This document shows, in pieces, positions 1 through 45,509 of a stretch of DNA of 45,509 nucleotides. The position numbers and the translations under genes were made by a program. Each line of letters opens with the position of its first letter. Within the stretch, counting starts at the first letter, position 1. This DNA comes from a virus, in IMG/VR virus record IMGVR_UViG_3300045988_016812; one strand, given 5' to 3'. The notes beneath the pieces were generated by a model that was not told where the DNA came from, made no database searches, and was given only the letters and a program-made list of their open reading frames with translations.

Positions 1-108
1 ACACCCGCGCATTGCCGTACACCCGCGCATTGCCGTACACCCACGCATCGCCGTACACCCGCGCATTGCCGTACACCCACGCATTGCCGGACACCCACGC
101 ATTGCCGG
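1..108. repeat. 18-bp tandem repeat, 6 units (acaccc[g/a]cgcat[t/c]gccg[t/g]), coding
   Basis: Direct reading of positions 1-108; same unit as 45342-45509. Confidence 0.95.
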
Positions 109-250
109 ACTGATCGAGGTTTTCCTCTTTCTCGACAAATCCTCCAAGTTCTCCCTCTTTAACATTCTCAAAAGCTACCAGAGCCTTGATTCTGAAAAGT
201 GTTCTTCCGAACTTCACAATGCTTTCGGCAGTTAATTCATATTTTTTCAT
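1..250 (-). CDS. Hexapeptide (left-handed beta-helix type) repeat protein, N-terminal part; ORF runs off window start and continues in frame at 45509..45079
   Basis: ATG at 250; translates MKKYELTAESIVKFGRTLFRIKALVAFENVKEGELGGFVEKEENLDQS then GNAWVS/GNAWVY/GNARVY/GDAWVY units; no stop before position 1. Confidence 0.7.
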   Translation of the reverse strand, partial: MKKYELTAESIVKFGRTLFRIKALVAFENVKEGELGGFVEKEENLDQSGNAWVSGNAWVYGNARVYGDAWVYGNARVYGNARV

Positions 251-483
251 TCCATTTCCTCCATCCCATACATCATTGGTATCATCGCCAGCGCCGCCAG
301 CACACCCGCCACGCCCATCGTGGAGTAAGGCACTGCGATCGCGAACACTCCCCAGAAGCCGCATACGAGTGTTGCGATCCGCGCGAGGTACTTGATCGCC
401 TGCCGAATCATCATCTGGCGCTTCTTCGCGCGGATCCGGCGCTTTGCTTCGCTCTGGCACATAATTAGAATCATTGACTTCAT
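247..483 (-). CDS. Small membrane protein (78 aa), unknown function
   Basis: ATG preceded by TAGGAGGGGAAGAG; hydrophobic C-terminal half (LVCGFWGVFAIAV...AGVLAALAMIPMM); ATGA overlap with next gene. Confidence 0.5.
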   Translation of the reverse strand: MKSMILIMCQSEAKRRIRAKKRQMMIRQAIKYLARIATLVCGFWGVFAIAVPYSTMGVAGVLAALAMIPMMYGMEEME

Positions 484-494
484 CTCTTCCCCTC

Positions 495-584
495 CTATAT
501 CATTGGCATTAAGAGGAGTAAGATGAAAAGTACCAGCCCCATCAGACCGAACAGCCCAAGCAGCTCGAAATCTTCTTTTTTCAT
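495..584 (-). CDS. 29-aa hydrophobic micro-protein MKKEDFELLGLFGLMGLVLFILLLLMPMI
   Basis: Identical RBS-start context (TAGGAGGGGAAGAGATGAA) to the gene at 483; single predicted TM helix. Confidence 0.35.
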   Translation of the reverse strand: MKKEDFELLGLFGLMGLVLFILLLLMPMI

Positions 585-595
585 CTCTTCCCCTC

Positions 596-751
596 CTATC
601 TATTCATCCACGCGGCGATGATCCACGCTAAGTTGCTCCCCACCGCGAACGCCGCTGTTATAGTCCACGCGATCATCCACTTGATTGTTTCCATTCTCGC
701 CTGCGTAATCACTTCACTTGCCAGCGGACTATCTTTTGTGCTCTCATCCAT
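596..751 (-). CDS. 51-aa membrane protein (MDESTKDSPLASEV...WMIAWTITAAFAVGSNLAWIIAAWMNR)
   Basis: ATG at 751 after AAGGTGA; hydrophobic Trp-rich C-terminus; fills gap between flanking genes. Confidence 0.4.
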   Translation of the reverse strand: MDESTKDSPLASEVITQARMETIKWMIAWTITAAFAVGSNLAWIIAAWMNR

Positions 752-753
752 CT

Positions 754-864
754 TTATTCACCTTTCTTGTCGTGCTTTTCGTTATCGATCCGATCCGCCC
801 ATACACACAGCCACGCAAGCGTACCAACGGCTCCGATCACGGCTCCCAACAGGAACATTGTCAT
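754..864 (-). CDS. 36-aa single-TM protein (MTMFLLGAVIGAVGTLAWLCVWADRIDNEKHDKKGE)
   Basis: Internal ATG of track ORF 754..936 with GGGAGGTGG 5 nt upstream. Confidence 0.4.
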   Translation of the reverse strand: MTMFLLGAVIGAVGTLAWLCVWADRIDNEKHDKKGE

Positions 865-878
865 TCCGTCCACCTCCC

Positions 879-1106
879 TTACAGATAATCCGCTTTTTCG
901 CTGTCCGGAACCTTGCCGATCTGCATCAGAATCCACAGCTCTCCGGAGCGGAATGTCGCTGGATTGCGGAGGCGATTGTAATAAGTGCTGATCTTAAGCC
1001 CCAGACACTTCGCCATCTTCTCGTTGTCGTACTGCTTCTGCGCCTTGACTTTGGCAATCAGTACGCGGATGTTGTCACTCTTCTCTTTCCCATACGTGAC
1101 TTTCAT
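879..1106 (-). CDS. Small helix-turn-helix DNA-binding protein (75 aa)
   Basis: AAGGGGTG RBS; segment EKMAKCLGLKISTYYNRLRNP looks like an HTH. Confidence 0.5.
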   Translation of the reverse strand: MKVTYGKEKSDNIRVLIAKVKAQKQYDNEKMAKCLGLKISTYYNRLRNPATFRSGELWILMQIGKVPDSEKADYL

Positions 1107-1118
1107 GTTCTCACCCCT

Positions 1119-1265
1119 TTATTTGTCTTTCTGATCCTTATGGGCTTCCGTGTTGCAGTCAATCACCCCAGCCATATAGCCGAGGATATAATGCTTTTTA
1201 TCTTCCGGGAGCTTGTCGATCTGCGTTGTTACATCTCTGATAAGATTTCTTTTTTCGTCTGACAT
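1119..1265 (-). CDS. Hypothetical 48-aa protein (MSDEKRNLIRDVTTQIDKLPEDKKHYILGYMAGVIDCNTEAHKDQKDK)
   Basis: ATG at 1265, uninterrupted frame filling the gap between neighbours. Confidence 0.4.
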   Translation of the reverse strand: MSDEKRNLIRDVTTQIDKLPEDKKHYILGYMAGVIDCNTEAHKDQKDK

Positions 1266-1286
1266 ATGTTACACTTCCTTTCTGTG

Positions 1287-1469
1287 TCACTCCAAAATAT
1301 CGTTGAATGTCATTTGCTGCATTGATGGTGGTTTCAGCATTTCGTTCTTTGCTCTCTCGTAGAAATTTCTGTCAATTTCAAAGCCGAATGACGTTCTCCC
1401 CAGGTCCCATGCCGCTCTGAGCGTTGAGCCACTGCCACAGCACGGATCACACCTCTTTTCATTCGTCAT
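1287..1469 (-). pseudogene. C-terminal remnant of an N4/N6 DNA methyltransferase (SAM-binding motif I only)
   Basis: 60-aa ORF contains DPCCGSGSTLRAAWDLGRTSFGFEIDRNFYERA (D-P-x-x-G-S-G-(S/T)-T motif plus GxEid tail); catalytic DPPY part absent. Confidence 0.5.
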
Positions 1470-1656
1470 CGAGGATGTCTGTCACATCTACATCCAATGC
1501 ACGGGCAATCCTGCCCATCGTTGCCGGTCTCACATCTCGTCCGGTAATCACGTTGTTTACTGTCGGTCGAGGCATGGCAGACATTTTTACCAGATCCGTC
1601 GTGCTCATGCAAGCTCTTGCCATAGCAAGTTCAAGCTTTTTTCGGTCTGCTTTCAT
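1459..1656 (-). CDS. Cro-like XRE-family HTH regulator, first gene of the minus-strand early operon
   Basis: AAGGAGG 6 nt before second ATG (1656); MKADRKKLELAMARACMSTTDLVKMSAMPRPTVNNVITG is a classic XRE HTH; divergent from CI-like gene. Confidence 0.8.
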   Translation of the reverse strand: MKADRKKLELAMARACMSTTDLVKMSAMPRPTVNNVITGRDVRPATMGRIARALDVDVTDILDDE

Positions 1657-1773
1657 TTTCATCCTCCTTGTGATTCTTATTTATTGAATCTGTTTGAGTC
1701 TTTATAATTGCGCTCGCCGCTTGCTTGTGCTATCATGTTTATGCCTAATGGCAAAAGGAAGGAGTGGTTTTCC

Positions 1774-1884
1774 ATGACCAAACTTTTGACTTTGCCTGCT
1801 CCCTTTGCTTTTAATCCGTCCGCGCTGATACCGAGACAGTTAAAACAGGTTAAAGACGGCTCTGACTGTTTTGTCAGCGATTAG
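1774..1884 (+). CDS. Possible 36-aa ORF in the switch region (MTKLLTLPAPFAFNPSALIPRQLKQVKDGSDCFVSD)
   Basis: GGAAGGAG RBS about 9 nt upstream of ATG; no recognisable family. Confidence 0.25.
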   Translation: MTKLLTLPAPFAFNPSALIPRQLKQVKDGSDCFVSD

Positions 1885-2115
1885 GCATGTTGCAGATTCA
1901 AGACTGCGCAAGTGACAAAGTGCTTCAAGAAGCGATCAGTGTCGTTGATTGCGATTTTTTAATCTGCAAAGCATATAGGGTAAACAAACTTGATGAGAAT
2001 CTGGTGGGAACGACACTCCCATCAGATTTTTTCATTTGCGGCAAGCGCTCAAGGCTTTTTGTTTCCTTGTAAGCACATTATAGTCCCTCAGAAAACATTT
2101 GTCAATATGTTTTTG

Positions 2116-2144
2116 TTGACTTTGGGAACATTTTTTATTATAAT
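2116..2144 (+). promoter_or_regulatory. Sigma-70-type promoter for the CI-like repressor gene
   Basis: TTGACT (2116-2121), 17-nt spacer, TATAAT (2139-2144), 24 nt upstream of the ATG. Confidence 0.55.
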
Positions 2145-2168
2145 AGTTATCAGAGAGGAGGTGCAAAA

Positions 2169-2522
2169 ATGGAAGAGCGCATAAAAGAATTAAGAAAGGC
2201 GCTTGGGAAAACGCAGCAAGATTTTGCTGATTCTTTGGAATTAAGTAGAAACTTCATTGCTCAAGTAGAAACTGGTGCCAAAACACCAAGCGAGCGAACC
2301 CTTAAAGACATCTGCCGGGAGTTTAAAGTCAATTATGATTGGCTCGTGAACGGAACCGGGGAAATGTTCCAGGATGACGATAGCGATGCGCAGGCTATCG
2401 TGGATTCCGTCATGACGGGAGACAACGAGTTCGCAAAGAAGATTCTTGTACAGTTCGCAAGGCTGGACGAGAGCCGCTGGCGGCAGATCGAAGAGATCCT
2501 AAATGAACTCACAAAAGAATAG
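2169..2522 (+). CDS. CI-like XRE-family repressor (117 aa)
   Basis: GAGGAGGTG RBS; IKELRKALGKTQQDFADSLELSRNFIAQVETGAKTPS HTH; same strand as integrase, divergent from cro-like gene. Confidence 0.8.
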   Translation: MEERIKELRKALGKTQQDFADSLELSRNFIAQVETGAKTPSERTLKDICREFKVNYDWLVNGTGEMFQDDDSDAQAIVDSVMTGDNEFAKKILVQFARLDESRWRQIEEILNELTKE

Positions 2523-2533
2523 CACGAAAAAAG

Positions 2534-2564
2534 GAAGAGCCGAGGATTGATTCTCCGGCTCTTC
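2534..2564 (+). terminator. Hairpin terminator after repressor gene
   Basis: GAAGAGCCG ... CGGCTCTTC 9-bp stem, followed by T-containing tail. Confidence 0.45.
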
Positions 2565-2580
2565 TGCTATTTCACCATTA

Positions 2581-2685
2581 CTATTCTCTCAGATATAAAT
2601 ACAGTAACAGCTTATACACCCGTTCCAACGTCTGATCCGTCTGCACCTTCTCCAGCAAGTCGATGATTTTCTTCTTATAATTCAT
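2581..2685 (-). CDS. Possible 34-aa ORF (MNYKKKIIDLLEKVQTDQTLERVYKLLLYLYLRE)
   Basis: GGAGGG RBS 6 nt before ATG at 2685; antisense to the lysogeny operon. Confidence 0.3.
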   Translation of the reverse strand: MNYKKKIIDLLEKVQTDQTLERVYKLLLYLYLRE

Positions 2686-2796
2686 CTTCGTCCCTCCATT
2701 ATCGAAAAATGTCAAAATTGAACAGTAATATTGCCTTTACTTCAATTATTTGTAGTGATATGATAAGTATATGCAAATATTTGAAGTTTATGCGAG

Positions 2797-3936
2797 GTGA
2801 TGAGTATAAAATTTCTGTATTGGCTCTTTGTTGGCTGGTGGATATGGCCGTTCAAAATCATGTGGTGGACAATTTCACTCCCATACCGGCTATACAGGAG
2901 GATCCGGCGATCCCGTGTGAATCATTTCGGCGCGAGATATTATTCTGATTCGTCCGGCATAGACGGGCATAATTATGAATATCACTGCGCGGAACTACTC
3001 AGAAGAAAAGGATTTTCAAAAGTCAGCGTAACCAGAGGGAGCGGAGATCAGGGAATCGACATCATAGCTTATGCCAACAAGAGAAAATTCGGCATACAGT
3101 GCAAGTACTATTCCAAGCCGGTCGGGAACTCCGCAGTTCAAGAGGCTTGTGCCGGGGCGATGTTTTACGGGTGCAATGTGGCGGCAGTGATGACGAATAA
3201 CGGGTTCACAGAGTCCGCTGTGGAGCTGGCGGCGGCAACGGGAGTTTTACTGTGGGGAAACAGTACGATCACGTACCCAGTTCGCAGGGTACCGCTGAGA
3301 TTTCGTATCTTAAGAATAGCCGGAATTTTGGCTCTTGGGATTGGGGTTCTTGGAATTGCCTTATGCATAGAATTTTCCGAAGGATTGAAAAATCTGGATA
3401 TGTTTTCTCTGATATATTTCATCATCATGTCAGCCGCAGGAACACTATCAGTCCTGCAAGCAAAGACCCCGGCGATCGGGCGTTACTCATGTGTGCTGTA
3501 CGGAGTACTCGCGGCGCTGATCATCCCCCGCGCGTCCGAGATGATGCCCGCGGTCATCTTCTTCGCGGTTATGGCGTTCTTCTCCTTACTTCTGAGTAGA
3601 GCGCCAAAGGAAAATCTCCATGAAGAAGATCAACCCGAAGAGCCGCCGGTCCTTCCTGATGTGTGTGTGAATGATGATCATCCTGTGGAAGTTCCCATTC
3701 TACCGGAAGATTTCGAAAGTGGGGACTGGTTCCATCATATCATGCCGATCGAGGTTGCTTCTCCGCCAGTTGCAGCACCGATCGCAAAAGATCCGGTAAA
3801 AGTCAAAAAGAAAGAGCGAAAATATCACAGGGAAAAGCGAATGAGCAAAAAGGATCTGCTTGCATTTGCGAAAATGTGCAACACGCAAATGGAGCATGAT
3901 GAAGAAATGGAAAGATACAACGATATGCAAAAATAA
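2797..3936 (+). CDS. Membrane-anchored protein with Mrr-type (restriction endonuclease, PD-(D/E)xK) catalytic domain
   Basis: N-terminal Trp-rich TM segment, then GHNYEYHCAELLRRKGFSKVSVTRGSGDQGIDIIAYANKRKFGIQCKYY...VQEACAG...TNNGFTESA (Mrr_cat pattern), then several TM helices and acidic/basic tail; start GTG 2797 or ATG 2800. Confidence 0.7.
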   Translation: MMSIKFLYWLFVGWWIWPFKIMWWTISLPYRLYRRIRRSRVNHFGARYYSDSSGIDGHNYEYHCAELLRRKGFSKVSVTRGSGDQGIDIIAYANKRKFGIQCKYYSKPVGNSAVQEACAGAMFYGCNVAAVMTNNGFTESAVELAAATGVLLWGNSTITYPVRRVPLRFRILRIAGILALGIGVLGIALCIEFSEGLKNLDMFSLIYFIIMSAAGTLSVLQAKTPAIGRYSCVLYGVLAALIIPRASEMMPAVIFFAVMAFFSLLLSRAPKENLHEEDQPEEPPVLPDVCVNDDHPVEVPILPEDFESGDWFHHIMPIEVASPPVAAPIAKDPVKVKKKERKYHREKRMSKKDLLAFAKMCNTQMEHDEEMERYNDMQK

Positions 3937-3984
3937 TTTGCTCTCGCAAATAAAAAAATTATATTTGCGCATACTACAAATGAA

Positions 3985-4018
3985 AAAACGGTCCGGTGCT
4001 GGTACACCAAACCGTTTT
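3985..4018 (+). terminator. Hairpin terminator after the Mrr-like gene
   Basis: AAAACGGT ... ACCGTTTT 8-bp stem with inner GGTG/CACC pairing. Confidence 0.5.
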
Positions 4019-4144
4019 CATAGTTCCAGAGGTTTACACTTCCGAAACCTACACACATAGTGTAACACCTTCTGGACAGTCACGCAAGCAGAATCGAAAG
4101 ATTTTGGTGGCTGTTATTTTTTTACGATCAAGGAGGTATTTCAT

Positions 4145-5224
4145 ATGGCAACAGCAAAAAAATTACCGTCAGGATCATGGAGATGTCAGGTTTTCTCTCA
4201 TTTTGAGGAACAGATCCAGAAGGACGGTACCATAAAAAAGAAACGGATTTACAGGTCGTTCACTTGTGAAGACCCTACACCAAAGGGAAAAAGGGAATGC
4301 GAGGCGGAGGCGGCAGCCTGGGCAACGAACAAAGAACATTCCTCAAGTATGAGATCCATTACTTTCGGAGACGCTATGGATAATTATATCCGGTCCCGGG
4401 AAAATGTGCTGTCAGTGAGGACTATAGCCGAATACAAGAAAGTACGGAAAACATATTGCAAGGATCTATTGGAAAAGAAAGTGGATCAGATCACGCAGAA
4501 TGACATCCAGAGATCAATCAATCGTGAAGCGCTTACCCACTCGCCAAAGACAGTGCGAAATATCCACGGGCTCATATCGGCAACTTTAAAGGCATACCGC
4601 CCGGAATTTGCCTTGAATACGGCTCTTCCGATGAAAAAGCGTGTTGATCTGTACATTCCTACAGACAGCGAAGTCCAGCGGCTCCTTGAGTATGTGGCTG
4701 GGACTGATATGGAGCTTCCGATTCTTCTGGCTGCATTCGGTCCGATGCGCCGCGGGGAAATCTGCGCTTTGGAGTCTGGAGACATTGCCGGGAACATCGT
4801 CCACGTATGTAAAAACATGGTGCAGAACGAAAATAAGGATTGGATCATCAAAGCTCCTAAATCTTATGCCGGAGACAGATTCATAGATTTCCCGGATTTT
4901 GTTTCAGCAAAATGGAAGGGGATTGACGGAAGGATCGTAAATCTCAATCCAGACATGATAACAAAGCGCTTTGAACATTGCCTTAAGGGCGCGGGGTTGC
5001 CCCATTTCCGTTTCCATGATCTGCGTCATTACTCAGCATCTATACAGCATGCGCTCGGAGTGCCGGACGTTTATATCATGCAGCGCGGAGGATGGAGCAA
5101 TGACGGGGTGCTTAAAGCGGTATACAGGCACGCTCTTTCAGACAGGGCGAGGGAATATTCTGGTGTTGCGAATCGCCATTTCAGCGAACTATGCAACACG
5201 AAATGCAACGCAGAAGAAGAATAA
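4145..5224 (+). CDS. int: Tyrosine integrase (phage integrase family)
   Basis: AAGGAGG RBS; C-terminal catalytic pattern RRGE...HDLRHYSAS...GGW...VYRH; adjacent attP-like site. Confidence 0.9.
   Translation: MATAKKLPSGSWRCQVFSHFEEQIQKDGTIKKKRIYRSFTCEDPTPKGKRECEAEAAAWATNKEHSSSMRSITFGDAMDNYIRSRENVLSVRTIAEYKKVRKTYCKDLLEKKVDQITQNDIQRSINREALTHSPKTVRNIHGLISATLKAYRPEFALNTALPMKKRVDLYIPTDSEVQRLLEYVAGTDMELPILLAAFGPMRRGEICALESGDIAGNIVHVCKNMVQNENKDWIIKAPKSYAGDRFIDFPDFVSAKWKGIDGRIVNLNPDMITKRFEHCLKGAGLPHFRFHDLRHYSASIQHALGVPDVYIMQRGGWSNDGVLKAVYRHALSDRAREYSGVANRHFSELCNTKCNAEEE
5191..5210. promoter_or_regulatory. Candidate integrase arm-type site (two ATGCAAC[A/G]C units 11 nt apart), left of attP core
   Basis: atgcaacacgaaatgcaacg; near-identical doublet at 5408-5429 on the other side of the core. 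Confidence 0.4.
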
Positions 5225-5257
5225 TCCTTATTTTTTAAGGCTATTTTTATATTATCA

Positions 5258-5282
5258 ACAGGTTCAAATCCTGTTGCCCCGA
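5258..5282 (+). other. attP core: 3' fragment of a tRNA gene (T-arm plus 3' acceptor strand plus discriminator)
   Basis: ACAGG-TTCAAAT-CCTGT then TGCCCCG-A; no matching 5' tRNA half upstream; directly 3' of integrase. Confidence 0.55.
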
Positions 5283-5284
5283 CA

Positions 5285-5322
5285 AAACCGAGAAATCCGG
5301 TGCATTCCGGTTTTCTCGGTTT
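5285..5322 (+). terminator. Strong hairpin terminator next to attP core
   Basis: AAACCGAGAAATCCGG / CCGGTTTTCTCGGTTT, 16-bp stem with one mismatch, T-rich tail. Confidence 0.6.
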
Positions 5323-5407
5323 CCTTTATTTTATGCTATTTCTAAGGCTTCCGATACATAAAGATATCTTTATATATTTGTGCTTTTCATCATATATATA
5401 TACTATG

Positions 5408-5429
5408 ATGCAACACAAAATGCAACACG
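5408..5429. promoter_or_regulatory. Candidate integrase arm-type site (second ATGCAAC doublet), right of attP core
   Basis: atgcaacacaaaatgcaacacg; same orientation and spacing as 5191-5210. Confidence 0.4.
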
Positions 5430-5433
5430 AAAA

Positions 5434-6153
5434 TCACTCCACATACCAGCGTTCCATAGCGCCGTTATTTCCTTTTGCGTGCCAGCACGCGCCTTCGTAT
5501 TCTCCGGACTCTTCCAGATAGAACCAATCGCCTACACCTGTTTGCTTTCCGTCAAATTGCACCCATCCGGTCAGCATATAGCCGGACGCTCCGAAGAGGT
5601 AATAATGGTGATTGATGGTTTTCCAACACAGTTTGGGGTATGCCCCGTCCGCATTCCGCCACCACCAGCCGTGAGCGTCGTGTACCCAGCCTTCCGGAAG
5701 ATTCTCCGTCTCTTTTTCCCATGTTGCCATGAAATCCTGCGGAGTGGCATATAGAGCTTTGATCTTCTTTGTACTGCTGCCCCAGTCCGGGAGTTGGAAA
5801 TGTGGCTTGTCCTGAATGGATTTCCAGTTACCACCCCACTCCAAACCGATTGATGTCCCGATTGCACCTACACGGGAAAAGAATCCATCGTTATCATAGT
5901 ACGCTCCCTTCCCGTCTGCGCGGTAGATGTCAAAAGCCGTTCCCCACTGATGGAAGGAGCTATAACTCGTGCCGCGCGCATTTGTCACCCTCGTGCCAGG
6001 TTTTGTTCGCCCCTGCGCATAAAGCGCATCCTGTTCTGCCACGGTGCGGAAGGTCTCGCCGATCTTGATTTTTAATCCTTGATCGGCGCATTTCTGTATC
6101 AGCTCATCCGCGAGCTTCTGGAGCCGCGGATGGCATAATGTAATATCTCTCAC
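5434..6153 (-). CDS. Endolysin: M15-family peptidase (VanY/L-Ala-D-Glu peptidase-like) plus C-terminal cell-wall-binding repeats
   Basis: GTG start with GGAAGGTG RBS; SFHQWGTAFD ... DKPHFQL metal-ligand pattern; C-terminus has GW..G.WYY-like repeats (GWWWRNADG, GWVQFDGK, GDWFYLEESG). Confidence 0.85.
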   Translation of the reverse strand: MRDITLCHPRLQKLADELIQKCADQGLKIKIGETFRTVAEQDALYAQGRTKPGTRVTNARGTSYSSFHQWGTAFDIYRADGKGAYYDNDGFFSRVGAIGTSIGLEWGGNWKSIQDKPHFQLPDWGSSTKKIKALYATPQDFMATWEKETENLPEGWVHDAHGWWWRNADGAYPKLCWKTINHHYYLFGASGYMLTGWVQFDGKQTGVGDWFYLEESGEYEGACWHAKGNNGAMERWYVE

Positions 6154-6165
6154 GTGATCACCTTC

Positions 6166-6675
6166 CTATTCTGCAAATACCCAATCATCCGCAAGCATAT
6201 CCGCTTGTGATGCCAACCATCCCATCTGCACTCCAGATGTGCCCACAAATGCAATGGCTTTGTTGCCAATGGCATCATGCTCGCAATTCACAATCTGCCC
6301 GGATGCGTTCACATAGCTGATATTGGTTGCAATCTCAATGTACTGGCTTTTGCCATTCCATCCCTGTCTTGCTACTTTTAAACCACGTTTCAGATAGCGG
6401 ATAGCGTCTGCAAATGAGAATGTAGCAGTACCGCCCAGCACCGGACAGTTTTTCTCATCTGCAATCTCCCATTCTTCAGACTGCATATTCATGAGCGTGT
6501 ACTCTACACGCTGGGTCTCTCTGATATCAAGGAGATCTCCCTGATCAGGATCCTTCTGTCTGCACCGCATCATAATGGTTTCTTTTTCAGAATCCCAGTA
6601 CCAGTATCCGCCCCAGCCTGGAAGTTTCACCTTAGCTCCGGATTTCATCTTTTCAAATGCTTCTTTAAATTTCAT
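6166..6675 (-). CDS. Tandem DUF2829-like protein (Tad2-like family), copy B, 169 aa
   Basis: MKFKEAFEKMKSGAKVKLPGW...EEWEIAD then FSFADAIRYLKRGLKVARQGWNGK...GWLASQADMLADDWVFAE; 130/169 identical to 8590..9099 by manual alignment. Confidence 0.6.
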   Translation of the reverse strand: MKFKEAFEKMKSGAKVKLPGWGGYWYWDSEKETIMMRCRQKDPDQGDLLDIRETQRVEYTLMNMQSEEWEIADEKNCPVLGGTATFSFADAIRYLKRGLKVARQGWNGKSQYIEIATNISYVNASGQIVNCEHDAIGNKAIAFVGTSGVQMGWLASQADMLADDWVFAE

Positions 6676-6754
6676 TTTTACCTCTTTTCTTTCATAAAAG
6701 TTGACAGCCCGGAAGAATATACTTCCGGGTTGTTGCACCGGTGCAACTCTGGTA

Positions 6755-7222
6755 TCAATCGTGATCTTCCGGAATCGTTACCCCGGCATGAATCAGTTTC
6801 TCCGTCACCGCCAGTCCTCGGATCAGAAACTCCGGCACATTATATCCACACTCCACTAAGTTTTCTAAGATGCTCCGGATTTCATTTACAAGCAACGAGG
6901 TCAATGTAAACCAGCCCAGTAATACCAGAAATCCCAGATCAATTCCTAAAAGATCTTTTCCAAGATGAATAAACAATGCCGGAATCAAAAATGCGACGGC
7001 AATGATGATCCAGTAGCCTACTTTCTTCGCCGCTCCTTTCAATCCCGCCTTGCTGCTTTCTTTTCCCAGTTTTCTCGACTTATACCATCCAGTAAGCCAG
7101 TCCAGAATATTGCAGAGCAAATAGCCCGCAAAAACGTACCAGTAGGTTCCGAAAATTAATGTTAAAATCATCACTACTGAGCCTGCCACAGCATTGTAGC
7201 GATCAATGAAGGTTTTTGTCAT
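6755..7222 (-). CDS. Holin (phage_holin_4_1 / LL-H-like family)
   Basis: Multiple TM helices, motif LCNILDWLTGWYKS...S.AGLKGAAKKVGYW; sits two genes upstream of the endolysin (DUF2829 copy B lies between); ATG 7222 preferred over GTG 7231. Confidence 0.75.
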   Translation of the reverse strand: MTKTFIDRYNAVAGSVVMILTLIFGTYWYVFAGYLLCNILDWLTGWYKSRKLGKESSKAGLKGAAKKVGYWIIIAVAFLIPALFIHLGKDLLGIDLGFLVLLGWFTLTSLLVNEIRSILENLVECGYNVPEFLIRGLAVTEKLIHAGVTIPEDHD

Positions 7223-7323
7223 GATTATCACTCTCTTTCTCTAATTTTATAAATTTTCATCTTTTTGTCGCTGTTTCTGGAGATTTGTATGGCATAATGC
7301 AATATCATTCATGATTTTCTCCT

Positions 7324-8403
7324 TTATTCAAGCCAAATCTCATAAATTTCTCCGAGTATACCAGATACTGCGCTTCCACTACTTGCGCTATACAGTTGGA
7401 AATAAATGCGATCATTAAAGCTCTTTGCCGCACTTCTTAAATCGGACTCATAAACCATCTCACTATATGACAGACTAACTTTATCATTTGCCAAAAGATC
7501 AAAGTCGCTGTTTTGTTTTCCAAAAACATTCACGTAAAATCGATCATAACGTGCTGATGAGATTTTGCATCTCATTTTAAATTTAGAAAATGCGCTAAGA
7601 TTCCACTTACCATTAGTTACCAATGTTCCGCCCGTCCAAGGACTGGATCCAACTTGACTATAAACAATGGCATTTGATGCAAATGTAATTCCCCCATTGT
7701 AAGTGTATTCATCACTAACAGAAATTCCTGCGATATTGTTTCCCCTATTGTATAGATATACATGGGTAGTAGTCGCGCTAACATCTGCTTGTATTCCATC
7801 ATCAAGTCCCGTACAAAAGCTGGTGCAGGAAAAATAGTACTTTGTAAGTGGCTTCAATCCGGTAATATCGGCATAGTTATTCCCATTAGCTTGGTTCGGA
7901 TTGCTTCCAGCCCCAGTGTAAACCCTTGTTCCGCCGCTCGCCCCCGGTGTTCCGTCAGTAGACATCTGGATGCGGATACCTTCCCACGGTCCCTTTGCCG
8001 GGTTCTTCCAGCTGATGCGGATCGTGTTGTGGGAGCGAGCGGCCGCGCTAAAAGATATTGCGGACTGGGTTTCCATTGTCCCAGTGCGGAGAACACCGTC
8101 TTTCCAGTATGTTTTTCCCTTCACGACATAGCGATCTTCCGCTGTAGCTCCGCTTGTCTGGCTTGCCAGGTTCTTCGCTGATACGGAGCCGCCGGTATAA
8201 TGTCCTTCTGATAAGGTCACGGACTCACCAGCGGAAAGTGTTCTTGACAGGTTTCCACGCTCCGGCATTGTGCCGGTCAGCGCTTCATCATCGCTGTCGT
8301 TGGTGACGGCCGTCACGCCTGCGAGCACCTGATTTCGTTTTGCTGTGCAGTCATCGGATCCGGTTCCGGATCCGCCATACTGCTTTAAAAAGGCATCTGC
8401 CAT
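7324..8403 (-). CDS. FN3-domain structural / host-recognition protein (candidate tail fibre or receptor-binding protein)
   Basis: Central fibronectin-III-like segment ISWKNPAKGPWEGIRIQ...ITGLKPLTKYYFSC; beta-rich C-terminus; located between tail genes and holin. Confidence 0.5.
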   Translation of the reverse strand: MADAFLKQYGGSGTGSDDCTAKRNQVLAGVTAVTNDSDDEALTGTMPERGNLSRTLSAGESVTLSEGHYTGGSVSAKNLASQTSGATAEDRYVVKGKTYWKDGVLRTGTMETQSAISFSAAARSHNTIRISWKNPAKGPWEGIRIQMSTDGTPGASGGTRVYTGAGSNPNQANGNNYADITGLKPLTKYYFSCTSFCTGLDDGIQADVSATTTHVYLYNRGNNIAGISVSDEYTYNGGITFASNAIVYSQVGSSPWTGGTLVTNGKWNLSAFSKFKMRCKISSARYDRFYVNVFGKQNSDFDLLANDKVSLSYSEMVYESDLRSAAKSFNDRIYFQLYSASSGSAVSGILGEIYEIWLE

Positions 8404-8497
8404 TTTATTTCTCCTTTCTTATTATTATTGTCACAATTTTATTTTCTTTACGTTTATATTGGTGTAGGGTTCCATACCCCTACGACCTTTTTCTTTT

Positions 8498-8533
8498 GGC
8501 GGCACCCCGCTTTCCCCCGGTGCCGCCGTTTTT
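8498..8533. terminator. GC-rich hairpin; T-tract lies on the plus-strand side
   Basis: GGCGGCACC ... GGTGCCGCC 9-bp stem then GTTTTT on plus strand; on the minus strand it follows DUF2829 copy A without a U-tract. Confidence 0.35.
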
Positions 8534-8589
8534 GTGTCTTCCTGCCCTCGCTCAAATAACAAGTCATCTCGGTAAACTCACCGAAATGG

Positions 8590-9099
8590 TCAGTCTGCGA
8601 ATGTCCAATCCTCTGCCAGCATGTCCGCCTGTGATGCAAGCCATCCCATCTGCACCCCACTTGTGCCGATAAACGCAATGGCCTTGTTTCCGATGGCATC
8701 GTGATCACAGTTCACAATCTCTCCATCAGTCGATTTATACGAGATTGCCGTGGCCAGCTGAATATACTGTTTCTTTCCGTTCCAGCCTTTTCTGGCAACC
8801 TTAAGTCCACGTTTTAAGTATCTGATCGCATCTGAGAAAGAAAATGTTGCAATTCCACCCAGCACCGGGCAATTATGCTCGTCTGCAATCTCCCATTCAT
8901 CTGATGCCACGTTAAGCAGCGTGTATTCTACTCTCTGCGTATCGCGGATGTCGAGAAGCTCGCCATCATCAGCGTCCTCCTTTCGGCACTGCATCATTAC
9001 AGTTCCCTTTCTCGGATCCCAGTACCAGTAACCTCCCCATCCCGGGAGTTTTACTTTTTCTCCTTTTTTCATTAGTTTCAAAGCTTCTTTAAAATTCAT
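8590..9099 (-). CDS. Tandem DUF2829-like protein (Tad2-like family), copy A, 169 aa
   Basis: MNFKEALKLMKKGEKVKLPGW...DEWEIAD then FSFSDAIRYLKRGLKVARKGWNGK...GWLASQADMLAEDWTFAD. Confidence 0.6.
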   Translation of the reverse strand: MNFKEALKLMKKGEKVKLPGWGGYWYWDPRKGTVMMQCRKEDADDGELLDIRDTQRVEYTLLNVASDEWEIADEHNCPVLGGIATFSFSDAIRYLKRGLKVARKGWNGKKQYIQLATAISYKSTDGEIVNCDHDAIGNKAIAFIGTSGVQMGWLASQADMLAEDWTFAD

Positions 9100-9129
9100 A
9101 ATTTTTTCCTTTCTTTTTTGAATTAAAAT

Positions 9130-9360
9130 GTGTTATGTAAAATAACAATACGAGCCAATCGTGCAATCTTGCCATTTGGAAAAACAAATTTTGTAAGCTT
9201 TTATCACAGAGGCATTACACAGGGCTATGATTCGAGAATAGCATACGAAGGTGTTTGTGTTGCTATAAACGCCAAAAAAGGAGATACTATCATTCCATAC
9301 GTTCATACAGATAAATCAAATGTAGCATTCAATGTCAATATTGTTGCAATGCGTGTTTGA
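9130..9360 (+). CDS. Orphan opposite-strand ORF (76 aa), possibly a gene fragment
   Basis: Fills the only gap in the tail region; beta-rich sequence ...ITQGYDSRIAYEGVCVAINAKKGDTIIPYVHTDKSNVAFNVNIVAMRV; only GTG/TTG starts, no RBS, AT-rich. Confidence 0.2.
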   Translation: MLCKITIRANRAILPFGKTNFVSFYHRGITQGYDSRIAYEGVCVAINAKKGDTIIPYVHTDKSNVAFNVNIVAMRV

Positions 9361-9368
9361 TAATATAA

Positions 9369-9911
9369 TCATGATTTCTTTTTGAACAGAACTTTCACAT
9401 AAACGCCTCCGGTTCCACCATAAAAAGGCTGTAAGTATACTCTAATTTTGTCTTCAACAATGCCTTGTTGAGATAAAGCGGCTGGAGTATTTAATATATA
9501 AGTATCTACAACGTCTAATAATTCATACCCATCTGGAACTGTAAATGGGACATCACAAATATATCCTTCATTCGCCTTGACGGTAACTTGAGCATTAAAA
9601 GTCTTTGCAATGATATTCTTACTCAAATTGTTATTTACATCCGAGATAGCTCCGGAGTTCTTTGTTACCTGAGACTGTAAATCCTTGATAACATCAACGG
9701 CGGAATTGAGTGCATCCGTGACGCGTTTGATCGCCTGTTCCGGCTTATTCAGATGCTCCGCATCAATGTCCGGAGAAGAGTTGTCTACCCAAGTGGTAGG
9801 GGTGTAAGCTTCGATTTTTGCAAGAGCATCAGCAAGAGCCTGTGCGGATGCGAGGGAAACTGTATTTTCTTCTGCCTGCGTGCTGTTCTCGTTTTTCTCT
9901 AATTCTTCCAT
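9369..9911 (-). CDS. Tail-fibre-like protein (coiled N-terminal half, beta-rich C-terminal domain), 180 aa
   Basis: AAGGAGG RBS; position after tail-tip genes; helical segment ...AIKRVTDALNSAVDVIKDLQSQV. Confidence 0.4.
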   Translation of the reverse strand: MEELEKNENSTQAEENTVSLASAQALADALAKIEAYTPTTWVDNSSPDIDAEHLNKPEQAIKRVTDALNSAVDVIKDLQSQVTKNSGAISDVNNNLSKNIIAKTFNAQVTVKANEGYICDVPFTVPDGYELLDVVDTYILNTPAALSQQGIVEDKIRVYLQPFYGGTGGVYVKVLFKKKS

Positions 9912-9922
9912 GCTGTTCCTCC

Positions 9923-10363
9923 TTATGATCTGTGGATTTCTATGGGCAAGTCAAGGTTTGGCTTGTCGAAATTGCAGTATGCCGTGAGCTGTCCATCCCC
10001 GGTAACGATCCGATCCACCTTGTTCCATTCCTTCCGGCGCGCTTTTTTGCTTGCCTTAGATGTCAGATCATCGGTGCAGGAGATATCCGGGCGGTCCGTG
10101 CCCTTAAGTCCTTCAACAGTGATCGTCTGCATGTATGGTGCACTTGTGGTCCATCCTCCAGCCGTCAATGTGCCGGTACGCACATCATAGAGCCGGTTGA
10201 TCGCCATGTTTGTCGCGTTGATGTCCTCAGCCTTAAACGGGTCTCCCTCCTGCGTGTAAGTGGTCTGATCCACAAGGGAAATTGTCCCGTCCGAGTTGCT
10301 CACCTGATTGTATTTTCGGTTTCCTTCATAGATGTCATCCTTATAGTTCGTTTTTAATGGCAT
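9923..10363 (-). CDS. Tail-associated protein, 146 aa
   Basis: GGAGGT RBS; FKAEDINATNMAINRL motif that I associate with phage fibre/baseplate upper proteins; position. Confidence 0.4.
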   Translation of the reverse strand: MPLKTNYKDDIYEGNRKYNQVSNSDGTISLVDQTTYTQEGDPFKAEDINATNMAINRLYDVRTGTLTAGGWTTSAPYMQTITVEGLKGTDRPDISCTDDLTSKASKKARRKEWNKVDRIVTGDGQLTAYCNFDKPNLDLPIEIHRS

Positions 10364-10366
10364 GTC

Positions 10367-10780
10367 TTACCTCCTGTCTCCGATTGGCTTTGTTCCCAGC
10401 CGGAACGCAAGCCGCCGCGCCCCGGACATAGAGGATTGATACATTTCATAGATGTCTGCAAGAATTTGTTCGATATTGTTGGCTTCCGTAACGGACTGAT
10501 ATTCGATTCTCTGCGGCGTTGCCGGGGTCGTTGGCTTTGTGAAGTATGCCTCTCTCAGCGCCTGTATGTTTCCGCGAATCCGTTGCATATCGCTGTCGGT
10601 ACGGAAATCTCGCATTGTCCAGTCTGTTTTTGTATTGATGTCCACAAGCAGGATGTCCGCAAGATCCCGGCAGGCTGTTTCTACACGGTTAAGGTCCGTA
10701 TAAGCAATGCAGCCTTTTTCCGTGCGGTTTGTTACATCGTCCGCCGTGCGGTCTGTTATCAGAGTCTCAAAAACGCTCAT
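10367..10780 (-). CDS. Tail-associated protein, 137 aa
   Basis: Overlaps upstream gene by ATGA; position directly after the large tail-tip protein. Confidence 0.4.
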   Translation of the reverse strand: MSVFETLITDRTADDVTNRTEKGCIAYTDLNRVETACRDLADILLVDINTKTDWTMRDFRTDSDMQRIRGNIQALREAYFTKPTTPATPQRIEYQSVTEANNIEQILADIYEMYQSSMSGARRLAFRLGTKPIGDRR

Positions 10781-12984
10781 CCTATCTCTACCTCCGCTGT
10801 CATTTCTCGTGTGAATGTGAAATCCATCTTTTTAATGGCTCCGATCCGTGTCCCGTCAAAGTCTGTATCTACTGAAACAATATCCCCCAACTCTTCCTCA
10901 TTGAGTAAGACACGGCAGGAAACAGACTCGTTGCTGCCGTAATAATCGTATACACGATTAAGAACTTCATTCACATTCTGGGGGTTTACGAGTGTCGCGT
11001 CCTTCACTTCCACGAGATTCTCATTCTGTGATATGTTAGGGTTCGCTTTCTCATACAGGGTTGTCATGTGGGTGTATTTCTTGCCAGTCAGAACTACTTC
11101 GCTACCGGTTCCGGTAATGACCGCCCAGTTATCTCCGGACGCGCTGATCGCGCCGCCGGTGATTACAAGATCATAATGGGCTTCCGAGAACGTAATCTGA
11201 GCCGTCCCATTCAGAGTATCTTTATAGAGTTCCTCCGATTCCGAGGATTTCACGTAAGTGTGCGCGTATACCTTTGCACCAGTGGTGATGTCGCTGTGGT
11301 CGATCGTCAGCCCCGATAGAGTGTTGGACTTCGTAAAGTTCTGCTTCGTGGCTCTCATGCCTGGTACAAGTCCTTTTCCCGGATGGAGTCCCATATGCGG
11401 CTTTATGATGCCTGTATTCCGAGGATAGATATACAGATTGAGATCATACGCGGTGTTGACAGATGCCCCGATTGCAAAAGCAACTTGAGCGAGCGCGTCA
11501 CGCCTGCGGCAGACTGGAAGATATCCGCTTACTGTCAGATTTTCCAAGGTCTGATCAAGGAAATAATCAATCCCCTGTCCTTCGAAAATCGCCGCTATGA
11601 CGTTTTTGACTGGCTCATTATTGTATATGCCGCCCATAAAGTCTGTCGTGTCTAAAAGCCCCACAGCATCCTCAGTATTAACCTCGTAGTCCGTTTTGCT
11701 TACACGCTTCCCGGATTTCAAATAGAAAATTCCGATAATATTTTCATCAAAATATAATTTCATTTGCTGGCGGCGCTGGAAGTTGAATGCAATGTTCGAC
11801 TTGCTCCGGATCGTGAAGCTTAATGTGTTGATACTAAGCTCTTCGCTGATCGGGCTCATTTCAATAAAACAATCTACATTCTTCGCTTCGTCATCCAAGA
11901 ATGTACGCCCAAGCCCATACTGGATATCCGATAAAAATACCGGTCTGAACGGTCTTGATGTCTTTTCAAAGGCGATCGTGATCCTATTGTAATACTCCTC
12001 TGGATGATAGCAGAAATACTCATACCCGTCTGGATGGAACGTCTCAGAGGATAATGTCTCGCCGTCACGATACCATGTGATGGCAAGTTGAGAGCAATAG
12101 TCTCCGGAATGATCATTGAACACCAGAGAGATGCCCTGACTGCTGTATTTATCTGAAAATGTCGCGGTCAGTGTAGGCAACTCATATTCGCTGCTTGGAT
12201 ACAGTCCGGGATGCGGAACTAAACCAGCCGTGGGGCGGATGGTTCCGTGCGGGAAATTCCCGTTCTCATCTGATACCAGCCGGGATATATATCCGACTTC
12301 CGGGAAAACATCATAGTTCTTATATCCCTCATTCAGCAGGGAATACCCCTGATAGTTCAGTGCCACATCAGGGAAGGAATATTTCTTTTTCAGATTGCCC
12401 AGCCGCCCACCATCATTCACACTGTACTCCGCGTTTTCTTTCGCTCCGAGGGCGATATCGCCATATACGATCTTGAGTCCTCCAGCGTCCACAAGCCTGT
12501 AGTTTGTGATCTTCGAAATCCAAATATGGCGGTACGGCCGCGAAGTGTGAAGAAACGTGATTTCCACCTCGTTATGGAGCTTTACAGATGCTTCGCAAAA
12601 ATACACACTTGATGTCGGCGAAAAATCCATGCTTTCCACAAGAGCACCGCTTTTATACCACTTAATATTAACTTTGTCCGCATAGTCTCCGGAAATATCG
12701 TTAAAATTCAGCGTGATTCCTCTGGAAGTCTTGAGTCTATCAAAATGAATTTGAAGAATAGGAGGATCTGCAAAGTCTCCGTTCCCGTCTGATATCTGGC
12801 TACTGGTATACCCACTTTTCCCCTCCGGGATCCTGTCCGGAGCGTTTTTGTAGCTGCCATTCAGAAGGGAATAGCCCGGAAGGAGATAGGCATACCCAGG
12901 AATCGGATTTTCCTGATTTGTGAGCTCACTTGTGGAGGAATAATACTCTTCCCCATTCGCTGATATTGACACATCCCACTTCAT
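10777..12984 (-). CDS. Large tail-tip / baseplate protein (Tal-like), 735 aa, with two internal N-terminal repeats
   Basis: Follows TMP and Dit-like gene; residues ~40-160 and ~215-345 are paralogous (LLNGSYKN...ITLNFNDISGDYADKVNIKWY vs LLNEGYKN...ISLVFNDHSGDYCSQLAITWY). Confidence 0.6.
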   Translation of the reverse strand: MKWDVSISANGEEYYSSTSELTNQENPIPGYAYLLPGYSLLNGSYKNAPDRIPEGKSGYTSSQISDGNGDFADPPILQIHFDRLKTSRGITLNFNDISGDYADKVNIKWYKSGALVESMDFSPTSSVYFCEASVKLHNEVEITFLHTSRPYRHIWISKITNYRLVDAGGLKIVYGDIALGAKENAEYSVNDGGRLGNLKKKYSFPDVALNYQGYSLLNEGYKNYDVFPEVGYISRLVSDENGNFPHGTIRPTAGLVPHPGLYPSSEYELPTLTATFSDKYSSQGISLVFNDHSGDYCSQLAITWYRDGETLSSETFHPDGYEYFCYHPEEYYNRITIAFEKTSRPFRPVFLSDIQYGLGRTFLDDEAKNVDCFIEMSPISEELSINTLSFTIRSKSNIAFNFQRRQQMKLYFDENIIGIFYLKSGKRVSKTDYEVNTEDAVGLLDTTDFMGGIYNNEPVKNVIAAIFEGQGIDYFLDQTLENLTVSGYLPVCRRRDALAQVAFAIGASVNTAYDLNLYIYPRNTGIIKPHMGLHPGKGLVPGMRATKQNFTKSNTLSGLTIDHSDITTGAKVYAHTYVKSSESEELYKDTLNGTAQITFSEAHYDLVITGGAISASGDNWAVITGTGSEVVLTGKKYTHMTTLYEKANPNISQNENLVEVKDATLVNPQNVNEVLNRVYDYYGSNESVSCRVLLNEEELGDIVSVDTDFDGTRIGAIKKMDFTFTREMTAEVEIG

Positions 12985-12985
12985 G

Positions 12986-13384
12986 TTATCTCCTTCTCTG
13001 CGGTTCCATCGCTACAAAGTTGAGCTTAAGATTATCATCATAGCCCCACAAATTAACGCCCTCTCTGCGGATCATGGTGTCGTTTGCTTCTGTGATGTAT
13101 GCCTTAAATGATAATGTTTCCTGTCCGTACGGGAACACCAGATCATGGCTATCTACTGGAGCACTTACCACATCATACAGTCTGTCGTAATCCTGATGCT
13201 TTCCTTCTTTTGCGGCTACTTCAAGCGTGTAATTGTAGTATGTTCCGATGATGTCCCGATGCATTACTCCGTCAAGTGTGCGCCCGGAGTTGTCCGTGTC
13301 CGTCACCTTTGCATTTCTTGAGAGTTTCATGACATTGACATCATATTCCACCCCATCCACTGTAAACACTGCAAAATGGTTCAT
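12986..13384 (-). CDS. Short distal-tail-protein-like component, 132 aa
   Basis: Immediately downstream of TMP (4-nt overlap), beta-rich; assignment by position. Confidence 0.4.
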   Translation of the reverse strand: MNHFAVFTVDGVEYDVNVMKLSRNAKVTDTDNSGRTLDGVMHRDIIGTYYNYTLEVAAKEGKHQDYDRLYDVVSAPVDSHDLVFPYGQETLSFKAYITEANDTMIRREGVNLWGYDDNLKLNFVAMEPQRRR

Positions 13385-16065
13385 CGGCTTCCTCCTGTTA
13401 CAAGTCTCACGCTTCCGCGGTTGTTTTCTGCATCAATTACGGGTTTCAGTACGCGCCCAAGCTGCGCAAGGTTGCCCTCGAAGCGGATCACGACTTGCTG
13501 GCTTCCGCCCACTCCGCTCTCTGCAAGTGCTTCCATAAGTGCCTGTTTCATTGTGCTGAGTGGAGAAACAACCTCGGTTTCCTGTTTGTTATCGCCCAGG
13601 ATCGCCGCAAACTCACCCGCGCGTGGCGGCACCACCGTACCGGATGCCAGACGCGGCAAATGTACCTTGCTTACGGTCGGAATGTCCAGTCCGAAGGATT
13701 CTCCGCCGATTCCCGGCACCCAGTCAGGAATATCAAAGCTCAGATTGTTAAGTGCGCTGATCATCCTATTCAGCGCATTGATGACACCGTTCACCATCGA
13801 CTCCACACCGCCGAGGATTGTGTTGATGACGGATTTCATCGCGCCCCAGATGCCATTCCATATTGTGCTGGTCTCCGATTTTAACGTGTTCCATGCGGCT
13901 ACAATACAGTCTTTGATCGCCGTGAATTTTGCCGTTGCGCTGTTCCGAATCTCCTCCCACTTCGTTCCAAGTGTGCTGTTGATAGATCCCCATGCGCTCT
14001 CAGTGCTGGTTTTCGTCTCGTTCCAACGCGTTGATACAGTTTCCTTGATCGCCTGAAACTTCTCGCTGGCGGATGTTTTGACCGCTGTCCATGTGCTTTC
14101 AAGCCCGCTCTTAATGCTGCTCCATTTCTCCTGTGTCTTCTGCTTAGTCTCGTCCCACTTAGCGATGATCTTATCCTTGATCTCTGCGAATTTCGCAATA
14201 ACGGAGGAAATGAAATTGCTGATTCCGTCACGGAGTCCTTCCATGAGGTACTGTCCCATTTCCATCATGACGGTGGAAGGGCTGTGGATTCCGAATGCAG
14301 ACTTGAAGCCATTGATAAACGGTTTGAAAATGTTGTTCACAATCCATGATCCGACATTTCGGAGTGCGTTTATGATTCCGTTCCAGAGTCCCTGCACGAT
14401 ATCTCCGCCGGACGCTTCAATGTATCCGGAGAAATACGAAACTACACTGTCCCACGCATTTGCGAGTACATCCCCGAGTCCCTTCAGGAGATCTATTCCG
14501 GATGCAATCGCTGTTCCGATCAGCTCTCCGACCGAACTAAAGACGCTTGCATAGTCGAATCCCTTAAGAAATCCCCCGATTGCATTGATGAGCCCCATAG
14601 GAATTGCGCGCCAGTCAACGCCCTGGAACAGTCCTGTAATGAGCTGCACAAGTCCGGAAACGAAATGAGAAACTACACTTCCGAGTGTGCTCCAGCTAAA
14701 CGTAGAGAAGAATCCTGTAAGTCCGGCAGTGATCGCCGTTCCGATTCCTTTCCAGTTAGTTGTGGAAAGAAACTGATCCAGTTTTCCCATCGCAAAGTTT
14801 ACGCCGGTTCCGATCTGCGTACCGATGTAGTTTCCGACTCCCTTCCAGTCTTCTGCGGCGATCAGCTTTTTGATAGTGTCCGCCATGTTTTTGATGGAGG
14901 AGCTGATCTGTTCAGTCGTAAACATGTCTTGTGGGGACGTGCTACTGCCTCCACCGCCGGATCCGGAATCCTTGCTTTTCGATCCAATCTGTTCGATCGT
15001 ATCAAACGAGGCAAGGCTTTTTTCTGCCTGCTTCGCTGCTGATCCTGTTTTTTTCAACGAGGACGCATAATTCTCCTGCACCTTTGTGGCTTTCACGAAT
15101 GTGTTCTTGCCGGTCAGTGCCGAGAAAAATTGTGCCACTGCATTGGCGGCTGTAGTCAAAAGGCTGATGAGTGTATTCAGTGCCGGAGCGATCATCGTAA
15201 GGATCGGGGCGAATGCTGTGGCAAGTGCGTTTTTGAGCTGTGTCAGTGAGGACATCAGCCCGGATACTGTGTTGTTTGTGTCCCCCGAATACTGGACGAG
15301 GTTTTTCATCCCTTCGCCCACAGCGCTCCGGAGGCGATTGAAGAGGGCAAACAGGGACCGGATACCGAATGCATAGCTCAACATTTTCTTGAAGCTCATG
15401 CCAGCTTTGTCGATTCCTTTTTGCAAGCCTCCGCTGGATTTTGTTGCTTTTTTTGCTTTATCTTCGTAATCTTTTACACTTGCCTTCAGGGAATCAAACG
15501 ATGTGCGCACTCGATTGTTGGTATCCTCAAGTGCTGCCTGCGCTGCGACGTACTGCGCTACAACTTTCTGTCCTGACTCTGTATCAGCTCCAGACATATA
15601 TGCTCCGCCAGAGGATTCCAACGCTGTTTTTGCCTTCTGCGCTTCTTCGAGTTTCTCACGCAGCATGTCGATATCGTATTCCATTCCTTTAAAAGCCCGG
15701 CTATTCTGCTTTCCTCCGGTCTCCACGAATCTGATTTCGCGCTCGATCGCTGCATCAAGCTTTTTGTTTACGGAGTCAATTTCCTTGTTAAGATCGGTGT
15801 ATTCCTGTGTAGGAATCTTTTCTTCCTTAAGAGCATCTACCTTTTCCTTGAGGGTTTCTACCTTTCGTGTCTGTTCTGCATACTGGCTGTTGAGCTTAGC
15901 GAATGCGTTTGCCTGCTTCTGCAGTGCCGCTTTCGCCTTGTCTCCGATTCCAGAGACAGACTCCGCCATGCGGCGTGCGGCGGTTTCCATTTCCTTCGTT
16001 CCAGCTACAAATCCCTCATCTGTGATTGTTGTGTCAATTACTATGGTTCCGTCAGCCTGTCCCAT
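13381..16065 (-). CDS. Tape measure protein, 894 aa
   Basis: Longest ORF; coiled-coil N-terminus, Gly/Ala/Ser-rich hydrophobic middle, repeated W..[IT]K/W..TK segments; preceded by chaperone genes. Confidence 0.85.
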   Translation of the reverse strand: MGQADGTIVIDTTITDEGFVAGTKEMETAARRMAESVSGIGDKAKAALQKQANAFAKLNSQYAEQTRKVETLKEKVDALKEEKIPTQEYTDLNKEIDSVNKKLDAAIEREIRFVETGGKQNSRAFKGMEYDIDMLREKLEEAQKAKTALESSGGAYMSGADTESGQKVVAQYVAAQAALEDTNNRVRTSFDSLKASVKDYEDKAKKATKSSGGLQKGIDKAGMSFKKMLSYAFGIRSLFALFNRLRSAVGEGMKNLVQYSGDTNNTVSGLMSSLTQLKNALATAFAPILTMIAPALNTLISLLTTAANAVAQFFSALTGKNTFVKATKVQENYASSLKKTGSAAKQAEKSLASFDTIEQIGSKSKDSGSGGGGSSTSPQDMFTTEQISSSIKNMADTIKKLIAAEDWKGVGNYIGTQIGTGVNFAMGKLDQFLSTTNWKGIGTAITAGLTGFFSTFSWSTLGSVVSHFVSGLVQLITGLFQGVDWRAIPMGLINAIGGFLKGFDYASVFSSVGELIGTAIASGIDLLKGLGDVLANAWDSVVSYFSGYIEASGGDIVQGLWNGIINALRNVGSWIVNNIFKPFINGFKSAFGIHSPSTVMMEMGQYLMEGLRDGISNFISSVIAKFAEIKDKIIAKWDETKQKTQEKWSSIKSGLESTWTAVKTSASEKFQAIKETVSTRWNETKTSTESAWGSINSTLGTKWEEIRNSATAKFTAIKDCIVAAWNTLKSETSTIWNGIWGAMKSVINTILGGVESMVNGVINALNRMISALNNLSFDIPDWVPGIGGESFGLDIPTVSKVHLPRLASGTVVPPRAGEFAAILGDNKQETEVVSPLSTMKQALMEALAESGVGGSQQVVIRFEGNLAQLGRVLKPVIDAENNRGSVRLVTGGSR

Positions 16066-16077
16066 TAAATCATCCCC

Positions 16078-16632
16078 TTACAGCCATTTTTCGAGTGCTT
16101 CCATCTCTTTTTTCTGTTCATCAGTCAAAATCTTTTTGATGCCTACAATTTCAGCATTCTCTCGCTCAAATTCCCGTTCCCACTTCTCCAGCTTCTTGTG
16201 CTTTGCTTTCTTCTGTCGGATCGCCAACACTTGAGAAAACAGCCCGTCACCGATCTCCATGAAGTAGCTGAGGAACGTCCACCAGTGCAAAAATGATGCG
16301 GCGCGGACTTCGGTCCCGGCTACTTTGTTCACGGCTGGGACGATGATCCTGCCGTCCTGATTCCAGTTGATCAGTCTGGGGCTGTTCTTCTTCCCTTCCG
16401 TTCCGCAATCGATGAATTCTACAGCTTTCTTGCAGGCTTCCTCTCGCGACTCTCTTGGGATCTTGTCGAAGTCCTTATACAGGATTTCAAGCATGATTTC
16501 CTGCTTCTCGCCATCCGTCCAATTAGGATCCTCGCAAGCCTCCAAAATTCCAATAATGGAACGGAAGTCTGCATTGATTGCATATTCCGCCCCATTGATT
16601 TCTACAGAAGTGGGTAGTGTATACCCGTTCAT
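16078..16632 (-). CDS. Phage Gp15-family tail assembly protein
   Basis: LPTSVEINGAEYAINADFRSIIGILEACEDP... matches my memory of the Bacteriophage Gp15 family; position before TMP. Confidence 0.6.
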   Translation of the reverse strand: MNGYTLPTSVEINGAEYAINADFRSIIGILEACEDPNWTDGEKQEIMLEILYKDFDKIPRESREEACKKAVEFIDCGTEGKKNSPRLINWNQDGRIIVPAVNKVAGTEVRAASFLHWWTFLSYFMEIGDGLFSQVLAIRQKKAKHKKLEKWEREFERENAEIVGIKKILTDEQKKEMEALEKWL

Positions 16633-17039
16633 TTTCTGTATTTCCCGACATAATTTCTAACGCGGGAAATACTCTTTTTGATGCGGACATTCATCTCATT
16701 CTCAATGAACTGGATCAGCTGATCGAGAACGTACTCACAGAAGAAACGGCCGTCTGCGCACGGGCTCCACGGATTCGAATACTTAAAAAGTTCCTCAGAT
16801 GCCCCTTTGGAGTTCAGAAGTTCGTCAAAGAGTTCTTTTACCGGAGCTGTCATCTTGCCCAGTGCTTCCGGGTCATCAGACGCCGGGATATCCAGATCTC
16901 CAAATTTCTTCTGTACAGCCTCCGCGCGTTTAATGATGTCGAAGTCCGAAGGGTTCCACATGAACCCGCCGGTCTTGGTTCCATTCTTGTCAACGATCTC
17001 GATATATTCCCGATCGTCAATCGTGATCTGTCTTGCCAT
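16629..17039 (-). CDS. Tail assembly chaperone (Gp14-like)
   Basis: Acidic 136-aa protein between major tail and Gp15-like genes; ATGA overlap with next gene. Confidence 0.5.
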   Translation of the reverse strand: MARQITIDDREYIEIVDKNGTKTGGFMWNPSDFDIIKRAEAVQKKFGDLDIPASDDPEALGKMTAPVKELFDELLNSKGASEELFKYSNPWSPCADGRFFCEYVLDQLIQFIENEMNVRIKKSISRVRNYVGKYRK

Positions 17040-17061
17040 GCCTCATACCTCCGTTATTCAG

Positions 17062-17559
17062 TTATTCACTTAAGGATGCTGTAAATGATTTCTTGGAAAC
17101 GTCCCATGTGCCTTTTACGCGGTTTCCGGCCTTGTAAATCGTGAATGGGATCTGTACGCCAGAGGTATCGCCTCCGACACTGTTGGGGATAACATAGACA
17201 TCCTCACGGTAAGCCCAAACAACGGTGGGAGCCGCTGCGTCAGTCTCTCCCGGCTTGAGAAGCACATCAACCATTGTGGTTTTGCACTTGTCACCGGTTG
17301 CTCTCGTGTTGGCGATTTCCATGAGTTTGTTAGAGAGGGCATCGTCATAGTCCTCGTAGTAGAACGGATCAGCGTCAGCCTGTACCTCATAGCCGGAATG
17401 TTTCACAGTCTGCTCACCGAGAATGTTTTTCTGGACTTCCACATCCGGGTTCAGTTCCTCGTTGTACTCCTCCAGATCCTTACCGATGCGGACGTAAGTT
17501 GCTGATGTTCCGTTAAAAGATGCATCTAAATAATGCGCAAGATATTTTCTTTCAATCAT
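17062..17559 (-). CDS. Major tail protein, 165 aa
   Basis: Position (after neck genes, before chaperones/TMP); preceded by the conserved leader shared with the capsid gene. Confidence 0.65.
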   Translation of the reverse strand: MIERKYLAHYLDASFNGTSATYVRIGKDLEEYNEELNPDVEVQKNILGEQTVKHSGYEVQADADPFYYEDYDDALSNKLMEIANTRATGDKCKTTMVDVLLKPGETDAAAPTVVWAYREDVYVIPNSVGGDTSGVQIPFTIYKAGNRVKGTWDVSKKSFTASLSE

Positions 17560-17632
17560 AAAAAATGCCCTTTCTACCTATAACTTTTTAGGCGGTATAG
17601 GTTAGCGGCAGCACTCAAAATGTACTGTCGGT
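17560..17632 (-). promoter_or_regulatory. Conserved structured leader, copy 1 (upstream of major tail gene)
   Basis: Fills the whole intergenic gap; aligns with 22461-22540; hairpins CAGTAC-ATTTTGA-GTGCTG and ACCTATA...TATAGGT. Confidence 0.5.
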
Positions 17633-18142
17633 TTACAGTTCAAAATTATTCGTGTACCGGACAGATATCGGTAAAATCCAGTCCTGTACACCGTTCTCCT
17701 GCGGCTCTGTGCCGTATGAATTGTCACGGGTGATACGTTTTATCACTCGCCCGGATGCAAGCTCCGGAAACGCTTCCAGACGCGTCACCACGCCGTTTAT
17801 TGTGGTCGGCTCTCTGCATATCCATTTCCCAAGATTGTCAAGGAAAGCCTGTATATTCAGCTTGTACCGTTCTTTCTGCGATGCAGTGCGATACACGACA
17901 TAAAAAGGGAACTGGCAAATCTGGTGGACTCCGCCACAAATATCCTCTTTCTCGCTATACACGAGTGCTCCATTGTCTGCTGAGAACGCGATTCCACTGT
18001 CCTCTCCGAGTTCCTCAAATCGAATCACTTCCCCAGGATCCAAACCGGGGTACTGATTCAATAGCGCTTTCATGGCGGTTGTGAGTATTTCATATCCTGC
18101 CGCATCCTTTCCGATCGGCTGAGCATTAGCCACGCTGTCCAC
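17633..18142 (-). CDS. Neck / tail-completion protein (A118-like minor capsid family)
   Basis: Position; start GTG 18142 or GTG 18133 (GGGAGGTGG RBS). Confidence 0.5.
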   Translation of the reverse strand: MDSVANAQPIGKDAAGYEILTTAMKALLNQYPGLDPGEVIRFEELGEDSGIAFSADNGALVYSEKEDICGGVHQICQFPFYVVYRTASQKERYKLNIQAFLDNLGKWICREPTTINGVVTRLEAFPELASGRVIKRITRDNSYGTEPQENGVQDWILPISVRYTNNFEL

Positions 18143-18617
18143 CTCCCGCCGTTTTCTTTACTTCACGAATCCACGTTTCTCCATCCTTCTCTTTCGCGGC
18201 GTCAAACCAATGGGCCTGTGCCGCCGGATGTTTCGTCTTGGTGTATGCAAGTTCTTCCTTTGCGCGAGTCTTACCGGAATACTGACTGACAAGCACCTTT
18301 TTTGCGCCTTTACGTGCCCACGGCGAACCGGTTTTCTCGTCCACCATGCCCTTACCCTCATAGAGGAAGCGGCCTTGCGGACCATAAGCAGCAAACACTC
18401 GTCCAGATCCCTGTACCGCCGCACTCGCCGCTCTGGTGACGTTTACAAAGGTTCCGGTCTCCATCGGCATAAACGGCACCATACTATTCATGACAGCACC
18501 ATCAAGCTGATACTGGGCTTCCCGATACTGTTCTTCAAATCGGCTCATATCAATCTTAACTTTCACGTCTCCATCAACAATGGAGAATCCTTTGAAATGG
18601 TGTGTTTTGCTTGCCAT
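18126..18617 (-). CDS. Head-tail joining protein (minor capsid family)
   Basis: ATG 18617 with AGGTGG RBS; position in connector module. Confidence 0.5.
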   Translation of the reverse strand: MASKTHHFKGFSIVDGDVKVKIDMSRFEEQYREAQYQLDGAVMNSMVPFMPMETGTFVNVTRAASAAVQGSGRVFAAYGPQGRFLYEGKGMVDEKTGSPWARKGAKKVLVSQYSGKTRAKEELAYTKTKHPAAQAHWFDAAKEKDGETWIREVKKTAGGGQRG

Positions 18618-18626
18618 GCAATCCAC

Positions 18627-19100
18627 CTACTTTCCGAGAATTTCAAAATGTGGAATCACCGTATAAGGTCCGCCCACGCTCGTGATTTTGAAAACGAAAT
18701 CGTGGGAACTATTCATGTGCTGGTAGAATCCTTCCCGGTAGTCCACATCGTTCACCACGCCGCCATCCCATTCGCCCTGCCAAAAAAAGCTCTCTGATCC
18801 GAACGTAATGCTCTCTGCAAGAGTGTCATTCGTCTGCCTCTTCCACTTTTTCGGTGGCACCCACGGGATCATACCGGAAGAGTCTACAATTAAGATGCGA
18901 TCATCTTCCGGGTCTGTGGCGTGCTGATAATAGGCGATGTGAAGAATCGCGTTATCCGTGCTGTCGGCTCCGTACTTCTTCATGATCGCTCCGCGGTCTG
19001 TATTCAAGTCCACACCGTGGAGCACATGTGGGTACCACACAGCAGCGCCAGATATCGGGCTTTCGTAATAGTTGAATACTGTAATTGTTTTATCGTACAT
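18627..19100 (-). CDS. Head closure / head-tail joining protein
   Basis: 157 aa, position in connector module. Confidence 0.5.
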   Translation of the reverse strand: MYDKTITVFNYYESPISGAAVWYPHVLHGVDLNTDRGAIMKKYGADSTDNAILHIAYYQHATDPEDDRILIVDSSGMIPWVPPKKWKRQTNDTLAESITFGSESFFWQGEWDGGVVNDVDYREGFYQHMNSSHDFVFKITSVGGPYTVIPHFEILGK

Positions 19101-19108
19101 GGTTTCTA

Positions 19109-19501
19109 CTATCGTCTCCGTCTGTTGGCTCTATTCCCAGCTCTTTCCATCCTGGTTACGCGTTTCATGGTTTTATCTTGTCGGTCAGCCATGTCAAGAA
19201 ATCTTTGTGTAGCCTCGCGTTCCCTCTTGTAATCATTTTCGTCAGATCGTCTCTCGGAAGATGATACCTCGCGCACTGCTGCTCCGTTCTTCTCCGCTCT
19301 GTCCCGGAATTCCTTCGCGCTCATATTTAATGGTGTAGGTTCTGGACTCCCACCGATGCCACGCTGATAATAATTTTCTCCGGCGTTACTCGTGAAGTAG
19401 TACCGGGTTGTTTCGCCGTCCTTCGCTGTTACATCTAATCCAGTGTACCCAGATCCACTACTTTTCGCAGATATTCCACTTTTGCCACCTCTACCACCCA
19501 T
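19109..19501 (-). CDS. Basic Gly/Arg-rich protein, 130 aa, unknown function
   Basis: MGGRGGKSGISAK... start overlaps stop of the DUF4417-like gene by 11 nt; C-terminus ...RAGNRANRRRR. Confidence 0.5.
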   Translation of the reverse strand: MGGRGGKSGISAKSSGSGYTGLDVTAKDGETTRYYFTSNAGENYYQRGIGGSPEPTPLNMSAKEFRDRAEKNGAAVREVSSSERRSDENDYKREREATQRFLDMADRQDKTMKRVTRMERAGNRANRRRR

Positions 19502-20135
19502 TACATTTCACCTCGTTGAATTTATCCGTAAACTGCTTGATTCTCACGATATTTCCCTTACATTCTTCCGGAACTTTTCCATAGAAAATAATGCTTTCTG
19601 GGTGCAGACGCTCGATCATGGCGTCATAGCCGGATAAGAATAGACGTTTTTTGCCCAAACTGTTCATACATCCGACTGAGGAGATTGCGACAGTCCCCCC
19701 CTCCGGCTCTCCATCAAAGCACCACTCATAGGAATCTGGTGTGCTCCACGAGATCGTGGGGATCACGCGGCAACCGTATTCCTGTAAATAAGCGCCGATC
19801 CAGTGCTTTCGAAAGTGATTGTATATCTGGATCGCCTTTGGAAAGTCCGTATATGTGCTGAAATCTGGCGTGAGCACATACCGGAACCGGCTCAGCTTGT
19901 CGGTGTATCGATCCACATTTCTCCACAAGGCATCGAACTGGTAGTCATCCAGAAAGAAATGCACGCCCTTTTGATCCTCATGTGTGACTTTTCCTCTCGC
20001 ATAATTGAATCCGATGAACTCGCACTCCCCTTCAAATGTTTCCGGGTATAGCTGTGGTATGCCATATTCTCCAACGCCGTTAAAAAGGCGGCGGTTTAAG
20101 TTTTCGTATGCCATACTATTTGATTTATCGGACAT
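19491..20135 (-). CDS. DUF4417-like protein, 214 aa
   Basis: GVHFFLDDYQFDALW...VLTPDFSTYTDFPKAIQIYNHFRKHWIGAYLQEYGCRVIPTISW matches my memory of DUF4417; AAGGAA RBS. Confidence 0.45.
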   Translation of the reverse strand: MSDKSNSMAYENLNRRLFNGVGEYGIPQLYPETFEGECEFIGFNYARGKVTHEDQKGVHFFLDDYQFDALWRNVDRYTDKLSRFRYVLTPDFSTYTDFPKAIQIYNHFRKHWIGAYLQEYGCRVIPTISWSTPDSYEWCFDGEPEGGTVAISSVGCMNSLGKKRLFLSGYDAMIERLHPESIIFYGKVPEECKGNIVRIKQFTDKFNEVKCNGW

Positions 20136-20138
20136 AAG

Positions 20139-20465
20139 TTATTCCTTACGGATGTCTGTCTTGCTCATTCTCTTCCACAATTCCGTGAGCTTTTCCCAGC
20201 CATACATAGCCACAAACGCAACGATGAACCCCGCCATAATCGCCGCGAGGATCATATACCATAATATTTCCATGTGAATATACTGCATGTATGCCACAAA
20301 AGCCGCCACGGTAATTCCGATGGAGAGAATAAAGACAAGCGCATCGGTCGGGAGCTTCGCAAGGAACCCGACACCCTTAAATACCTGAGTGATGACGGAC
20401 ACGCAGAACGCGAGAGCGCCGATCACTGCAATAAGCACTGTCATGTTTGAAAGTAATGTTTCCAT
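20139..20465 (-). CDS. Multi-pass membrane protein, 108 aa (holin-like topology)
   Basis: GAGGAG RBS; three hydrophobic helices then charged tail WKRMSKTDIRKE. Confidence 0.5.
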   Translation of the reverse strand: METLLSNMTVLIAVIGALAFCVSVITQVFKGVGFLAKLPTDALVFILSIGITVAAFVAYMQYIHMEILWYMILAAIMAGFIVAFVAMYGWEKLTELWKRMSKTDIRKE

Positions 20466-20477
20466 TCTGTTCTCCTC

Positions 20478-20765
20478 TTACTTCTTGACTTTTCTCACTT
20501 TTCCATCACGATACTCAAGCCCTGTTGCCGGTCCGGTGCATGTAGTCGGATCAACGATGTTTCCCTCTTCATCCTCGCACCATCCTTTTGCGATGCAGAG
20601 CTTTCTTTCACCGGTGTTCCAGTAAAGTCCTGTTCCCGGGCCTGTATAGTAGGAGATCAGTTCATCTACAGCCGGTGAATCCTGTGTTCCGTTATTTGCC
20701 ATTGCGTCATCAATCGCCGCATTAATTTTATTCGTGTATTCCAAAAGATCTTTTACGTTTAACAT
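20478..20765 (-). CDS. Hypothetical protein, 95 aa
   Basis: AAAGGAG RBS; no family recognised. Confidence 0.5.
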   Translation of the reverse strand: MLNVKDLLEYTNKINAAIDDAMANNGTQDSPAVDELISYYTGPGTGLYWNTGERKLCIAKGWCEDEEGNIVDPTTCTGPATGLEYRDGKVRKVKK

Positions 20766-20776
20766 AACATTCTCCT

Positions 20777-21271
20777 TTATAATCCCGCATACAATAGCGG
20801 GGTTCCATCATCAGTTACAACTCCTGTCAAATACGGCATTGCCGCATCACAGAGGAGCTTGTTTGCGGCTTTTGTATCTCCTGCCGCAGAATATACAGCC
20901 GACCACTCTTTCGCTGCCGCGCCGGTCTGCTGCGCTGTCGCATAGGATATGGACTCACTGCCGGATGATTTCGAGGTGATGATCCCGGTCGTTGTTCCAT
21001 TCGCGTCAGTAGTCGCAGACGCTCCAGAAGCGGCGGCAAGTGCCTGTTTCTGTGCGAGATCCAACTGATAGTAGATCTCCGCCATAGCGCATACGGCTTT
21101 CTTGACACGTTTCTGGTATTTCTCCGGTGTAGGTAGTCCGCCAGTCAGCCGATCAAATGTCAGCGTGTCGATAAAATCGCTCGCTCTTTCTGCAAGCCGC
21201 ATAAAATCAGATTCCGGCACGACATTGCCGAAAAATGATTTTGAGTAAAATTCATAATCTGCGTATGCCAT
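20777..21271 (-). CDS. Head-tail connector (gp6-like) protein, 164 aa
   Basis: ATG 21271 with AAGGAGG RBS right after capsid gene stop; MAYADYEFYSKSFFGNVVPESDFMRLAERASDFID is typical of gp6-like adaptors; longer track ORF is an RS-rich upstream read-through. Confidence 0.6.
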   Translation of the reverse strand: MAYADYEFYSKSFFGNVVPESDFMRLAERASDFIDTLTFDRLTGGLPTPEKYQKRVKKAVCAMAEIYYQLDLAQKQALAAASGASATTDANGTTTGIITSKSSGSESISYATAQQTGAAAKEWSAVYSAAGDTKAANKLLCDAAMPYLTGVVTDDGTPLLYAGL

Positions 21272-21284
21272 GCCGGAATCCTCC

Positions 21285-22460
21285 TTAGCCTCTGGTCTTG
21301 ATCTGCGCGATCGGGATCGCTTTGATCGGGAAATACTTCTTTGTGGAAGTCGAATTATTATTCGCAAGCTCCCAGTTTGTTCCTGTCTCAAGCTGCGTGT
21401 TTGTCGGGGAGATAAAGGACGGCTGTTTGAAGCTGATGCCATACGGAGAGAAAATCTTTCTCTGGCGGGAATATAAGGTGTCCTCGCCGCCGTTGGTCTT
21501 CGCGTCTCTATCCATCTCATACGGGACTTTTACGCCGCAGTTTGTGTACTCGATCGCACCAGCGCCGAGAACGTATGTGGTGTATACAGTTCCAGCCGGA
21601 AGGAGTTTGACATAATCACCTTCGTTCGCGTCCGGAATGTCTGTAGTTACGCTTGCTTTTGCGACCTCACCCGCTCCGGTGCCTGCGGTCGTAACTTTGA
21701 GCGCTCCCGGGTCTGTCTGAGATGCTTTGACGTATTTCGCCTCCGCCTCCGCTGTCGGCATGTTGTCGTCAATGAGGACGGTTCTTCCGTTTAAGGTTGC
21801 GAGGGTAAGGTCTCTCTCGATTCCGTCTCCGTCTGTATACTTCATGTATGCGAGGAGCTTAAGATTCTCGAGATCTGTCGCAATCTTGGAGTGCATGATC
21901 GCAAGGCTGAATTTCGCCTTATTGTCTCCGAGAGCCTTCTGGATGGCGTTGTTAAGGGTGGTCTCCGCGAATCCGCTGTTTGTCGGGTCGAGGGACGCGT
22001 CATAGGTGTGCCCGTTCACGAACTTAAGGTTCTCAGCTCCCGTCATGGAGAAGACGCCTTTCAGCGTTGCAAGAAGCGTTTCCTGATCCACATCATCCCA
22101 ATACTCTGCGACTTCCTGCGCAGCCGGGAGGAAGTCCTCGCCTGTGATGTCTGTAGAGAAGTCTTTCTCTGTCCATCCATGAGCACGGCCAACAACGATT
22201 CTACCGTGTGTGTACGTCTCTCTGGAATCTGCTGTGATGTTGGTTGAGCCGTCATAGTTGTCCGGTGTACCGCCGATTCTCGCCTTGATCGGAACCGTGA
22301 TATAGTTGCCGCCTGTCTGATCCGGCAACATAGCCGCATACTGGGACTTCTCCACAATCGCGCCGGACTTTAACAGTGCATTTCTGTTGAGGTTCGGGAC
22401 GGTGTCCACATATGTGCCAAATACTTCGCCATTAAAATTCTTAAGGTCGAATAATGCCAT
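21285..22460 (-). CDS. Major capsid protein, 391 aa
   Basis: Follows scaffold gene; ATG 22460 (MALFDLKNF...) preceded by AAAGGA; size and position. Confidence 0.8.
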   Translation of the reverse strand: MALFDLKNFNGEVFGTYVDTVPNLNRNALLKSGAIVEKSQYAAMLPDQTGGNYITVPIKARIGGTPDNYDGSTNITADSRETYTHGRIVVGRAHGWTEKDFSTDITGEDFLPAAQEVAEYWDDVDQETLLATLKGVFSMTGAENLKFVNGHTYDASLDPTNSGFAETTLNNAIQKALGDNKAKFSLAIMHSKIATDLENLKLLAYMKYTDGDGIERDLTLATLNGRTVLIDDNMPTAEAEAKYVKASQTDPGALKVTTAGTGAGEVAKASVTTDIPDANEGDYVKLLPAGTVYTTYVLGAGAIEYTNCGVKVPYEMDRDAKTNGGEDTLYSRQRKIFSPYGISFKQPSFISPTNTQLETGTNWELANNNSTSTKKYFPIKAIPIAQIKTRG

Positions 22461-22540
22461 AAAAAAATCCTTTCTACCCATAACTGTTAAAAGGTGTGTG
22501 GGTTAGCGACAGCACTCAGAATGTGCCGCCGGTCGTTCGT
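22461..22540 (-). promoter_or_regulatory. Conserved structured leader, copy 2 (upstream of major capsid gene)
   Basis: Aligns with 17560-17632; hairpins CGGCAC-ATTCTGA-GTGCTG and ACCCA...TGGGT. Confidence 0.5.
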
Positions 22541-23182
22541 TTACATATACTGTTTGATGTCAAGATCCGGATTCTCGTTCTTCATCTTCATCAGCTCGGA
22601 CATCGTGTATTTCGGTGCGTTGTTCGGGTTGCTCACCGGTTTGGTGAAGCGCGCCGCGTTCTGTTTTGCCCGTTCCTGCTGCCTGTCAACGAAAATCCCG
22701 GTCTTCTGGGTTCCGTCCTCTCCGGTGGTCATCGCTTTGAAGATGTCGCCGATAGACTTTCCCCGTGCGGAATCTTTTCCCAGTTCTTCCACGAGAGCGT
22801 TGCGATAATGATCTTCTGTGATGTCGTTCAAAAACTCATACATCTTGTTCCCCTTATCATCCGTGGAAGACAAGAAATCATTCACAGTCTTTTCAACTTC
22901 GATTTTCCGTGCGTCATCCGCACGCGCTTTTTTCTCATCATTAAGCTGAGTGGTGAGAGTGGCAATCTGTATTTTCAGATCATACACGTCAATGTCTTTA
23001 AATCCGTCCAGTTTGCTCTTGACATCATCCAGTGAAGTCTTATACTCATCTCTTTTTGTCACTACTTTGTCGTAATCTGATTTTGTGCGATAATTCTCGT
23101 CCATTTTCTTTTTCAGATCACTTTTTTTGTCTTCCGGAACTTCGATTTCAAGTTCCTGTAAGATCTGTTCATAGTTCTGCAT
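22541..23182 (-). CDS. Scaffold protein (phage GP20-like)
   Basis: Highly charged coiled-coil 213-aa protein immediately upstream of the capsid gene; TAGGAGG RBS. Confidence 0.7.
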   Translation of the reverse strand: MQNYEQILQELEIEVPEDKKSDLKKKMDENYRTKSDYDKVVTKRDEYKTSLDDVKSKLDGFKDIDVYDLKIQIATLTTQLNDEKKARADDARKIEVEKTVNDFLSSTDDKGNKMYEFLNDITEDHYRNALVEELGKDSARGKSIGDIFKAMTTGEDGTQKTGIFVDRQQERAKQNAARFTKPVSNPNNAPKYTMSELMKMKNENPDLDIKQYM

Positions 23183-23262
23183 GTAATTATCCTCCTAAAC
23201 GTCAATTTTAAACCGCACGTCTGCGGTAATGGATTAAGCCGGATGAACCTCCGGCGGGGTAA

Positions 23263-23336
23263 TGGACCATCAGGGATTCGAACCCCGAACCGTCCGGTTA
23301 TGAGCCGGATGCCCTTGCCGATTGGGCGAATGGTCC
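23263..23336 (-). tRNA. tRNA with CAU anticodon (elongator Met or Ile2 type); CCA not encoded
   Basis: GGACCAT-TC-GCCC-AATCGGCAA-GGGC-A-TCCGG-CTCATAA-CCGGA-CGGT-TCGGGG?TTCGAAT-CCCTG-ATGGTCC-A folds as a cloverleaf; G1:C72 and no GGG/CCC anticodon stem, so not initiator-like. Confidence 0.85.
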
Positions 23337-23675
23337 TTGCGTCCCTGCCGAGAAGATGACAGGGATTAATATATTGATAAGAAAAGGAGTCCCCGCCCCG
23401 TTGCTGGGCGGAAGTGGAGAGTGCCGGCAGCGAACCGGCAATATTCTGTGCAACTCTCCGTAACCGGCGATGCCGGTTAGCAAGTAACTTTCTCGTGCTA
23501 TGCTCTGCACTATGCCCCGGGGGGTGGGGCAGTCGCACGCCGGAAATTGCATCCGCTTTTCAACCTCCCCGATCATGCCGGGTTTCTCTTAAGGGCGTGC
23601 GTGCCGTACGAATAAAGGAGGTATGGCAACAAAAAGCATGGTCCCGTATAGGAGTGGGAATCCACAATGTCCCCA
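23337..23675 (-). ncRNA. Candidate structured non-coding leader RNA (~340 nt) ending at the tRNA
   Basis: GC-rich, no RBS-led ORF, dense perfect hairpins (23461-23479, 23415-23459, 23342-23365); lies between a promoter-like motif and the tRNA. Confidence 0.35.
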
Positions 23676-23680
23676 CGCTT

Positions 23681-23722
23681 TCATTTTATCACATCTCAAA
23701 ATTTATTTTACCCCCACATTTT
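23681..23722 (-). promoter_or_regulatory. Promoter-like motif copy A: AAAATGTGGGGG-N19-TGATAAAATGA
   Basis: Shared with 32451-32493; extended -10-like TGATAAAAT; begins right after stop of 23726..24148. Confidence 0.4.
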
Positions 23723-23725
23723 AGG

Positions 23726-24148
23726 CTAATCTCCGAGCTTACGGATATATCTCTGTATCTCCTGCCGCTCATCCGTAAAATCGCTGTCCATGACCATCGA
23801 AGAGAGCATGTCGTACACCTCCACCATCAGCCGCCCAACGCACTCCATGAGCTTGTCGCGGTGTGCCTGATCGCCGTTCTGTTTGTACGCCTGTTTCGCG
23901 GCAATGTAGCGATCATACAGGGAATCGATGTTGTGATCGTATCTCCCATTGGAGTATTTCTTGATCACATCCTCCGCCACGTCAGCAACACGGCTTTCTT
24001 CCCACTCTTTTCCGTCCATCTTTTCCAGATAGCAGATCGCCGCCGTGAGCTTATAGATCACATCCAGCCGCGATGCCGTCAGGTTGTTCACAGCTTCCTT
24101 TGCTTCCAGATTCAGCTGATCTTTAAGCTTATTTATCAGCTCTTTCAT
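23726..24148 (-). CDS. All-alpha hypothetical protein, 140 aa
   Basis: GGGAGGAG RBS; overlaps upstream gene by 20 nt. Confidence 0.55.
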   Translation of the reverse strand: MKELINKLKDQLNLEAKEAVNNLTASRLDVIYKLTAAICYLEKMDGKEWEESRVADVAEDVIKKYSNGRYDHNIDSLYDRYIAAKQAYKQNGDQAHRDKLMECVGRLMVEVYDMLSSMVMDSDFTDERQEIQRYIRKLGD

Positions 24149-24737
24149 GCTTCACTCCTCCCTTCATTTTCTTTTTGTATTTATCGTGGAGTAGCTTCTG
24201 ACTCTCCATGATGTATATCGGATCATATCCGGCGGTAATAAGGTCTGTTATGATCCGTTCCAGCCGCTCAAGTTCGTTATCCACATCACACACGAGGTTA
24301 TCCACAAATATAGCATCTGCAACATTTCCCATGCTTCTGAGAGCTGTCGCATACTTCTGATACACGTCCTTTGTGGACTGCTCCCATGCGAGGTGTGCAG
24401 AGAATCCATCTTCCACCGCTTTCTGTTTGGTGGACTTTCCTACACTCATGCGGTTTGCAGACTGCCACGCTTCTGGGATCATCTGCACGTTCCCCTCGAA
24501 GGTGTCACGGATCAGTTTCCCGTGGTGATTGATATAGTAATGTGCAGTTTTTCGGCGTTCCTCACTCTCAGCAAAATACTGATACAGATGGAACCGCTTA
24601 TAACCGCTCAATCCGAGAAAATCGAAATAATCCGACATCTGATCATGAATCATGATCGCTGCGATCTGCCGCGCGTTGATCTCAGAGAAAACATCTTCCG
24701 CGCTTTTTACATCCATCTTGCTTCGGAAGGCAATCAT
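24129..24737 (-). CDS. Ferritin-fold (four-helix-bundle) protein with degenerate di-iron site, 202 aa
   Basis: EINARQIAAIMIHDQMSDYFDFLGLSGYKRFHLYQYFAESEERRKTAHYYINHHGKLI parallels ferritin helices A-B; EExxH is EERRK here; ATG 24737 with GGAGGTG RBS. Confidence 0.5.
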   Translation of the reverse strand: MIAFRSKMDVKSAEDVFSEINARQIAAIMIHDQMSDYFDFLGLSGYKRFHLYQYFAESEERRKTAHYYINHHGKLIRDTFEGNVQMIPEAWQSANRMSVGKSTKQKAVEDGFSAHLAWEQSTKDVYQKYATALRSMGNVADAIFVDNLVCDVDNELERLERIITDLITAGYDPIYIMESQKLLHDKYKKKMKGGVKHERADK

Positions 24738-24749
24738 CGTGATCACCTC

Positions 24750-25178
24750 CTACGCCAGTTTCTTGATGATGATGTTCGCATCCTTCACGAGTACCTCGCC
24801 CGCGGAGATGTTCCCGATCGACACCGTGAGGGATGAGCCAGCCGGGACCGGTATCAGTGTGGACGCTCCGACATTCTGGTATGTGTTCGCCGTTACAACT
24901 GTGTAATCCATCTCTGTTCCGCCGATTGCCTCGCCATTGAGCTCAATCACAAGGGCCGTTGCTCCTGCTGCCGCCGCGGTCACGTTTCCGTTAAAGTCCA
25001 CCTCTACCGCCATCGGGAGGTTTGTGCGGTTTGTGATCGTGAAAAGCCCGCTCCCCTTGACATGGTTCAGCCACCCGCTGGAGCATCCGCATCTTCTGGA
25101 TTTCACACGTGTGTCGTTAAAGATAACGTTCTGGTTTGCTGTCACTGTCTGTTCTGCCTTTGCTATAACATTGAGCAT
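24750..25178 (-). CDS. Beta-rich 142-aa protein, tentatively TNF/C1q-like jelly roll (BclA C-terminal / DUF3992-like)
   Basis: NQNVIFNDTRV...GLFTITN...VEVDFNGNV...ALVIELNGEAI...LTVSIGNISAGEVLVKDANIIIKKLA resembles exosporium BclA-C/ExsF-type domains from memory. Confidence 0.4.
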   Translation of the reverse strand: MLNVIAKAEQTVTANQNVIFNDTRVKSRRCGCSSGWLNHVKGSGLFTITNRTNLPMAVEVDFNGNVTAAAAGATALVIELNGEAIGGTEMDYTVVTANTYQNVGASTLIPVPAGSSLTVSIGNISAGEVLVKDANIIIKKLA

Positions 25179-25192
25179 AGTATTTCTCCTTT

Positions 25193-25224
25193 CAAAAAAT
25201 AAGGAGTCGAATCCGACTCCTTAT
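25193..25224 (-). terminator. Rho-independent terminator inside the accessory island
   Basis: ATAAGGAGTCG / CGACTCCTTAT perfect 11-bp stem, 4-nt loop, followed on the minus strand by TTTTTT. Confidence 0.65.
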
Positions 25225-25236
25225 CGATGCGCAAGA

Positions 25237-25449
25237 CTACTTTGTAGCTATGGATTCTTCCAACATGCTTATGATTTTGTTTTGATTCTCGATAATCTTA
25301 TCCAGATACTTCCGATCCTGTTCCTGGAGATGCTTCGCAATGTCGGCGTTGCTTGCCTGCGACAAATCGCTTTCGTAATTCATCACCTGCAAGAATACGC
25401 CGAACAGGTTTAGGGCATCCAGGGCAGTCAGTTCATTCGGATTTCTCAC
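25237..25449 (-). CDS. Hypothetical helical protein (~70 aa; start uncertain)
   Basis: GTG 25449 overlaps upstream stop (GTGA); ...SNADIAKHLQEQDRKYLDKIIENQNKIISMLEE. Confidence 0.4.
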   Translation of the reverse strand: MRNPNELTALDALNLFGVFLQVMNYESDLSQASNADIAKHLQEQDRKYLDKIIENQNKIISMLEESIATK

Positions 25450-26132
25450 AGTACATTCCCGCCGTTTCCGCAGCATCCGCCGAAGCCAGCCATATTATAC
25501 GCAAAGTACGGGGAGCACGTAAGATAAGCCGGTGTCGGTGTCGGTCTTACCGCATCAACGATGTTCTTGGTCTGGTTGACCTGGGAAATCTGCCAGTAAG
25601 CCGTCTGTAAGTCACGGTCACGATCTGCGAGCTTGTCGCGGAGTCCCTGAATGGTGTTCTCCTGCATGAGCTGGCGTGTCTCCTGTCCGTCTGCAAGGAC
25701 GGTTTCCTTGATGTCACAGCAGCACTGTGCAAGCTGTGCCTGCATGTTCTGCGCCATCAGTGCCGCATCATACCGGCTCTGTAAGATCTCTTTCTGTGTT
25801 TCGCAGCAACACTGCTGAGACTGAGCACCTAACTGCTGCATTCCGAGCTGCGTTGTATATCTGCTCTCAAGTACATCTCTCTGGGTCTGACATGCTGTGT
25901 TGGATACGTTCTGATTTGTGTTGAAGATGTCGCGCTTCACAAACTCATCCGAAATGAAATTGTCCTGCACGCCGGTTTCAACACCACCGCGGTTCCATCC
26001 GCCCATCATCGGGAAGAGGAACGCAATCAGAATAATCCAGATCCACCAGCCGCCACCGCCCCACATATCGTTGCATGTGTCGTTTCTGGTTACTGCTGCC
26101 ACATCCGCAGCGGATAACATTCCCTCATTCAT
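25446..26132 (-). CDS. Membrane protein with Gln-rich internal repeats and CCC triplets, 228 aa
   Basis: AAGGAG RBS before MNEGML; TM segment GGGGWWIWIILIAFLFPMMGGW; three ~30-aa repeats (C..TQRDVLESRY / CCCETQKEILQSRY / CCCDIKETVLADG); C-terminus GFGGCCGNGGNVL. Confidence 0.6.
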   Translation of the reverse strand: MNEGMLSAADVAAVTRNDTCNDMWGGGGWWIWIILIAFLFPMMGGWNRGGVETGVQDNFISDEFVKRDIFNTNQNVSNTACQTQRDVLESRYTTQLGMQQLGAQSQQCCCETQKEILQSRYDAALMAQNMQAQLAQCCCDIKETVLADGQETRQLMQENTIQGLRDKLADRDRDLQTAYWQISQVNQTKNIVDAVRPTPTPAYLTCSPYFAYNMAGFGGCCGNGGNVL

Positions 26133-26222
26133 GTGGTTTTCTCCTTGCTTAAGATTTATCATGAGCCGTTGCGCACCCGGCTGTGATAGCGAATTATCGT
26201 TTTGTTGAGGTCAACAAAACCA

Positions 26223-26477
26223 TCATTTCATCATCCCGGCAAATTGTCCGGGATCCATGCCGTTCTGCTGGCACATCTGCTTGAATACCTGTTCCGGGTT
26301 CTTCCCTTTGCACATATCCATCGCTTTCTTGATGTTCGGATTCTGCTGCGCCATTGCATTGATCGCCGCCTGTGGGTTTCCTGTCTGCCGGATCTGGTTC
26401 ACGACACTCATGGCCTGCATCATCGCCGCCATTGGGTTGCTTCCGGATCCGCCCATCATGCTTAATAATGGATTCAT
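26223..26477 (-). CDS. Met/Gln/Asn-Pro-rich small protein, 84 aa
   Basis: AAGGAGGGG RBS; repeated NP..(A/M)..M motifs (GSNPMAAMMQAM, TGNPQAAINAMAQQNPNIKKAM). Confidence 0.5.
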   Translation of the reverse strand: MNPLLSMMGGSGSNPMAAMMQAMSVVNQIRQTGNPQAAINAMAQQNPNIKKAMDMCKGKNPEQVFKQMCQQNGMDPGQFAGMMK

Positions 26478-26890
26478 TCAGTCCCCTCCTTCTTCTCTTC
26501 CTGTCTCTCCCCGAGTTTCACAAGCAGAGCATTAAATTCCTCTCGCGTCACATAATCCCCATTTGAAGCCGCAGGAGCCATTTGCGGGGCTGTTAAGGAT
26601 GATACGGGGATTTCTTTGAACGCGAATGCTTTGAGTGTTGCGCTCCCCATTCCGTCCACGGATTTGACGTAGAACATGGGGCTGTTGTTGTCCATCATCC
26701 ACGCTGTTTGTCCCGGCTGTACGATCTGATTCCTTGCTCCTTCGACTCCAGCTACCTGGATCCAATTCACATTTTGCATCGGCACTGTCTGCCGCAGCTG
26801 TGTTGCCTGTTCCATCTGCTGGATGCGCTGTTGTAATGCCGCCTGATCTGCCATATATCCGCCCATTCCATAAGGAGTATATGCATTCAT
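26474..26890 (-). CDS. Hypothetical protein, 138 aa
   Basis: ATG 26890 after GGAAGGAGGGGAG; first gene after the internal terminator; NWIQVAGVEGARNQIVQPGQTAWMMDNNSPMFYVKSVDG core. Confidence 0.55.
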   Translation of the reverse strand: MNAYTPYGMGGYMADQAALQQRIQQMEQATQLRQTVPMQNVNWIQVAGVEGARNQIVQPGQTAWMMDNNSPMFYVKSVDGMGSATLKAFAFKEIPVSSLTAPQMAPAASNGDYVTREEFNALLVKLGERQEEKKEGTE

Positions 26891-26970
26891 GCGCTCCCCT
26901 CCTTCCTCTGCTTCCATTATGGCATGTGAGAATGGCAGAAAACAGTTCATGATAATACACAAAAAGTATA

Positions 26971-27015
26971 AAAAAAGAGCAAAAAGAAAAGAGCTTGCGC
27001 ATTTACAAGCTCTTT
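26971..27015 (-). terminator. Rho-independent terminator after the sigma-like regulator gene
   Basis: AAAGAGCTTG / CAAGCTCTTT 10-bp stem, then TCTTTTTGCTCTTTTTTT on the minus strand. Confidence 0.6.
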
Positions 27016-27033
27016 CTGTACATTTATTTGATT

Positions 27034-27237
27034 TTATTGGCATAATCGTATGATCTTATCGTTCACTCGGCGGCTGATCCGCTTAGCTGTCGACACGCTG
27101 ATGTTCATTTTCTCCGCACACGTTTCTAATGGTATCCCCTTGCTCCGATACTCAAATAGAGCTCTTTCATCAGCCGTAAAATTGGCAAGCTGCCGGAAAC
27201 GTTCCAGCTCCGGCACTGTGAACTGATAGATTTTCAA
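27034..27237 (-). CDS. Small sigma-70 region-4-like / LuxR-type HTH regulator, 67 aa
   Basis: TTG start with AAGGGGA RBS; DERALFEYRSKGIPLETCAEKMNISVSTAKRISRRVNDKI. Confidence 0.6.
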   Translation of the reverse strand: MKIYQFTVPELERFRQLANFTADERALFEYRSKGIPLETCAEKMNISVSTAKRISRRVNDKIIRLCQ

Positions 27238-27248
27238 GGCAATTCCCC

Positions 27249-27581
27249 TTATTTTTCCGTCAAAGCCTGGATAAGTTCGTCCCTCGTTTTTTTTAAGCCC
27301 TCGATGTTGTTTCCGGTAATCTTGTTCTCGATGAGATTGAACATACTTCTCATCAAAAGCTGTGTGTCTTCCCGGTTCGCGTTGATAGAGGAGTAATCGT
27401 TATTAAGCTTCTCTTTGATGTCTTTGATGTCTGTCTCAATGGCACCTACACGGCTTTCAATGTCCTTCTGCGGCTGTTTCGCTGACTTGTATGCCTTATA
27501 GATCACACTGCAAGCCGCGCCGATGACCGTGATCCCGCTACATATCGACAGGAATTCCTTTATGATTTCAAGCTCTCCCAC
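27249..27581 (-). CDS. N-terminally membrane-anchored coiled-coil protein, 110 aa
   Basis: GTG start abutting Mu F-like stop; TM segment ICSGITVIGAACSVIY then heptad-like region. Confidence 0.5.
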   Translation of the reverse strand: MGELEIIKEFLSICSGITVIGAACSVIYKAYKSAKQPQKDIESRVGAIETDIKDIKEKLNNDYSSINANREDTQLLMRSMFNLIENKITGNNIEGLKKTRDELIQALTEK

Positions 27582-28817
27582 TCATTTATCCTCCGTTGCA
27601 TTTTGATATCTTCGTGCCGCTCCGCGCGCCTTCGCTGCCTGTTCTCTTCCCCATCTGGCAATTCTCAGACGGTCCGCCAGCGGTCGAAGATCGTTGTCAT
27701 CGCAAAACTGATTGTATGCCGCGTTCTGGCGCTGTAAGAGATATGATTTTCTGTCAAGATCCATTTGCAGCGCTGCTTTTGCCTGCGGATCCTTGCAGGA
27801 TTCCACGGCCGTCTGCATCCCGGAGACAATCCGCTTCGTCTTCCGGATCCTGCGCTCAAGCGTTCGCTGGCGCTGCTCAAGCTTTTCTATTCTCTCACTC
27901 TCTTCGGTTTCTATGCCCTTATATGGGTTGTTCTCACCGTCTCCGGACCCGAAGCTGTGGCGGCAATTCCACCCACACAGCCCCTCTCCGCTCCCGTATC
28001 CAGTGACGGAAAACGGTGGAAATCGCTTGTCTTTTCCGGATCTGGAATAGAATTTTCCTTGCCACCACATATGATTTCCGGGGTTCTCTCCGCCGTCTCC
28101 GGTTCTCGCTCCCAGATGTGCCGACACAAGAATAATATCCCATTCCATCTCCTTCATGCGTTCCAAGCTGATCGCGCCGGTTGCCTGTCCCACACCTGTA
28201 CGTACTGCCCTGGCTGTGGCTGTCTCAATGGTGTCCTTGTGGACTCGCCCGGTCTCCTCGTCCGTGTAGTTGACATATACGCCTCCGGACACTACCTCGT
28301 CAACTGCTTCTCTGACCGCCTGTGTGTACGATACAGCACCACTCGTGACTTTGTGGTAAGCGGTATCACACGAGTTGATAAAAAGCCGCTGCGCCGCGTC
28401 TGCGGTCGTGCGGGTGTAATTGCGCCATTCCCCGAGGGTCGCCTCATAGTTGCGTTGCATCAGTCGGATCAGCTCCGGAGACTCCATGAGTGGGAGTGGG
28501 GAAAGTCCGGCGGCTTCATAGATCTTATCATCCGCCTCTACTGCCTTGATTCCCGCTTCTTCCATCGCTTCCTTGATTTCCTTCTGCTGGAGCTTTGTCC
28601 GCTTCGCGATCTCCGGGATGATCTCCTCCATCAGCGCGCCGGAGTCCTGCATGATTTCAATCTGCCAGCGATCGGCGGAGGTAAAAAGATATTCATCGCC
28701 GCGCCCGATCCGGATCATCATGCGTTCCACGATCTTCCGGAGGATATAGCTGTGAAGGTCTGCGGCAATCTCTTCCGCCCCCTCCGCTATGCGCTGTAAG
28801 TATGCCGGTTCGAGCAT
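27582..28817 (-). CDS. Minor head / head morphogenesis protein (Mu F, SPP1 gp7 family)
   Basis: Follows portal; NPGNHMWWQGKFYS...GWNCRHSF motif region typical of Mu F-like proteins. Confidence 0.8.
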   Translation of the reverse strand: MLEPAYLQRIAEGAEEIAADLHSYILRKIVERMMIRIGRGDEYLFTSADRWQIEIMQDSGALMEEIIPEIAKRTKLQQKEIKEAMEEAGIKAVEADDKIYEAAGLSPLPLMESPELIRLMQRNYEATLGEWRNYTRTTADAAQRLFINSCDTAYHKVTSGAVSYTQAVREAVDEVVSGGVYVNYTDEETGRVHKDTIETATARAVRTGVGQATGAISLERMKEMEWDIILVSAHLGARTGDGGENPGNHMWWQGKFYSRSGKDKRFPPFSVTGYGSGEGLCGWNCRHSFGSGDGENNPYKGIETEESERIEKLEQRQRTLERRIRKTKRIVSGMQTAVESCKDPQAKAALQMDLDRKSYLLQRQNAAYNQFCDDNDLRPLADRLRIARWGREQAAKARGAARRYQNATEDK

Positions 28818-28829
28818 TCCATCACCTCA

Positions 28830-30278
28830 CTATTCCTCCTGGAACAGCCGATTGCCTTCCTCCGGCTGCGCTTCTGCGATCATCGCCTTCGCATCCTCTT
28901 CGCTCATGCCCTCGAACTTCTGGAAGTACATCCACGCCGGGGCCTTGCCCTGAATGACATACTGCCACCAACGGGCGCGATCCTCTTCACGGTTGTATGT
29001 GATGTCTCCGAAATCGTATGTTGTCTCATACTCTCCTGCCGGTGTGATCCCGTAGAGATCCGCGTACACGCTCAGGGCATATAGCGCGCCATCTAAGGCG
29101 CTTTCCAGTTTGTCGCGCACATCTTTAATGAACTGGATTGTGCGCTGATCCTCAGCCTCTACCTGTGTCGCCGTCACCATGCCAGTCTTTTCGTTGAACA
29201 CAAAATAACCGTTGCTGAATCCACACTTGTATCCGATCTGGGAGAGAAGCGCGTTGATTCCGGACAGCCGCACATCCGTGTTGAGCTGAGGATTGATCTC
29301 CGCATAAAACTCTTTTGCGTCATTCCCGAATACATTCTTGACGTATCTCGGGAGCCCCATCTCCTTCCTCTGCGCTTTCATCGCATCAGATGCGCGCCCC
29401 GTAAGCTTCTGCCCGTCCGGCATCAGCAGGCGATCATCCGCGAGGATGATTTTCTGACTGTCCCAGATCTCGCCAGCGTTGCGGCTGTATGCGACATCCA
29501 GATCTTTCAGCTCCTCGAGCGCCTCAGCGAACACCGGCAGCCCCAACGGGATTTCTATGTCCACATTATTCGCCGCTGGCATCCGCAGGAGTCCGAACAT
29601 GGGACCATCTAACCTCTCGCCATTTGCTTTGAGGATCGGCGGTGTATCATCGATCATACCCGCCCATTTCGTTTTCGACAGTGGAATCGGGTCCCCGATA
29701 TCTTCCGCCGCCCGTGACACATACGCGCGATTACTGATATAGTAAGGGTATGTGGTTGTCTCGCCCTCTGTAGTCTCCACAAAGCGATGGTATTCAAGGC
29801 GCGTATAGAATCGATCCTGATCCGTATATGTATCCTTGAAGATGATCCCCTTCACGCCCAAGTTGTCGTACTCCACGAGCAAGATGTCTTTCGGCGTGAA
29901 CAGATCCAGGCTGTCCCCGTTCGGCTTGAGGAAAACAGTTCCGTATGCACATGCGTACTCTGTCCAATCGCGGAGTCGGAAATACACAGCGTCAATCTGC
30001 TTCTGTAGCCATTCCGCTCTTGCGCTGCCCTCGATCGTGATTCCGATCGCCAGTGTTGCAAGCCTCGCCGTCTCGGAACATACCGATTTTGCAAAGTTGA
30101 TTGTGCGGATATCATTCTCCTCACTCAGCCACGGCGGCAGACCTATATAGATGTTCGCGCACTTCTTTATCACGTCTTCCATCGCGGGAGACATGACGGA
30201 TTTTACCTTAAAATCATCTTCGGCTTTCTTCTTAAAAATCATATCGATCCACCTTTTCAGTGTTGATAACAGTCCCAT
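28830..30278 (-). CDS. Portal protein (SPP1 gp6-like)
   Basis: 482 aa directly after terminase (TAATG overlap at 30278); size, position. Confidence 0.8.
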   Translation of the reverse strand: MGLLSTLKRWIDMIFKKKAEDDFKVKSVMSPAMEDVIKKCANIYIGLPPWLSEENDIRTINFAKSVCSETARLATLAIGITIEGSARAEWLQKQIDAVYFRLRDWTEYACAYGTVFLKPNGDSLDLFTPKDILLVEYDNLGVKGIIFKDTYTDQDRFYTRLEYHRFVETTEGETTTYPYYISNRAYVSRAAEDIGDPIPLSKTKWAGMIDDTPPILKANGERLDGPMFGLLRMPAANNVDIEIPLGLPVFAEALEELKDLDVAYSRNAGEIWDSQKIILADDRLLMPDGQKLTGRASDAMKAQRKEMGLPRYVKNVFGNDAKEFYAEINPQLNTDVRLSGINALLSQIGYKCGFSNGYFVFNEKTGMVTATQVEAEDQRTIQFIKDVRDKLESALDGALYALSVYADLYGITPAGEYETTYDFGDITYNREEDRARWWQYVIQGKAPAWMYFQKFEGMSEEDAKAMIAEAQPEEGNRLFQEE

Positions 30279-31906
30279 TATGCGCTGCTTCCTCTTCTCT
30301 TCCACTTGGTTTCCGTTGCGTATCTGGTTGCATCTATGAGATGATTGTTCTTGTCCGGGTATCCGCTGATAATGTTTCCGTCCTTGTCTCGCTCATACTC
30401 ATACTTTTTGAACTCCTCGCAGACGTTCGGGGTGCGGTTCGGATCCATCACAAGCTTCTTCCCCTGTAGCCACTTCATCGAATATTCAACGCTTCCCGGT
30501 CCCTTCTCTGCCCCTCTGGCGGGTAGTCCGGCGTCTCTGTAATCATTCACGGACTTGTTTTCCGCGCTGTCGCATGTAATCACATAGTCCGTGTATCCGC
30601 GCCGCTTGATCTCGTCCGCTGTCCATGCGTTGCTCCGCTTGTTTTCATACATCTCATCCAGAAAATAGATGGTTTCCCGCGCCTCATCATAATGTGAGCG
30701 AACGAATGCGTACTTATCTGGGTACCATCCCCAGTCCACGCCTTGATAGATACGATCCATGTGGCTGATCTCTTCGTCTGTGATGGTCCGTTCCTCAATG
30801 AACTCAAACACATTGCCGCCGTTTCCGTTCGCAACACCCATGTATTCATTCTCGTAGGCGCTTGGATTGACTTCTTTCAGATGTTCCGCGTCATTGATGA
30901 ACTGATCGCCCAGCCAATCCGCTGGAACATCCTTATATGTGCTGTGGACAACAATAGCGCTCGCGTCCTTGAATTCCGCTTCCGTGGTGTACTCATTCGC
31001 CCAGTTATTTTTACTCCTCGGAGGGTTGAAACTCTTAAACTTATATGCCTTGTTTCCTCCTCGAATTGCGGACTGCTGAATATTTCGTACTTCTTCCGGA
31101 CCGGCGAACTGGTCAAGCTCCTCAAACCACACGATTCCGATGTATCCGAATTCTGGCTTGATGGACTTAATCTTGAGTGGATCATCTGCGCCTCTGAAAT
31201 AGATCTTCTGCCCGGTCGGCTTGTATGTGATCTCGAACGGGGATGACTTGAACCGGAATTCTGCGTCAAGTCCCAACTTTGAGATTGCCCACTTGAGCTG
31301 TGCATATACGGAATCTTTTATTGTGTTCCCGACTTTTCGCAGCACAAGCGCGTGCATGTCCGGGTTGTTTTTCAGCAGCTCCAGAATAATGCAGGAAATC
31401 CCGGAGGACTTCGTGGATCCACGTCCGCCGGGCAAAATGTATTCGGTATGGTTTCCACGACGCACGTCACGGATCATCGGGTGGAACACGTCCGCGATGA
31501 TGTCCAGATCCATGTGGTACTCTTGCGCCAGCCGCGCCGCTTCTTCTGCTTTCTTCTCTTCTTCTCTCTTCTCTTTGATGGTGAGCGTTTTCTCGAGATC
31601 TGACATTGCCTTGAGCTGCTCAGAGAATGCCGGAGTGAATCCGAATGAATCCTTGAGCTCTCCACGTGCGATCATAGCGCGTCGCCGCTGGATGTCCGCC
31701 AGAGACATGATGTCCGTGCCGTTCTGCTTGTCCAACTCGGCTTGCTTCTCGGCTATATACGCTGATACATCAGCATTTTTTAACAGTCTGCATCCCTCTG
31801 TCTCTGGCTTCTTATATCCAGCTTTTCTCGCCGCATCGGTTGCGTTCCCACCATTTTTTACGAAATTTTTTGCGAACGCTTCCCGCATTGGCGTAAGTTT
31901 CACCAT
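30278..31906 (-). CDS. Terminase: small-subunit (Terminase_2-like HTH) domain fused in frame to a PBSX-type large subunit, 542 aa
   Basis: N-terminus KLTPMREAFAKNFVKNGGNATDAARKAGYKKPETEGCRLLKNADVSAYI is TerS-like; from ~aa 135 HTEYILPGGRGSTKSS (Walker A) onward is TerL-like; single uninterrupted ORF. Confidence 0.8.
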   Translation of the reverse strand: MVKLTPMREAFAKNFVKNGGNATDAARKAGYKKPETEGCRLLKNADVSAYIAEKQAELDKQNGTDIMSLADIQRRRAMIARGELKDSFGFTPAFSEQLKAMSDLEKTLTIKEKREEEKKAEEAARLAQEYHMDLDIIADVFHPMIRDVRRGNHTEYILPGGRGSTKSSGISCIILELLKNNPDMHALVLRKVGNTIKDSVYAQLKWAISKLGLDAEFRFKSSPFEITYKPTGQKIYFRGADDPLKIKSIKPEFGYIGIVWFEELDQFAGPEEVRNIQQSAIRGGNKAYKFKSFNPPRSKNNWANEYTTEAEFKDASAIVVHSTYKDVPADWLGDQFINDAEHLKEVNPSAYENEYMGVANGNGGNVFEFIEERTITDEEISHMDRIYQGVDWGWYPDKYAFVRSHYDEARETIYFLDEMYENKRSNAWTADEIKRRGYTDYVITCDSAENKSVNDYRDAGLPARGAEKGPGSVEYSMKWLQGKKLVMDPNRTPNVCEEFKKYEYERDKDGNIISGYPDKNNHLIDATRYATETKWKRRGSSA

Positions 31907-31923
31907 CCACTCACCATCCCATT

Positions 31924-32163
31924 TTAGTTATCGTCTGATCTTCTCAGTCTCTCATTTACGATGATCTGGCATCCGCAGTTTGGGCAGTCAAAAGCATCGT
32001 ATATGATCGGGTTTTCTGTCCCTACGATCGCGGCCACCACTCCTGTTGTTTTATTGTCAACCACGGTATATCTTCTCCATGTTGTCGGGCGGAATTTAAT
32101 CCCACACACTTTACATTTAAGCATCTCCCCATTGTATCCAGTCGTTGCAATGTCTCTCGCCAT
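31924..32163 (-). CDS. Zinc-ribbon protein, 79 aa
   Basis: CKVCG ... CPNCGC pairs; immediately upstream of terminase. Confidence 0.5.
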   Translation of the reverse strand: MARDIATTGYNGEMLKCKVCGIKFRPTTWRRYTVVDNKTTGVVAAIVGTENPIIYDAFDCPNCGCQIIVNERLRRSDDN

Positions 32164-32173
32164 GTCTCTCCTC

Positions 32174-32434
32174 CTATTCCCATCCTTGTGATTGCTCCCA
32201 CATCTCCTTGAGAGTCAGCACGACATCCGCCTGTGATGCCGTCCTAAGTATCTCCAGATCTCTCATCTTCCACTTGCCCTTGCTGTATTCCATCACGGGC
32301 GTGCTCAGGCTCCACATGGTTATCATGCGCCCCTGGTCTGCGCTATAGAACTGGCTACTTCCGATCTTAATCACAAGCCCCGTTGACAAGATTGCTCTCT
32401 GTAGCTTCTTTACGATTGCACTGAGATTTGGCAT
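32174..32434 (-). CDS. Hypothetical protein, 86 aa; first gene after the late-promoter-like motif
   Basis: AAAGGGGGA RBS; ATG at 32434. Confidence 0.5.
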   Translation of the reverse strand: MPNLSAIVKKLQRAILSTGLVIKIGSSQFYSADQGRMITMWSLSTPVMEYSKGKWKMRDLEILRTASQADVVLTLKEMWEQSQGWE

Positions 32435-32450
32435 ATGATCCCCCTTTGTA

Positions 32451-32493
32451 TCATTTTATCATCCCTCTTATTGCAAAATCGCCCCCACATTTT
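32451..32493 (-). promoter_or_regulatory. Promoter-like motif copy B: AAAATGTGGGGG-N20-TGATAAAATGA (candidate late promoter of the packaging operon)
   Basis: Same two boxes as 23681-23722; 17 nt upstream of the ATG at 32434. Confidence 0.45.
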
Positions 32494-32626
32494 CAGAGGC
32501 AGAAAGTTACAAGCAGGACGAAATGTAAATCCGGGACGTCCACAAGGGTGTCACATCTGGATGATTCTCTGCCGATATGATAGCCTGTCCGGGAGGATCA
32601 TCCTACCGACCTATTTCTCTTTTAAA

Positions 32627-32679
32627 AGTGTATATTTCACACTTTATCTCTTGACAAAGTGTGAAATATACACTACAAT
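32627..32679 (+). promoter_or_regulatory. Consensus promoter overlapped by a perfect 19-bp inverted repeat (operator)
   Basis: TTGACA (32651-56), 17 nt, TACAAT (32674-79); arms AGTGTATATTTCACACTTT (32627-45) and AAAGTGTGAAATATACACT (32656-74). Confidence 0.65.
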
Positions 32680-32723
32680 ATAGATATAAGATAAAGGTAA
32701 ACAAAACGCAGGAGGTAACAAAT

Positions 32724-32915
32724 ATGGATTGGAGAGAAGAAGAAGCCAGAGAGATCGCGCAGGAAATCAGAGCACTGGATACATGGGACATGGAACTTTT
32801 AAAAAAATTATGCGCCCTTGCGAACATGGAAGAAGAGTGGGAGCAAGCGGACGGAGAAACATTTGAAGAAGTGGCAAACAAAGCCGCTGAAACACTCGGA
32901 GTTGAATTGTACTAA
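32724..32915 (+). CDS. Small highly acidic protein, 63 aa
   Basis: CAGGAGG RBS; MDWREEEAREIAQEIRALDTWDMELLKKLCALANMEEEWEQADGETFEEVANKAAETLGVELY. Confidence 0.55.
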   Translation: MDWREEEAREIAQEIRALDTWDMELLKKLCALANMEEEWEQADGETFEEVANKAAETLGVELY

Positions 32916-32934
32916 AACGCAGGAGGAAGAAAAT

Positions 32935-33228
32935 ATGAAGATCAATGGTATCGGTATCGTAAGCAAAAAGGTAGCTATGGGGATCTTAACCAGAGAAGGT
33001 CGTGAAGCTGTTAAGAATGGTGATATCACACTGGAAGAGCTCGGTGAGATGTACAAATTAAATCAGGTTAAGAAGTGCAGTAAGATCGGCACATGCGGAG
33101 ATACATTTCGTGTAAATTACAATCGGATCCCGGATAACCTCAAGGAATCCCTTAGTCCAGAAGATCTTGGAAGTCTGGTAGATGCTTTCTGTCAGTGCTA
33201 TGGAGATGGAAAAAACGCTCAGGAATAG
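32935..33228 (+). CDS. Hypothetical protein, 97 aa
   Basis: CAGGAGG RBS in the same context as the previous gene. Confidence 0.55.
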   Translation: MKINGIGIVSKKVAMGILTREGREAVKNGDITLEELGEMYKLNQVKKCSKIGTCGDTFRVNYNRIPDNLKESLSPEDLGSLVDAFCQCYGDGKNAQE

Positions 33229-33271
33229 CTCCTGAGCGTCTCCCCAATTTGGCTTTATATTGGCAAAACTA

Positions 33272-33446
33272 TCAACATTTCAACCCGCGTCCGCCGGATT
33301 GCTGGCGGCTCCGGATATACAGCGTCCAGTATATCCGACATAGACATTTGCCAAGCACATACTTGTTGGTATATTTGTCAACATTTCAACCCGTGACCGC
33401 CGGATCGCTGACGGTTCCAGATATACAGCATCCAGTATATCCGACA
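33272..33446 (+). repeat. Two 69-bp direct repeats (33272-33340, 33378-33446; period 106 bp), each with an 8-bp-stem palindrome
   Basis: tcaacatttcaaccc...ccggatatacagcgtccagtatatccgaca vs tcaacatttcaaccc...ccagatatacagcatccagtatatccgaca. Confidence 0.8.
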
Positions 33447-33470
33447 CCATTATTATAACAGGAGTTGCTT

Positions 33471-34478
33471 ATGAAATCAACAAGATCAGCAGAAAATAAA
33501 ATAAAAACTGCCCGGCTTGCCGCCGGGATGACTCAGGCAGAGATGTCCGAAAAGTACGGCATCCCAGCCGACACTATAAAGTCATGGGATCGGGGAAAAG
33601 CATACCCGCCGCTGTGGGTGGAATCCTTGATTCTTGACAAGTTGCGAGAGGAAAGCCTCATAAGAAAGAAGCTGGTGAGCATGTATGGGAATCTTGATCG
33701 GTTCCCAACATACGATGTTGTCACGGCGAACGGCGCCGCTGTCAAGTCTGTTACGATCATCGGGAACGATAAGTGCACGGATGAGAACGGTTTCTTTCTG
33801 TATGCACTGGCTGATGACGAAAAGCTTTATAAAGCATATTACAACGCTTCCGATCACGATCTGGCTAAGCCTTTAATCATGATCGACATCACTGACGATT
33901 TTATCAAGCGTAAAAAGCCGCACGACTCGGCGGAGCTGGAAGAGTATTGCAAGGGGATCATCTATGGCACCGGATGTCTCGTGAATGATGAGGGGAAAAG
34001 CTATGTAACGGTGCGCAACATCGACCCTTGGTATGCGAACATAGTCGCAGAGTGGGACGGGAAAGTAAGCGCCTACCAGTCCAAATATAATCTTGAACGC
34101 GATGGCGCCGAACAGTGGGTAGTAAAACTTCCCAACCTGTCTCGCTTCCCGGAGCTTGACGACATCAAAACCTTTTCCGCTTTTGCGAGAGCTTATATCG
34201 AGATCCACGGTATTCTGGACTCTCACATTATTAAGGGATGTCAAAATAGGCGCACACGGCTGCGTATCTATGGGAATCTTGATGTTCTCTCTCTCCTTAA
34301 TGATGTTCTCCCCGCCAAGCCTAAGAAAATCCAAGAAATCAACACGCAGACCGGCACGACATACTGCCTCAGCTATCAGTCAAAGACAGAAGTTTGTGAG
34401 ATTCTGGACTGGATTGATGGATCTCCGCGAAACGAGAGTGTTTGGGAGCGCTGGAATAAAACATTGGATTGCAAATAA
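33471..34478 (+). CDS. XRE-type HTH fused to a degenerate double-LAGLIDADG-like domain, 335 aa
   Basis: AGGAG RBS; N-terminus IKTARLAAGMTQAEMSEKYGIPADTIKSWDRG; later CKGIIYGTGCLVNDEGKSYVTV and FARAYIEIHGILDS...RLRIYGN...LLNDVL mimic the two LAGLIDADG helices without the acidic residues. Confidence 0.5.
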   Translation: MKSTRSAENKIKTARLAAGMTQAEMSEKYGIPADTIKSWDRGKAYPPLWVESLILDKLREESLIRKKLVSMYGNLDRFPTYDVVTANGAAVKSVTIIGNDKCTDENGFFLYALADDEKLYKAYYNASDHDLAKPLIMIDITDDFIKRKKPHDSAELEEYCKGIIYGTGCLVNDEGKSYVTVRNIDPWYANIVAEWDGKVSAYQSKYNLERDGAEQWVVKLPNLSRFPELDDIKTFSAFARAYIEIHGILDSHIIKGCQNRRTRLRIYGNLDVLSLLNDVLPAKPKKIQEINTQTGTTYCLSYQSKTEVCEILDWIDGSPRNESVWERWNKTLDCK

Positions 34479-34482
34479 TTCA

Positions 34483-34515
34483 AAAGCCCTAGAGGATCAT
34501 CTCCTCCGGGGCTTT
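34483..34515. terminator. Hairpin between convergent plus and minus genes
   Basis: AAAGCCC-t-AGAGGA ... TCCTC-c-GGGGCTTT. Confidence 0.45.
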
Positions 34516-34525
34516 CTTCTATCCG

Positions 34526-34657
34526 TTAATCATCATCCCAGTTTCCAAACGGGCATGTTTCACACCAGCATTGCAGTTCTCCATCATCGTCGATGTAGTA
34601 ATCATCCCCATACCCGCTACACTCGTAGCAATAATCATGATCGTACATCTGTACCAT
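34526..34657 (-). CDS. 43-aa acidic Cys-rich micro-protein (MVQMYDHDYCYECSGYGDDYYIDDDGELQCWCETCPFGNWDDD)
   Basis: AAGGAG RBS; CxxC ... CxC..C pattern. Confidence 0.35.
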   Translation of the reverse strand: MVQMYDHDYCYECSGYGDDYYIDDDGELQCWCETCPFGNWDDD

Positions 34658-34733
34658 CTCCTTATGCAAATTTCAGATTTGCCCGGATTCATATGATTCT
34701 TTTAGCTTTTCATAGCCTCCAAAATCTTAATAG

Positions 34734-34922
34734 TTATTTCAACCGCTTGCATCGTTCATATTCTTGACCATATCCGCCATGAGCCACATAAAAAGCCGGA
34801 CACTGCTCTTTCAAACACGCTTCAAAACTTGTTCTCGTAATATCTCCATTCCCTACACACATCGCCGGAAATGTTTCTGTTACCACCCTAAAAGGGCAAT
34901 ATTTTATTTCTTCATCTCTCAT
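34734..34922 (-). CDS. Hypothetical Cys-containing protein, 62 aa
   Basis: GGGAG RBS; track ORF. Confidence 0.45.
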   Translation of the reverse strand: MRDEEIKYCPFRVVTETFPAMCVGNGDITRTSFEACLKEQCPAFYVAHGGYGQEYERCKRLK

Positions 34923-34939
34923 GCTATTTCTCCCAAATC

Positions 34940-35155
34940 TTAATTCAATTTTGTAATAATCTCTGATCTTATCCTCTCAAAGATTGCAAATTTACCAAGT
35001 CTTCTCTGACTTAGATCCTCTAATCTTTCTTGTGCCTCTTCGATGTTTTCTGACTCACTGTACGGATACCAACGATCGTGTATGGCACTATACCTAGCGA
35101 TAACATACGTTATCTCTGTGTGCTCATTCCTTTCTTTGAAGCCTTCTATAAGCAT
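34940..35155 (-). CDS. Hypothetical protein, 71 aa
   Basis: ATG 35155 after GGAGGAG. Confidence 0.45.
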   Translation of the reverse strand: MLIEGFKERNEHTEITYVIARYSAIHDRWYPYSESENIEEAQERLEDLSQRRLGKFAIFERIRSEIITKLN

Positions 35156-35170
35156 AATCTCCTCCAAATC

Positions 35171-35431
35171 TTAATTTTGGTTGTTTCCTAACCGTTTAGC
35201 GGCCTCGTCCATCAGACTCTCAAAATTGGATATCGGAAAGCCCATGACCGTATTCCCAATTCTGTATTCATACGCAGCGCGGCTCAAACCTCTTAATTCT
35301 TCTATGATTTTCTCTGTTTTATCATGTTCATAGCTGTACCAATGCGTGCGTTCATGTGCCTCGCATTCGGTAATGGTATTAAATTCTCTATAGCAATACT
35401 CACATGTGTATGTAATCTTTTTATTCGGCAT
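35171..35431 (-). CDS. C2H2-type zinc-finger-like protein, 86 aa
   Basis: YTCEYCYREFNTITECEAHERTH (CxxC...HxxxH). Confidence 0.45.
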   Translation of the reverse strand: MPNKKITYTCEYCYREFNTITECEAHERTHWYSYEHDKTEKIIEELRGLSRAAYEYRIGNTVMGFPISNFESLMDEAAKRLGNNQN

Positions 35432-35435
35432 TTTT

Positions 35436-35675
35436 CTATTTTCCTCCAAATATATCATCAAGGTTTTTTAGACTTTTCTGCATCTTATTCCAATTCACAA
35501 GGGCAAGATATTGCGACTTAAAGTCGAGACATCCACCTCGTCCGCAATTAGGGCAGAAAGCGCTCCATTCTTGTCCCTTTGTTACTTTGAGCTGCGGCAT
35601 CCCGTAATATACACTATCTGCTGCTGTCGGCTCATGGTCTATGCACACGCACGTCTCTATATGATCTACCTTCAT
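35436..35675 (-). CDS. Zinc-ribbon protein, possibly Lar-like (restriction alleviation family)
   Basis: FCPNCGRGG ... YLALVNWNKMQ resembles the Lar-family CPFCG ... A..WN pattern; weak. Confidence 0.35.
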   Translation of the reverse strand: MKVDHIETCVCIDHEPTAADSVYYGMPQLKVTKGQEWSAFCPNCGRGGCLDFKSQYLALVNWNKMQKSLKNLDDIFGGK

Positions 35676-36070
35676 TTGCCATTACCTCTAAATCTTTCTG
35701 CATCATCCAGAAAATCCTCATAGACCTTACAATCCTTGCAGGTCTGCTCGTTGCATTTCGGGATGTAGTTACAATATGGACATCTCGTAACATCCTCCAA
35801 TCTTAAATTCTCCTTTACAAGCCGCAATACTGTATCAATAACTGCATTCTCAATGACTTTGTGTATGGATTCTCTGTTTTCAGTTATCAAAATCAATTCG
35901 TTCTTGATGGTACAGTCGCAAAAGTAGACGTTTCTACATATCCATTTTCCATCGCGCCGTTCCACACAATATCCTTTGCTTTTCGAGGATTCCGTTCTTC
36001 CGGTCCATCCGGCACCTGTCTTTACAAAATAGTACGGGTGGTTTACAAATGGGTTTCTATAAATTTTCAT
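35672..36070 (-). CDS. Cys-rich hypothetical protein, 132 aa
   Basis: ATG 36070 after GGAGGAGAG; C-terminal CPYCNY..KCNEQTCKDC cluster. Confidence 0.5.
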   Translation of the reverse strand: MKIYRNPFVNHPYYFVKTGAGWTGRTESSKSKGYCVERRDGKWICRNVYFCDCTIKNELILITENRESIHKVIENAVIDTVLRLVKENLRLEDVTRCPYCNYIPKCNEQTCKDCKVYEDFLDDAERFRGNGK

Positions 36071-36090
36071 TCTGTTCTCTCCTCCATATC

Positions 36091-36381
36091 TTAAAAACAG
36101 TACGTGATCCACATATACATTGTGCTTCCACCTCCTTCTATCGGATAATAATATGTTCCGTATCCAGAATCTTCTCCGCGCATAGTCTGATCGCAATATT
36201 CTCCATCATCAAGTTGCTCCTCTCCTGATACCTCCTCGCAAATTCCGAACCCGGTAACCATAATGCCGTCAAAGCCGTTTTCGTTCGCCCACGCTTCTAA
36301 CTCTTCGAAAAGTTTATCCATCTCATTCTTTAATGTTTCATAGCGCTCTGCCTTTTGGGCTAATCCTTTGGATATAATCAT
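36091..36381 (-). CDS. Hypothetical acidic protein, 96 aa
   Basis: AAGGAGGAG RBS. Confidence 0.5.
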   Translation of the reverse strand: MIISKGLAQKAERYETLKNEMDKLFEELEAWANENGFDGIMVTGFGICEEVSGEEQLDDGEYCDQTMRGEDSGYGTYYYPIEGGGSTMYMWITYCF

Positions 36382-36394
36382 ATTTTGCTCCTCC

Positions 36395-37432
36395 TTATGC
36401 GCTCAACCTCTGGCGTACGCTTCTCAGCGACTCCGTTGTGGACTGAGCGTAATACATACTGGTGACTGCCGGTGACGCGTGTCCGAGGATCTCTTGGATA
36501 ATGCCGATATCAAGGCCGTGCTGCTTGAGATCCATTCCCAGTGTCTTACGCATCTTGTGCGGATACACACGGCACTGGATCTTCGCACGCTTGCCGATTT
36601 TTCTCATGATAGTCCGGTACGTTGCCGTCCCCATCCTCCCTCGCTTTGCTCCCACGGTCTGGGTAAAGAGGTACGGGCTGTTATCCTTCCTCTCATCAAG
36701 ATACGCTGCAAGATAATATCTCGCCTCCGCATCCAGATATAATGTTCTGGCACGTCCGCCCTTCTCGCCAATGATCGGGATGTCCCCGGTATGCATATCC
36801 ACTTGATCTAGGCGGATATCTGCGATCTCACCTACACGCGCACCCGTGGAACGGAATACCTCGATAATGGCACGATCCCGTTTCGTTTTGCACGCGTCCC
36901 GCAGCTCAATGATCTCCTCCCGGCTATAGTAGTCGATTTTCCCCATCGCAACCTTTTTCGCGTCCACATTATCGACCGGGTTGTCCTGTATGATCTTTGA
37001 TTTCCGCATCCACGTAAAGAATGCAGAGAGATTCCGGCGCTCATTATTATAGGTTCGGTTCGTGATCTGCTCCGTCCTCACGCCTTTATGCTTCTCATAC
37101 TGTGCCAGATACCAATCAATATCCAGCGTGTCAATGAGATCAAGACGTTTCCCTGTAGCCAGTACCAAGCGGCGTACCGATCCCATATACGCCTCAATCG
37201 TGCGCTTTTTTAGGTGGCGTTTCTGGATCATAAAGAGCTGCACGAGATAGGCATTCCGCTGATCCACGCTACTTTTAACCTCTGCCGGAAGAGTCGTGAT
37301 CTCTTCGACATTCACCTTCATAAGCTCATTAGCCAGCACAAGCTCCAATACATCAAGGGCTTCTCTGTCCTGGATATATACGGACATTGTAACGGTTACA
37401 TTATTGATAATATCGGATTTAATGTTACTCAT
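36395..37432 (-). CDS. Second tyrosine recombinase (XerC/XerD-like), 345 aa
   Basis: AAGGAGG RBS; RDRAIIEVFRSTGARVGE ... HKMRKTLG ... LGHASPAVTSMYY (R, HxxR, Y catalytic pattern). Confidence 0.85.
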   Translation of the reverse strand: MSNIKSDIINNVTVTMSVYIQDREALDVLELVLANELMKVNVEEITTLPAEVKSSVDQRNAYLVQLFMIQKRHLKKRTIEAYMGSVRRLVLATGKRLDLIDTLDIDWYLAQYEKHKGVRTEQITNRTYNNERRNLSAFFTWMRKSKIIQDNPVDNVDAKKVAMGKIDYYSREEIIELRDACKTKRDRAIIEVFRSTGARVGEIADIRLDQVDMHTGDIPIIGEKGGRARTLYLDAEARYYLAAYLDERKDNSPYLFTQTVGAKRGRMGTATYRTIMRKIGKRAKIQCRVYPHKMRKTLGMDLKQHGLDIGIIQEILGHASPAVTSMYYAQSTTESLRSVRQRLSA

Positions 37433-37532
37433 AAGTACCTCCTTGATTTTGGCGCTCAAGTCGGCTATAATGGACTTAAGCAAATGTTTTTAGCGGCGGA
37501 ATCATCTTGGCGGGTGGTCCGCCGCTATTTTT

Positions 37533-37733
37533 CTATTCTGTATCGTCAAACATTGATATCTGCCCTTCGATATTGTCATCTTCCATCCACCAGCTGAAGA
37601 CTTCCTCTGCGCTTTTCCAACCAGAGTCAGCTCGCAAACTTCTCACAGATCTTACACGCAGCATCTTTTCAAAAGCTCGCTTATATGCCCGCTCGTATGT
37701 CGGGAAATCCGTAAACTCTTTCTTTCTTTCTTT
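37533..37733 (-). other. C-terminal continuation of the PAPS-reductase-like protein in the -1 frame
   Basis: ...KKEFTDFPTYERAYKRAFEKMLRV...EEVFSWWMEDD reads on naturally from ...CIGCPLAGKKERK if one nt or one AAAG unit is added. Confidence 0.55.
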
Positions 37734-38422
37734 CCTGCAAGAGGGCATCCGATACAGCCTACACGGGTATATCCCATCTGATACAAGGGATTGTGCTTTT
37801 TGCACTCGTGCCAGTAGAAATCCCATACATCGGAATCTCTCCAGTCTATAATCGGATTGCATACGGTTTTTGCTTTTAACTCACATTTTTCGATCAGCCG
37901 CCTGCTTATATCATTGTCATTTACAAGCATAATTTCCATACTTGCAGCAATACGTCTATCTTTTGCTGATGCAACATATTCAAAGACTTCCCTTCCGCGT
38001 CTTTTCACGCTTTCTGCCCATCGTACTCCGGTTGCAATCATGCGATTTGCGCCGTCTCCTTCTTTTAGTTCCTTACAACAGTACCTCGCTGTTCTAGTAG
38101 GCGGAATAAGTTTATTCGGTATGAGATTCCACATCGTCAATAAGTGTCCATCTGGCCGTCTATGGTAGTTGATATCGCAGTGGATCCCCATAAGCTCCAG
38201 GTCTCGAAACACATCTCTAATATGATATACAGTCGGCGGTGCATCTACCGTGGTGTGCGAGTTGTGAACCTCAAATGGAACGCCGGAACGCTTGAAAAGT
38301 TCCAGCATCACATCGCTATCTTTTCCGCCGGAGTATGTACAGATCAGCGGCTTGCCATAGTGATGTAGGCTCATCTCCGATGCCATTTTGATTCTCTCGA
38401 TGCTCTTCTGTTCTAAGTCCAT
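37652..38422 (-). CDS. PAPS-reductase / DndC-like family protein (as annotated frame; ends prematurely after a frameshift site)
   Basis: GGAGGAG RBS; LICTYSGGKDSDVMLEL (PP-loop SGGKDS) ; C-terminal CIGCPLAG; tail ...SLRISRHTSGHISELLKRCCV looks out of frame. Confidence 0.75.
   Translation of the reverse strand: MDLEQKSIERIKMASEMSLHHYGKPLICTYSGGKDSDVMLELFKRSGVPFEVHNSHTTVDAPPTVYHIRDVFRDLELMGIHCDINYHRRPDGHLLTMWNLIPNKLIPPTRTARYCCKELKEGDGANRMIATGVRWAESVKRRGREVFEYVASAKDRRIAASMEIMLVNDNDISRRLIEKCELKAKTVCNPIIDWRDSDVWDFYWHECKKHNPLYQMGYTRVGCIGCPLAGKKERKSLRISRHTSGHISELLKRCCV
37718..37733. repeat. (CTTT)4 = (AAAG)4 on the coding strand, at the frameshift point
   Basis: ctttctttctttcttt read directly. Confidence 0.9.
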
Positions 38423-38423
38423 T

Positions 38424-38828
38424 TCACTCCTCCATCAGTTTCTTGTTGTCGAACTCATTCCCGATCACCTCGAAGTGCTCCCCGTCCCACTCGTCCAGTT
38501 CTTCCGGCATGTGGTCTTTAATTGGGAGCTGTCGCGTCACGAATTTGTATCCTTCCCATCTCACGACTTCCCGAGTTTCGTCATCCGGGAAATTCGGATC
38601 CAGATGCCCGGAGAGAATGTCGTGCTCGTAAATCAGCCGCCCGTTTTTATCTTGGAGTCCGGTGCACTGGCAAATTGTCTTTGGATCAATAAGGCACTCG
38701 TATCCAGTAAATGCATCGACTATATATCGCTCATCCGCCAGAAATCCAGCCACCCATATTCCATCTAAATGGCTATTTTTTAAAACATGCATGTGTTTTG
38801 CTTTATAGTAATAGTGATCATTCATCAT
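38424..38828 (-). CDS. YopX-family protein
   Basis: GLQDKNGRLIYEHDIL ... HFEVIGNEFDNKKLMEE matches the YopX pattern (G..IYEGDI ... IGNI.dNpeLL). Confidence 0.7.
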   Translation of the reverse strand: MMNDHYYYKAKHMHVLKNSHLDGIWVAGFLADERYIVDAFTGYECLIDPKTICQCTGLQDKNGRLIYEHDILSGHLDPNFPDDETREVVRWEGYKFVTRQLPIKDHMPEELDEWDGEHFEVIGNEFDNKKLMEE

Positions 38829-39088
38829 CCCTTATCTTTCTCTGGCTCATCAGTGTAGACTTTTCTGATTATTGCATCCCCCCAGATGGTGTGCCTTACC
38901 TCTACAAAATGATCGCGAATGACTTCTCGCAACTTTTGACTACATGTTTCGCACAGATCGAATTCATGGGTTGCGCGTGGGATTAACCGATTAAAAACAG
39001 GGATTCGCTCTGTCTTAATATCTCTGTAGTTATTACTTTCTTTTCCGCACACATCGCACTTATATGTGATTTTGTGGTCCGTTGACAT
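38825..39088 (-). CDS. Zinc-ribbon protein, 87 aa
   Basis: CDVCGK ... CETCSQ. Confidence 0.5.
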   Translation of the reverse strand: MSTDHKITYKCDVCGKESNNYRDIKTERIPVFNRLIPRATHEFDLCETCSQKLREVIRDHFVEVRHTIWGDAIIRKVYTDEPEKDKG

Positions 39089-39549
39089 TACTTTCCCTCC
39101 TTATACGGTTCTGGCAGTGGCATCCAAGCAATTACTGTTTCGTAGTTCTCAACATCGTCCCAAGCGTATTTGGGATCAAAGTACGAGAGTTTGATTTTGC
39201 GATATCCGAGATAGTTGTCGCGTGTGCAAATCAGATAACTCCCCGCTTCCGTTGGGAAACTATCGTTCATGGGAATCCACCGCGTTTTCTCCTGCGCTTT
39301 CTCGATCTCCTCCGACAGCTCCGCAACCTTCTCCAGCATCTTTCTCGCTTCTTCCTGCGTTTCCGCATTCAACTTGTCAATCTCGTCCGGCATCAACCCG
39401 GTATCCTCGTAGTCCTTGAGCTTGTATAAGGCTCCGTAGAGCTTCCGCCACACTTCATCGGTGATTTTTGCGCCGGGCGCGATCTGTTTCCAGTCCACGC
39501 CCTTCAATCCCCATCTTCCGCTATCTCTCTTTTCTGTCAGTCTGTTCAT
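39088..39549 (-). CDS. DUF551-like phage protein, 153 aa
   Basis: GGGAGG RBS before MNRLTEKR; C-terminus WIPMNDSFP...VIAWMPLPEPY is DUF551-like. Confidence 0.45.
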   Translation of the reverse strand: MNRLTEKRDSGRWGLKGVDWKQIAPGAKITDEVWRKLYGALYKLKDYEDTGLMPDEIDKLNAETQEEARKMLEKVAELSEEIEKAQEKTRWIPMNDSFPTEAGSYLICTRDNYLGYRKIKLSYFDPKYAWDDVENYETVIAWMPLPEPYKEGK

Positions 39550-39706
39550 TCTCTGCCTCCCACAACATTCTATCCACCGCCAGCTCAAGGATTCTTATGA
39601 TTGCCTGGAACTCATTGCGAGTCAATAGGCATCCCTTTGTCATGTCGTGTATAATCTTTCTTAAGTATCTATTATCACTCGTTGTTACCAGTTCATTCCC
39701 CGTCAT
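39521..39706 (-). CDS. Hypothetical protein, 61 aa
   Basis: ATG 39706 after CGGAGG; overlaps next gene. Confidence 0.4.
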   Translation of the reverse strand: MTGNELVTTSDNRYLRKIIHDMTKGCLLTRNEFQAIIRILELAVDRMLWEAENEQTDRKER

Positions 39707-39708
39707 AC

Positions 39709-39873
39709 TCACGCCTCCGGTTCCTTCTTTTTCGCTGAAAATGCGATGTTCACAACAAGCTCGGCGTCATCATAACCTAATGTGATAACGCAATTATCTG
39801 TTTTGTTTTTTATGCACATCTCTAAGATGTCTGCAAGCCCTTGCTGAAATTCTCTCGAAAACTCTTTTTCCAT
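39709..39873 (-). CDS. Hypothetical protein, 54 aa (MEKEFSREFQQGLADILEMC...)
   Basis: GGGAGGTG RBS; fills gap. Confidence 0.4.
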   Translation of the reverse strand: MEKEFSREFQQGLADILEMCIKNKTDNCVITLGYDDAELVVNIAFSAKKKEPEA

Positions 39874-39876
39874 TAT

Positions 39877-40185
39877 TCACACCTCCCACAAGAATTTATT
39901 CCACTTCACGATATCATCCCAACGGAAGCTCTCTTCGCATCCAGTCCGCCCAGGATACGGGTTCACCAGTCTTGCGTGAACAAAATGTGGATAAACCGCA
40001 ATCACCTTTGCTTTTCTGTGGACTTCCGTTCTGTTGTTACAAGCTTCTTTCGATCCTCCTTTGAGAGTCCACACCGTCAGCCGATCTCCGCGCTTAACTT
40101 TTTTCTTTGCAGAGGCAATACGTGACATAAAAATCTGTGACTGTGTGTACCTCTGCAACTTTGTTTCATTTGTTCCCAACTGCAT
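39877..40185 (-). CDS. Hypothetical protein, 102 aa
   Basis: GAGGAG RBS 6 nt before ATG 40185. Confidence 0.45.
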   Translation of the reverse strand: MQLGTNETKLQRYTQSQIFMSRIASAKKKVKRGDRLTVWTLKGGSKEACNNRTEVHRKAKVIAVYPHFVHARLVNPYPGRTGCEESFRWDDIVKWNKFLWEV

Positions 40186-40447
40186 TTCTTCTCCTCTGTT
40201 CTTTCCGGAGCCCGTTCATCACGGACTTCCTCACTTCGTCCCATCTCTCGCGGAACTCCTCATCCACAAGATCCTCAAGCTCGCCCTCGACATGGATCAA
40301 GTATCTGCCATCGTGCAGTCTCCCGGCTTTCGCCATGCTCGGAACTCGTCCGACAGGTGCGCCGATCAGATCCGCGACCTGCTGCCGGGTTGCCTTGTGG
40401 CAGATATCTTCTCCGGTCGTGAGGTCCTTCACTCCATACGCAAGCAT
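40166..40447 (-). CDS. Small HTH-like protein, 93 aa, distant paralogue of the next gene upstream
   Basis: GAGGTGG RBS; Y.V.D..TGE...R.QVADLIG...AKAGR...RY.I...GE...W..VR. Confidence 0.5.
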   Translation of the reverse strand: MLAYGVKDLTTGEDICHKATRQQVADLIGAPVGRVPSMAKAGRLHDGRYLIHVEGELEDLVDEEFRERWDEVRKSVMNGLRKEQRRRNAVGNK

Positions 40448-40716
40448 TTGCCCACCTCTTTTCTTTTGGCTGCCAGAATCTGCATTCTGACCTTGTCCCA
40501 TTCTTTTGCCAGTAACTCCTTGCGCGGATGCTCTGCCGTTACCTCTCCGCACGGCATGATAATATATCTCCTCTTGCAACGCTGCCCACGTCCGGCATAC
40601 TGTGAAATATGGTCAAGATCAACATCAATCAGATTACTGACTTCCCGGCACCGAAGCCCTTCTCCGATCATCACGCCGGTTTTTGTATCCAGTACATCAT
40701 AGAGCTTTGCTCTCAT
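40429..40716 (-). CDS. Small HTH-like protein, 95 aa
   Basis: GGGAGGTGG RBS before MRAKLYDVLDTKTG... Confidence 0.5.
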   Translation of the reverse strand: MRAKLYDVLDTKTGVMIGEGLRCREVSNLIDVDLDHISQYAGRGQRCKRRYIIMPCGEVTAEHPRKELLAKEWDKVRMQILAAKRKEVGKCLRME

Positions 40717-41015
40717 TCGTCCCACCTCCCTGTCATCCGCAGCCAGTCGTAGAACTCTGCCACGGTTTTTCTCTGGTATGCGTAGAAATCATCCGATTTT
40801 GCCGGGACCCCGCGTTTACGATCCAGACGATCATATCCAACACCCTCGGTCAGACTCTCGTAGATCAGCAGTTCAAGCCCCGGAGCGTTTGAGATTGCGC
40901 ACTGGAAGAGCCTCAAACGGTCCTCCCGTCCCATCTTCCGGCAGTAATCCCGGACGCGTCTGACATCATCCGGCGGGATCCCATACTCGCTATATCCTCT
41001 GTCTCTCACTCGCAT
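40713..41015 (-). CDS. Hypothetical protein, 100 aa
   Basis: Track ORF, ATGA overlap with next gene. Confidence 0.5.
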   Translation of the reverse strand: MRVRDRGYSEYGIPPDDVRRVRDYCRKMGREDRLRLFQCAISNAPGLELLIYESLTEGVGYDRLDRKRGVPAKSDDFYAYQRKTVAEFYDWLRMTGRWDE

Positions 41016-41030
41016 AACGCTCCTTTCCGC

Positions 41031-41666
41031 CTATGTGCCGCCCCTGCTTGCCATTTCCTGGGCGATCAGAGCATCATAGTCATAATCCCGTTGCTGGAAG
41101 TTGGCAAAGCGATTTCTGGGCTTCTCAGTGCCTTTGGCGGTCGATTCCTGCCGCTGGCTTCTCGCCCAGTTCCTCGCTGCTGCTTTCCAGTCTTTCATCT
41201 TGTTTTTTCCAACGTACCAGTTTTTTGATTCATAAAAATCAACAAAACGATCAGCATCCACGTTCAAGCCCTTTTCCCGGCAATATTCCCTCACATTCTC
41301 CGGGGTGGGTGGCGCGAAGCGCTTTTCTTTAACACTCTTTAGAGTGTTTTCTTTTATATCATTTACATTATCATTTACATTTACATTAGGTTTCGGGTTA
41401 CTGCATTTTGGTTCCATTTTGGTTATTGTTTGGTTATCGTTTGGTTTCCTACCGCCCCTCGTCCCGTTCTCATAGCGCTTGTTGTTCTTGTCAATCTGTG
41501 GTCTTGCCATGATGAGAATCGACTTTGCAACGCCATTGACATCATCGGCTGTTCCGTCCAGCGCATACCGCATGATCGCCGTTACCGCCTGCTTGAAGTC
41601 TTCCGGCGGCAGATCTTCCACCGCCTCAAAGAAGCTGCGATAGAAAACCATACTGTCTCTTGTCAT
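41031..41666 (-). CDS. DUF6291-like phage DNA-binding / replication-associated protein, 211 aa
   Basis: VFYRSFFEAVEDLPPEDFKQAVTAIMRYALDG N-terminus and ...EYCREKGLNVDADRFVDFYESKNWYVGKNKMKDWKAAARNW C-terminal module. Confidence 0.5.
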   Translation of the reverse strand: MTRDSMVFYRSFFEAVEDLPPEDFKQAVTAIMRYALDGTADDVNGVAKSILIMARPQIDKNNKRYENGTRGGRKPNDNQTITKMEPKCSNPKPNVNVNDNVNDIKENTLKSVKEKRFAPPTPENVREYCREKGLNVDADRFVDFYESKNWYVGKNKMKDWKAAARNWARSQRQESTAKGTEKPRNRFANFQQRDYDYDALIAQEMASRGGT

Positions 41667-42040
41667 CGGCTCACCTCCTCAAGCTCTACTGTAATGTAAG
41701 GCTCTTTCTGGGCGATGGAGAAGGTGTCCGTGAACCCACATACCTCTTTCCATCCGTCATTGGCAAGCACTCCGCACTCCACCAGCGCGTCCTGGATCAC
41801 CTTGTGCCCGAATCCGGCGATGTTATCAAGATCGCGCCGCCGGTTCGGCTCGTACCAGTGATAATGGATGATGACAGGGTGCTTGACGCGGACCCCGCGG
41901 AGCTTGTTGCGGATGCAGAACACGACCCAATCCTGCTCCTTCCGTTTCATCCTGCCGCCGCCTTTTGCGTTTCTCCGGCAGGAATCTATGTATTCGTTGA
42001 GCCCTCTCATCCTCCCGGGGATCGTGAAACTGTACTTCAT
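41663..42040 (-). CDS. rusA: RusA-family Holliday junction resolvase
   Basis: MKYSFTIPG...RRDLDNIAGFGHKVIQDALVECGVLANDGW matches the RusA D.DN...K...D.L pattern. Confidence 0.7.
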   Translation of the reverse strand: MKYSFTIPGRMRGLNEYIDSCRRNAKGGGRMKRKEQDWVVFCIRNKLRGVRVKHPVIIHYHWYEPNRRRDLDNIAGFGHKVIQDALVECGVLANDGWKEVCGFTDTFSIAQKEPYITVELEEVSR

Positions 42041-42375
42041 GTGTCCATCTCCATCTGCTGTATTCTGCTTATGAGCTTCTGAGCGCCTCTGCATGACTTC
42101 CGTATGGACTTCGCCCTGCGGTTCTGCCCTGTTACCCATTCAACGGCTTCTGTGACTCCCTGTGCGTCCTCTGTGGCAATGTAGTAGCCACTTCCATCGG
42201 TGGCGGAAAGTATCGGGTCTTCTTCTCTGAGCCGCTCGATGCATTCTCTTATCAGCCGGTCCGGGTATCCTGTCGATTCCACGATCTGCCTGCGGCTGAC
42301 CGCATTCTCTTTTCCTGTGCCCAGCGTATTGTACACGATGAGCATAGCAAGATTCATGTCTACTTTCTCTTTCAT
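42037..42375 (-). CDS. Winged-helix DNA-binding protein, 112 aa
   Basis: AAGGAGG RBS; AVSRRQIVESTGYPDRLIRECIERLREEDPIL. Confidence 0.45.
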   Translation of the reverse strand: MKEKVDMNLAMLIVYNTLGTGKENAVSRRQIVESTGYPDRLIRECIERLREEDPILSATDGSGYYIATEDAQGVTEAVEWVTGQNRRAKSIRKSCRGAQKLISRIQQMEMDT

Positions 42376-42479
42376 TGTTCCTCCTTTCCGCCCCGGATCA
42401 TGCCGGGGCTTGAGGTATGTATTAAAATGGCACTCGATAAGATGCTGTGACATGTAAAGGTGCCATTTGGAGGTTGATA

Positions 42480-42908
42480 TTAGTATTCTTCTTTACACTT
42501 TTCGAACGAAATACTGATTGGCATTGTCCAGGTTTTTTCTGTAGTATCAACGATTTTCTGTACAAATGACGCTGCTATCTTATTCCTAAAATTCGCATTC
42601 TTTAGCTGAGTGCGAACTTCGTTTGCCAATTCGCCTTTATTTTCTGTTACATACTTTGTAATCTCATCTTTAACGCAATCTTTTACGGTCTGTTCCACAA
42701 GCCAATCAAAATACGGTTTTGCATAGTAAGAATTTTTTTTGCACAGTTTTCCATCGCTATCGACATACAAATCTGTCATTTGTTCGATGGCAGTTCTTAC
42801 GATCTGGGCTGGGTCTCCAAGTGCTCTGACAATTCCAGCGTTCACTTCTTCCCGAAGTGCGCTTTTAATCAATTCATCACTGACATTTAAATTCACTAAA
42901 TTTCCCAT
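42480..42908 (-). CDS. Hypothetical protein, 142 aa (AT-richer than neighbours)
   Basis: CGGAGGT RBS. Confidence 0.5.
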   Translation of the reverse strand: MGNLVNLNVSDELIKSALREEVNAGIVRALGDPAQIVRTAIEQMTDLYVDSDGKLCKKNSYYAKPYFDWLVEQTVKDCVKDEITKYVTENKGELANEVRTQLKNANFRNKIAASFVQKIVDTTEKTWTMPISISFEKCKEEY

Positions 42909-42922
42909 TATGTACCTCCGCT

Positions 42923-43219
42923 TTATAGATATGATTCTCCAAATTCTTTGATAAAGTCTGATCTGTTGCCGTGATTCTTCTCGTAATCTCTCTGGCAGCG
43001 CTGTTTCAGATACTTATCAATTTTCAAGTTCTCTTTCGTGCGCTTGAACATCGCCCCATTTGGGTGCAGTGTCGGGTGTAACGGAATCACATATCCGTAC
43101 ACTTCCGATCTGCTGCGATTCGCAGCACCGAATACGTGGTGTCTTTCCACTTCCGGTGATCCCGTAAAGTAGCAGTGATCCATATCGTCGGTAAAGATGC
43201 TCCATAATTTCTTAGCCAT
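42923..43219 (-). CDS. Hypothetical protein with His-rich HNH-like motif, 98 aa
   Basis: EVERHHVFGAANRSRSEVYGYVIPLHPTLH. Confidence 0.4.
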   Translation of the reverse strand: MAKKLWSIFTDDMDHCYFTGSPEVERHHVFGAANRSRSEVYGYVIPLHPTLHPNGAMFKRTKENLKIDKYLKQRCQRDYEKNHGNRSDFIKEFGESYL

Positions 43220-43775
43220 GATGTCCTTTCTCGTATGCGTCCATAAGGCGGTTAAACTCGTCTGGTGCTATTGTTGGTATGCCGCACTGCTTACACTCGT
43301 CTATAAGCCCGCTCAGAAGCTCAGAGAACTCTTTCGTATCATAATCATGCGATCCGCGAAGGAGATAGTATACCCGGTCGCGCTTCCCGTTCCGCTCGAT
43401 TGTCTGCGATGTGGGGCGGATGTGATACTCTTCCGCCTCCAGTGCTTTCTGACAGGCTTCATCGGTGTCGGGAATCCGGAGCGGTACGCACTGCCCTTCG
43501 ATCATCTCAAGCTGTCCGTACCGTCTCAGCATCTCATTATGCATACACGGCTTGCTGACTTTCAGTGCTTCTGCAAGCTCACTAAGGAGCTTCCAGTACA
43601 TGCCATTCGCGTCAAGACTCCGTTTCTTCCGGTACTGTTTCGCGATCACCGTCAGAAGTTTGTCCTTGATCTGGTCGATCCCCGCGATGATGTCCCCGTC
43701 AACCTCGAACGTGAGATTCCATTTCCCACTCACCCAGTCCTTTGCGACTCCCTTAAGCTTTCCGGTGCATTCCAT
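43212..43775 (-). CDS. ninB: NinB/Orf-family recombination mediator
   Basis: YRKKRSLDANGMYWKLLSELA and LRGSHDYDTKEFSELLSGLIDECKQCGI parallel lambda NinB (RNRSLDQNRKLWA..., GQSTSRMRVGEFAELLELIQAFG). Confidence 0.6.
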   Translation of the reverse strand: MECTGKLKGVAKDWVSGKWNLTFEVDGDIIAGIDQIKDKLLTVIAKQYRKKRSLDANGMYWKLLSELAEALKVSKPCMHNEMLRRYGQLEMIEGQCVPLRIPDTDEACQKALEAEEYHIRPTSQTIERNGKRDRVYYLLRGSHDYDTKEFSELLSGLIDECKQCGIPTIAPDEFNRLMDAYEKGHHG

Positions 43776-43786
43776 GCGTCATCACC

Positions 43787-44452
43787 TCAATTCCACGGCA
43801 GGCCCTCATCAGCCTTATCCGGTACTTCCGGTACAGGCTTGTCCGGCTTGCCCTTGAGGATATCCATAGCCTTTTTCCAATCATCAAATGTCAGATCATG
43901 CACATCCGCGACTTTATAGGTCTGCAAGATTCCTTTCAGCCCTATGCCGGTTCGCTGAAGCTCGGCGAACAGCGTGTTTACATATTTGGCTTCCAGTGTT
44001 GGTTTTGCTGGTTTGCTTGGCGGCGGTGTCTCTGCATCCGGGTCTTTCATTTCCTCTGTCGGGATGCAGAACGTCTGAAAGCAGGCATACTTAAATGCTG
44101 AGCTCATCGCCTTGTTTGTTGCCTTGTCTCCGCTGTCCATTCCTTCTCCCGGCACTATCGCGTAAATGGATGAGCCGTCTTCCGCGTAAAAGGTATATTT
44201 GACGGAGAGAACGGAATGGATAAGATTTTTGTTATTTGCTGTCTGACGTTCTTCCCGCTTTTGGCTGACTACTTCCGGCACCATAAAAAGCTTATGCTTG
44301 ATAAATGCCGGGTTGAGTGCGTTCATAACATCATCAACACCGCGGTACATGTACTTCTGCTGTTCGTTTCTGCTGTTCTTCCCAACCGCTCCAATCTCTT
44401 CCATCACGGCGTTGATCGTCTCGAAAATGTTTTTCTTCTTCTCTTCCATCAC
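43787..44452 (-). CDS. erf: ERF-family single-strand annealing protein
   Basis: QQKYMYRGVDDVMNALNPAFIKHKLF ... GMDSGDKATNKAMSSAFKYACFQTFCIP. Confidence 0.75.
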   Translation of the reverse strand: MMEEKKKNIFETINAVMEEIGAVGKNSRNEQQKYMYRGVDDVMNALNPAFIKHKLFMVPEVVSQKREERQTANNKNLIHSVLSVKYTFYAEDGSSIYAIVPGEGMDSGDKATNKAMSSAFKYACFQTFCIPTEEMKDPDAETPPPSKPAKPTLEAKYVNTLFAELQRTGIGLKGILQTYKVADVHDLTFDDWKKAMDILKGKPDKPVPEVPDKADEGLPWN

Positions 44453-44682
44453 GCCACCTCGATCGAATCTCCCTTACTCAGGGCAACATCTTTGTAGATC
44501 ACGGTTCCGCTCGGCAACTGGAACGCATTCCCATCATCCACAAATGCAGTAAGCCACTTTCCACTATCTACGATTTTGACGATTTTCCCATTGAGCGTGT
44601 TCCACTCAAGCCCGCCATATCCCTTGACGATAATTTCATCCCCGATCTTAAGATCGGCCACTTTCTTCAGCATTCCTTTCAC
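44449..44682 (-). CDS. Hypothetical small beta-rich protein (~74-77 aa)
   Basis: Track ORF; start GTG 44682 or ATG 44673. Confidence 0.5.
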   Translation of the reverse strand: MKGMLKKVADLKIGDEIIVKGYGGLEWNTLNGKIVKIVDSGKWLTAFVDDGNAFQLPSGTVIYKDVALSKGDSIEVA

Positions 44683-44794
44683 TCTCCCTTTCTTTTCTGT
44701 GGCTGATCCGGAGCTTCATATCCTTCCGGCACTTCTCGCAGAGGAGACCGCCGTCCTCCAGATATGCACCGCAGATATCACACCTGTCCAACAC
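44648..44794 (-). CDS. Possible 48-aa zinc-ribbon ORF (..CDICGAYLEDGGLLCEKC..)
   Basis: GTG start 10 nt after AAGGAG; overlaps next gene by 35 nt. Confidence 0.3.
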   Translation of the reverse strand: MLDRCDICGAYLEDGGLLCEKCRKDMKLRISHRKERESERNAEESGRS

Positions 44795-45107
44795 TTTTCA
44801 ACAACTCCTTTTCTTCTTTCACGTCCTTAATCAATGGTTCTAATCCTCTGTACTCTATTTTGTCTGTTCTCCCACTGTAACATTTGCAACTTGCTTCATA
44901 TCCACTATGCGGATCCCATCCGCGCTCGTGGATTGTAACTTCCACCAATGGAATGTGTCCGCAAAACTCGAAGAACGCAGTTGGCTTGATTCCAGTCACT
45001 TCCCGGGCCCGCTCGCCTGTGGTATTGATCTCCAGCACCATTTCCAGAATCTCGTGCACCTTCTTGCGGCGCATCTTCTCAACCTTCTTTTCCAGTCTCT
45101 TCTTCAT
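44778..45107 (-). CDS. Hypothetical protein, 109 aa
   Basis: AAGGAGG RBS. Confidence 0.5.
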   Translation of the reverse strand: MKKRLEKKVEKMRRKKVHEILEMVLEINTTGERAREVTGIKPTAFFEFCGHIPLVEVTIHERGWDPHSGYEASCKCYSGRTDKIEYRGLEPLIKDVKEEKELLKSVGQV

Positions 45108-45509
45108 CGGAATCCTCCTTGCTTAAATCAATCTGAATTTTTGCCAGTGCAATCGCGGCTTTATACGCCTGTGCGTGCTTATTGTCACCGTGCGTCCTTT
45201 CCACAGCCTCAAGAAACTCATCTATATTCCCTCTAAAGCATCCACATTTCACTCCGATAGTAAGATGTATCGTCCGGAAAAATGTTGTGAAATCATCACG
45301 ACTACCCAGCGGACCAACAACCAAATAATGAGACATCTTAAACACCCGCGCATTGCCGTACACCCGCGCATTGCCGTACACCCACGCATTGCCGGACACC
45401 CACGCATCGCCGTACACCCGCGCATTGCCGGACACCCGCGCATTGCCGTACACCCGCGCATTGCCGTACACCCGCGCATTGCCGTACACCCGCGCATTGC
45501 CGTACACCC
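45079..45509 (-). CDS. Hexapeptide-repeat protein, C-terminal part (continuation of 250..1)
   Basis: No stop between 45509 and 45079; 9 repeat units then FKMSHYLVVGPLGSRDDFTTFFRT...; phase continuous with 1..250. Confidence 0.7.
   Translation of the reverse strand, partial: VYGNARVYGNARVYGNARVYGNARVSGNARVYGDAWVSGNAWVYGNARVYGNARVFKMSHYLVVGPLGSRDDFTTFFRTIHLTIGVKCGCFRGNIDEFLEAVERTHGDNKHAQAYKAAIALAKIQIDLSKEDSDEEETGKEG
45342..45509. repeat. 18-bp tandem repeat, 9 units plus 6 nt, coding
   Basis: Direct reading; last four units identical. Confidence 0.95.

Follow-up and report, generated by a model that had tools for sequence, protein, structure and literature searches.

A two-domain Tad2/DUF2829 protein present in two copies around the lysis genes of a phage genome

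Two related genes in the lysis region of a 45,509-nucleotide DNA segment from a phage of gut bacteria (IMG/VR record IMGVR_UViG_3300045988_016812; this whole stretch is referred to as the window) are both intact and probably belong to a large two-domain branch of Tad2/DUF2829, a family of phage sponges for bacterial immune signals; this is the reading that best explains the present data as a whole. Both genes are real open reading frames of 169 aa, as the original prediction had it, and they lie on the minus strand, which had been left unstated: copy A at positions 6166..6675 and copy B at 8590..9099. Each has an ATG start preceded by a Shine-Dalgarno-like sequence. Copy A can also be read as a longer, GTG-started ORF of 190 aa (6166..6738); its homologues are 169 aa long. 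The two proteins are identical at 130 of 169 positions (77%), exactly as claimed, and BLASTP counts 150 positives among the 169 positions, no gaps and an E-value of 7e-105, a similarity far beyond chance.

The proposed membership of both proteins in the Tad2/DUF2829 family was confirmed at several levels. PF11195 ('Tad2-like') is the only significant Pfam match on either protein, scoring 80.4 bits for A and 89.2 bits for B at a gathering threshold of 25, with two matched stretches in each; Pfam finds no second domain of another sponge family (PF13876 or PF21825) in A or B. Both proteins match PHROG 1048 (E = 1e-55 for A and 2e-56 for B), which is annotated as 'unknown function'. Comparison by phmmer with the solved chains of SPO1 Tad2, HgmTad2/AcrIIA7, ModTad2 and SptTad2 gave E-values from 5e-10 to 4e-8. 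When the full-length AlphaFold model of copy B (pLDDT 77.6) was compared with the PDB by Foldseek, the top 18 matches were all Tad2 structures (probability 1.00, target TM-scores 0.49-0.67) and the next match had an E-value above 0.5; the Tad2 fold, an N-terminal helix with an antiparallel sheet, is thereby supported for the C-terminal domain. All structure models are monomers, and in that of copy B confidence drops to its lowest (pLDDT 57-64) near the W153-D159 motif.

A canonical and a divergent DUF2829 domain

The C-terminal half (residues 86-169; 6169..6420 in copy A and 8593..8844 in copy B, minus strand) on its own reaches 67.8 bits (A) and 71.5 bits (B) against PF11195, in copy A over profile positions 2-71 of 73. 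Residues 86-167 of copy B align with SPO1 Tad2 chain 8sme_A at E = 4.8e-10 (phmmer). SPO1 Tad2 (Gp34.65; PDB 8SME/8SMF/8SMG and 8WJE), an anti-Thoeris sponge for gcADPR, is the best Foldseek match and aligns with the C domain from end to end. It contacts gcADPR through W25, N26, W73, S76, T78 and D79 (10.1101/2023.05.01.538930). In both A and B, W106, N107, W153, S156 and D159 align to W25, N26, W73, S76 and D79, and these positions are conserved at 83-95% among 107 family members. T78, by contrast, is replaced by alanine (A158) in both copies, and the sequence of the insertion loop differs from that of SPO1 Tad2. The alignments identify the C-terminal half as a canonical Tad2 domain in which these five gcADPR-holding residues of SPO1 Tad2 are retained.

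The N-terminal 'WGGYW' half (residues 1-73; 6457..6675 in copy A and 8881..9099 in copy B, minus strand) presents a different picture. On its own it scores 19.9 (A) and 24.2 (B) bits against PF11195, slightly below the threshold of 25, over profile positions 1-49 of 73. A comparison by hhalign of the family's N-half and C-half profiles gave a probability of 96.2% (E = 2.4e-9, 67 columns). Six residues are invariant in this domain across the family (K17, W21, G23, W25, N63 and W69; K17, G23, W25 and W69 at 99-100%), and the N domain is conserved as tightly as the C domain. Of the ligand-contact residues, W21 alone (equivalent to SPO1 W25) is retained; N26 has become G22 and D79 has become N63, and the SPO1 segment W73-T78 is either deleted (MAFFT) or represented by Y59, T60 and L62 (hhalign). 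The N domain of copy B modelled alone (AlphaFold pLDDT 80.6, pTM 0.72) gave no Foldseek match to the PDB at E <= 0.001, and no Tad2 was among the 50 matches listed; the homology of the N half is therefore argued from the profiles. Thus, of the two DUF2829-like halves originally predicted, only the C half is a canonical Tad2 domain, although profile-profile comparison upholds its kinship with the N half; likewise, the proposed Foldseek comparison with Tad2 structures succeeded for the full-length model and failed for the N domain alone. Taken by its sequence, the N domain is a distant relative within DUF2829 and has an invariant set of its own. The same type of domain is also found as a stand-alone small gene, since the N domain of copy B is 70% identical to the 75-aa gp24 of Ruminococcus phage RG-TP1. 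A suspected likeness to Tad2_79, an inhibitor of type IV Thoeris with a similar 'LPKW' motif, was dropped (8 identities in 22 positions, and 16 bits against the N profile).

The characterised sponges Tad1, Tad2, Acb2, Acb4 and Sequestin have all been described as small homo-oligomers with identical pockets (10.1101/2025.07.12.664507). SPO1 Tad2 is an 89-aa single-domain homotetramer whose ligand pockets lie where protomers meet, whereas the present proteins carry the additional divergent DUF2829 domain fused at the N terminus. Tad2_82, an 80-aa metagenomic homologue from IMG/VR that is listed as validated against type I Thoeris (Table S2 of 10.1101/2025.08.24.671296), is 44% identical to the C domain and shares the GWLASQADMLADDW motif (SQAD) including the T-to-A change, but it consists of a single domain and lacks the WGGYW partner. 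The same survey, the broadest functional one of Tad2 proteins, included no complete member of the present clade. Only one relative from this clade has been assayed, Tad2_84, whose identity to the C domain is 63%; it was a truncated fragment of 60 aa that was inactive in 7 of 7 assays (10.1101/2025.08.24.671296), which is uninformative about the clade. HgmTad2/AcrIIA7 and SptTad2 (PDB 8KBI-8KBM, 8WJC and 8WJD) are dual sponges for gcADPR and cyclic dinucleotides; their GWNGK and GWLASQxDMLAxDW motifs match those found here, and they too are Foldseek matches. However, their dinucleotide pocket is located in a long insertion for which the present protein gave no alignment: phmmer aligned residues 86-116 and 149-167 to HgmTad2, and the insertion residues R31, S47, F70 and N85 could not be placed. 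An HgmTad2-type cyclic-dinucleotide pocket found no support in this alignment. The N-terminal extension of HgmTad2 (about 47 aa) likewise shows no alignment to the N domain and lacks the DUF2829 GW motif. Parallels in architecture are Acb4-Tad2 of Pasteurella phage Pm86 and Tad2-Sequestin (10.1101/2025.07.12.664507), in which one chain joins Tad2 to a second small sponge-type domain, as here. Those proteins, however, fuse unrelated families that are each modelled as a homo-oligomer of their own; here both halves are DUF2829, and they are therefore expected to share one assembly.

Genomic setting and relatives

The predicted lysis-region placement holds. Copy A is located between a holin gene (6755..7231, minus strand; Phage_holin_4_1, Pfam E = 1.2e-29) and an endolysin gene (5434..6153, minus strand; Pfam Peptidase_M15_4/VanY with a choline-binding repeat). 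It begins 79 nt past the holin stop codon and ends 12 nt ahead of the GTG start of the endolysin gene, so that it is embedded in the lysis operon. Copy B is located one gene further upstream, before a gene for a 359-aa protein (7324..8403, minus strand) with fn3 and Pur_ac_phosph_N matches in Pfam. It forms a stand-alone cassette, set off from its neighbours by intergenic DNA of 269 nt on the upstream and 186 nt on the downstream side. Immediately past its stop codon a consensus scan picked out a terminator-like hairpin (8565..8588, minus strand; a pattern match, with a 10-pair stem followed by a T-rich tail). A private promoter was not found in the 269-nt spacer; the scan returned 10 promoter-like sites where chance would give 8.3, and none of them is in this spacer.

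The N-C architecture was found in 54 of the best 150 cluster representatives (50% identity), with 244 confirmed relatives in species-representative genomes and at least 564 in IMG/VR, and it is common in prophages of human-gut Lachnospiraceae and Clostridia. The gene occupies at least three unrelated slots in the late region, in the manner of a moron: in some relatives both its ends, start and stop, overlap with the neighbouring holin and endolysin genes, and in others it is located between minor-head and scaffold genes. Full-length tandem homologues annotated as hypothetical proteins occur in Ruminococcus gnavus phage phiRg507T2_3 (gp19, 79% identical to B and, like copy A, between holin and endolysin) and in Dorea phage DO134P1 (68% identical to B); both phages have a single copy, unlike the window with its two. 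A search of a literature library on tandem DUF2829 or DUF6275 found nothing. In the uncharacterised Bacillus phages phi4J1, SpaA1, BceA1 and Waukesha92, an 80-aa WGGYW-type gene overlaps the canonical GWNGK-type gene of 87 aa that comes next, which is the order of the domains described here. These are nevertheless two separate genes outside a lysis cassette, and in the first the C-terminal QADMLAEDW is still canonical. The scores of this first gene against the N (39 bits) and C (43 bits) profiles are nearly equal, and its relation to the N domain is only loose.

Candidate function and alternatives

As sponges, the two proteins would work as follows. Each polypeptide would be a covalent pseudo-heterodimer, and two of them would assemble into a Tad2-like pseudo-tetramer, in which either a canonical C:C' pocket would stand beside an altered N:N' pocket or both pockets would be N:C hybrids. 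This assembly would be produced along with the late gene products, and it may sequester the TIR-derived ADP-ribose-type signals of Thoeris-like systems in a Lachnospiraceae host. Two of the related prophages (L007 and L012) carry a ThsB_TIR and SLATT gene pair, and TIR signalling is therefore present in this phage community. Joining a canonical Tad2 domain to a DUF2829 domain that is divergent yet tightly conserved would do away with the symmetry of the homo-oligomer, and it could show how sponges gain new or asymmetric ligand pockets. Because copies A and B have their predicted contact residues in common, redundancy, or no more than a subtle difference between them, is most likely.

The original prediction had gone further and suggested that the two copies could cover two different signals or form hetero-oligomers. 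On this view they would be kept because they differ in function, and a signal for each copy, or new pockets in A-B assemblies, would widen the counter-defence range. We consider this an unlikely alternative. Both copies are intact, and their divergence (dN = 0.18, dN/dS about 0.06) points to strong purifying selection. The 39 differences are indeed clustered as had been noted, with 10 changes among the 19 positions of residues 29-47 and 6 among the 10 of residues 118-127, compared to 0.12-0.21 per position elsewhere, and the GWNGK and C-terminal DW motifs are the same in A and B. These two patches correspond to the insertion loops of the two domains, and in HgmTad2 and MoTad2 the equivalent insertion builds an additional pocket that binds cyclic dinucleotides or cUMP (10.1101/2023.11.15.567273, 10.1101/2025.08.24.671296). 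Specificity is also known to vary between close Tad2 homologues, and a related phage has two different sponges, a Tad2-like protein and a Sequestin, in equivalent positions. However, the predicted gcADPR-contact residues are equal in A and B with the sole, conservative exception of I144/V144, and no HgmTad2-type insertion can be aligned. Moreover, the differences fall on columns that vary in the family anyway (mean entropy 2.21 versus 1.21 bits, p = 5e-10; 36 of the 39 are variable across the whole family), and residues 40-44 are missing in 70% of family members. Finally, the combination of the two copies is both recent and rare: two-copy loci numbered 0 among 160 inspected, and the blocks that carry the copies are 97-100% identical to one-copy phages, so there was no time for divergence since their joining. 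We see no sign of selection for the pair, and the idea that two diverged copies are kept for two signals is not supported by these observations.

A bolder and still less likely version of the sponge reading is that the asymmetric pseudo-tetramer has pockets lined by the N-domain residues K17, W21, G23, W25, N63 and W69 that would catch a signal outside the range of the known sponges. The product of the TIR-SLATT pair of the sister prophages is one conceivable example, and co-assembly of A and B with mixed pockets might then occur. If true, this would make the protein the first Tad2 sponge of a heteromeric type, and the late-gene slot of these gut phages, which is shared with Sequestin and DUF6275 genes, would be a counter-defence island.

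Less likely again is that the proteins are not immune-signal sponges, but lysis or virion-associated accessory proteins with a DUF2829 fold, or anti-CRISPR proteins of the AcrIIA7 type. Against the sponge reading, counter-defence genes are usually made early, and a place in late operons, such as this gene has, is atypical for them. The overlaps with holin and endolysin genes and the minor-head/scaffold slot in relatives, the 'unknown function' label of PHROG 1048 and the loss of ligand-contact residues from the N domain would fit such a role. The occurrence of the gene in at least three unrelated late-region slots argues, however, against a task tied to lysis or head assembly, and a purely structural role would not need the gcADPR contacts of the C domain that are conserved family-wide. 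In addition, two relatives with a Tad2-like protein 86% identical to B (L093 and L095) carry a Sequestin (PF21825, 63.8 bits) in the holin-endolysin slot. AcrIIA7 does share its domain with A and B, and some phage records call homologues anti-CRISPR proteins, but the anti-CRISPR activity of AcrIIA7/HgmTad2 was not reproducible (10.1101/2023.11.15.567273).

Mosaic origin of the two-copy state

Identity profiles and blastn show that A and B are old alleles of two phage lineages that were recently joined by recombination in and around the fn3 gene. One block (8401..9150, minus strand), comprising copy B, about 50 nt upstream of it and the downstream spacer, is 97-100% identical to a relative, L004, that has copy B only. 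A second block (6201..8000, minus strand) takes in two-thirds of the fn3 gene (its 3' part), the holin gene and copy A. It matches prophage L007 at 98-100% identity and, over a longer stretch, L008-L012 at about 90%; in each of these prophages copy A is the only copy. The fn3 gene itself is chimeric: its 3' part is L007-like, its 5' 400 nt (8001-8400) are close to neither parent, and the crossover zone lies inside it. The distribution of the two alleles is uneven. The exact copy A protein is recorded in 228 collection blocks; every other prophage that was read has it as a single copy, in the order fn3, holin, A, endolysin; the exact copy B protein occurs on 4 contigs only, including L004. With tblastn, the two-copy layout was found at none of 80 genome loci and 80 IMG/VR loci. 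One apparent second case, L147, was discarded, its double being a single frameshifted gene. A megablast search with positions 4000-16000 of the window found no close DNA relatives among isolated phages.

The term 'paralogues', as used in the original prediction, does not apply in the sense of a local duplication. That the pair arose by duplication inside this phage and then diverged is extremely improbable: the equal length, gap-free alignment, common strand and distance of 1.9 kb would suit it, but we reject it because DNA similarity is restricted to the coding sequences, beyond whose start and stop codons the flanks are unrelated, synonymous sites are saturated (pS = 0.73) and the region is a mosaic in which each copy belongs to a block with a near-identical counterpart in a different one-copy phage; A and B are also about as close to the allele of another relative, L013 (85% and 82%), as to each other (77%). 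The double-copy state is of lesser weight than the domain fusion, and it offers a clear case of module shuffling that would have stacked two counter-defence alleles. Upstream of copy B, alignment revealed a conserved leader of about 55 nt (TTGTTATTTTACATAACACATTTTAATTCAAAAAAGAAAGGAAAAAATT-ATG; 9097..9150, minus strand), and in L004 this leader is reused upstream of a DUF6275 gene.

Canonical and divergent halves of the two Tad2-like proteins

The two predicted ORFs of 169 aa, copy A (6166..6675) and copy B (8590..9099), are present on the minus strand of the window, and BLASTP returned the expected identity of 130/169 in a gapless alignment (E = 7e-105). As the original prediction had proposed, both proteins clearly belong to the Tad2 family. 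They match PF11195, named 'Thoeris anti-defense 2-like domain' in Pfam, with 80 bits (A) and 89 bits (B) at a threshold of 25, and they match PHROG 1048 (function unknown) across their full length. The C half (residues 86-167) can be aligned over its entire length with the solved Tad2 chains of SPO1 Gp34.65, HgmTad2/AcrIIA7, ModTad2 and SptTad2 (E = 5e-10 to 4e-8). When an AlphaFold model of copy B (pLDDT 77.6) was compared to the PDB with Foldseek, the best 18 matches were all Tad2 structures, and no match beyond these had an E-value below 0.5. In SPO1 Tad2, 1''-3' gcADPR is held by W25, N26, W73 and D79, plus S76 and T78 (10.1101/2023.05.01.538930). These residues align with W106, N107, W153, D159, S156 and A158 of both copies, which means that all listed contact residues are kept except T78. 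The same T-to-A change occurs in Tad2_82 (80 aa, 44% identical to the C domain), and Table S2 of 10.1101/2025.08.24.671296 lists this protein as validated against type I Thoeris.

The prediction that each protein contains two DUF2829-like halves held without reservation for the C half, which is a full canonical match; for the N half (residues 1-73) it was borne out by profile comparison but not by structure search. On its own, the N half scored just below the PF11195 threshold (19.9 bits for A and 24.2 bits for B), the match being limited to the first two-thirds of the profile. When a profile built from 86 N halves of the family was compared with the C-half profile, the probability was 96.2% (E = 2.4e-9 over 67 columns), and on this basis the N half is a true though distant DUF2829 homologue. 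The structural test failed, in that an N-domain-only model (pLDDT 80.6) recovered no Tad2 structure. None of the characterised Tad2 proteins scored above 20 bits against an N-domain profile. Of the ligand residues, the N half retains only the first Trp, as W21; N26 is replaced by Gly and D79 by N63, and the segment W73-T78 is, depending on the aligner, either deleted or represented by Y59/T60/L62. Among 107 family members, K17, G23, W25 and W69 of the N domain are conserved at 99-100%, and W21 and N63 at 97-98%. This conservation is at least as high as that of the C-domain motif, and the N domain is not decaying.

The N-type domain also occurs alone, namely in gp24 of Ruminococcus phage RG-TP1 (75 aa, 70% identical) and in a Clostridium perfringens phage. 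Furthermore, in the Bacillus phages phi4J1, SpaA1, BceA1 and Waukesha92 a gene for a DUF2829 protein of the WGGYW type, like the N domain, overlaps a downstream gene of the canonical GWNGK type. These stand-alone domains and gene pairs suggest, rather than prove, that two DUF2829 paralogues, which elsewhere also function as a pair, have been fused in the 169-aa protein, since the first gene of the Bacillus pairs is only loosely related to the N domain of A and B. With regard to assembly, the two-fold interfaces of a D2 tetramer are of three kinds. If two N-C chains formed a dimer, only one kind could remain homotypic (N:N', C:C') while the other two would be N:C. If the gcADPR interface were the homotypic one, one canonical and one altered pocket would result; alternatively, both pockets would be N:C hybrids.

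Divergence and origin of the two copies

The 39 differences between A and B are indeed clustered, with 10/19 positions differing in residues 29-47 and 6/10 in residues 118-127, compared to 0.12-0.21 per position elsewhere. It had been suggested that the two copies could cover different signals, but the sequence gives no sign of such specialisation: the differences lie in variable columns and the contact positions are near-identical. Positions that differ between A and B have a family-wide column entropy of 2.21 bits, compared to 1.21 bits for positions that are identical (Mann-Whitney p = 5e-10). Only 3/39 differences fall in well-conserved columns, and residues 40-44 are missing from 70% of the family. 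The only equivalent of a ligand-lining SPO1 residue that differs between the copies is that of I63, residue 144, which is Ile in B and Val in A. The variable patches correspond to the insertion loops, a region that in HgmTad2 and MoTad2 forms an additional pocket, which accommodates cyclic dinucleotides or cUMP (10.1101/2023.11.15.567273, 10.1101/2025.08.24.671296). By analogy, A and B may have different secondary specificities.

At the DNA level, the similarity between A and B (72%) is confined to the coding sequences, starting at the ATG and ending at the stop codon, and the flanking DNA is unrelated. Synonymous sites are saturated (pS = 0.73; dN = 0.18; dN/dS ~0.06), and judged from these values A and B represent old lineages that have been under purifying selection. 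Records of the exact A protein exist in 228 collection blocks. In the prophages L007-L010 and L012 it is always present in one copy, in the order fn3, holin, A, endolysin. The exact B protein was found on four contigs, including L004, a close relative that shares the tail genes and carries B, an fn3 gene and an endolysin gene, with neither a Phage_holin_4_1 gene nor copy A at the corresponding position. In a 100-nt sliding comparison, copy B and its spacer (9100-8401) were 97-100% identical to L004, and the 3' two-thirds of the fn3 gene, the holin gene and copy A (8000-6201) were 98-100% identical to L007, while the 5' part of the fn3 gene (8400-8001) and the endolysin gene (6200-5401) were close to neither parent. 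These sharp identity blocks indicate that A and B were brought together recently, when modules recombined in and around the fn3 gene. No second copy was found within 7-8 kb in any of the 80 genome loci or 80 IMG/VR loci, and the presence of both copies is a rare by-product of recombination. On one IMG/VR contig (L147:7001-7508) an apparent frameshift interrupts the tandem gene after approximately residue 22; this gene is either a pseudogene or the result of an error in sequencing.

Distribution and genomic context of the tandem gene

The two-domain architecture itself is common. A word-indexed search (E <= 1e-3) gave 6,725 clusters; all of the best 120 were 160-213 aa long and 75-86% identical. 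An exhaustive search of 50%-identity representatives gave 2,811 matches, and the best 150 of these included 54 N-C, 84 C-only, 5 N-only and 3 C-C proteins. We confirmed 244 relatives in species-representative genomes, nearly all from Lachnospiraceae or other Clostridia (Blautia, Dorea, Coprococcus, Clostridium sp.), and IMG/VR gave at least 564. Among isolated phages, the only full-length homologues were gp19 of R. gnavus phage phiRg507T2_3 (79%) and a protein of Dorea phage DO134P1 (68%), both annotated as hypothetical proteins. No description of tandem DUF2829 proteins was found in the literature searched. In a survey of 18 Tad2 homologues, the sole member of the A/B clade was Tad2_84, a truncated fragment of 60 aa that was inactive in 7/7 assays (10.1101/2025.08.24.671296); it is 63% identical to the C domain and lacks the WLASQxD motif. 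The interest of the proteins lies mainly in their heterodomain architecture and in the apparent counter-defence slot that they occupy among the late genes.

The genomic context supports a counter-defence role. In two related loci, L093 and L095, a tandem gene whose product is 86% identical to B lies upstream of the holin gene, in the order Tad2-like gene, 101-aa gene, holin, Sequestin (PF21825, 63.8 bits), endolysin. Sequestin is a separate family of 3'cADPR sponges, as shown experimentally (10.1101/2025.07.12.664507), and its gene, between those for the holin and the Amidase_2 endolysin (L093:6358-6624; L095:1440-1706), occupies exactly the slot of copy A in the window. In the prophages L007 and L012, which encode a Tad2-like protein identical to copy A, a ThsB_TIR and SLATT_1 gene pair adjoins a serine recombinase gene (L007:13203-14283; L012:8442-9522). 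This indicates that TIR signalling is present in the phage community, and that one element combines a TIR-type defence with a putative sponge for TIR signals. In some relatives the tandem gene is located between Holin_SPP1 and the endolysin gene with overlapping stop and start codons, and in others between a Mu_F-like minor head gene and the scaffold gene; it is moron-like and not bound to one late function.

A gene for a DUF6275 protein (PF19791, ~88 aa, 101 bits; for instance L004:9525-9791 and L097:5522-5797) was present within 7-8 kb of the tandem gene in 18/80 genome loci and 23/80 IMG/VR loci, or ~41/160 related loci, and most matches in the genome set directly adjoin the tandem gene. 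Nothing on DUF6275 was found in the literature searched, and we regard this gene as a candidate for a further counter-defence or sponge gene. The leader of ~55 nt upstream of copy B (9097-9150, minus strand), which holds the inverted repeat TGTTAT/ATAACA and a ribosome-binding site, is near-identical to that upstream of the L004 DUF6275 gene (near-identical stretches at L004:9476-9537 and 9953-10013) and looks like a reusable cassette junction.

Other features of the window

Both ends of the window (1-107 and 45342-45509) consist of arrays of the same 18-nt tandem repeat, ACACCCGCGCATTGCCGT, in 5.9 and 9.3 copies, the right-hand array lying inside ORF 45079..45507 (minus strand). The shared repeat points to a circular phage genome, with the break in the assembly falling within the array. 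A gene with an Mrr_cat restriction-endonuclease domain (2797-3936, plus strand), also found in the related loci L004 and L005, lies between the integrase gene (4145..5224) and a 117-aa ORF (2169..2522) that, by analogy with a 117-aa HTH_19 gene in L004/L005, is taken to be an HTH repressor; the Mrr_cat gene is probably a prophage-borne defence moron. A 542-aa ORF (30278-31906, minus strand) combines a Terminase_2 small-subunit domain (residues 4-109) with the large-subunit domains Terminase_3 and Terminase_3C. In the early region, a second tyrosine recombinase gene (Phage_integrase, 112 bits) adjoins a gene with a PAPS_reduct domain (the two genes at 36395-37483 and 37652-38422, both on the minus strand), and a tRNA-Met (CAT) gene is located inside the structural gene region (23263-23336, minus strand).

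What the first reader, a model, noticed from the sequence alone, without database searches (positions are those of the whole stretch)
23337..23675. About 340-nt hairpin-dense, ORF-less leader with a tRNA-like minihelix immediately upstream of the tRNA: candidate novel structured RNA
Between a promoter-like motif (23681-23722) and the tRNA there is a GC-rich stretch. Its only ORFs are RBS-less Arg/Pro-rich frames. On the minus strand it contains several perfect stems.
- TAACCGGC-ATC-GCCGGTTA at 23461-23479.
- A 45-nt element at 23415-23459: GGAGAGT-N13-GCCGG-TTCGCTG-CCGGC-ACTCTCC-A. This is a 7-bp acceptor-like stem stacked on a 5-bp stem with a 7-nt TTCG-type loop, laid out exactly like a tRNA acceptor and T-arm but lacking the D and anticodon arms.
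- TCCCTG...CAGGGA at 23342-23365, abutting the tRNA 5' end.

Large phage ncRNAs such as GOLLD and ROOL are known to sit next to tRNA genes in prophages. This region is shorter than I remember those classes being, so it may be something different. Possibilities include a cis-acting antitermination or processing leader, or a CCA-adding or RNase P decoy.
Basis: partly seen in the sequence, partly recalled or inferred. Interest (0 to 1): 0.65.

Follow-up and report, generated by a model that had tools for sequence, protein, structure and literature searches.

The report
Phage leader RNA with truncated tRNA
The hairpin-rich stretch is the untranslated leader of a gut phage's head-protein operon, made of a catalogued RNA motif of unknown function (RAGATH-21), an undescribed conserved 3' module, and a tRNA cut down to its acceptor and T arms.

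Summary
The described stems are all present at the stated coordinates, and the region is non-coding. It is not one new 340-nt RNA. It is a composite.

- **Known core.** Window 23532-23603(-) is a full-length match to Rfam RAGATH-21 (RF03097, function unknown).
- **Undescribed 3' module.** M1 occurs in 82 of 110 non-redundant RAGATH-21 loci.
- **tRNA slot.** In all 55 distinct cases, the M1 hairpin is followed 1-2 nt later by an acceptor stem closing on a T arm. Only 28 of these are called as tRNAs. The other 27 have shortened anticodon regions.
- **Minihelix.** The window's 44-nt minihelix (45 nt with its discriminator base) is the extreme of that series. It is an internally deleted tRNA.
- **Constraint.** In the window's clade, 0 of 82 stem positions vary against 9 of 113 unpaired positions.
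- **Context.** All 103 testable loci lie upstream of a phage scaffolding gene.

Best reading: a late-operon precursor in which tRNA-type elements act as RNase P and RNase Z cutting sites. These cuts would release a RAGATH-21/M1 RNA of about 217 nt. Processing is inferred, not shown.

This is a new variant of a known kind, of moderate interest.

The parts
23683..23721 (-). Probable promoter of the leader: box AAATGTGGGGG (23711-23721) and extended -10 TGTGATAAAAT (23683-23693). The inferred transcription start is near 23676.
   Evidence: The motifs recur right after the stop codon of the upstream ORF in relatives of several IGR classes. The generic sigma-70 scan does not call it. The promoter role is inferred.
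23614..23621 (-). CCUCCUUU, an anti-Shine-Dalgarno-like motif 5' of RAGATH-21.
   Evidence: CCTCC lies within 70 nt upstream of RAGATH-21 in 105 of 114 non-redundant loci. It is also present in relatives that lack RAGATH-21. In silico it pairs with the scaffold gene's SD with probability 0.84 in the window, and 0.98-0.99 in L020, L021 and L022, but only 0.09 in L013.
23532..23603 (-). RAGATH-21 RNA motif (Rfam RF03097): P1 closing a junction with hairpins P2, P3 and P4.
   Evidence: cmscan gives 70.9 bits (gathering score 70.3), model positions 1-76 of 76. Relatives score 72-93.5 bits. A de novo RNAalifold structure recovers P1-P4, with compensatory changes at 11 of 20 pairs.
23514..23530 (-). 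Variable hairpin GCCCC-ACCCCCC-GGGGC. It takes the place of a longer hairpin plus a second CCUCCUU motif found in most relatives.
   Evidence: The C-tract loop length varies by -1, +3 and +5 nt in the clade. The relatives' version is shown.
23460..23512 (-). Module M1. It comprises hairpin Ha (GUGC-AGAGCAUA-GCAC, 23495-23510), the conserved UUGCUAACC, hairpin Hb (UAACCGGC-AUC-GCCGGUUA, 23461-23479) and a 1-nt spacer C23460.
   Evidence: M1 is present in 82 of 110 non-redundant RAGATH-21 loci. Hb shows 98.4% of cells paired, with 2 pairs changed on both sides. No position varies in the clade. No Rfam family matches it.
23415..23459 (-). tRNA-derived minihelix: 7-bp acceptor stem, 13-nt linker, 5-bp T stem with loop UUCGCUG, and discriminator base A23415.
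   Evidence: The sequence is confirmed. It occupies the slot of tRNA-Tyr in L002 and L009. It is the shortest member of a 44-89 nt series of slot occupants. Its linker resembles the U8-G9-D-stem of real tRNAs that share its acceptor and T arms. Neither ARAGORN nor the Rfam tRNA model calls it. Only two linker positions vary, across IMG/VR and metagenome contigs.
23379..23413 (-). Trailer hairpin CCGCCC-AGCAACG-GGGCGG followed by CUCCUUUUCUU. It resembles an intrinsic terminator.
   Evidence: The terminator scan calls it. A homologous UUCCGCC...GGCGG hairpin follows the slot-1 tRNA in L002, L009 and L012. The stem is invariant in the clade.
23342..23365 (-). Hairpin UCCCUG-N12-CAGGGA, 5 nt upstream of tRNA-Met.
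   Evidence: The sequence is confirmed. Only loop positions vary (23354; one more in L231). The hairpin is clade-specific; other clades carry different hairpins in front of their tRNA-Met.
23263..23336 (-). tRNA-Met(CAT), with no encoded CCA.
   Evidence: ARAGORN calls it. The Rfam tRNA model gives 65 bits.
23183..23262 (-). Conserved 5' UTR of the scaffolding gene. It starts right after the tRNA discriminator and holds two hairpins (23238-23255, 23212-23227) and the SD (23190-23197).
   Evidence: RNAalifold on 7 relatives finds compensatory changes at 5 of 18 pairs and predicts a helix that covers the SD. The scaffold gene (22541-23182) matches PF06810 and phrog_194.

Best explanation
**What it is.** Window 23337-23675(-) is the promoter-proximal, untranslated leader of the late scaffold/capsid operon of a Lachnospiraceae gut phage. 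It is a string of separate RNA elements, not one RNA. In order:
1. An anti-SD-like CCUCCUUU.
2. The Rfam motif RAGATH-21.
3. A variable hairpin.
4. An undescribed conserved module, M1, whose last hairpin ends 1 nt before a tRNA slot.
5. In that slot, an internally deleted tRNA that keeps only the acceptor stem and T arm.
6. A trailer hairpin.
7. A spacer hairpin.
8. tRNA-Met.

**How it most likely works (inferred).** The whole leader is transcribed together with the mRNA.
- Host RNase P cuts at the 5' side of the minihelix (between C23460 and G23459) and at the 5' side of tRNA-Met.
- RNase Z cuts after their discriminator bases.
- This releases a RAGATH-21/M1 RNA of about 217 nt whose 3' end is the M1 hairpin.
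- It also separates the 5' anti-SD from the scaffold mRNA.

The tRNA-type element in slot 1 is kept as a processing handle, not as a decoder. This would explain why its anticodon arm is repeatedly lost in relatives while its acceptor and T arms stay intact.

**Shown versus inferred.**
- Shown: the composition, the conservation and the positional rules.
- Inferred: the cleavages and their consequences.
- Unknown: the biochemical role of RAGATH-21/M1 itself.
For: **RAGATH-21.**
- The match is above the gathering score and full length.
- P1 and P2 covary.

**Same-strand tRNAs.**
- 76 of 105 non-redundant RAGATH-21 loci have at least one same-strand tRNA downstream. None has one within 300 nt upstream or on the other strand.
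- Counting M1-linked tRNA-likes, 99 of 110 loci carry a tRNA or tRNA-like element. The remaining 11 form a single clade that carries GP20-b instead.

**The slot after M1.**
- In 55 of 55 distinct sequences, an acceptor stem with at least 6 of 7 pairs starts 1-2 nt after the hairpin. It closes on a T arm with at least 4 of 5 pairs.
- Only 28 of these are called as tRNAs. The rest are 44-89 nt.
- One tRNA body (identical acceptor, D and T arms) carries anticodon regions of 17 to 22 nt in different phages.
- The window's element sits exactly where L002 and L009 have tRNA-Tyr.

**Constraint.**
- Stems are invariant while loops and linkers vary: 0 of 82 against 9 of 113 positions, p = 0.011.
- The minihelix stems, T loop and discriminator are identical in all further human-gut contigs found.

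**Context.** All 103 testable loci have a same-strand scaffolding gene 111-1262 nt downstream.

**Established knowledge.** RNase P measures the stack of the T stem-loop on the acceptor stem. The D loop is dispensable. Any RNA presenting that stack is cleaved, MALAT1 and MEN-beta being examples (PMC4919913, section 4.3).
Against: - No transcript or cleavage data exist for this element.
- The minihelix T loop is UUCGCUG, with C where the conserved A58 should be, so the loop may not form a canonical T-loop.
- The hairpin only 1 nt upstream could hinder binding of the RNase P leader rather than help it.
- The minihelix is restricted to one shallow clade with no compensatory changes. Its conservation could simply reflect youth.
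- One RAGATH-21 clade (11 of 110 loci) has no tRNA at all, so a tRNA is not required for RAGATH-21 function.
- A terminator-like hairpin lies between the minihelix and tRNA-Met. This could mean two transcription units rather than one precursor.
Confidence: 0.5

Rival explanations
1. **Cis-acting regulatory leader.** RAGATH-21, with the 5' CCUCCUUU, acts only in cis on the scaffold/capsid operon. It could work by processive antitermination through the leader's terminator-like hairpins, or by hiding and exposing the scaffold SD. On this view the tRNAs and tRNA remnants are cargo inserted into a highly transcribed leader. This partly overlaps with the best explanation.
For: - RAGATH-21 lies in the 5' leader of a scaffolding gene in 103 of 103 loci.
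- It occurs without any tRNA in the L017 clade.
- The same IGR in relatives holds the cis-regulatory candidate GP20-b.
- CCUCC is conserved even in leaders without RAGATH-21. It is predicted to pair with the SD in four of the five leaders tested that carry a GGAGG SD.
- A terminator-like hairpin lies downstream.
Against: - It does not explain why M1 always ends 1-2 nt before a tRNA-type acceptor stem.
- It does not explain why acceptor and T arms survive when anticodon arms are lost.
- Any CCUCC will pair with GGAGG in silico. The scaffold leader also has its own local SD-covering helix.
- The pairing probability is only 0.09 in L013.
Confidence: 0.3
2. **Neutral decay.** The minihelix is a dying tRNA pseudogene and the other hairpins are incidental spacers or terminators. 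Nothing between RAGATH-21 and tRNA-Met has a function.
For: - The minihelix is confined to one shallow clade, with no covariation.
- Its T loop departs from the consensus.
- Neighbouring tRNAs in relatives also look degenerate, for example a mutated T loop in L002 tRNA-Tyr and odd anticodons.
- The tRNA content of this IGR turns over quickly.
Against: - All 12 stem pairs are perfect, while both substitutions fall in the 13-nt linker.
- Stems across the region are significantly less variable than unpaired positions.
- Loss of the anticodon arm with intact acceptor and T arms recurs in several different tRNA bodies.
- M1 itself is conserved across divergent phages and covaries.
Confidence: 0.25
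3. **First reader's version.** A single new large structured ncRNA of about 340 nt, in the manner of GOLLD or ROOL, sitting next to a tRNA.
For: - The region folds better than shuffles (z = -2.87).
- It is ORF-less.
- RAGATH-21 plus M1 does behave as one conserved unit in 82 of 110 loci.
Against: - No GOLLD, ROOL or other large-RNA hit, even at E <= 10.
- The segments have different phylogenetic spreads: RAGATH-21 is wide, M1 narrower, and the minihelix and pre-tRNA hairpin are clade-only.
- The segments are exchanged as modules between relatives.
Confidence: 0.04
4. **Integration-site remnant.** The partial tRNA is an attP core or integration scar that copies the 3' end of a host tRNA.
For: Temperate phages often carry the 3' part of a host tRNA (T arm plus 3' acceptor strand) at attP (own knowledge). 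The element does retain that part.
Against: - The 5' acceptor strand is also present and perfectly complementary, which attP does not need.
- The element lies in the head-gene leader, in a slot held by whole tRNAs in relatives.
- Its T loop is not that of a functional tRNA.
Confidence: 0.02

Closest known systems
RAGATH-21 RNA motif (Rfam RF03097; from the 224-motif survey, PMC5737381)
   Same: Window 23532-23603 matches the whole model above the gathering score. It has the conserved junction and P3/P4 sequences and a phage context.
   Different: - The Rfam model covers only 76 positions.
- In this phage group the conserved unit also includes an upstream CCUCCUU, a downstream hairpin and the M1 module abutting a tRNA-type element.
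- I could not check whether the original supplement mentions this. The main text does not name RAGATH, no supplement is held, and no paper in the library contains 'RAGATH-21'.
MALAT1-mascRNA and MEN-beta: 3'-end formation of a long RNA by RNase P cleavage at a downstream tRNA-like structure
   Same: A structured RNA whose last helix abuts a tRNA-like element that has no decoding role. RNase P recognises the acceptor/T stack (PMC4919913, section 4.3).
   Different: - Those RNAs are eukaryotic nuclear lncRNAs.
- Sequence membership fails: the mascRNA-menRNA model hits only the real tRNA-Met, at 22.7 bits against a gathering score of 42.5, and not the minihelix.
- Cleavage here is not demonstrated.
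Phage T4 tRNA cluster with co-transcribed small stable RNAs (species 1 and 2) released by tRNA-processing enzymes (own knowledge, not checked in the library)
   Same: A phage transcript that mixes tRNAs with non-tRNA stable RNAs of unknown function, matured by host tRNA-processing nucleases.
   Different: - No sequence or structure relation was tested.
- The T4 cluster is not in a structural-gene leader.
- The T4 tRNAs are functional decoders.
Theta (HDV-like) ribozymes next to tRNAs in gut Caudoviricetes (PMC10879173)
   Same: A structured RNA physically coupled to phage tRNAs in gut phages, proposed to define tRNA ends.
   Different: - Theta ribozymes are associated with tRNA 3'-trailer processing and self-cleave.
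- RAGATH-21/M1 sits 5' of the tRNA-type element.
- No ribozyme family matches here.
GP20-b and skipping-rope motifs (RF03003, RF02924)
   Same: They occupy the same intergenic region in front of the GP20/PF06810 scaffolding gene in relatives.
   Different: They are absent from the window and have different structures.

Membership tests
RAGATH-21 (RF03097) | Covariance-model score at or above the curated gathering score, with a full-length match | tested here: met
   70.9 bits against 70.3, model positions 1-76 of 76, E = 8.9e-12. The margin is narrow because P2 is short. Relatives reach 93.5 bits.
RAGATH-21 (RF03097) | P1 closing a multiloop with P2, P3 and P4, and conserved CCUUAAnAGAAA and GAGGUUGAAAAGCGGAUGCAAUUUCCG | tested here: met
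   An independent RNAalifold structure on 13 diverse copies, including the window's, recovers all four helices. Compensatory changes occur at 11 of 20 pairs. P3 and P4 are invariant.
RAGATH-21 (RF03097) | Phage context near the gene classes that accompany twister and hammerhead ribozymes (the meaning of the name; own knowledge) | tested here: inconclusive
   The element is always in the leader of a phage scaffolding gene (103 of 103). The link to ribozyme-associated genes itself was not tested, and the original supplement is not available.
tRNA (RF00005), applied to the minihelix at 23415-23459 | Cloverleaf with a D arm and an anticodon arm, detectable by tRNA models | tested here: not met
   ARAGORN finds only tRNA-Met in the window. 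The Rfam tRNA model has no hit on the minihelix at E <= 10. Only 13 nt lie between the acceptor and T stems.
tRNA (RF00005), applied to the minihelix at 23415-23459 | 7-bp acceptor stem stacked on a 5-bp T stem with a 7-nt loop, plus a discriminator base | tested here: met
   12 of 12 Watson-Crick pairs and discriminator A. The loop UUCGCUG keeps U54-U55-C56-G57 but has C at position 58.
RNase P/Z-processed tRNA-like 3'-end handle (mascRNA type) | A tRNA-like element without a decoding role directly 3' of a structured RNA | tested here: met
   The M1 hairpin ends 1-2 nt before the acceptor stem in 55 of 55 distinct sequences. 27 of these are not callable as tRNAs. Shortened anticodon regions occur on an otherwise identical body.
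RNase P/Z-processed tRNA-like 3'-end handle (mascRNA type) | Actual cleavage by RNase P at the 5' end and by RNase Z at the 3' end | not testable with these tools
   This needs RNA-end mapping or in vitro cleavage.
RNase P/Z-processed tRNA-like 3'-end handle (mascRNA type) | Match to the Rfam mascRNA-menRNA model (RF01684) | tested here: not met
   The only hit is a sub-threshold one on the genuine tRNA-Met (22.7 bits against 42.5).
GOLLD / ROOL large phage ncRNAs | Match to the Rfam models, with a size of about 600-800 nt | tested here: not met
   No hit at gathering thresholds in the whole window or at E <= 10 in 23100-23900.
Intrinsic terminator, applied to 23391-23413 plus the U tract | G+C-rich hairpin followed by a U-rich tract | tested here: inconclusive
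   The consensus scan calls it: 8 pairs, 6 of them G-C, tail ACTCCTTTTC. The scan found 2 sites in the region against 0.7 expected. The U run is interrupted and starts 5 nt after the stem.

The most novel reading that the evidence does not exclude
RAGATH-21 may be only the 5' domain of a larger phage RNA (about 200-330 nt), made of anti-SD-like CCUCCUU motifs, RAGATH-21, a hairpin and M1. Its 3' end would be made by RNase P at an abutting tRNA-derived handle. That handle has repeatedly lost its anticodon arm and is reduced in this window to a bare acceptor/T-arm minihelix. This would be a bacterial-virus counterpart of MALAT1-mascRNA maturation. The same cuts would detach a 5' anti-SD from the scaffold/capsid mRNA, coupling tRNA processing to late-gene translation.
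Probability: 0.3. Interest if true: 0.7.

Novelty: new variant of a known kind. Interest (0 to 1): 0.45.

Why it matters
RAGATH-21 has been an orphan motif since 2017. No paper in the searchable library even mentions it. This locus and about 110 relatives supply three concrete positional rules:
- RAGATH-21 is always in the leader of the scaffolding gene.
- It is usually followed by the M1 module.
- M1 always ends at a tRNA-type acceptor stem, whatever has happened to the anticodon arm.

These rules turn "function unknown" into testable predictions about defined RNase P and RNase Z sites, a processed RNA of about 217 nt, and an anti-SD/SD link.

If the processing-handle idea holds, phages would be keeping tRNA shells for RNA maturation rather than decoding. 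That would change how "degenerate" phage tRNAs are read in annotation. If it fails, the region is still a tidy example of modular ncRNA and tRNA turnover in a late-operon leader.

Tried and rejected
1. **blastn against 50,697 phage records.** Only tRNA-level matches were found. Relatives had to be fetched from IMG/VR through the upstream ORF.
2. **Literature on RAGATH-21.** No paper mentions it. The 2017 paper's main text does not name RAGATH and its supplement is not held.
3. **Full-length ancestor of the minihelix.** None occurs among relatives. A pattern scan found real tRNAs (Lys-CTT, Ser-GCT) in unrelated phage contigs with the same acceptor and T-stem sequences. One has a D-arm start like the minihelix linker. 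This supports a tRNA origin but does not identify the parent.
4. **Covariation in the minihelix.** This is impossible to test. All IMG/VR and metagenome copies have identical stems.
5. **Opposite-strand small ORF using the CCTCC as its SD** (window 23623-23724(+), 33 aa). Rejected. The start codon is lost in L001, 19 of 84 loci have no start, and similar DNA is read in different frames.
6. **A trans target for the pyrimidine-rich 5' tail.** No second complementary site exists in the window with up to 3 mismatches.
7. **Roseburia phage Jekyll**, the closest isolate (capsid 60% identical). It has neither RAGATH-21 nor a tRNA in the equivalent gap.
8. **Protein coding of the leader.** Rejected because of frame-breaking indels and overlap with the tRNA.

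Full report
**Observation.**
- All genes around the finding are on the minus strand. In order: an ORF of unknown function (23726-24148), a 543-nt gap, a scaffolding gene (22541-23182; PF06810, phrog_194) and the major capsid gene (21285-22481).
- ARAGORN finds one tRNA in the window, tRNA-Met(CAT) at 23263-23336.
- The 389-nt gap upstream of the tRNA folds better than shuffles (z = -2.87).
- The only ORFs in the leader run into the tRNA gene. They are broken by -1 and +5 nt changes in a C-tract in close relatives. The region is non-coding.

**A known family inside the region.**
- cmscan against Rfam 15 places a full-length RAGATH-21 motif (RF03097) at 23532-23603(-), just above its gathering score (70.9 against 70.3 bits).
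- No GOLLD, ROOL, tmRNA or other family matches the leader even at E <= 10.
- Thirteen diverse copies from related phages give the same four-helix structure by RNAalifold without using the Rfam model. Compensatory changes occur at 11 of 20 pairs, and the window's copy fits.
- RAGATH-21 has no published function. No paper in the library mentions it, and the discovery paper's supplement is not available.

**Relatives.**
- INPHARED has no close relative.
- IMG/VR gave 80 loci through the upstream ORF and a further set through the invariant RAGATH-21 core.
- One genome scan placed the core in Lachnospiraceae isolates and MAGs such as Enterocloster, Dorea, Faecalimonas and Mediterraneibacter.
- The capsid is 60% identical to that of Roseburia phage Jekyll, which lacks the element.
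- The gap between the upstream ORF and the scaffolding gene is a hot spot. It is 250 nt in most relatives, with neither RAGATH-21 nor a tRNA.
- In others it is 357-1620 nt, with various mixes of RAGATH-21, one to three tRNAs, skipping-rope and GP20-b.

**Positional rules across non-redundant RAGATH-21 loci.**
- 103 of 103 loci have a same-strand scaffolding gene 111-1262 nt downstream.
- 76 of 105 have at least one same-strand tRNA within about 400 nt downstream. None has one within 300 nt upstream or on the other strand.
- 105 of 114 have CCTCC within 70 nt upstream.
- 82 of 110 carry a further conserved module that I call M1 (window 23460-23512). Its consensus is ..GUGGCAGGCAUAACACGAUAAAYACCUUGCUAACCCGGGAAUCCGGGUUA.
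It shows two pairs changed on both sides (CCGGC/GCCGG against CCCGG/CCGGG) and 98.4% of cells paired, far above slid controls.
- M1 has no Rfam match.

**The tRNA slot.**
- In all 55 distinct sequences that follow M1, a 7-nt strand starting 1-2 nt after the hairpin pairs (at least 6 of 7) with a strand lying directly 3' of a T arm. The T stem has at least 4 of 5 pairs, and the loop is nearly always UUCRAnn.
- Total lengths run from 44 to 89 nt.
- ARAGORN of them (Tyr, Met, Ile, Asn, Leu).
- The Rfam tRNA model rescues two of the five uncalled ones checked (L084, L101) but not L082, L089, L108 or the window's.
- One tRNA body, with identical acceptor, D and T arms, carries anticodon regions of 22 nt (a normal tRNA-Ile UAU) down to 17-20 nt that cannot form a standard arm.
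- The window's 44-nt element (45 nt with its discriminator base) lies exactly where L002 and L009 have tRNA-Tyr. Both are preceded by the same M1 hairpin and followed by a homologous UUCCGCC...GGCGG hairpin.
- In the other clade members, the 13-nt linker (UGCGCAG...) resembles the U8-G9-D-stem start of genuine phage tRNAs with the same acceptor and T-stem sequences found in unrelated contigs.
- The minihelix is therefore an internally deleted tRNA. It is the shortest member of a series in which the anticodon arm is repeatedly lost while the acceptor and T arms stay intact.

**Constraint in the window's clade.**
- The clade has six distinct IMG/VR sequences. Ten more contigs from independent human-gut assemblies carry the minihelix element.
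- Between RAGATH-21 and tRNA-Met, 9 positions vary and all are unpaired (0 of 82 stem against 9 of 113 non-stem, Fisher p = 0.011).
- The minihelix differs only at two linker positions, both unique to the window.
- There are no compensatory changes. This shows constraint or youth, not covariation.

**Mechanism.**
- RNase P recognises the stack of the T stem-loop on the acceptor stem. The D loop is dispensable, and RNAs presenting that stack, such as MALAT1 and MEN-beta, are cleaved (PMC4919913, section 4.3).
- None of the slot-1 elements encodes CCA, and the discriminator base is nearly always followed by U. From my own knowledge, this fits RNase Z-type 3' processing in Firmicutes.
- I therefore infer that the leader is a precursor. 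RNase P would cut between 23460 and 23459 and at 23337/23336. RNase Z would cut after 23415 and 23263.
- The products would be a RAGATH-21/M1 RNA of about 217 nt ending in the M1 hairpin, the minihelix, tRNA-Met, and a scaffold mRNA whose conserved 5' UTR starts right after the tRNA.
- The 5' CCUCCUUU is predicted to pair with the scaffold SD: probability 0.84 in the window and 0.98-0.99 in three relatives, but 0.09 in L013. Cutting would then also free the SD. This last step is the weakest. Any CCUCC pairs with GGAGG in silico, and the scaffold UTR has its own SD-covering helix.

**Rivals.**
- A purely cis-regulatory role for RAGATH-21 is supported by the invariable leader position and by a clade of 11 loci with no tRNA. 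It does not explain the M1-to-acceptor-stem rule.
- Neutral decay of a tRNA fits the shallow distribution and the off-consensus T loop (C at position 58). It fits poorly with perfect stems and with the recurrent pattern in other tRNA bodies.
- A single large new RNA, an attP remnant and protein coding are all unlikely.

**Verdict.**
- Its core is a catalogued motif, and the tRNA-like minihelix is a truncated tRNA in a tRNA slot.
- As far as I could check, the new points are the M1 extension, the strict abutment to tRNA-type elements whose decoding parts are dispensable, and the scaffold-leader context.
- I rate it a new variant of a known kind, interest 0.45.

Noticed in passing
window 1870-2031 (+): Full-length FuFi-1 RNA (RF02986), 121.9 bits against a gathering score of 59.6. 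This is another orphan structured RNA from the same 2017 survey, in the same phage.
   Followed up: no
window 23183-23262 (-): Conserved 5' UTR of the scaffolding gene, starting right after the tRNA discriminator. It has two hairpins with compensatory changes (5 of 18 pairs) and a predicted helix (AAUCC with GGAU) covering the SD. It matches neither GP20-b nor any other Rfam family.
   Followed up: partly
L013 3689-3758, L014 3683-3755, L016 3686-3758 (slot between RAGATH-21 and tRNA-Met): A near-identical tRNA body carries different anticodons, all with A34: AGT, ATC and AGC. Likewise L009 'Ser-ACT' and L011 Lys-TTT share one slot. Several slot-1 tRNA-Met genes have the odd anticodon loop CGCAUAG, with G at position 33. 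The anticodon loops look hypervariable on conserved bodies.
   Followed up: partly
Relatives, e.g. L091, L098, L110; absent from the window: Most RAGATH-21 loci have a second CCUCCUU motif just after the hairpin that follows RAGATH-21 (hairpin, a few nt, then CACCUCCUUG/A). This resembles helix 45 plus the anti-SD tail of the 16S rRNA 3' end. The window's clade has only a C-rich hairpin loop there.
   Followed up: no
window 23683-23721 (-) and the same position in L001, L009, L013, L017, L020, L021, L029: A conserved box AAAATGTGG(G/T)G sits directly after the stop codon of the upstream ORF. About 20-25 nt later comes a TGnTAAAAT-type extended -10. This may be a phage-specific late promoter. 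The generic sigma-70 scan misses it.
   Followed up: partly
window 23623-23724 (+): A 33-aa opposite-strand ORF preceded by AAAGGAGG (the complement of the CCUCCUUU motif). Similar 30-36-aa ORFs occur in many relatives, but in different frames, and the start is missing in others. It is probably not a gene.
   Followed up: yes
L021 3763-3846, L028 3772-3855, L056 3763-3846; L017 4947-5011, L029 2988-3051, L032 3739-3801: In relatives, skipping-rope RNA sits between two tRNAs, and GP20-b RNA sits directly before the scaffolding gene, in the same intergenic hot spot.
   Followed up: no
window 23519-23522 (-): The homopolymeric C-tract in the loop of the hairpin after RAGATH-21 changes length among near-identical phages (-1, +3, +5 nt). 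This could be slippage or assembly noise.
   Followed up: no
L088 and L105: tRNA-Val(TAC) begins 1 nt after the 3' strand of RAGATH-21 P1, with no M1 module in between. Here RAGATH-21 itself directly abuts a tRNA.
   Followed up: no

Follow-up and report, generated by a model that had tools for sequence, protein, structure and literature searches.

A nine-gene island in a phage head-gene operon probably represents an extended, lineage-specific version of an accessory cassette that is mobile among Firmicutes phages

Nine minus-strand genes (g1 to g9, 23726-27581) lie between the Mu F-like and scaffold genes of the virus IMGVR_UViG_3300045988_016812, which raises the question whether they belong to head assembly or form an accessory unit placed within the head-gene operon. 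The initial annotation of the window (the whole stretch of 45,509 nt analysed here) favoured an accessory module over core morphogenesis genes. All features it listed were located, and the nine same-strand genes lie where it placed them (Table 1). Since the nine ORFs are intact in about 100 related IMG/VR contigs and show strong purifying selection, with dN/dS values of 0.02-0.13 comparable to those of terminase, portal and the Mu F-like gene, the island genes are real. The base composition of the island matches that of its flanks, which rules against a recent foreign insertion. We consider it probable (roughly 0.6) that the island represents an extended version, specific to this lineage, of a mobile accessory cassette widely found in Firmicutes phages, inserted in the head-gene operon and with a role outside head assembly. 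This cassette is widespread and mobile among gut Firmicutes phages and was previously undescribed: a literature search found no paper on it, and the annotation sources all give the nine proteins as hypothetical.

Table 1. Features of the island and of the adjoining RNA-gene slot (window coordinates).
Feature	Position	Strand	Description
g1	27249..27581	-	110 aa, N-terminal membrane segment and coiled-coil-like tail (ORF, hydropathy)
g2	27034..27237	-	67-aa sigma-70 region-4-like HTH (weak profile matches)
T1, intrinsic terminator	26966..27017 (hairpin 26987-27017)	-	13-bp stem, U-rich tract, 3' of g2
Promoter-like element 5' of g3	26916..26970	-	TATACTTTT / GTGTATTATC repeats, GAACTG, 21 nt, extended -10 (TGcCATAAT); aligned by eye
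g3	26474..26890	-	138 aa, core member: PY/Q-rich N-terminus, small beta domain, C-terminal helix (YVTREEF motif)
g4	26223..26477	-	84-aa helical core member, 14 Met and 11 Gln
Hairpin between g4 and g5	26199..26220	-	9-bp stem, no U tract, -11.9 kcal/mol, z -3.9
g5	25446..26162 (ORF)	-	Hallmark core member; likely start ATG 26132, giving 228 aa
g6	25237..25476	-	Helical, ~70-79 aa; ~70 aa if GTG 25449 is the start
T2, terminator or attenuator	25194..25225 (hairpin 25198-25225)	-	12-bp stem and U6
g7	24750..25178	-	142 aa, stand-alone BclA-C / TNF-C1q-like jelly-roll, core member
g8	24129..24746	-	Ferritin-like four-helix bundle; likely start ATG 24737
g9	23726..24148	-	140-aa helical protein, lineage-specific tail of the island
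Non-coding RNA-gene slot	23183..23725	-	Interval between island and scaffold gene
RAGATH-21 RNA	23532-23603	-	In the slot
Terminator-like hairpin	23391-23413	-	In the slot
tRNA-Met	23263-23336	-	In the slot

The premise that a Mu F-like gene is normally followed directly by the scaffold gene holds for the group of Blautia phage Montmirail, in which the two genes are 141-142 nt apart, but most members of the wider clade have some version of the cassette in this slot. Montmirail shares 66% identity with the window in TerL, 56% in portal, 57% in the Mu F-like protein, 43% in scaffold and 27% in the capsid protein, and its gap of 142 nt contains no island gene. Seven more loci are arranged in the same way, and gaps of 622-759 nt were seen in two. 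Relative to this related head module, the block is an insertion. Among loci L001-L159, essentially every complete locus has all nine genes, while identities range over 31-97% for TerL, 36-99% for portal, 29-92% for scaffold and 24-99% for the capsid protein. The nine genes thus stay together in about 100 IMG/VR contigs despite swapped terminase, portal, scaffold and capsid genes. On the scaffold side, relatives carry the RAGATH-21 RNA and tRNAs of varying identity in the matching slot, and identity falls across it: g9 reaches approximately 80-100%, scaffold 61% and the capsid protein 27%. The RNA-gene slot is a recombination boundary with the scaffold/capsid module.

The position between Mu F-like and scaffold genes is held throughout a large clade, and this would suit virion-associated accessory proteins. 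These could be non-essential structural parts that are loaded alongside the Mu F-like protein: g7 would decorate the capsid or cap a fibre as a trimeric knob, and g5, kept soluble by g4, would be a head-internal or ejection protein whose hydrophobic segment enters the target membrane. We regard such a virion role as rather unlikely: Montmirail, a related phage, builds heads without the cassette, and in most other backbones the core is found outside structural modules. Among 60 distant loci, g5 was present in 59, g3 in 54, g7 in 31, g4 in 29 (directly 5' of g5) and g2 in 27 (ahead of the cassette). In contrast to these core genes, g8 occurred in 11 loci, g6 in 10, scaffold in four, and g1, g9, Mu F-like, portal and capsid genes in three each. 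The three genes upstream of distant copies are mostly lysis genes (five Amidase_2, seven holins of four families, Amidase_3, Peptidase_M15 and SLH). Downstream are DUF7841 (16 times), five tyrosine integrases, two resolvase-type recombinases and host genes (ABC transporter, P-type ATPase, riboflavin synthesis genes, ExbBD). Most often the core lies directly 3' of the holin-endolysin genes, adjoins an integrase or host DNA, or is found in the early region of Clostridium perfringens phages. In Dulem virus 33 it lies between a PGRP-type lysin and the integrase, in Dulem virus 36 after the receptor-binding protein, and in the C. perfringens phages HMD-PC1 and vB_CpeS-17DYC after the antirepressor and before recombination genes. 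Prophages with the core cassette were also found on contigs of Phascolarctobacterium (545 kb) and Megasphaera (205 kb), and many hosts of the cassette are Clostridia. Comparison of these loci shows that a five-gene core moves as a group through unrelated phage backbones. Co-occurrence, which the initial annotation had named as a check, was hence found outside this genome, for the nine genes in the IMG/VR contigs and for the core in distant phages and prophages, and the genes are not conserved head components in all relatives.

The nine-gene set is specific to the lineage of IMGVR_UViG_3300045988_016812, and its mobile core is g2-g3-g4-g5-g7. The genes g1 and g9 are lineage-specific. The first directly follows the Mu F-like gene and is present in island-bearing relatives, and its predicted membrane segment and coiled coil were borne out by a Kyte-Doolittle 19-residue maximum of 1.92 at residues 10-28 and a coiled-coil-like tail; it matches DUF7365 and phrog_1009 weakly. 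The last matches phrog_28802 (E 2.8e-7) and is conserved in the family loci (dN/dS 0.02). Together, g6 and g8 form an optional, separable sub-module: they occur together in 7 of the 13 distant loci that have either, are adjacent or overlapping in the cassette-free CS266P1 and in L161, and lie one or two ORFs apart in HMD-PC1 and 17DYC. In the window, the start of g6 overlaps the stop of g5 (GTGA). The ferritin fold guessed for g8 agrees with a profile match to PDB ferritins (E 4.2e-5). Its alignment shows the helix-A Glu replaced by Arg, Lys or His and ExxH by ExxE, with H34, E122 and E158 invariant; from these residues, g8 is ferritin-like but without a canonical ferroxidase (iron) site. This variable membership, with g6 and g8 optional and g7 replaceable by an unrelated Cys-rich beta protein, is a further argument against virion parts.

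Of the core proteins, g5, a putative single-pass membrane protein, is the hallmark. Most gene callers make it 228-229 aa long. Two CCC triplets are among its 11 Cys, and its single hydrophobic segment (residues 37-55) is Gly/Trp-flanked. The protein further has a helical, Q-rich region in which a CCC-x-T motif is invariant, a P-x-P-x-P-A-Y motif and a tail rich in Cys. Its homologues form 819 clusters at 50% identity (E<=1e-3), and no relative was found in PDB, Pfam, NCBIfam or PADLOC. The dN/dS of g4 is 0.04-0.06. For g3, which matches phrog_21718 (E 8.5e-19), the core of the AlphaFold2 model (residues 41-95) has a pLDDT of about 90 and gave no significant match to PDB folds; in L215 the protein is fused to an NlpC/P60-like domain, as read by eye. 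In hydropathy only g1 and g5 reach 1.6, and a signal-peptide-like N-terminus is absent in the other seven proteins. For g3, g4 and g7 this would also fit assembly of virion proteins in the cytoplasm, with cysteine-rich motifs that could cross-link after release.

The jelly-roll suggested for g7 was recovered in an all-beta AlphaFold2 model (pLDDT 86, pTM 0.80). In Foldseek searches against PDB, its top 19 matches were all Bacillus exosporium proteins, namely the C-terminal domains of F-BclA (E 5.8e-8, TM 0.75) and BclA (TM 0.70-0.73) and ExsFA/BxpB (TM 0.72-0.74), and a g7 profile matched the F-BclA domain structure 9h38 (E 9.6e-5; Sleutel et al., 2025, PMC12357932). PF18573 is precomputed on g7 homologues of 78-80% identity. 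The fold is also like that of virion proteins, such as the central spike knob of phi812, a short tail fibre domain of cyanophage A-1(L) and the collagen-tailed C1q-like heads of many viruses; TNF/C1q-like jelly-rolls are frequent in virion fibres and knobs, which again suits a virion role.

The exosporium resemblance noted in the initial annotation thus stands for g7 at fold level. Carried further, it would mean that the mother cell of a sporulating lysogen makes the cassette, whose BclA-C-type trimer, cysteine-rich cross-linkers and ferritin-like coat protein would cover the host spore with a layer resembling an exosporium; spore adhesion or resistance would then be altered and prophage transmission affected. 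The many Clostridia among the hosts, the absence of signal peptides, as in mother-cell coat proteins, and Cys-, Tyr-, Gln- and Gly-rich low-complexity segments that we read as similar to coat and exosporium matrix proteins are in line with this. Nevertheless, such a spore-specific role seems quite improbable. Phascolarctobacterium and Megasphaera, whose prophages have the core cassette, are non-spore-forming genera, and the C. perfringens phages that carry it are of the CP13O/CP39O type, which is virulent. Moreover, only g7 has a sequence link to any coat protein, g8 matches ferritins and not CotJC-type manganese catalases, and by eye the -10 element 5' of g3 resembles an extended sigma-A -10, unlike a sigma-E or sigma-K promoter.

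The cassette has its own HTH gene, terminator and promoter-like element, which argues against virion parts as well. The sigma-region-4-like HTH read in g2 was supported by matches to Sigma70_r4 (E 0.009, 15.9 bits, cut-off 24.1), TIGR02937 (E 0.0011; ECF sigma models also match) and phrog_1190 'RNA polymerase sigma factor' (E 2.8e-6), the curated ones remaining below cut-off; some homologues at distant loci exceed the cut-off of Pfam DUF1492. T1 (-16 kcal/mol, z -2.8) is kept in relatives as a hairpin and T-run after g2, with differing stem sequences. The window has a single match to the motif GAACTG-N20-22-HAWAAT, with 0.11 expected. Among 124 unique loci, 59 have its relaxed form GA[AC]CTG-N20-22-[ACT]A[AT]AAT 21-72 nt 5' of the g3 ORF start (48-72 nt in 57 of these), compared with 13 matches elsewhere in 4.27 Mb, and the motif stays upstream of g3 even where the g2-g3 spacer holds an insertion of 1-2.6 kb. 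GAACTG and the -10 hexamer are 21 nt apart, which is non-standard for sigma-A or ECF. We infer a promoter before g3, with g2 as its putative activator and candidate regulator of the cassette. Two terminators and a third hairpin had been described, and all are present, the terminators with U tracts, but the stem of the hairpin between g4 and g5 is one base pair shorter than the 10 bp reported. T2 (centroid -17.5 kcal/mol, z -3.6) ends 16 nt before the g7 start codon, is restricted to some clades of relatives and is missing in whole clades. Of the three transcription units proposed, T1 and the promoter-like element support a break before g3, but since there is no room for a promoter between T2 and g7, g7-g9 are more likely an attenuated continuation of g3-g6 transcription than a unit of their own. 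Conservation of T1 and the promoter-like element, absence from Montmirail and placement of the core elsewhere in distant phages all agree with a separately punctuated accessory module.

In relatives, the g2-g3 spacer is an insertion hot spot with Tad2-like anti-defence genes (E 5.7e-18 and 3.6e-21) and other cargo (DUF1653, DUF4406 and DUF7336). Tad2-like genes also lie in the lysis region of the window. Such shared accessory hot spots, the early-region position in C. perfringens phages and fast divergence (g3 and g7 approximately 35% identical between clades where the Mu F-like protein is 64% identical) could imply a cytoplasmic host-takeover or counter-defence cassette that acts against host functions or immune systems, with incidental membrane association and a ferritin-like pair that handles metals or oxidants. 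This is highly improbable, since co-location with Tad2-like genes is weak evidence and a five-gene set that includes a membrane anchor and a jelly-roll trimer does not resemble known small anti-defence proteins. PADLOC gave no support for a defence role of the cassette, and its proteins matched no defence or anti-defence model of PADLOC, Pfam or NCBIfam.

Returning to the accessory cassette, it is not a lysis module, since the window encodes its own holin and endolysin elsewhere. As a best guess, its products would form a membrane-associated assembly that is made late and under the cassette's own regulation. T1 would end transcription arriving from the terminase-portal-Mu F operon, and the g2 HTH, as the last product of this transcript, would turn on the g3 promoter by binding the GAAC box and GATACTTTT-type repeats, so that the cassette becomes its own very late expression unit, with T2 reducing read-through to g7-g9. 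Membrane segments are confined to g1 and g5, and the other proteins lack signal-peptide-like N-termini, so that the products most likely assemble at the cytoplasmic face of the membrane. There, g5 is the predicted anchor and stalk, its hydrophobic segment possibly shielded by the Met-rich g4, and g7 would be the trimeric head of the assembly, while the cysteine-rich motifs may bind metal or cross-link upon cell lysis. Its purpose is most likely a role at the cell envelope in the infection cycle or to the benefit of the lysogen, for example by excluding other phages or modifying the cell or its debris, rather than the building of capsids.

The late region of the window lies entirely on the minus strand, and the island of nine genes (g1 to g9) between the Mu F-like gene and the scaffold gene is part of it (see table). 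All nine open reading frames are intact in about 100 related viral contigs, and their dN/dS values against relatives are 0.02–0.13, in the same range as those of the terminase, the portal and the Mu F-like gene. They are therefore regarded as real genes. For g5 (ATG at 26132, 228 aa) and g8 (ATG at 24737) the probable start differs from that of the longest ORF, while g6 probably starts with a GTG at 25449 and overlaps the stop of g5. Scans of the nine proteins against Pfam, NCBIfam, PHROGs and PADLOC gave only weak matches or families of ‘unknown function’, and every source labels all members ‘hypothetical protein’.

Positions of the island, its neighbours and its predicted signals in the window
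Feature	Position	Strand	Details
Terminase large subunit	30278-31906	-	
Portal	28830-30305	-	
Phage_min_cap2 / Mu F-like gene	27582-28817	-	Pfam E 1.3e-73
g1 to g9, nine ORFs	27581 down to 23726	-	
Terminator after g2 (T1)	26987-27017	-	13-bp stem, -16 kcal/mol, then U-rich tract
Promoter-like element before g3	26970-26916	-	TATACTTTTTGTGTATTATCAT GAACTG-N21-CATAAT
Third hairpin	26199-26220	-	9 bp, without U tract
Terminator or attenuator before g7 (T2)	25198-25225	-	12-bp stem, -17.5 kcal/mol, then U6
Non-coding stretch between g9 and scaffold gene	23183-23725	-	543 nt
RAGATH-21 RNA	23532-23603	-	70.9 bits vs gathering score 70.3
Terminator-like hairpin	23391-23413	-	
tRNA-Met(CAT)	23263-23336	-	
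Scaffold gene	22541-23182	-	phrog_194
Major capsid gene	21285-22481	-	

The nine-gene block is an insertion relative to the cultured Blautia phage Montmirail, which shares 66, 56, 57, 43 and 27% identity with the window in terminase, portal, Mu F-like protein, scaffold and capsid, respectively. In Montmirail only 142 nt separate the end of the Mu F-like gene from the scaffold gene, and none of the nine island genes is present. Among 86 viral contigs sampled with a Mu F profile, this gap measured 141–142 nt in seven (the Montmirail group, without island genes) and 622–759 nt in two, and in the remaining contigs with enough sequence it was 3.0–6.7 kb and occupied by some version of the island. 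Since the interval is empty in some contigs and filled in most, it is a cargo slot that is usually occupied in this clade. The initial annotation assumed that a Mu F-like gene is normally followed directly by the scaffold gene; this holds for the Montmirail group but not for most other contigs. The island genes do not accompany the head genes in all phages that share this head module, as they are absent from the Montmirail group and from the related loci L231 and L248. In most of the more distant loci described below, the core of the island is located away from head genes, which also argues against a part in head assembly. Bacillus phage SPP1 presumably has a comparable arrangement, with small genes of unknown function (8–10) between its Mu F-like gene 7 and scaffold gene 11. 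These resemble the island as extra small genes in the same interval of the same type of head module, but homology is not claimed, and we know of no own regulator or terminators for SPP1 genes 8–10, nor of any change in their genome position.

IMG/VR was scanned with g7 and g5, which gave more than 240 matching stretches each, and 159 loci were fetched (L001–L159). All nine genes occur together in these loci wherever the contig is long enough, so the unit does recur outside the window. Identities across the fetched loci are 31–97% for terminase, 36–99% for portal, 29–92% for scaffold and 24–99% for capsid, the last range reflecting two different capsid types. Within this family g5 and g7 are the best-conserved members (72–98%). 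Sixty more distant loci were obtained by scanning a genome collection with the g5 motif and by tblastn against annotated phages, and their ORFs were searched with iterated profiles. Here g5 was found in 59 of the 60 loci, g3 in 54, g7 in 31, g4 in 29 and g2 in 27; g8 (11 loci) and g6 (10) were less frequent, and scaffold (4) and g1, g9, Mu F-like, portal and capsid (3 each) were rare. The order g2-g3-g4-g5-g7 is constant in the copies of this core cassette. By comparison, g6 and g8 form a separable unit that occurs alone in Clostridium phage CS266P1. A DUF7841 protein recurs in 16–18 distant loci, a g9-like helical protein, rich in Arg, Gly, Tyr and Ser in its middle part, in 10, and Cys-rich beta proteins of 110–135 aa replace g7 in 14 as well as in the relative L229. 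A relationship of these Cys-rich proteins to S-ENA fibres was considered, but a profile search of the PDB gave no usable matches. By eye, L229 encodes g1, g2, two unrecognised ORFs in the positions of g3 and g4, g5, the Cys-rich beta protein, g8 and g9. This full island order at very low identity suggests that the architecture is old.

The surroundings of the distant copies differ. In the three genes upstream, lysis genes are the commonest recognisable families (Amidase_2 five times, seven holins of four families, Amidase_3, Peptidase_M15 and SLH), followed in frequency by tail genes. Downstream we found five tyrosine integrases, two resolvase-type recombinases, host genes (ABC transporter, P-type ATPase, riboflavin synthesis genes, ExbBD, DinB) and in some copies early genes (ERF, Gp157, AAA_24). 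The end of the lysis module is a classic site for accessory genes in Firmicutes prophages. In Dulem virus 33 the cassette lies between a PGRP-type lysin and the integrase, and in Dulem virus 36 it lies downstream of the receptor-binding protein gene. The Clostridium perfringens phages HMD-PC1 and vB_CpeS-17DYC carry it after an antirepressor and before recombination and thymidylate synthase genes, and in contigs of Phascolarctobacterium (545 kb) and Megasphaera (205 kb) the core sits at the edge of a prophage, adjoining host genes. Head genes were not found near the cassette in these cases. We also considered that the island might itself be a lysis cassette. This was rejected because the window already has its own holin (Phage_holin_4_1, 6755-7231) and endolysin (Peptidase_M15, 5434-6153), and Pfam detected no holin or peptidoglycan hydrolase domains among the nine proteins.

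We propose that the island is a mobile, moron-like accessory cassette within the late operon that stands outside head assembly, to which we assign a probability of roughly 0.6. This reading is based on its absence from a syntenic relative, its portability across phage backbones and genome positions, its variable add-ons, its own regulator-like gene, a conserved terminator and promoter-like element, and an insertion hot spot where relatives also have Tad2-like anti-defence genes and further small cargo. Known morons and lysogenic-conversion cassettes include gp15 among the tail genes of HK97, bor and lom of lambda, and toxin genes located after the lysin in Firmicutes prophages. Like these, the cassette is a putative extra transcription unit within or at the end of a late operon with a predicted terminator and a promoter-like element around it, is missing from syntenic relatives, occupies the lysin–integrase junction in many prophages and includes one membrane protein. 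Unlike morons of one or two genes, it comprises five to nine genes with its own small HTH protein, and its base composition is that of the flanks (GC 0.49–0.50 over 23–28 kb). Moreover, the C. perfringens phages that carry it are of a type that we believe to be virulent. Alternatively, the products could be accessory proteins of the virion, a role to which the fold of g7 and the place that the cassette has in this clade would be suited. Its positions in other backbones and its autonomous regulation make this unlikely.

The initial annotation divided the island into separately punctuated units by means of two terminators and noted an additional hairpin, and we found all three structures. A hairpin with a T-run is present downstream of g2 throughout the family, its position being conserved while the stem sequences differ. 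The end of T2 is only 16 nt from the g7 start codon, too close for a promoter to fit in between, and T2 is missing from whole clades of relatives. Attenuation or mRNA stabilisation is therefore a better reading of this hairpin than the separation of two independent units. The subdivision thus stands for T1 and the element in front of g3, which are conserved, but probably not for a third unit starting at T2. The element directly upstream of g3 consists of GATACTTTT-type direct repeats, GA(A/C)CTG, 20–22 nt and an A/T-rich hexamer, in most cases with TGC in front of it. As a gapped motif it is unique in the 45.5-kb window (0.11 expected), and it is located 21–72 nt upstream of the g3 ORF start in 59 of 124 non-identical loci (48–72 nt in 57 of these 59), with 13 matches in the remaining 4.27 Mb. 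The motif stays with g3 even where other genes, spanning 1–2.6 kb, separate it from g2. Many relatives have a terminator hairpin formed around the GAACTG box, so that the upstream stop signal and the start signal of the cassette would be interlocked.

The 67-aa protein g2 is the candidate to recognise this element. It matches only models of sigma-70 region 4 and of ECF sigma factors, together with a PHROG family of phage sigma factors (E 2.8e-6), and no match to sigma region 2 was obtained. Its scores are below the curated cut-offs of Sigma70_r4 (15.9 vs 24.1 bits) and TIGR02937 (18.6 vs 42.9), and some proteins in the g2 position pass that of DUF1492 (26.3 vs 21.5). ECF-type region 4 domains recognise GAAC-containing -35 boxes, and judged from the sequences g2 may bind the promoter-like element before g3. 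Firmicutes phages reportedly encode small sigma-region-4-like late activators. Like the RinA, ArpU and DUF1492 activators, g2 is a short HTH protein encoded directly upstream of the operon proposed as its target. The genes of RinA-type activators, however, stand ahead of terminase, and their products govern the late operon as a whole, whereas g2 is encoded within the late region and its target would be the cassette alone; it is also shorter and falls below the cut-offs. With moderate confidence we suggest that the cassette is transcribed as a very late, g2-dependent unit. In one of the distant loci, the upstream neighbour of the cassette (alignment A10) is a fuller sigma factor with a Sigma70_r2 match (E 7.8e-14), in place of a protein with region 4 only.

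The stretch from the g2 terminator to the promoter-like element of g3 measures 100 nt to 2.6 kb in relatives and is a hot spot for insertions. Its cargo includes Tad2-like genes (E 5.7e-18 and 3.6e-21), DUF1653, DUF4406 and DUF7336 genes and unknown genes (L155 3605-4231 and 4700-5362; L154 8046-8525 and 8864-9184; L158 5885-6301). Some relatives carry inserted ORFs of about 245 aa on the opposite strand, in either the g4–g5 or the g2–g3 interval (L001/L007 8182-8919, L132 9134-9910, L010 7160-7891 and L162 8559-9110, all on the minus strand). By eye they look like homing endonucleases with zinc-ribbon and AP2-like motifs, Pfam gave only a weak zinc-ribbon match, and one such ORF in Dulem virus 33 is annotated ‘endonuclease’. 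The window itself has two Tad2-like genes (Thoeris anti-defence 2, PF11195), at 8590-9099 (-, E 2.5e-25) and at 6166-6738 (-, E 1.9e-22), the latter located between the holin and the endolysin. A purely cytoplasmic role in counter-defence might also be envisaged for the cassette, with co-location as its one argument. None of the nine proteins had a significant match to the PADLOC defence-system models (best E 0.003, to short helical stretches).

Only g1 and g5 reach the hydropathy of a membrane segment. The other seven proteins lack a signal-peptide-like N-terminus and are thus predicted to be made, and presumably assembled, in the cytoplasm. Protein g5 has one hydrophobic segment between Gly/Trp flanks, an invariant CCC-x-T motif, a P-x-P-x-P-A-Y motif and a Cys-rich tail. 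Its family comprises 819 clusters at 50% identity, and no relatives were found in the PDB (including a search with profile A3) or in any family library. PY/Q-rich g3 contains a small beta domain with a confident AlphaFold2 core. Foldseek of this model against the PDB gave no significant match (best E 0.24), the SH2/Cbl-like matches being rejected as noise, and the g3 profile A1 gave no usable match either. A 398-aa ORF in L215 (8539-9735, +) fuses the g3 domain behind what by eye is an NlpC/P60-like domain of the cell-wall hydrolase type, which hints at a cell-wall context for g3. Protein g4 is extremely rich in Met and Gln and has no Pfam matches; it may resemble the Met-rich helical domains that shield hydrophobic segments (STI1/Sgt2 type). 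Co-variation of g1 with the Mu F-like protein was considered and rejected, as g1 is about 30% identical both where the Mu F-like protein is 64% and where it is 34% identical.

The initial annotation recognised a BclA-C/TNF-like jelly-roll in g7, and structure prediction agrees. The AlphaFold2 model of g7 is an all-beta jelly-roll (pLDDT 86, pTM 0.80), and its best 19 Foldseek matches in the PDB are all Bacillus exosporium proteins: the C-terminal domain of the F-BclA tip (E 5.8e-8, TM 0.75), BclA C-terminal domains (TM 0.70–0.73) and ExsFA/BxpB (TM 0.72–0.74), followed by phage knobs and fibre domains, TNF ligands and C1q. The sequence profile of g7 matches the F-BclA domain weakly (E 9.6e-5) and BclA at E 0.14–0.4. 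The window protein itself has no Pfam match at E<=0.1, and precomputed PF18573 matches exist for several homologues at 72–80% identity and for a distant one of 132 aa. A homology search with the g7 protein returned close relatives only, and in a viral structure library the nearest matches are stand-alone uncharacterised proteins of 130–145 aa from gut phage assemblies. Thus g7 shares its fold with the exosporium domains of BclA, F-BclA and ExsFA/BxpB (PF18573, TNF/C1q superfamily; 1WCK, 9H38, 7R1M; Sleutel et al., 2025, PMC12357932). Compared with BclA, it is a stand-alone, phage-encoded domain of 142 aa for which a trimer is only putative; its jelly-roll begins at residue 2, and collagen-like GXX repeats and an N-terminal exosporium-targeting leader are missing. 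The 9h38 match was initially taken for a DUF4183 F-ENA fibre subunit. Since Foldseek describes it as the F-BclA tip C-terminal domain, of BclA-C type, g7 is no longer read as a polymerising F-ENA subunit that would have an N-terminal hook.

These structural neighbours, together with the coat-like composition of the proteins, could point to a role at the spore surface. We consider this very unlikely, because the core also occurs in prophages of the Negativicutes Phascolarctobacterium and Megasphaera, which do not sporulate, and in apparently virulent C. perfringens phages, and because the -10 element is sigma-A-like. For the accessory cassette that we favour, we suggest with moderate confidence that the products form a membrane-associated assembly in which g5 would be the anchor, g7 a putative trimeric head, and g3 and g4 partners or a chaperone. 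We think that such an assembly would act at the cell envelope, during infection or in lysogens.

A ferritin fold had been suggested for g8, and its profile A2 indeed matches ferritins in the PDB (E 4.2e-5 to 1e-2), best over helices A–B and weakly over helices C–D. Like the ferritins of Archaeoglobus fulgidus (1S3Q) and Thermotoga maritima (1VLG), g8 has Glu at the ligand positions of helices B, C and D. The residues H34, E122 and E158 are invariant, of which E122 and E158 are the retained Glu of helices C and D. The set of canonical ferroxidase ligands is incomplete, as the helix-A Glu is replaced by Arg, Lys or His and ExxH by ExxE. By its sequence g8 would therefore lack the canonical ferroxidase centre, and it possibly has an altered metal site. 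Unlike ferritins, it has an invariant His at the ferritin Tyr position, a C-terminal GYD motif and, in g6, a small helical protein as its dedicated partner; any cage or iron chemistry would be putative. A CotJB/CotJC-like nature of g6 and g8 found no support, since the g8 profile finds ferritins and no manganese catalases.

Sequence identity collapses between g9 and the scaffold gene, over the non-coding slot, which makes this slot a recombination boundary with the scaffold–capsid module. In the L001–L159 loci compared with window 21285-23182, islands 80–100% identical to that of the window are paired with either of two unrelated-looking capsid types (about 84–99% or about 25–28% identity to the window), each with a matching scaffold variant. 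The exchange of capsid and scaffold is a clean module swap at this RNA slot. Relatives have stronger RAGATH-21 matches in the same slot (78–81 bits; L009, L010, L066, L065 and others), and L065 has a GP20-b RNA directly ahead of the scaffold gene. The slot tRNAs of relatives vary (Met, Tyr, Ser, Asp, Ile, Thr, Ala, Lys). ARAGORN reported some unusual anticodons, namely tRNA-Ser ACT in L009/L050, tRNA-Asp ATC in L010/L045 and a two-base ‘ca’ call in L065/L167, L167 being a prophage of Coprococcus comes MSK.16.63; these may be tRNA-like elements, degenerate genes or tRNAs that decode in an odd way. Downstream of the capsid gene, the head–tail connector region encodes a DUF4417 protein (19491-20135, -, E 4.3e-57) and a hydrophobic protein of 108 aa without family match (20139-20465, -). 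At the lysogeny end of the genome a FuFi-1 RNA (1870-2031, +, 121.9 bits), an Mrr_cat restriction-endonuclease-like gene (2797-3936, +) and a tyrosine integrase (4145-5224, +) are grouped together.

Searches of full-text literature on RAGATH-21, BclA/PF18573, DUF7841, ferritin and the cultured phages found no description of the cassette or its parts in phages. As a kind, it is a familiar accessory, moron-like unit; this specific conserved set of five genes, with its CCC membrane protein and BclA-C-type domain, seems not to have been described before. We offer as a long shot that the cassette is a phage-borne kit, unrecognised so far, for making an exosporium-like and cross-linkable protein layer or fibre. 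Its components would be a self-regulated set of low-complexity and Cys-rich proteins made in the cytoplasm, a membrane anchor and a trimer of BclA-C type, and the structure would be placed on infected cells, debris or host spores or around virions. If so, hundreds of gut Firmicutes phage lineages would encode a phage equivalent of the spore surface machinery. In human gut metagenomes this phage lineage is very common: 413 contigs encode a protein identical to g1 and 380 one identical to g9. The g5 family, with more than 800 clusters at 50% identity, has had neither annotation nor paper. Narrowing the island to a five-gene core with a candidate regulator and a candidate operator–promoter makes its function directly testable, and the BclA-C-like putative trimer (g7) and the ferritin-like protein (g8) provide structural footholds. 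Recognition of the Mu F–scaffold interval as a cargo slot is useful for annotation and phage engineering. The cassette is placed in the same hot spots as anti-defence genes, and as a conserved, mobile and self-regulated unit under strong purifying selection it likely matters for the interplay between phages and their hosts among gut Clostridia and Negativicutes.
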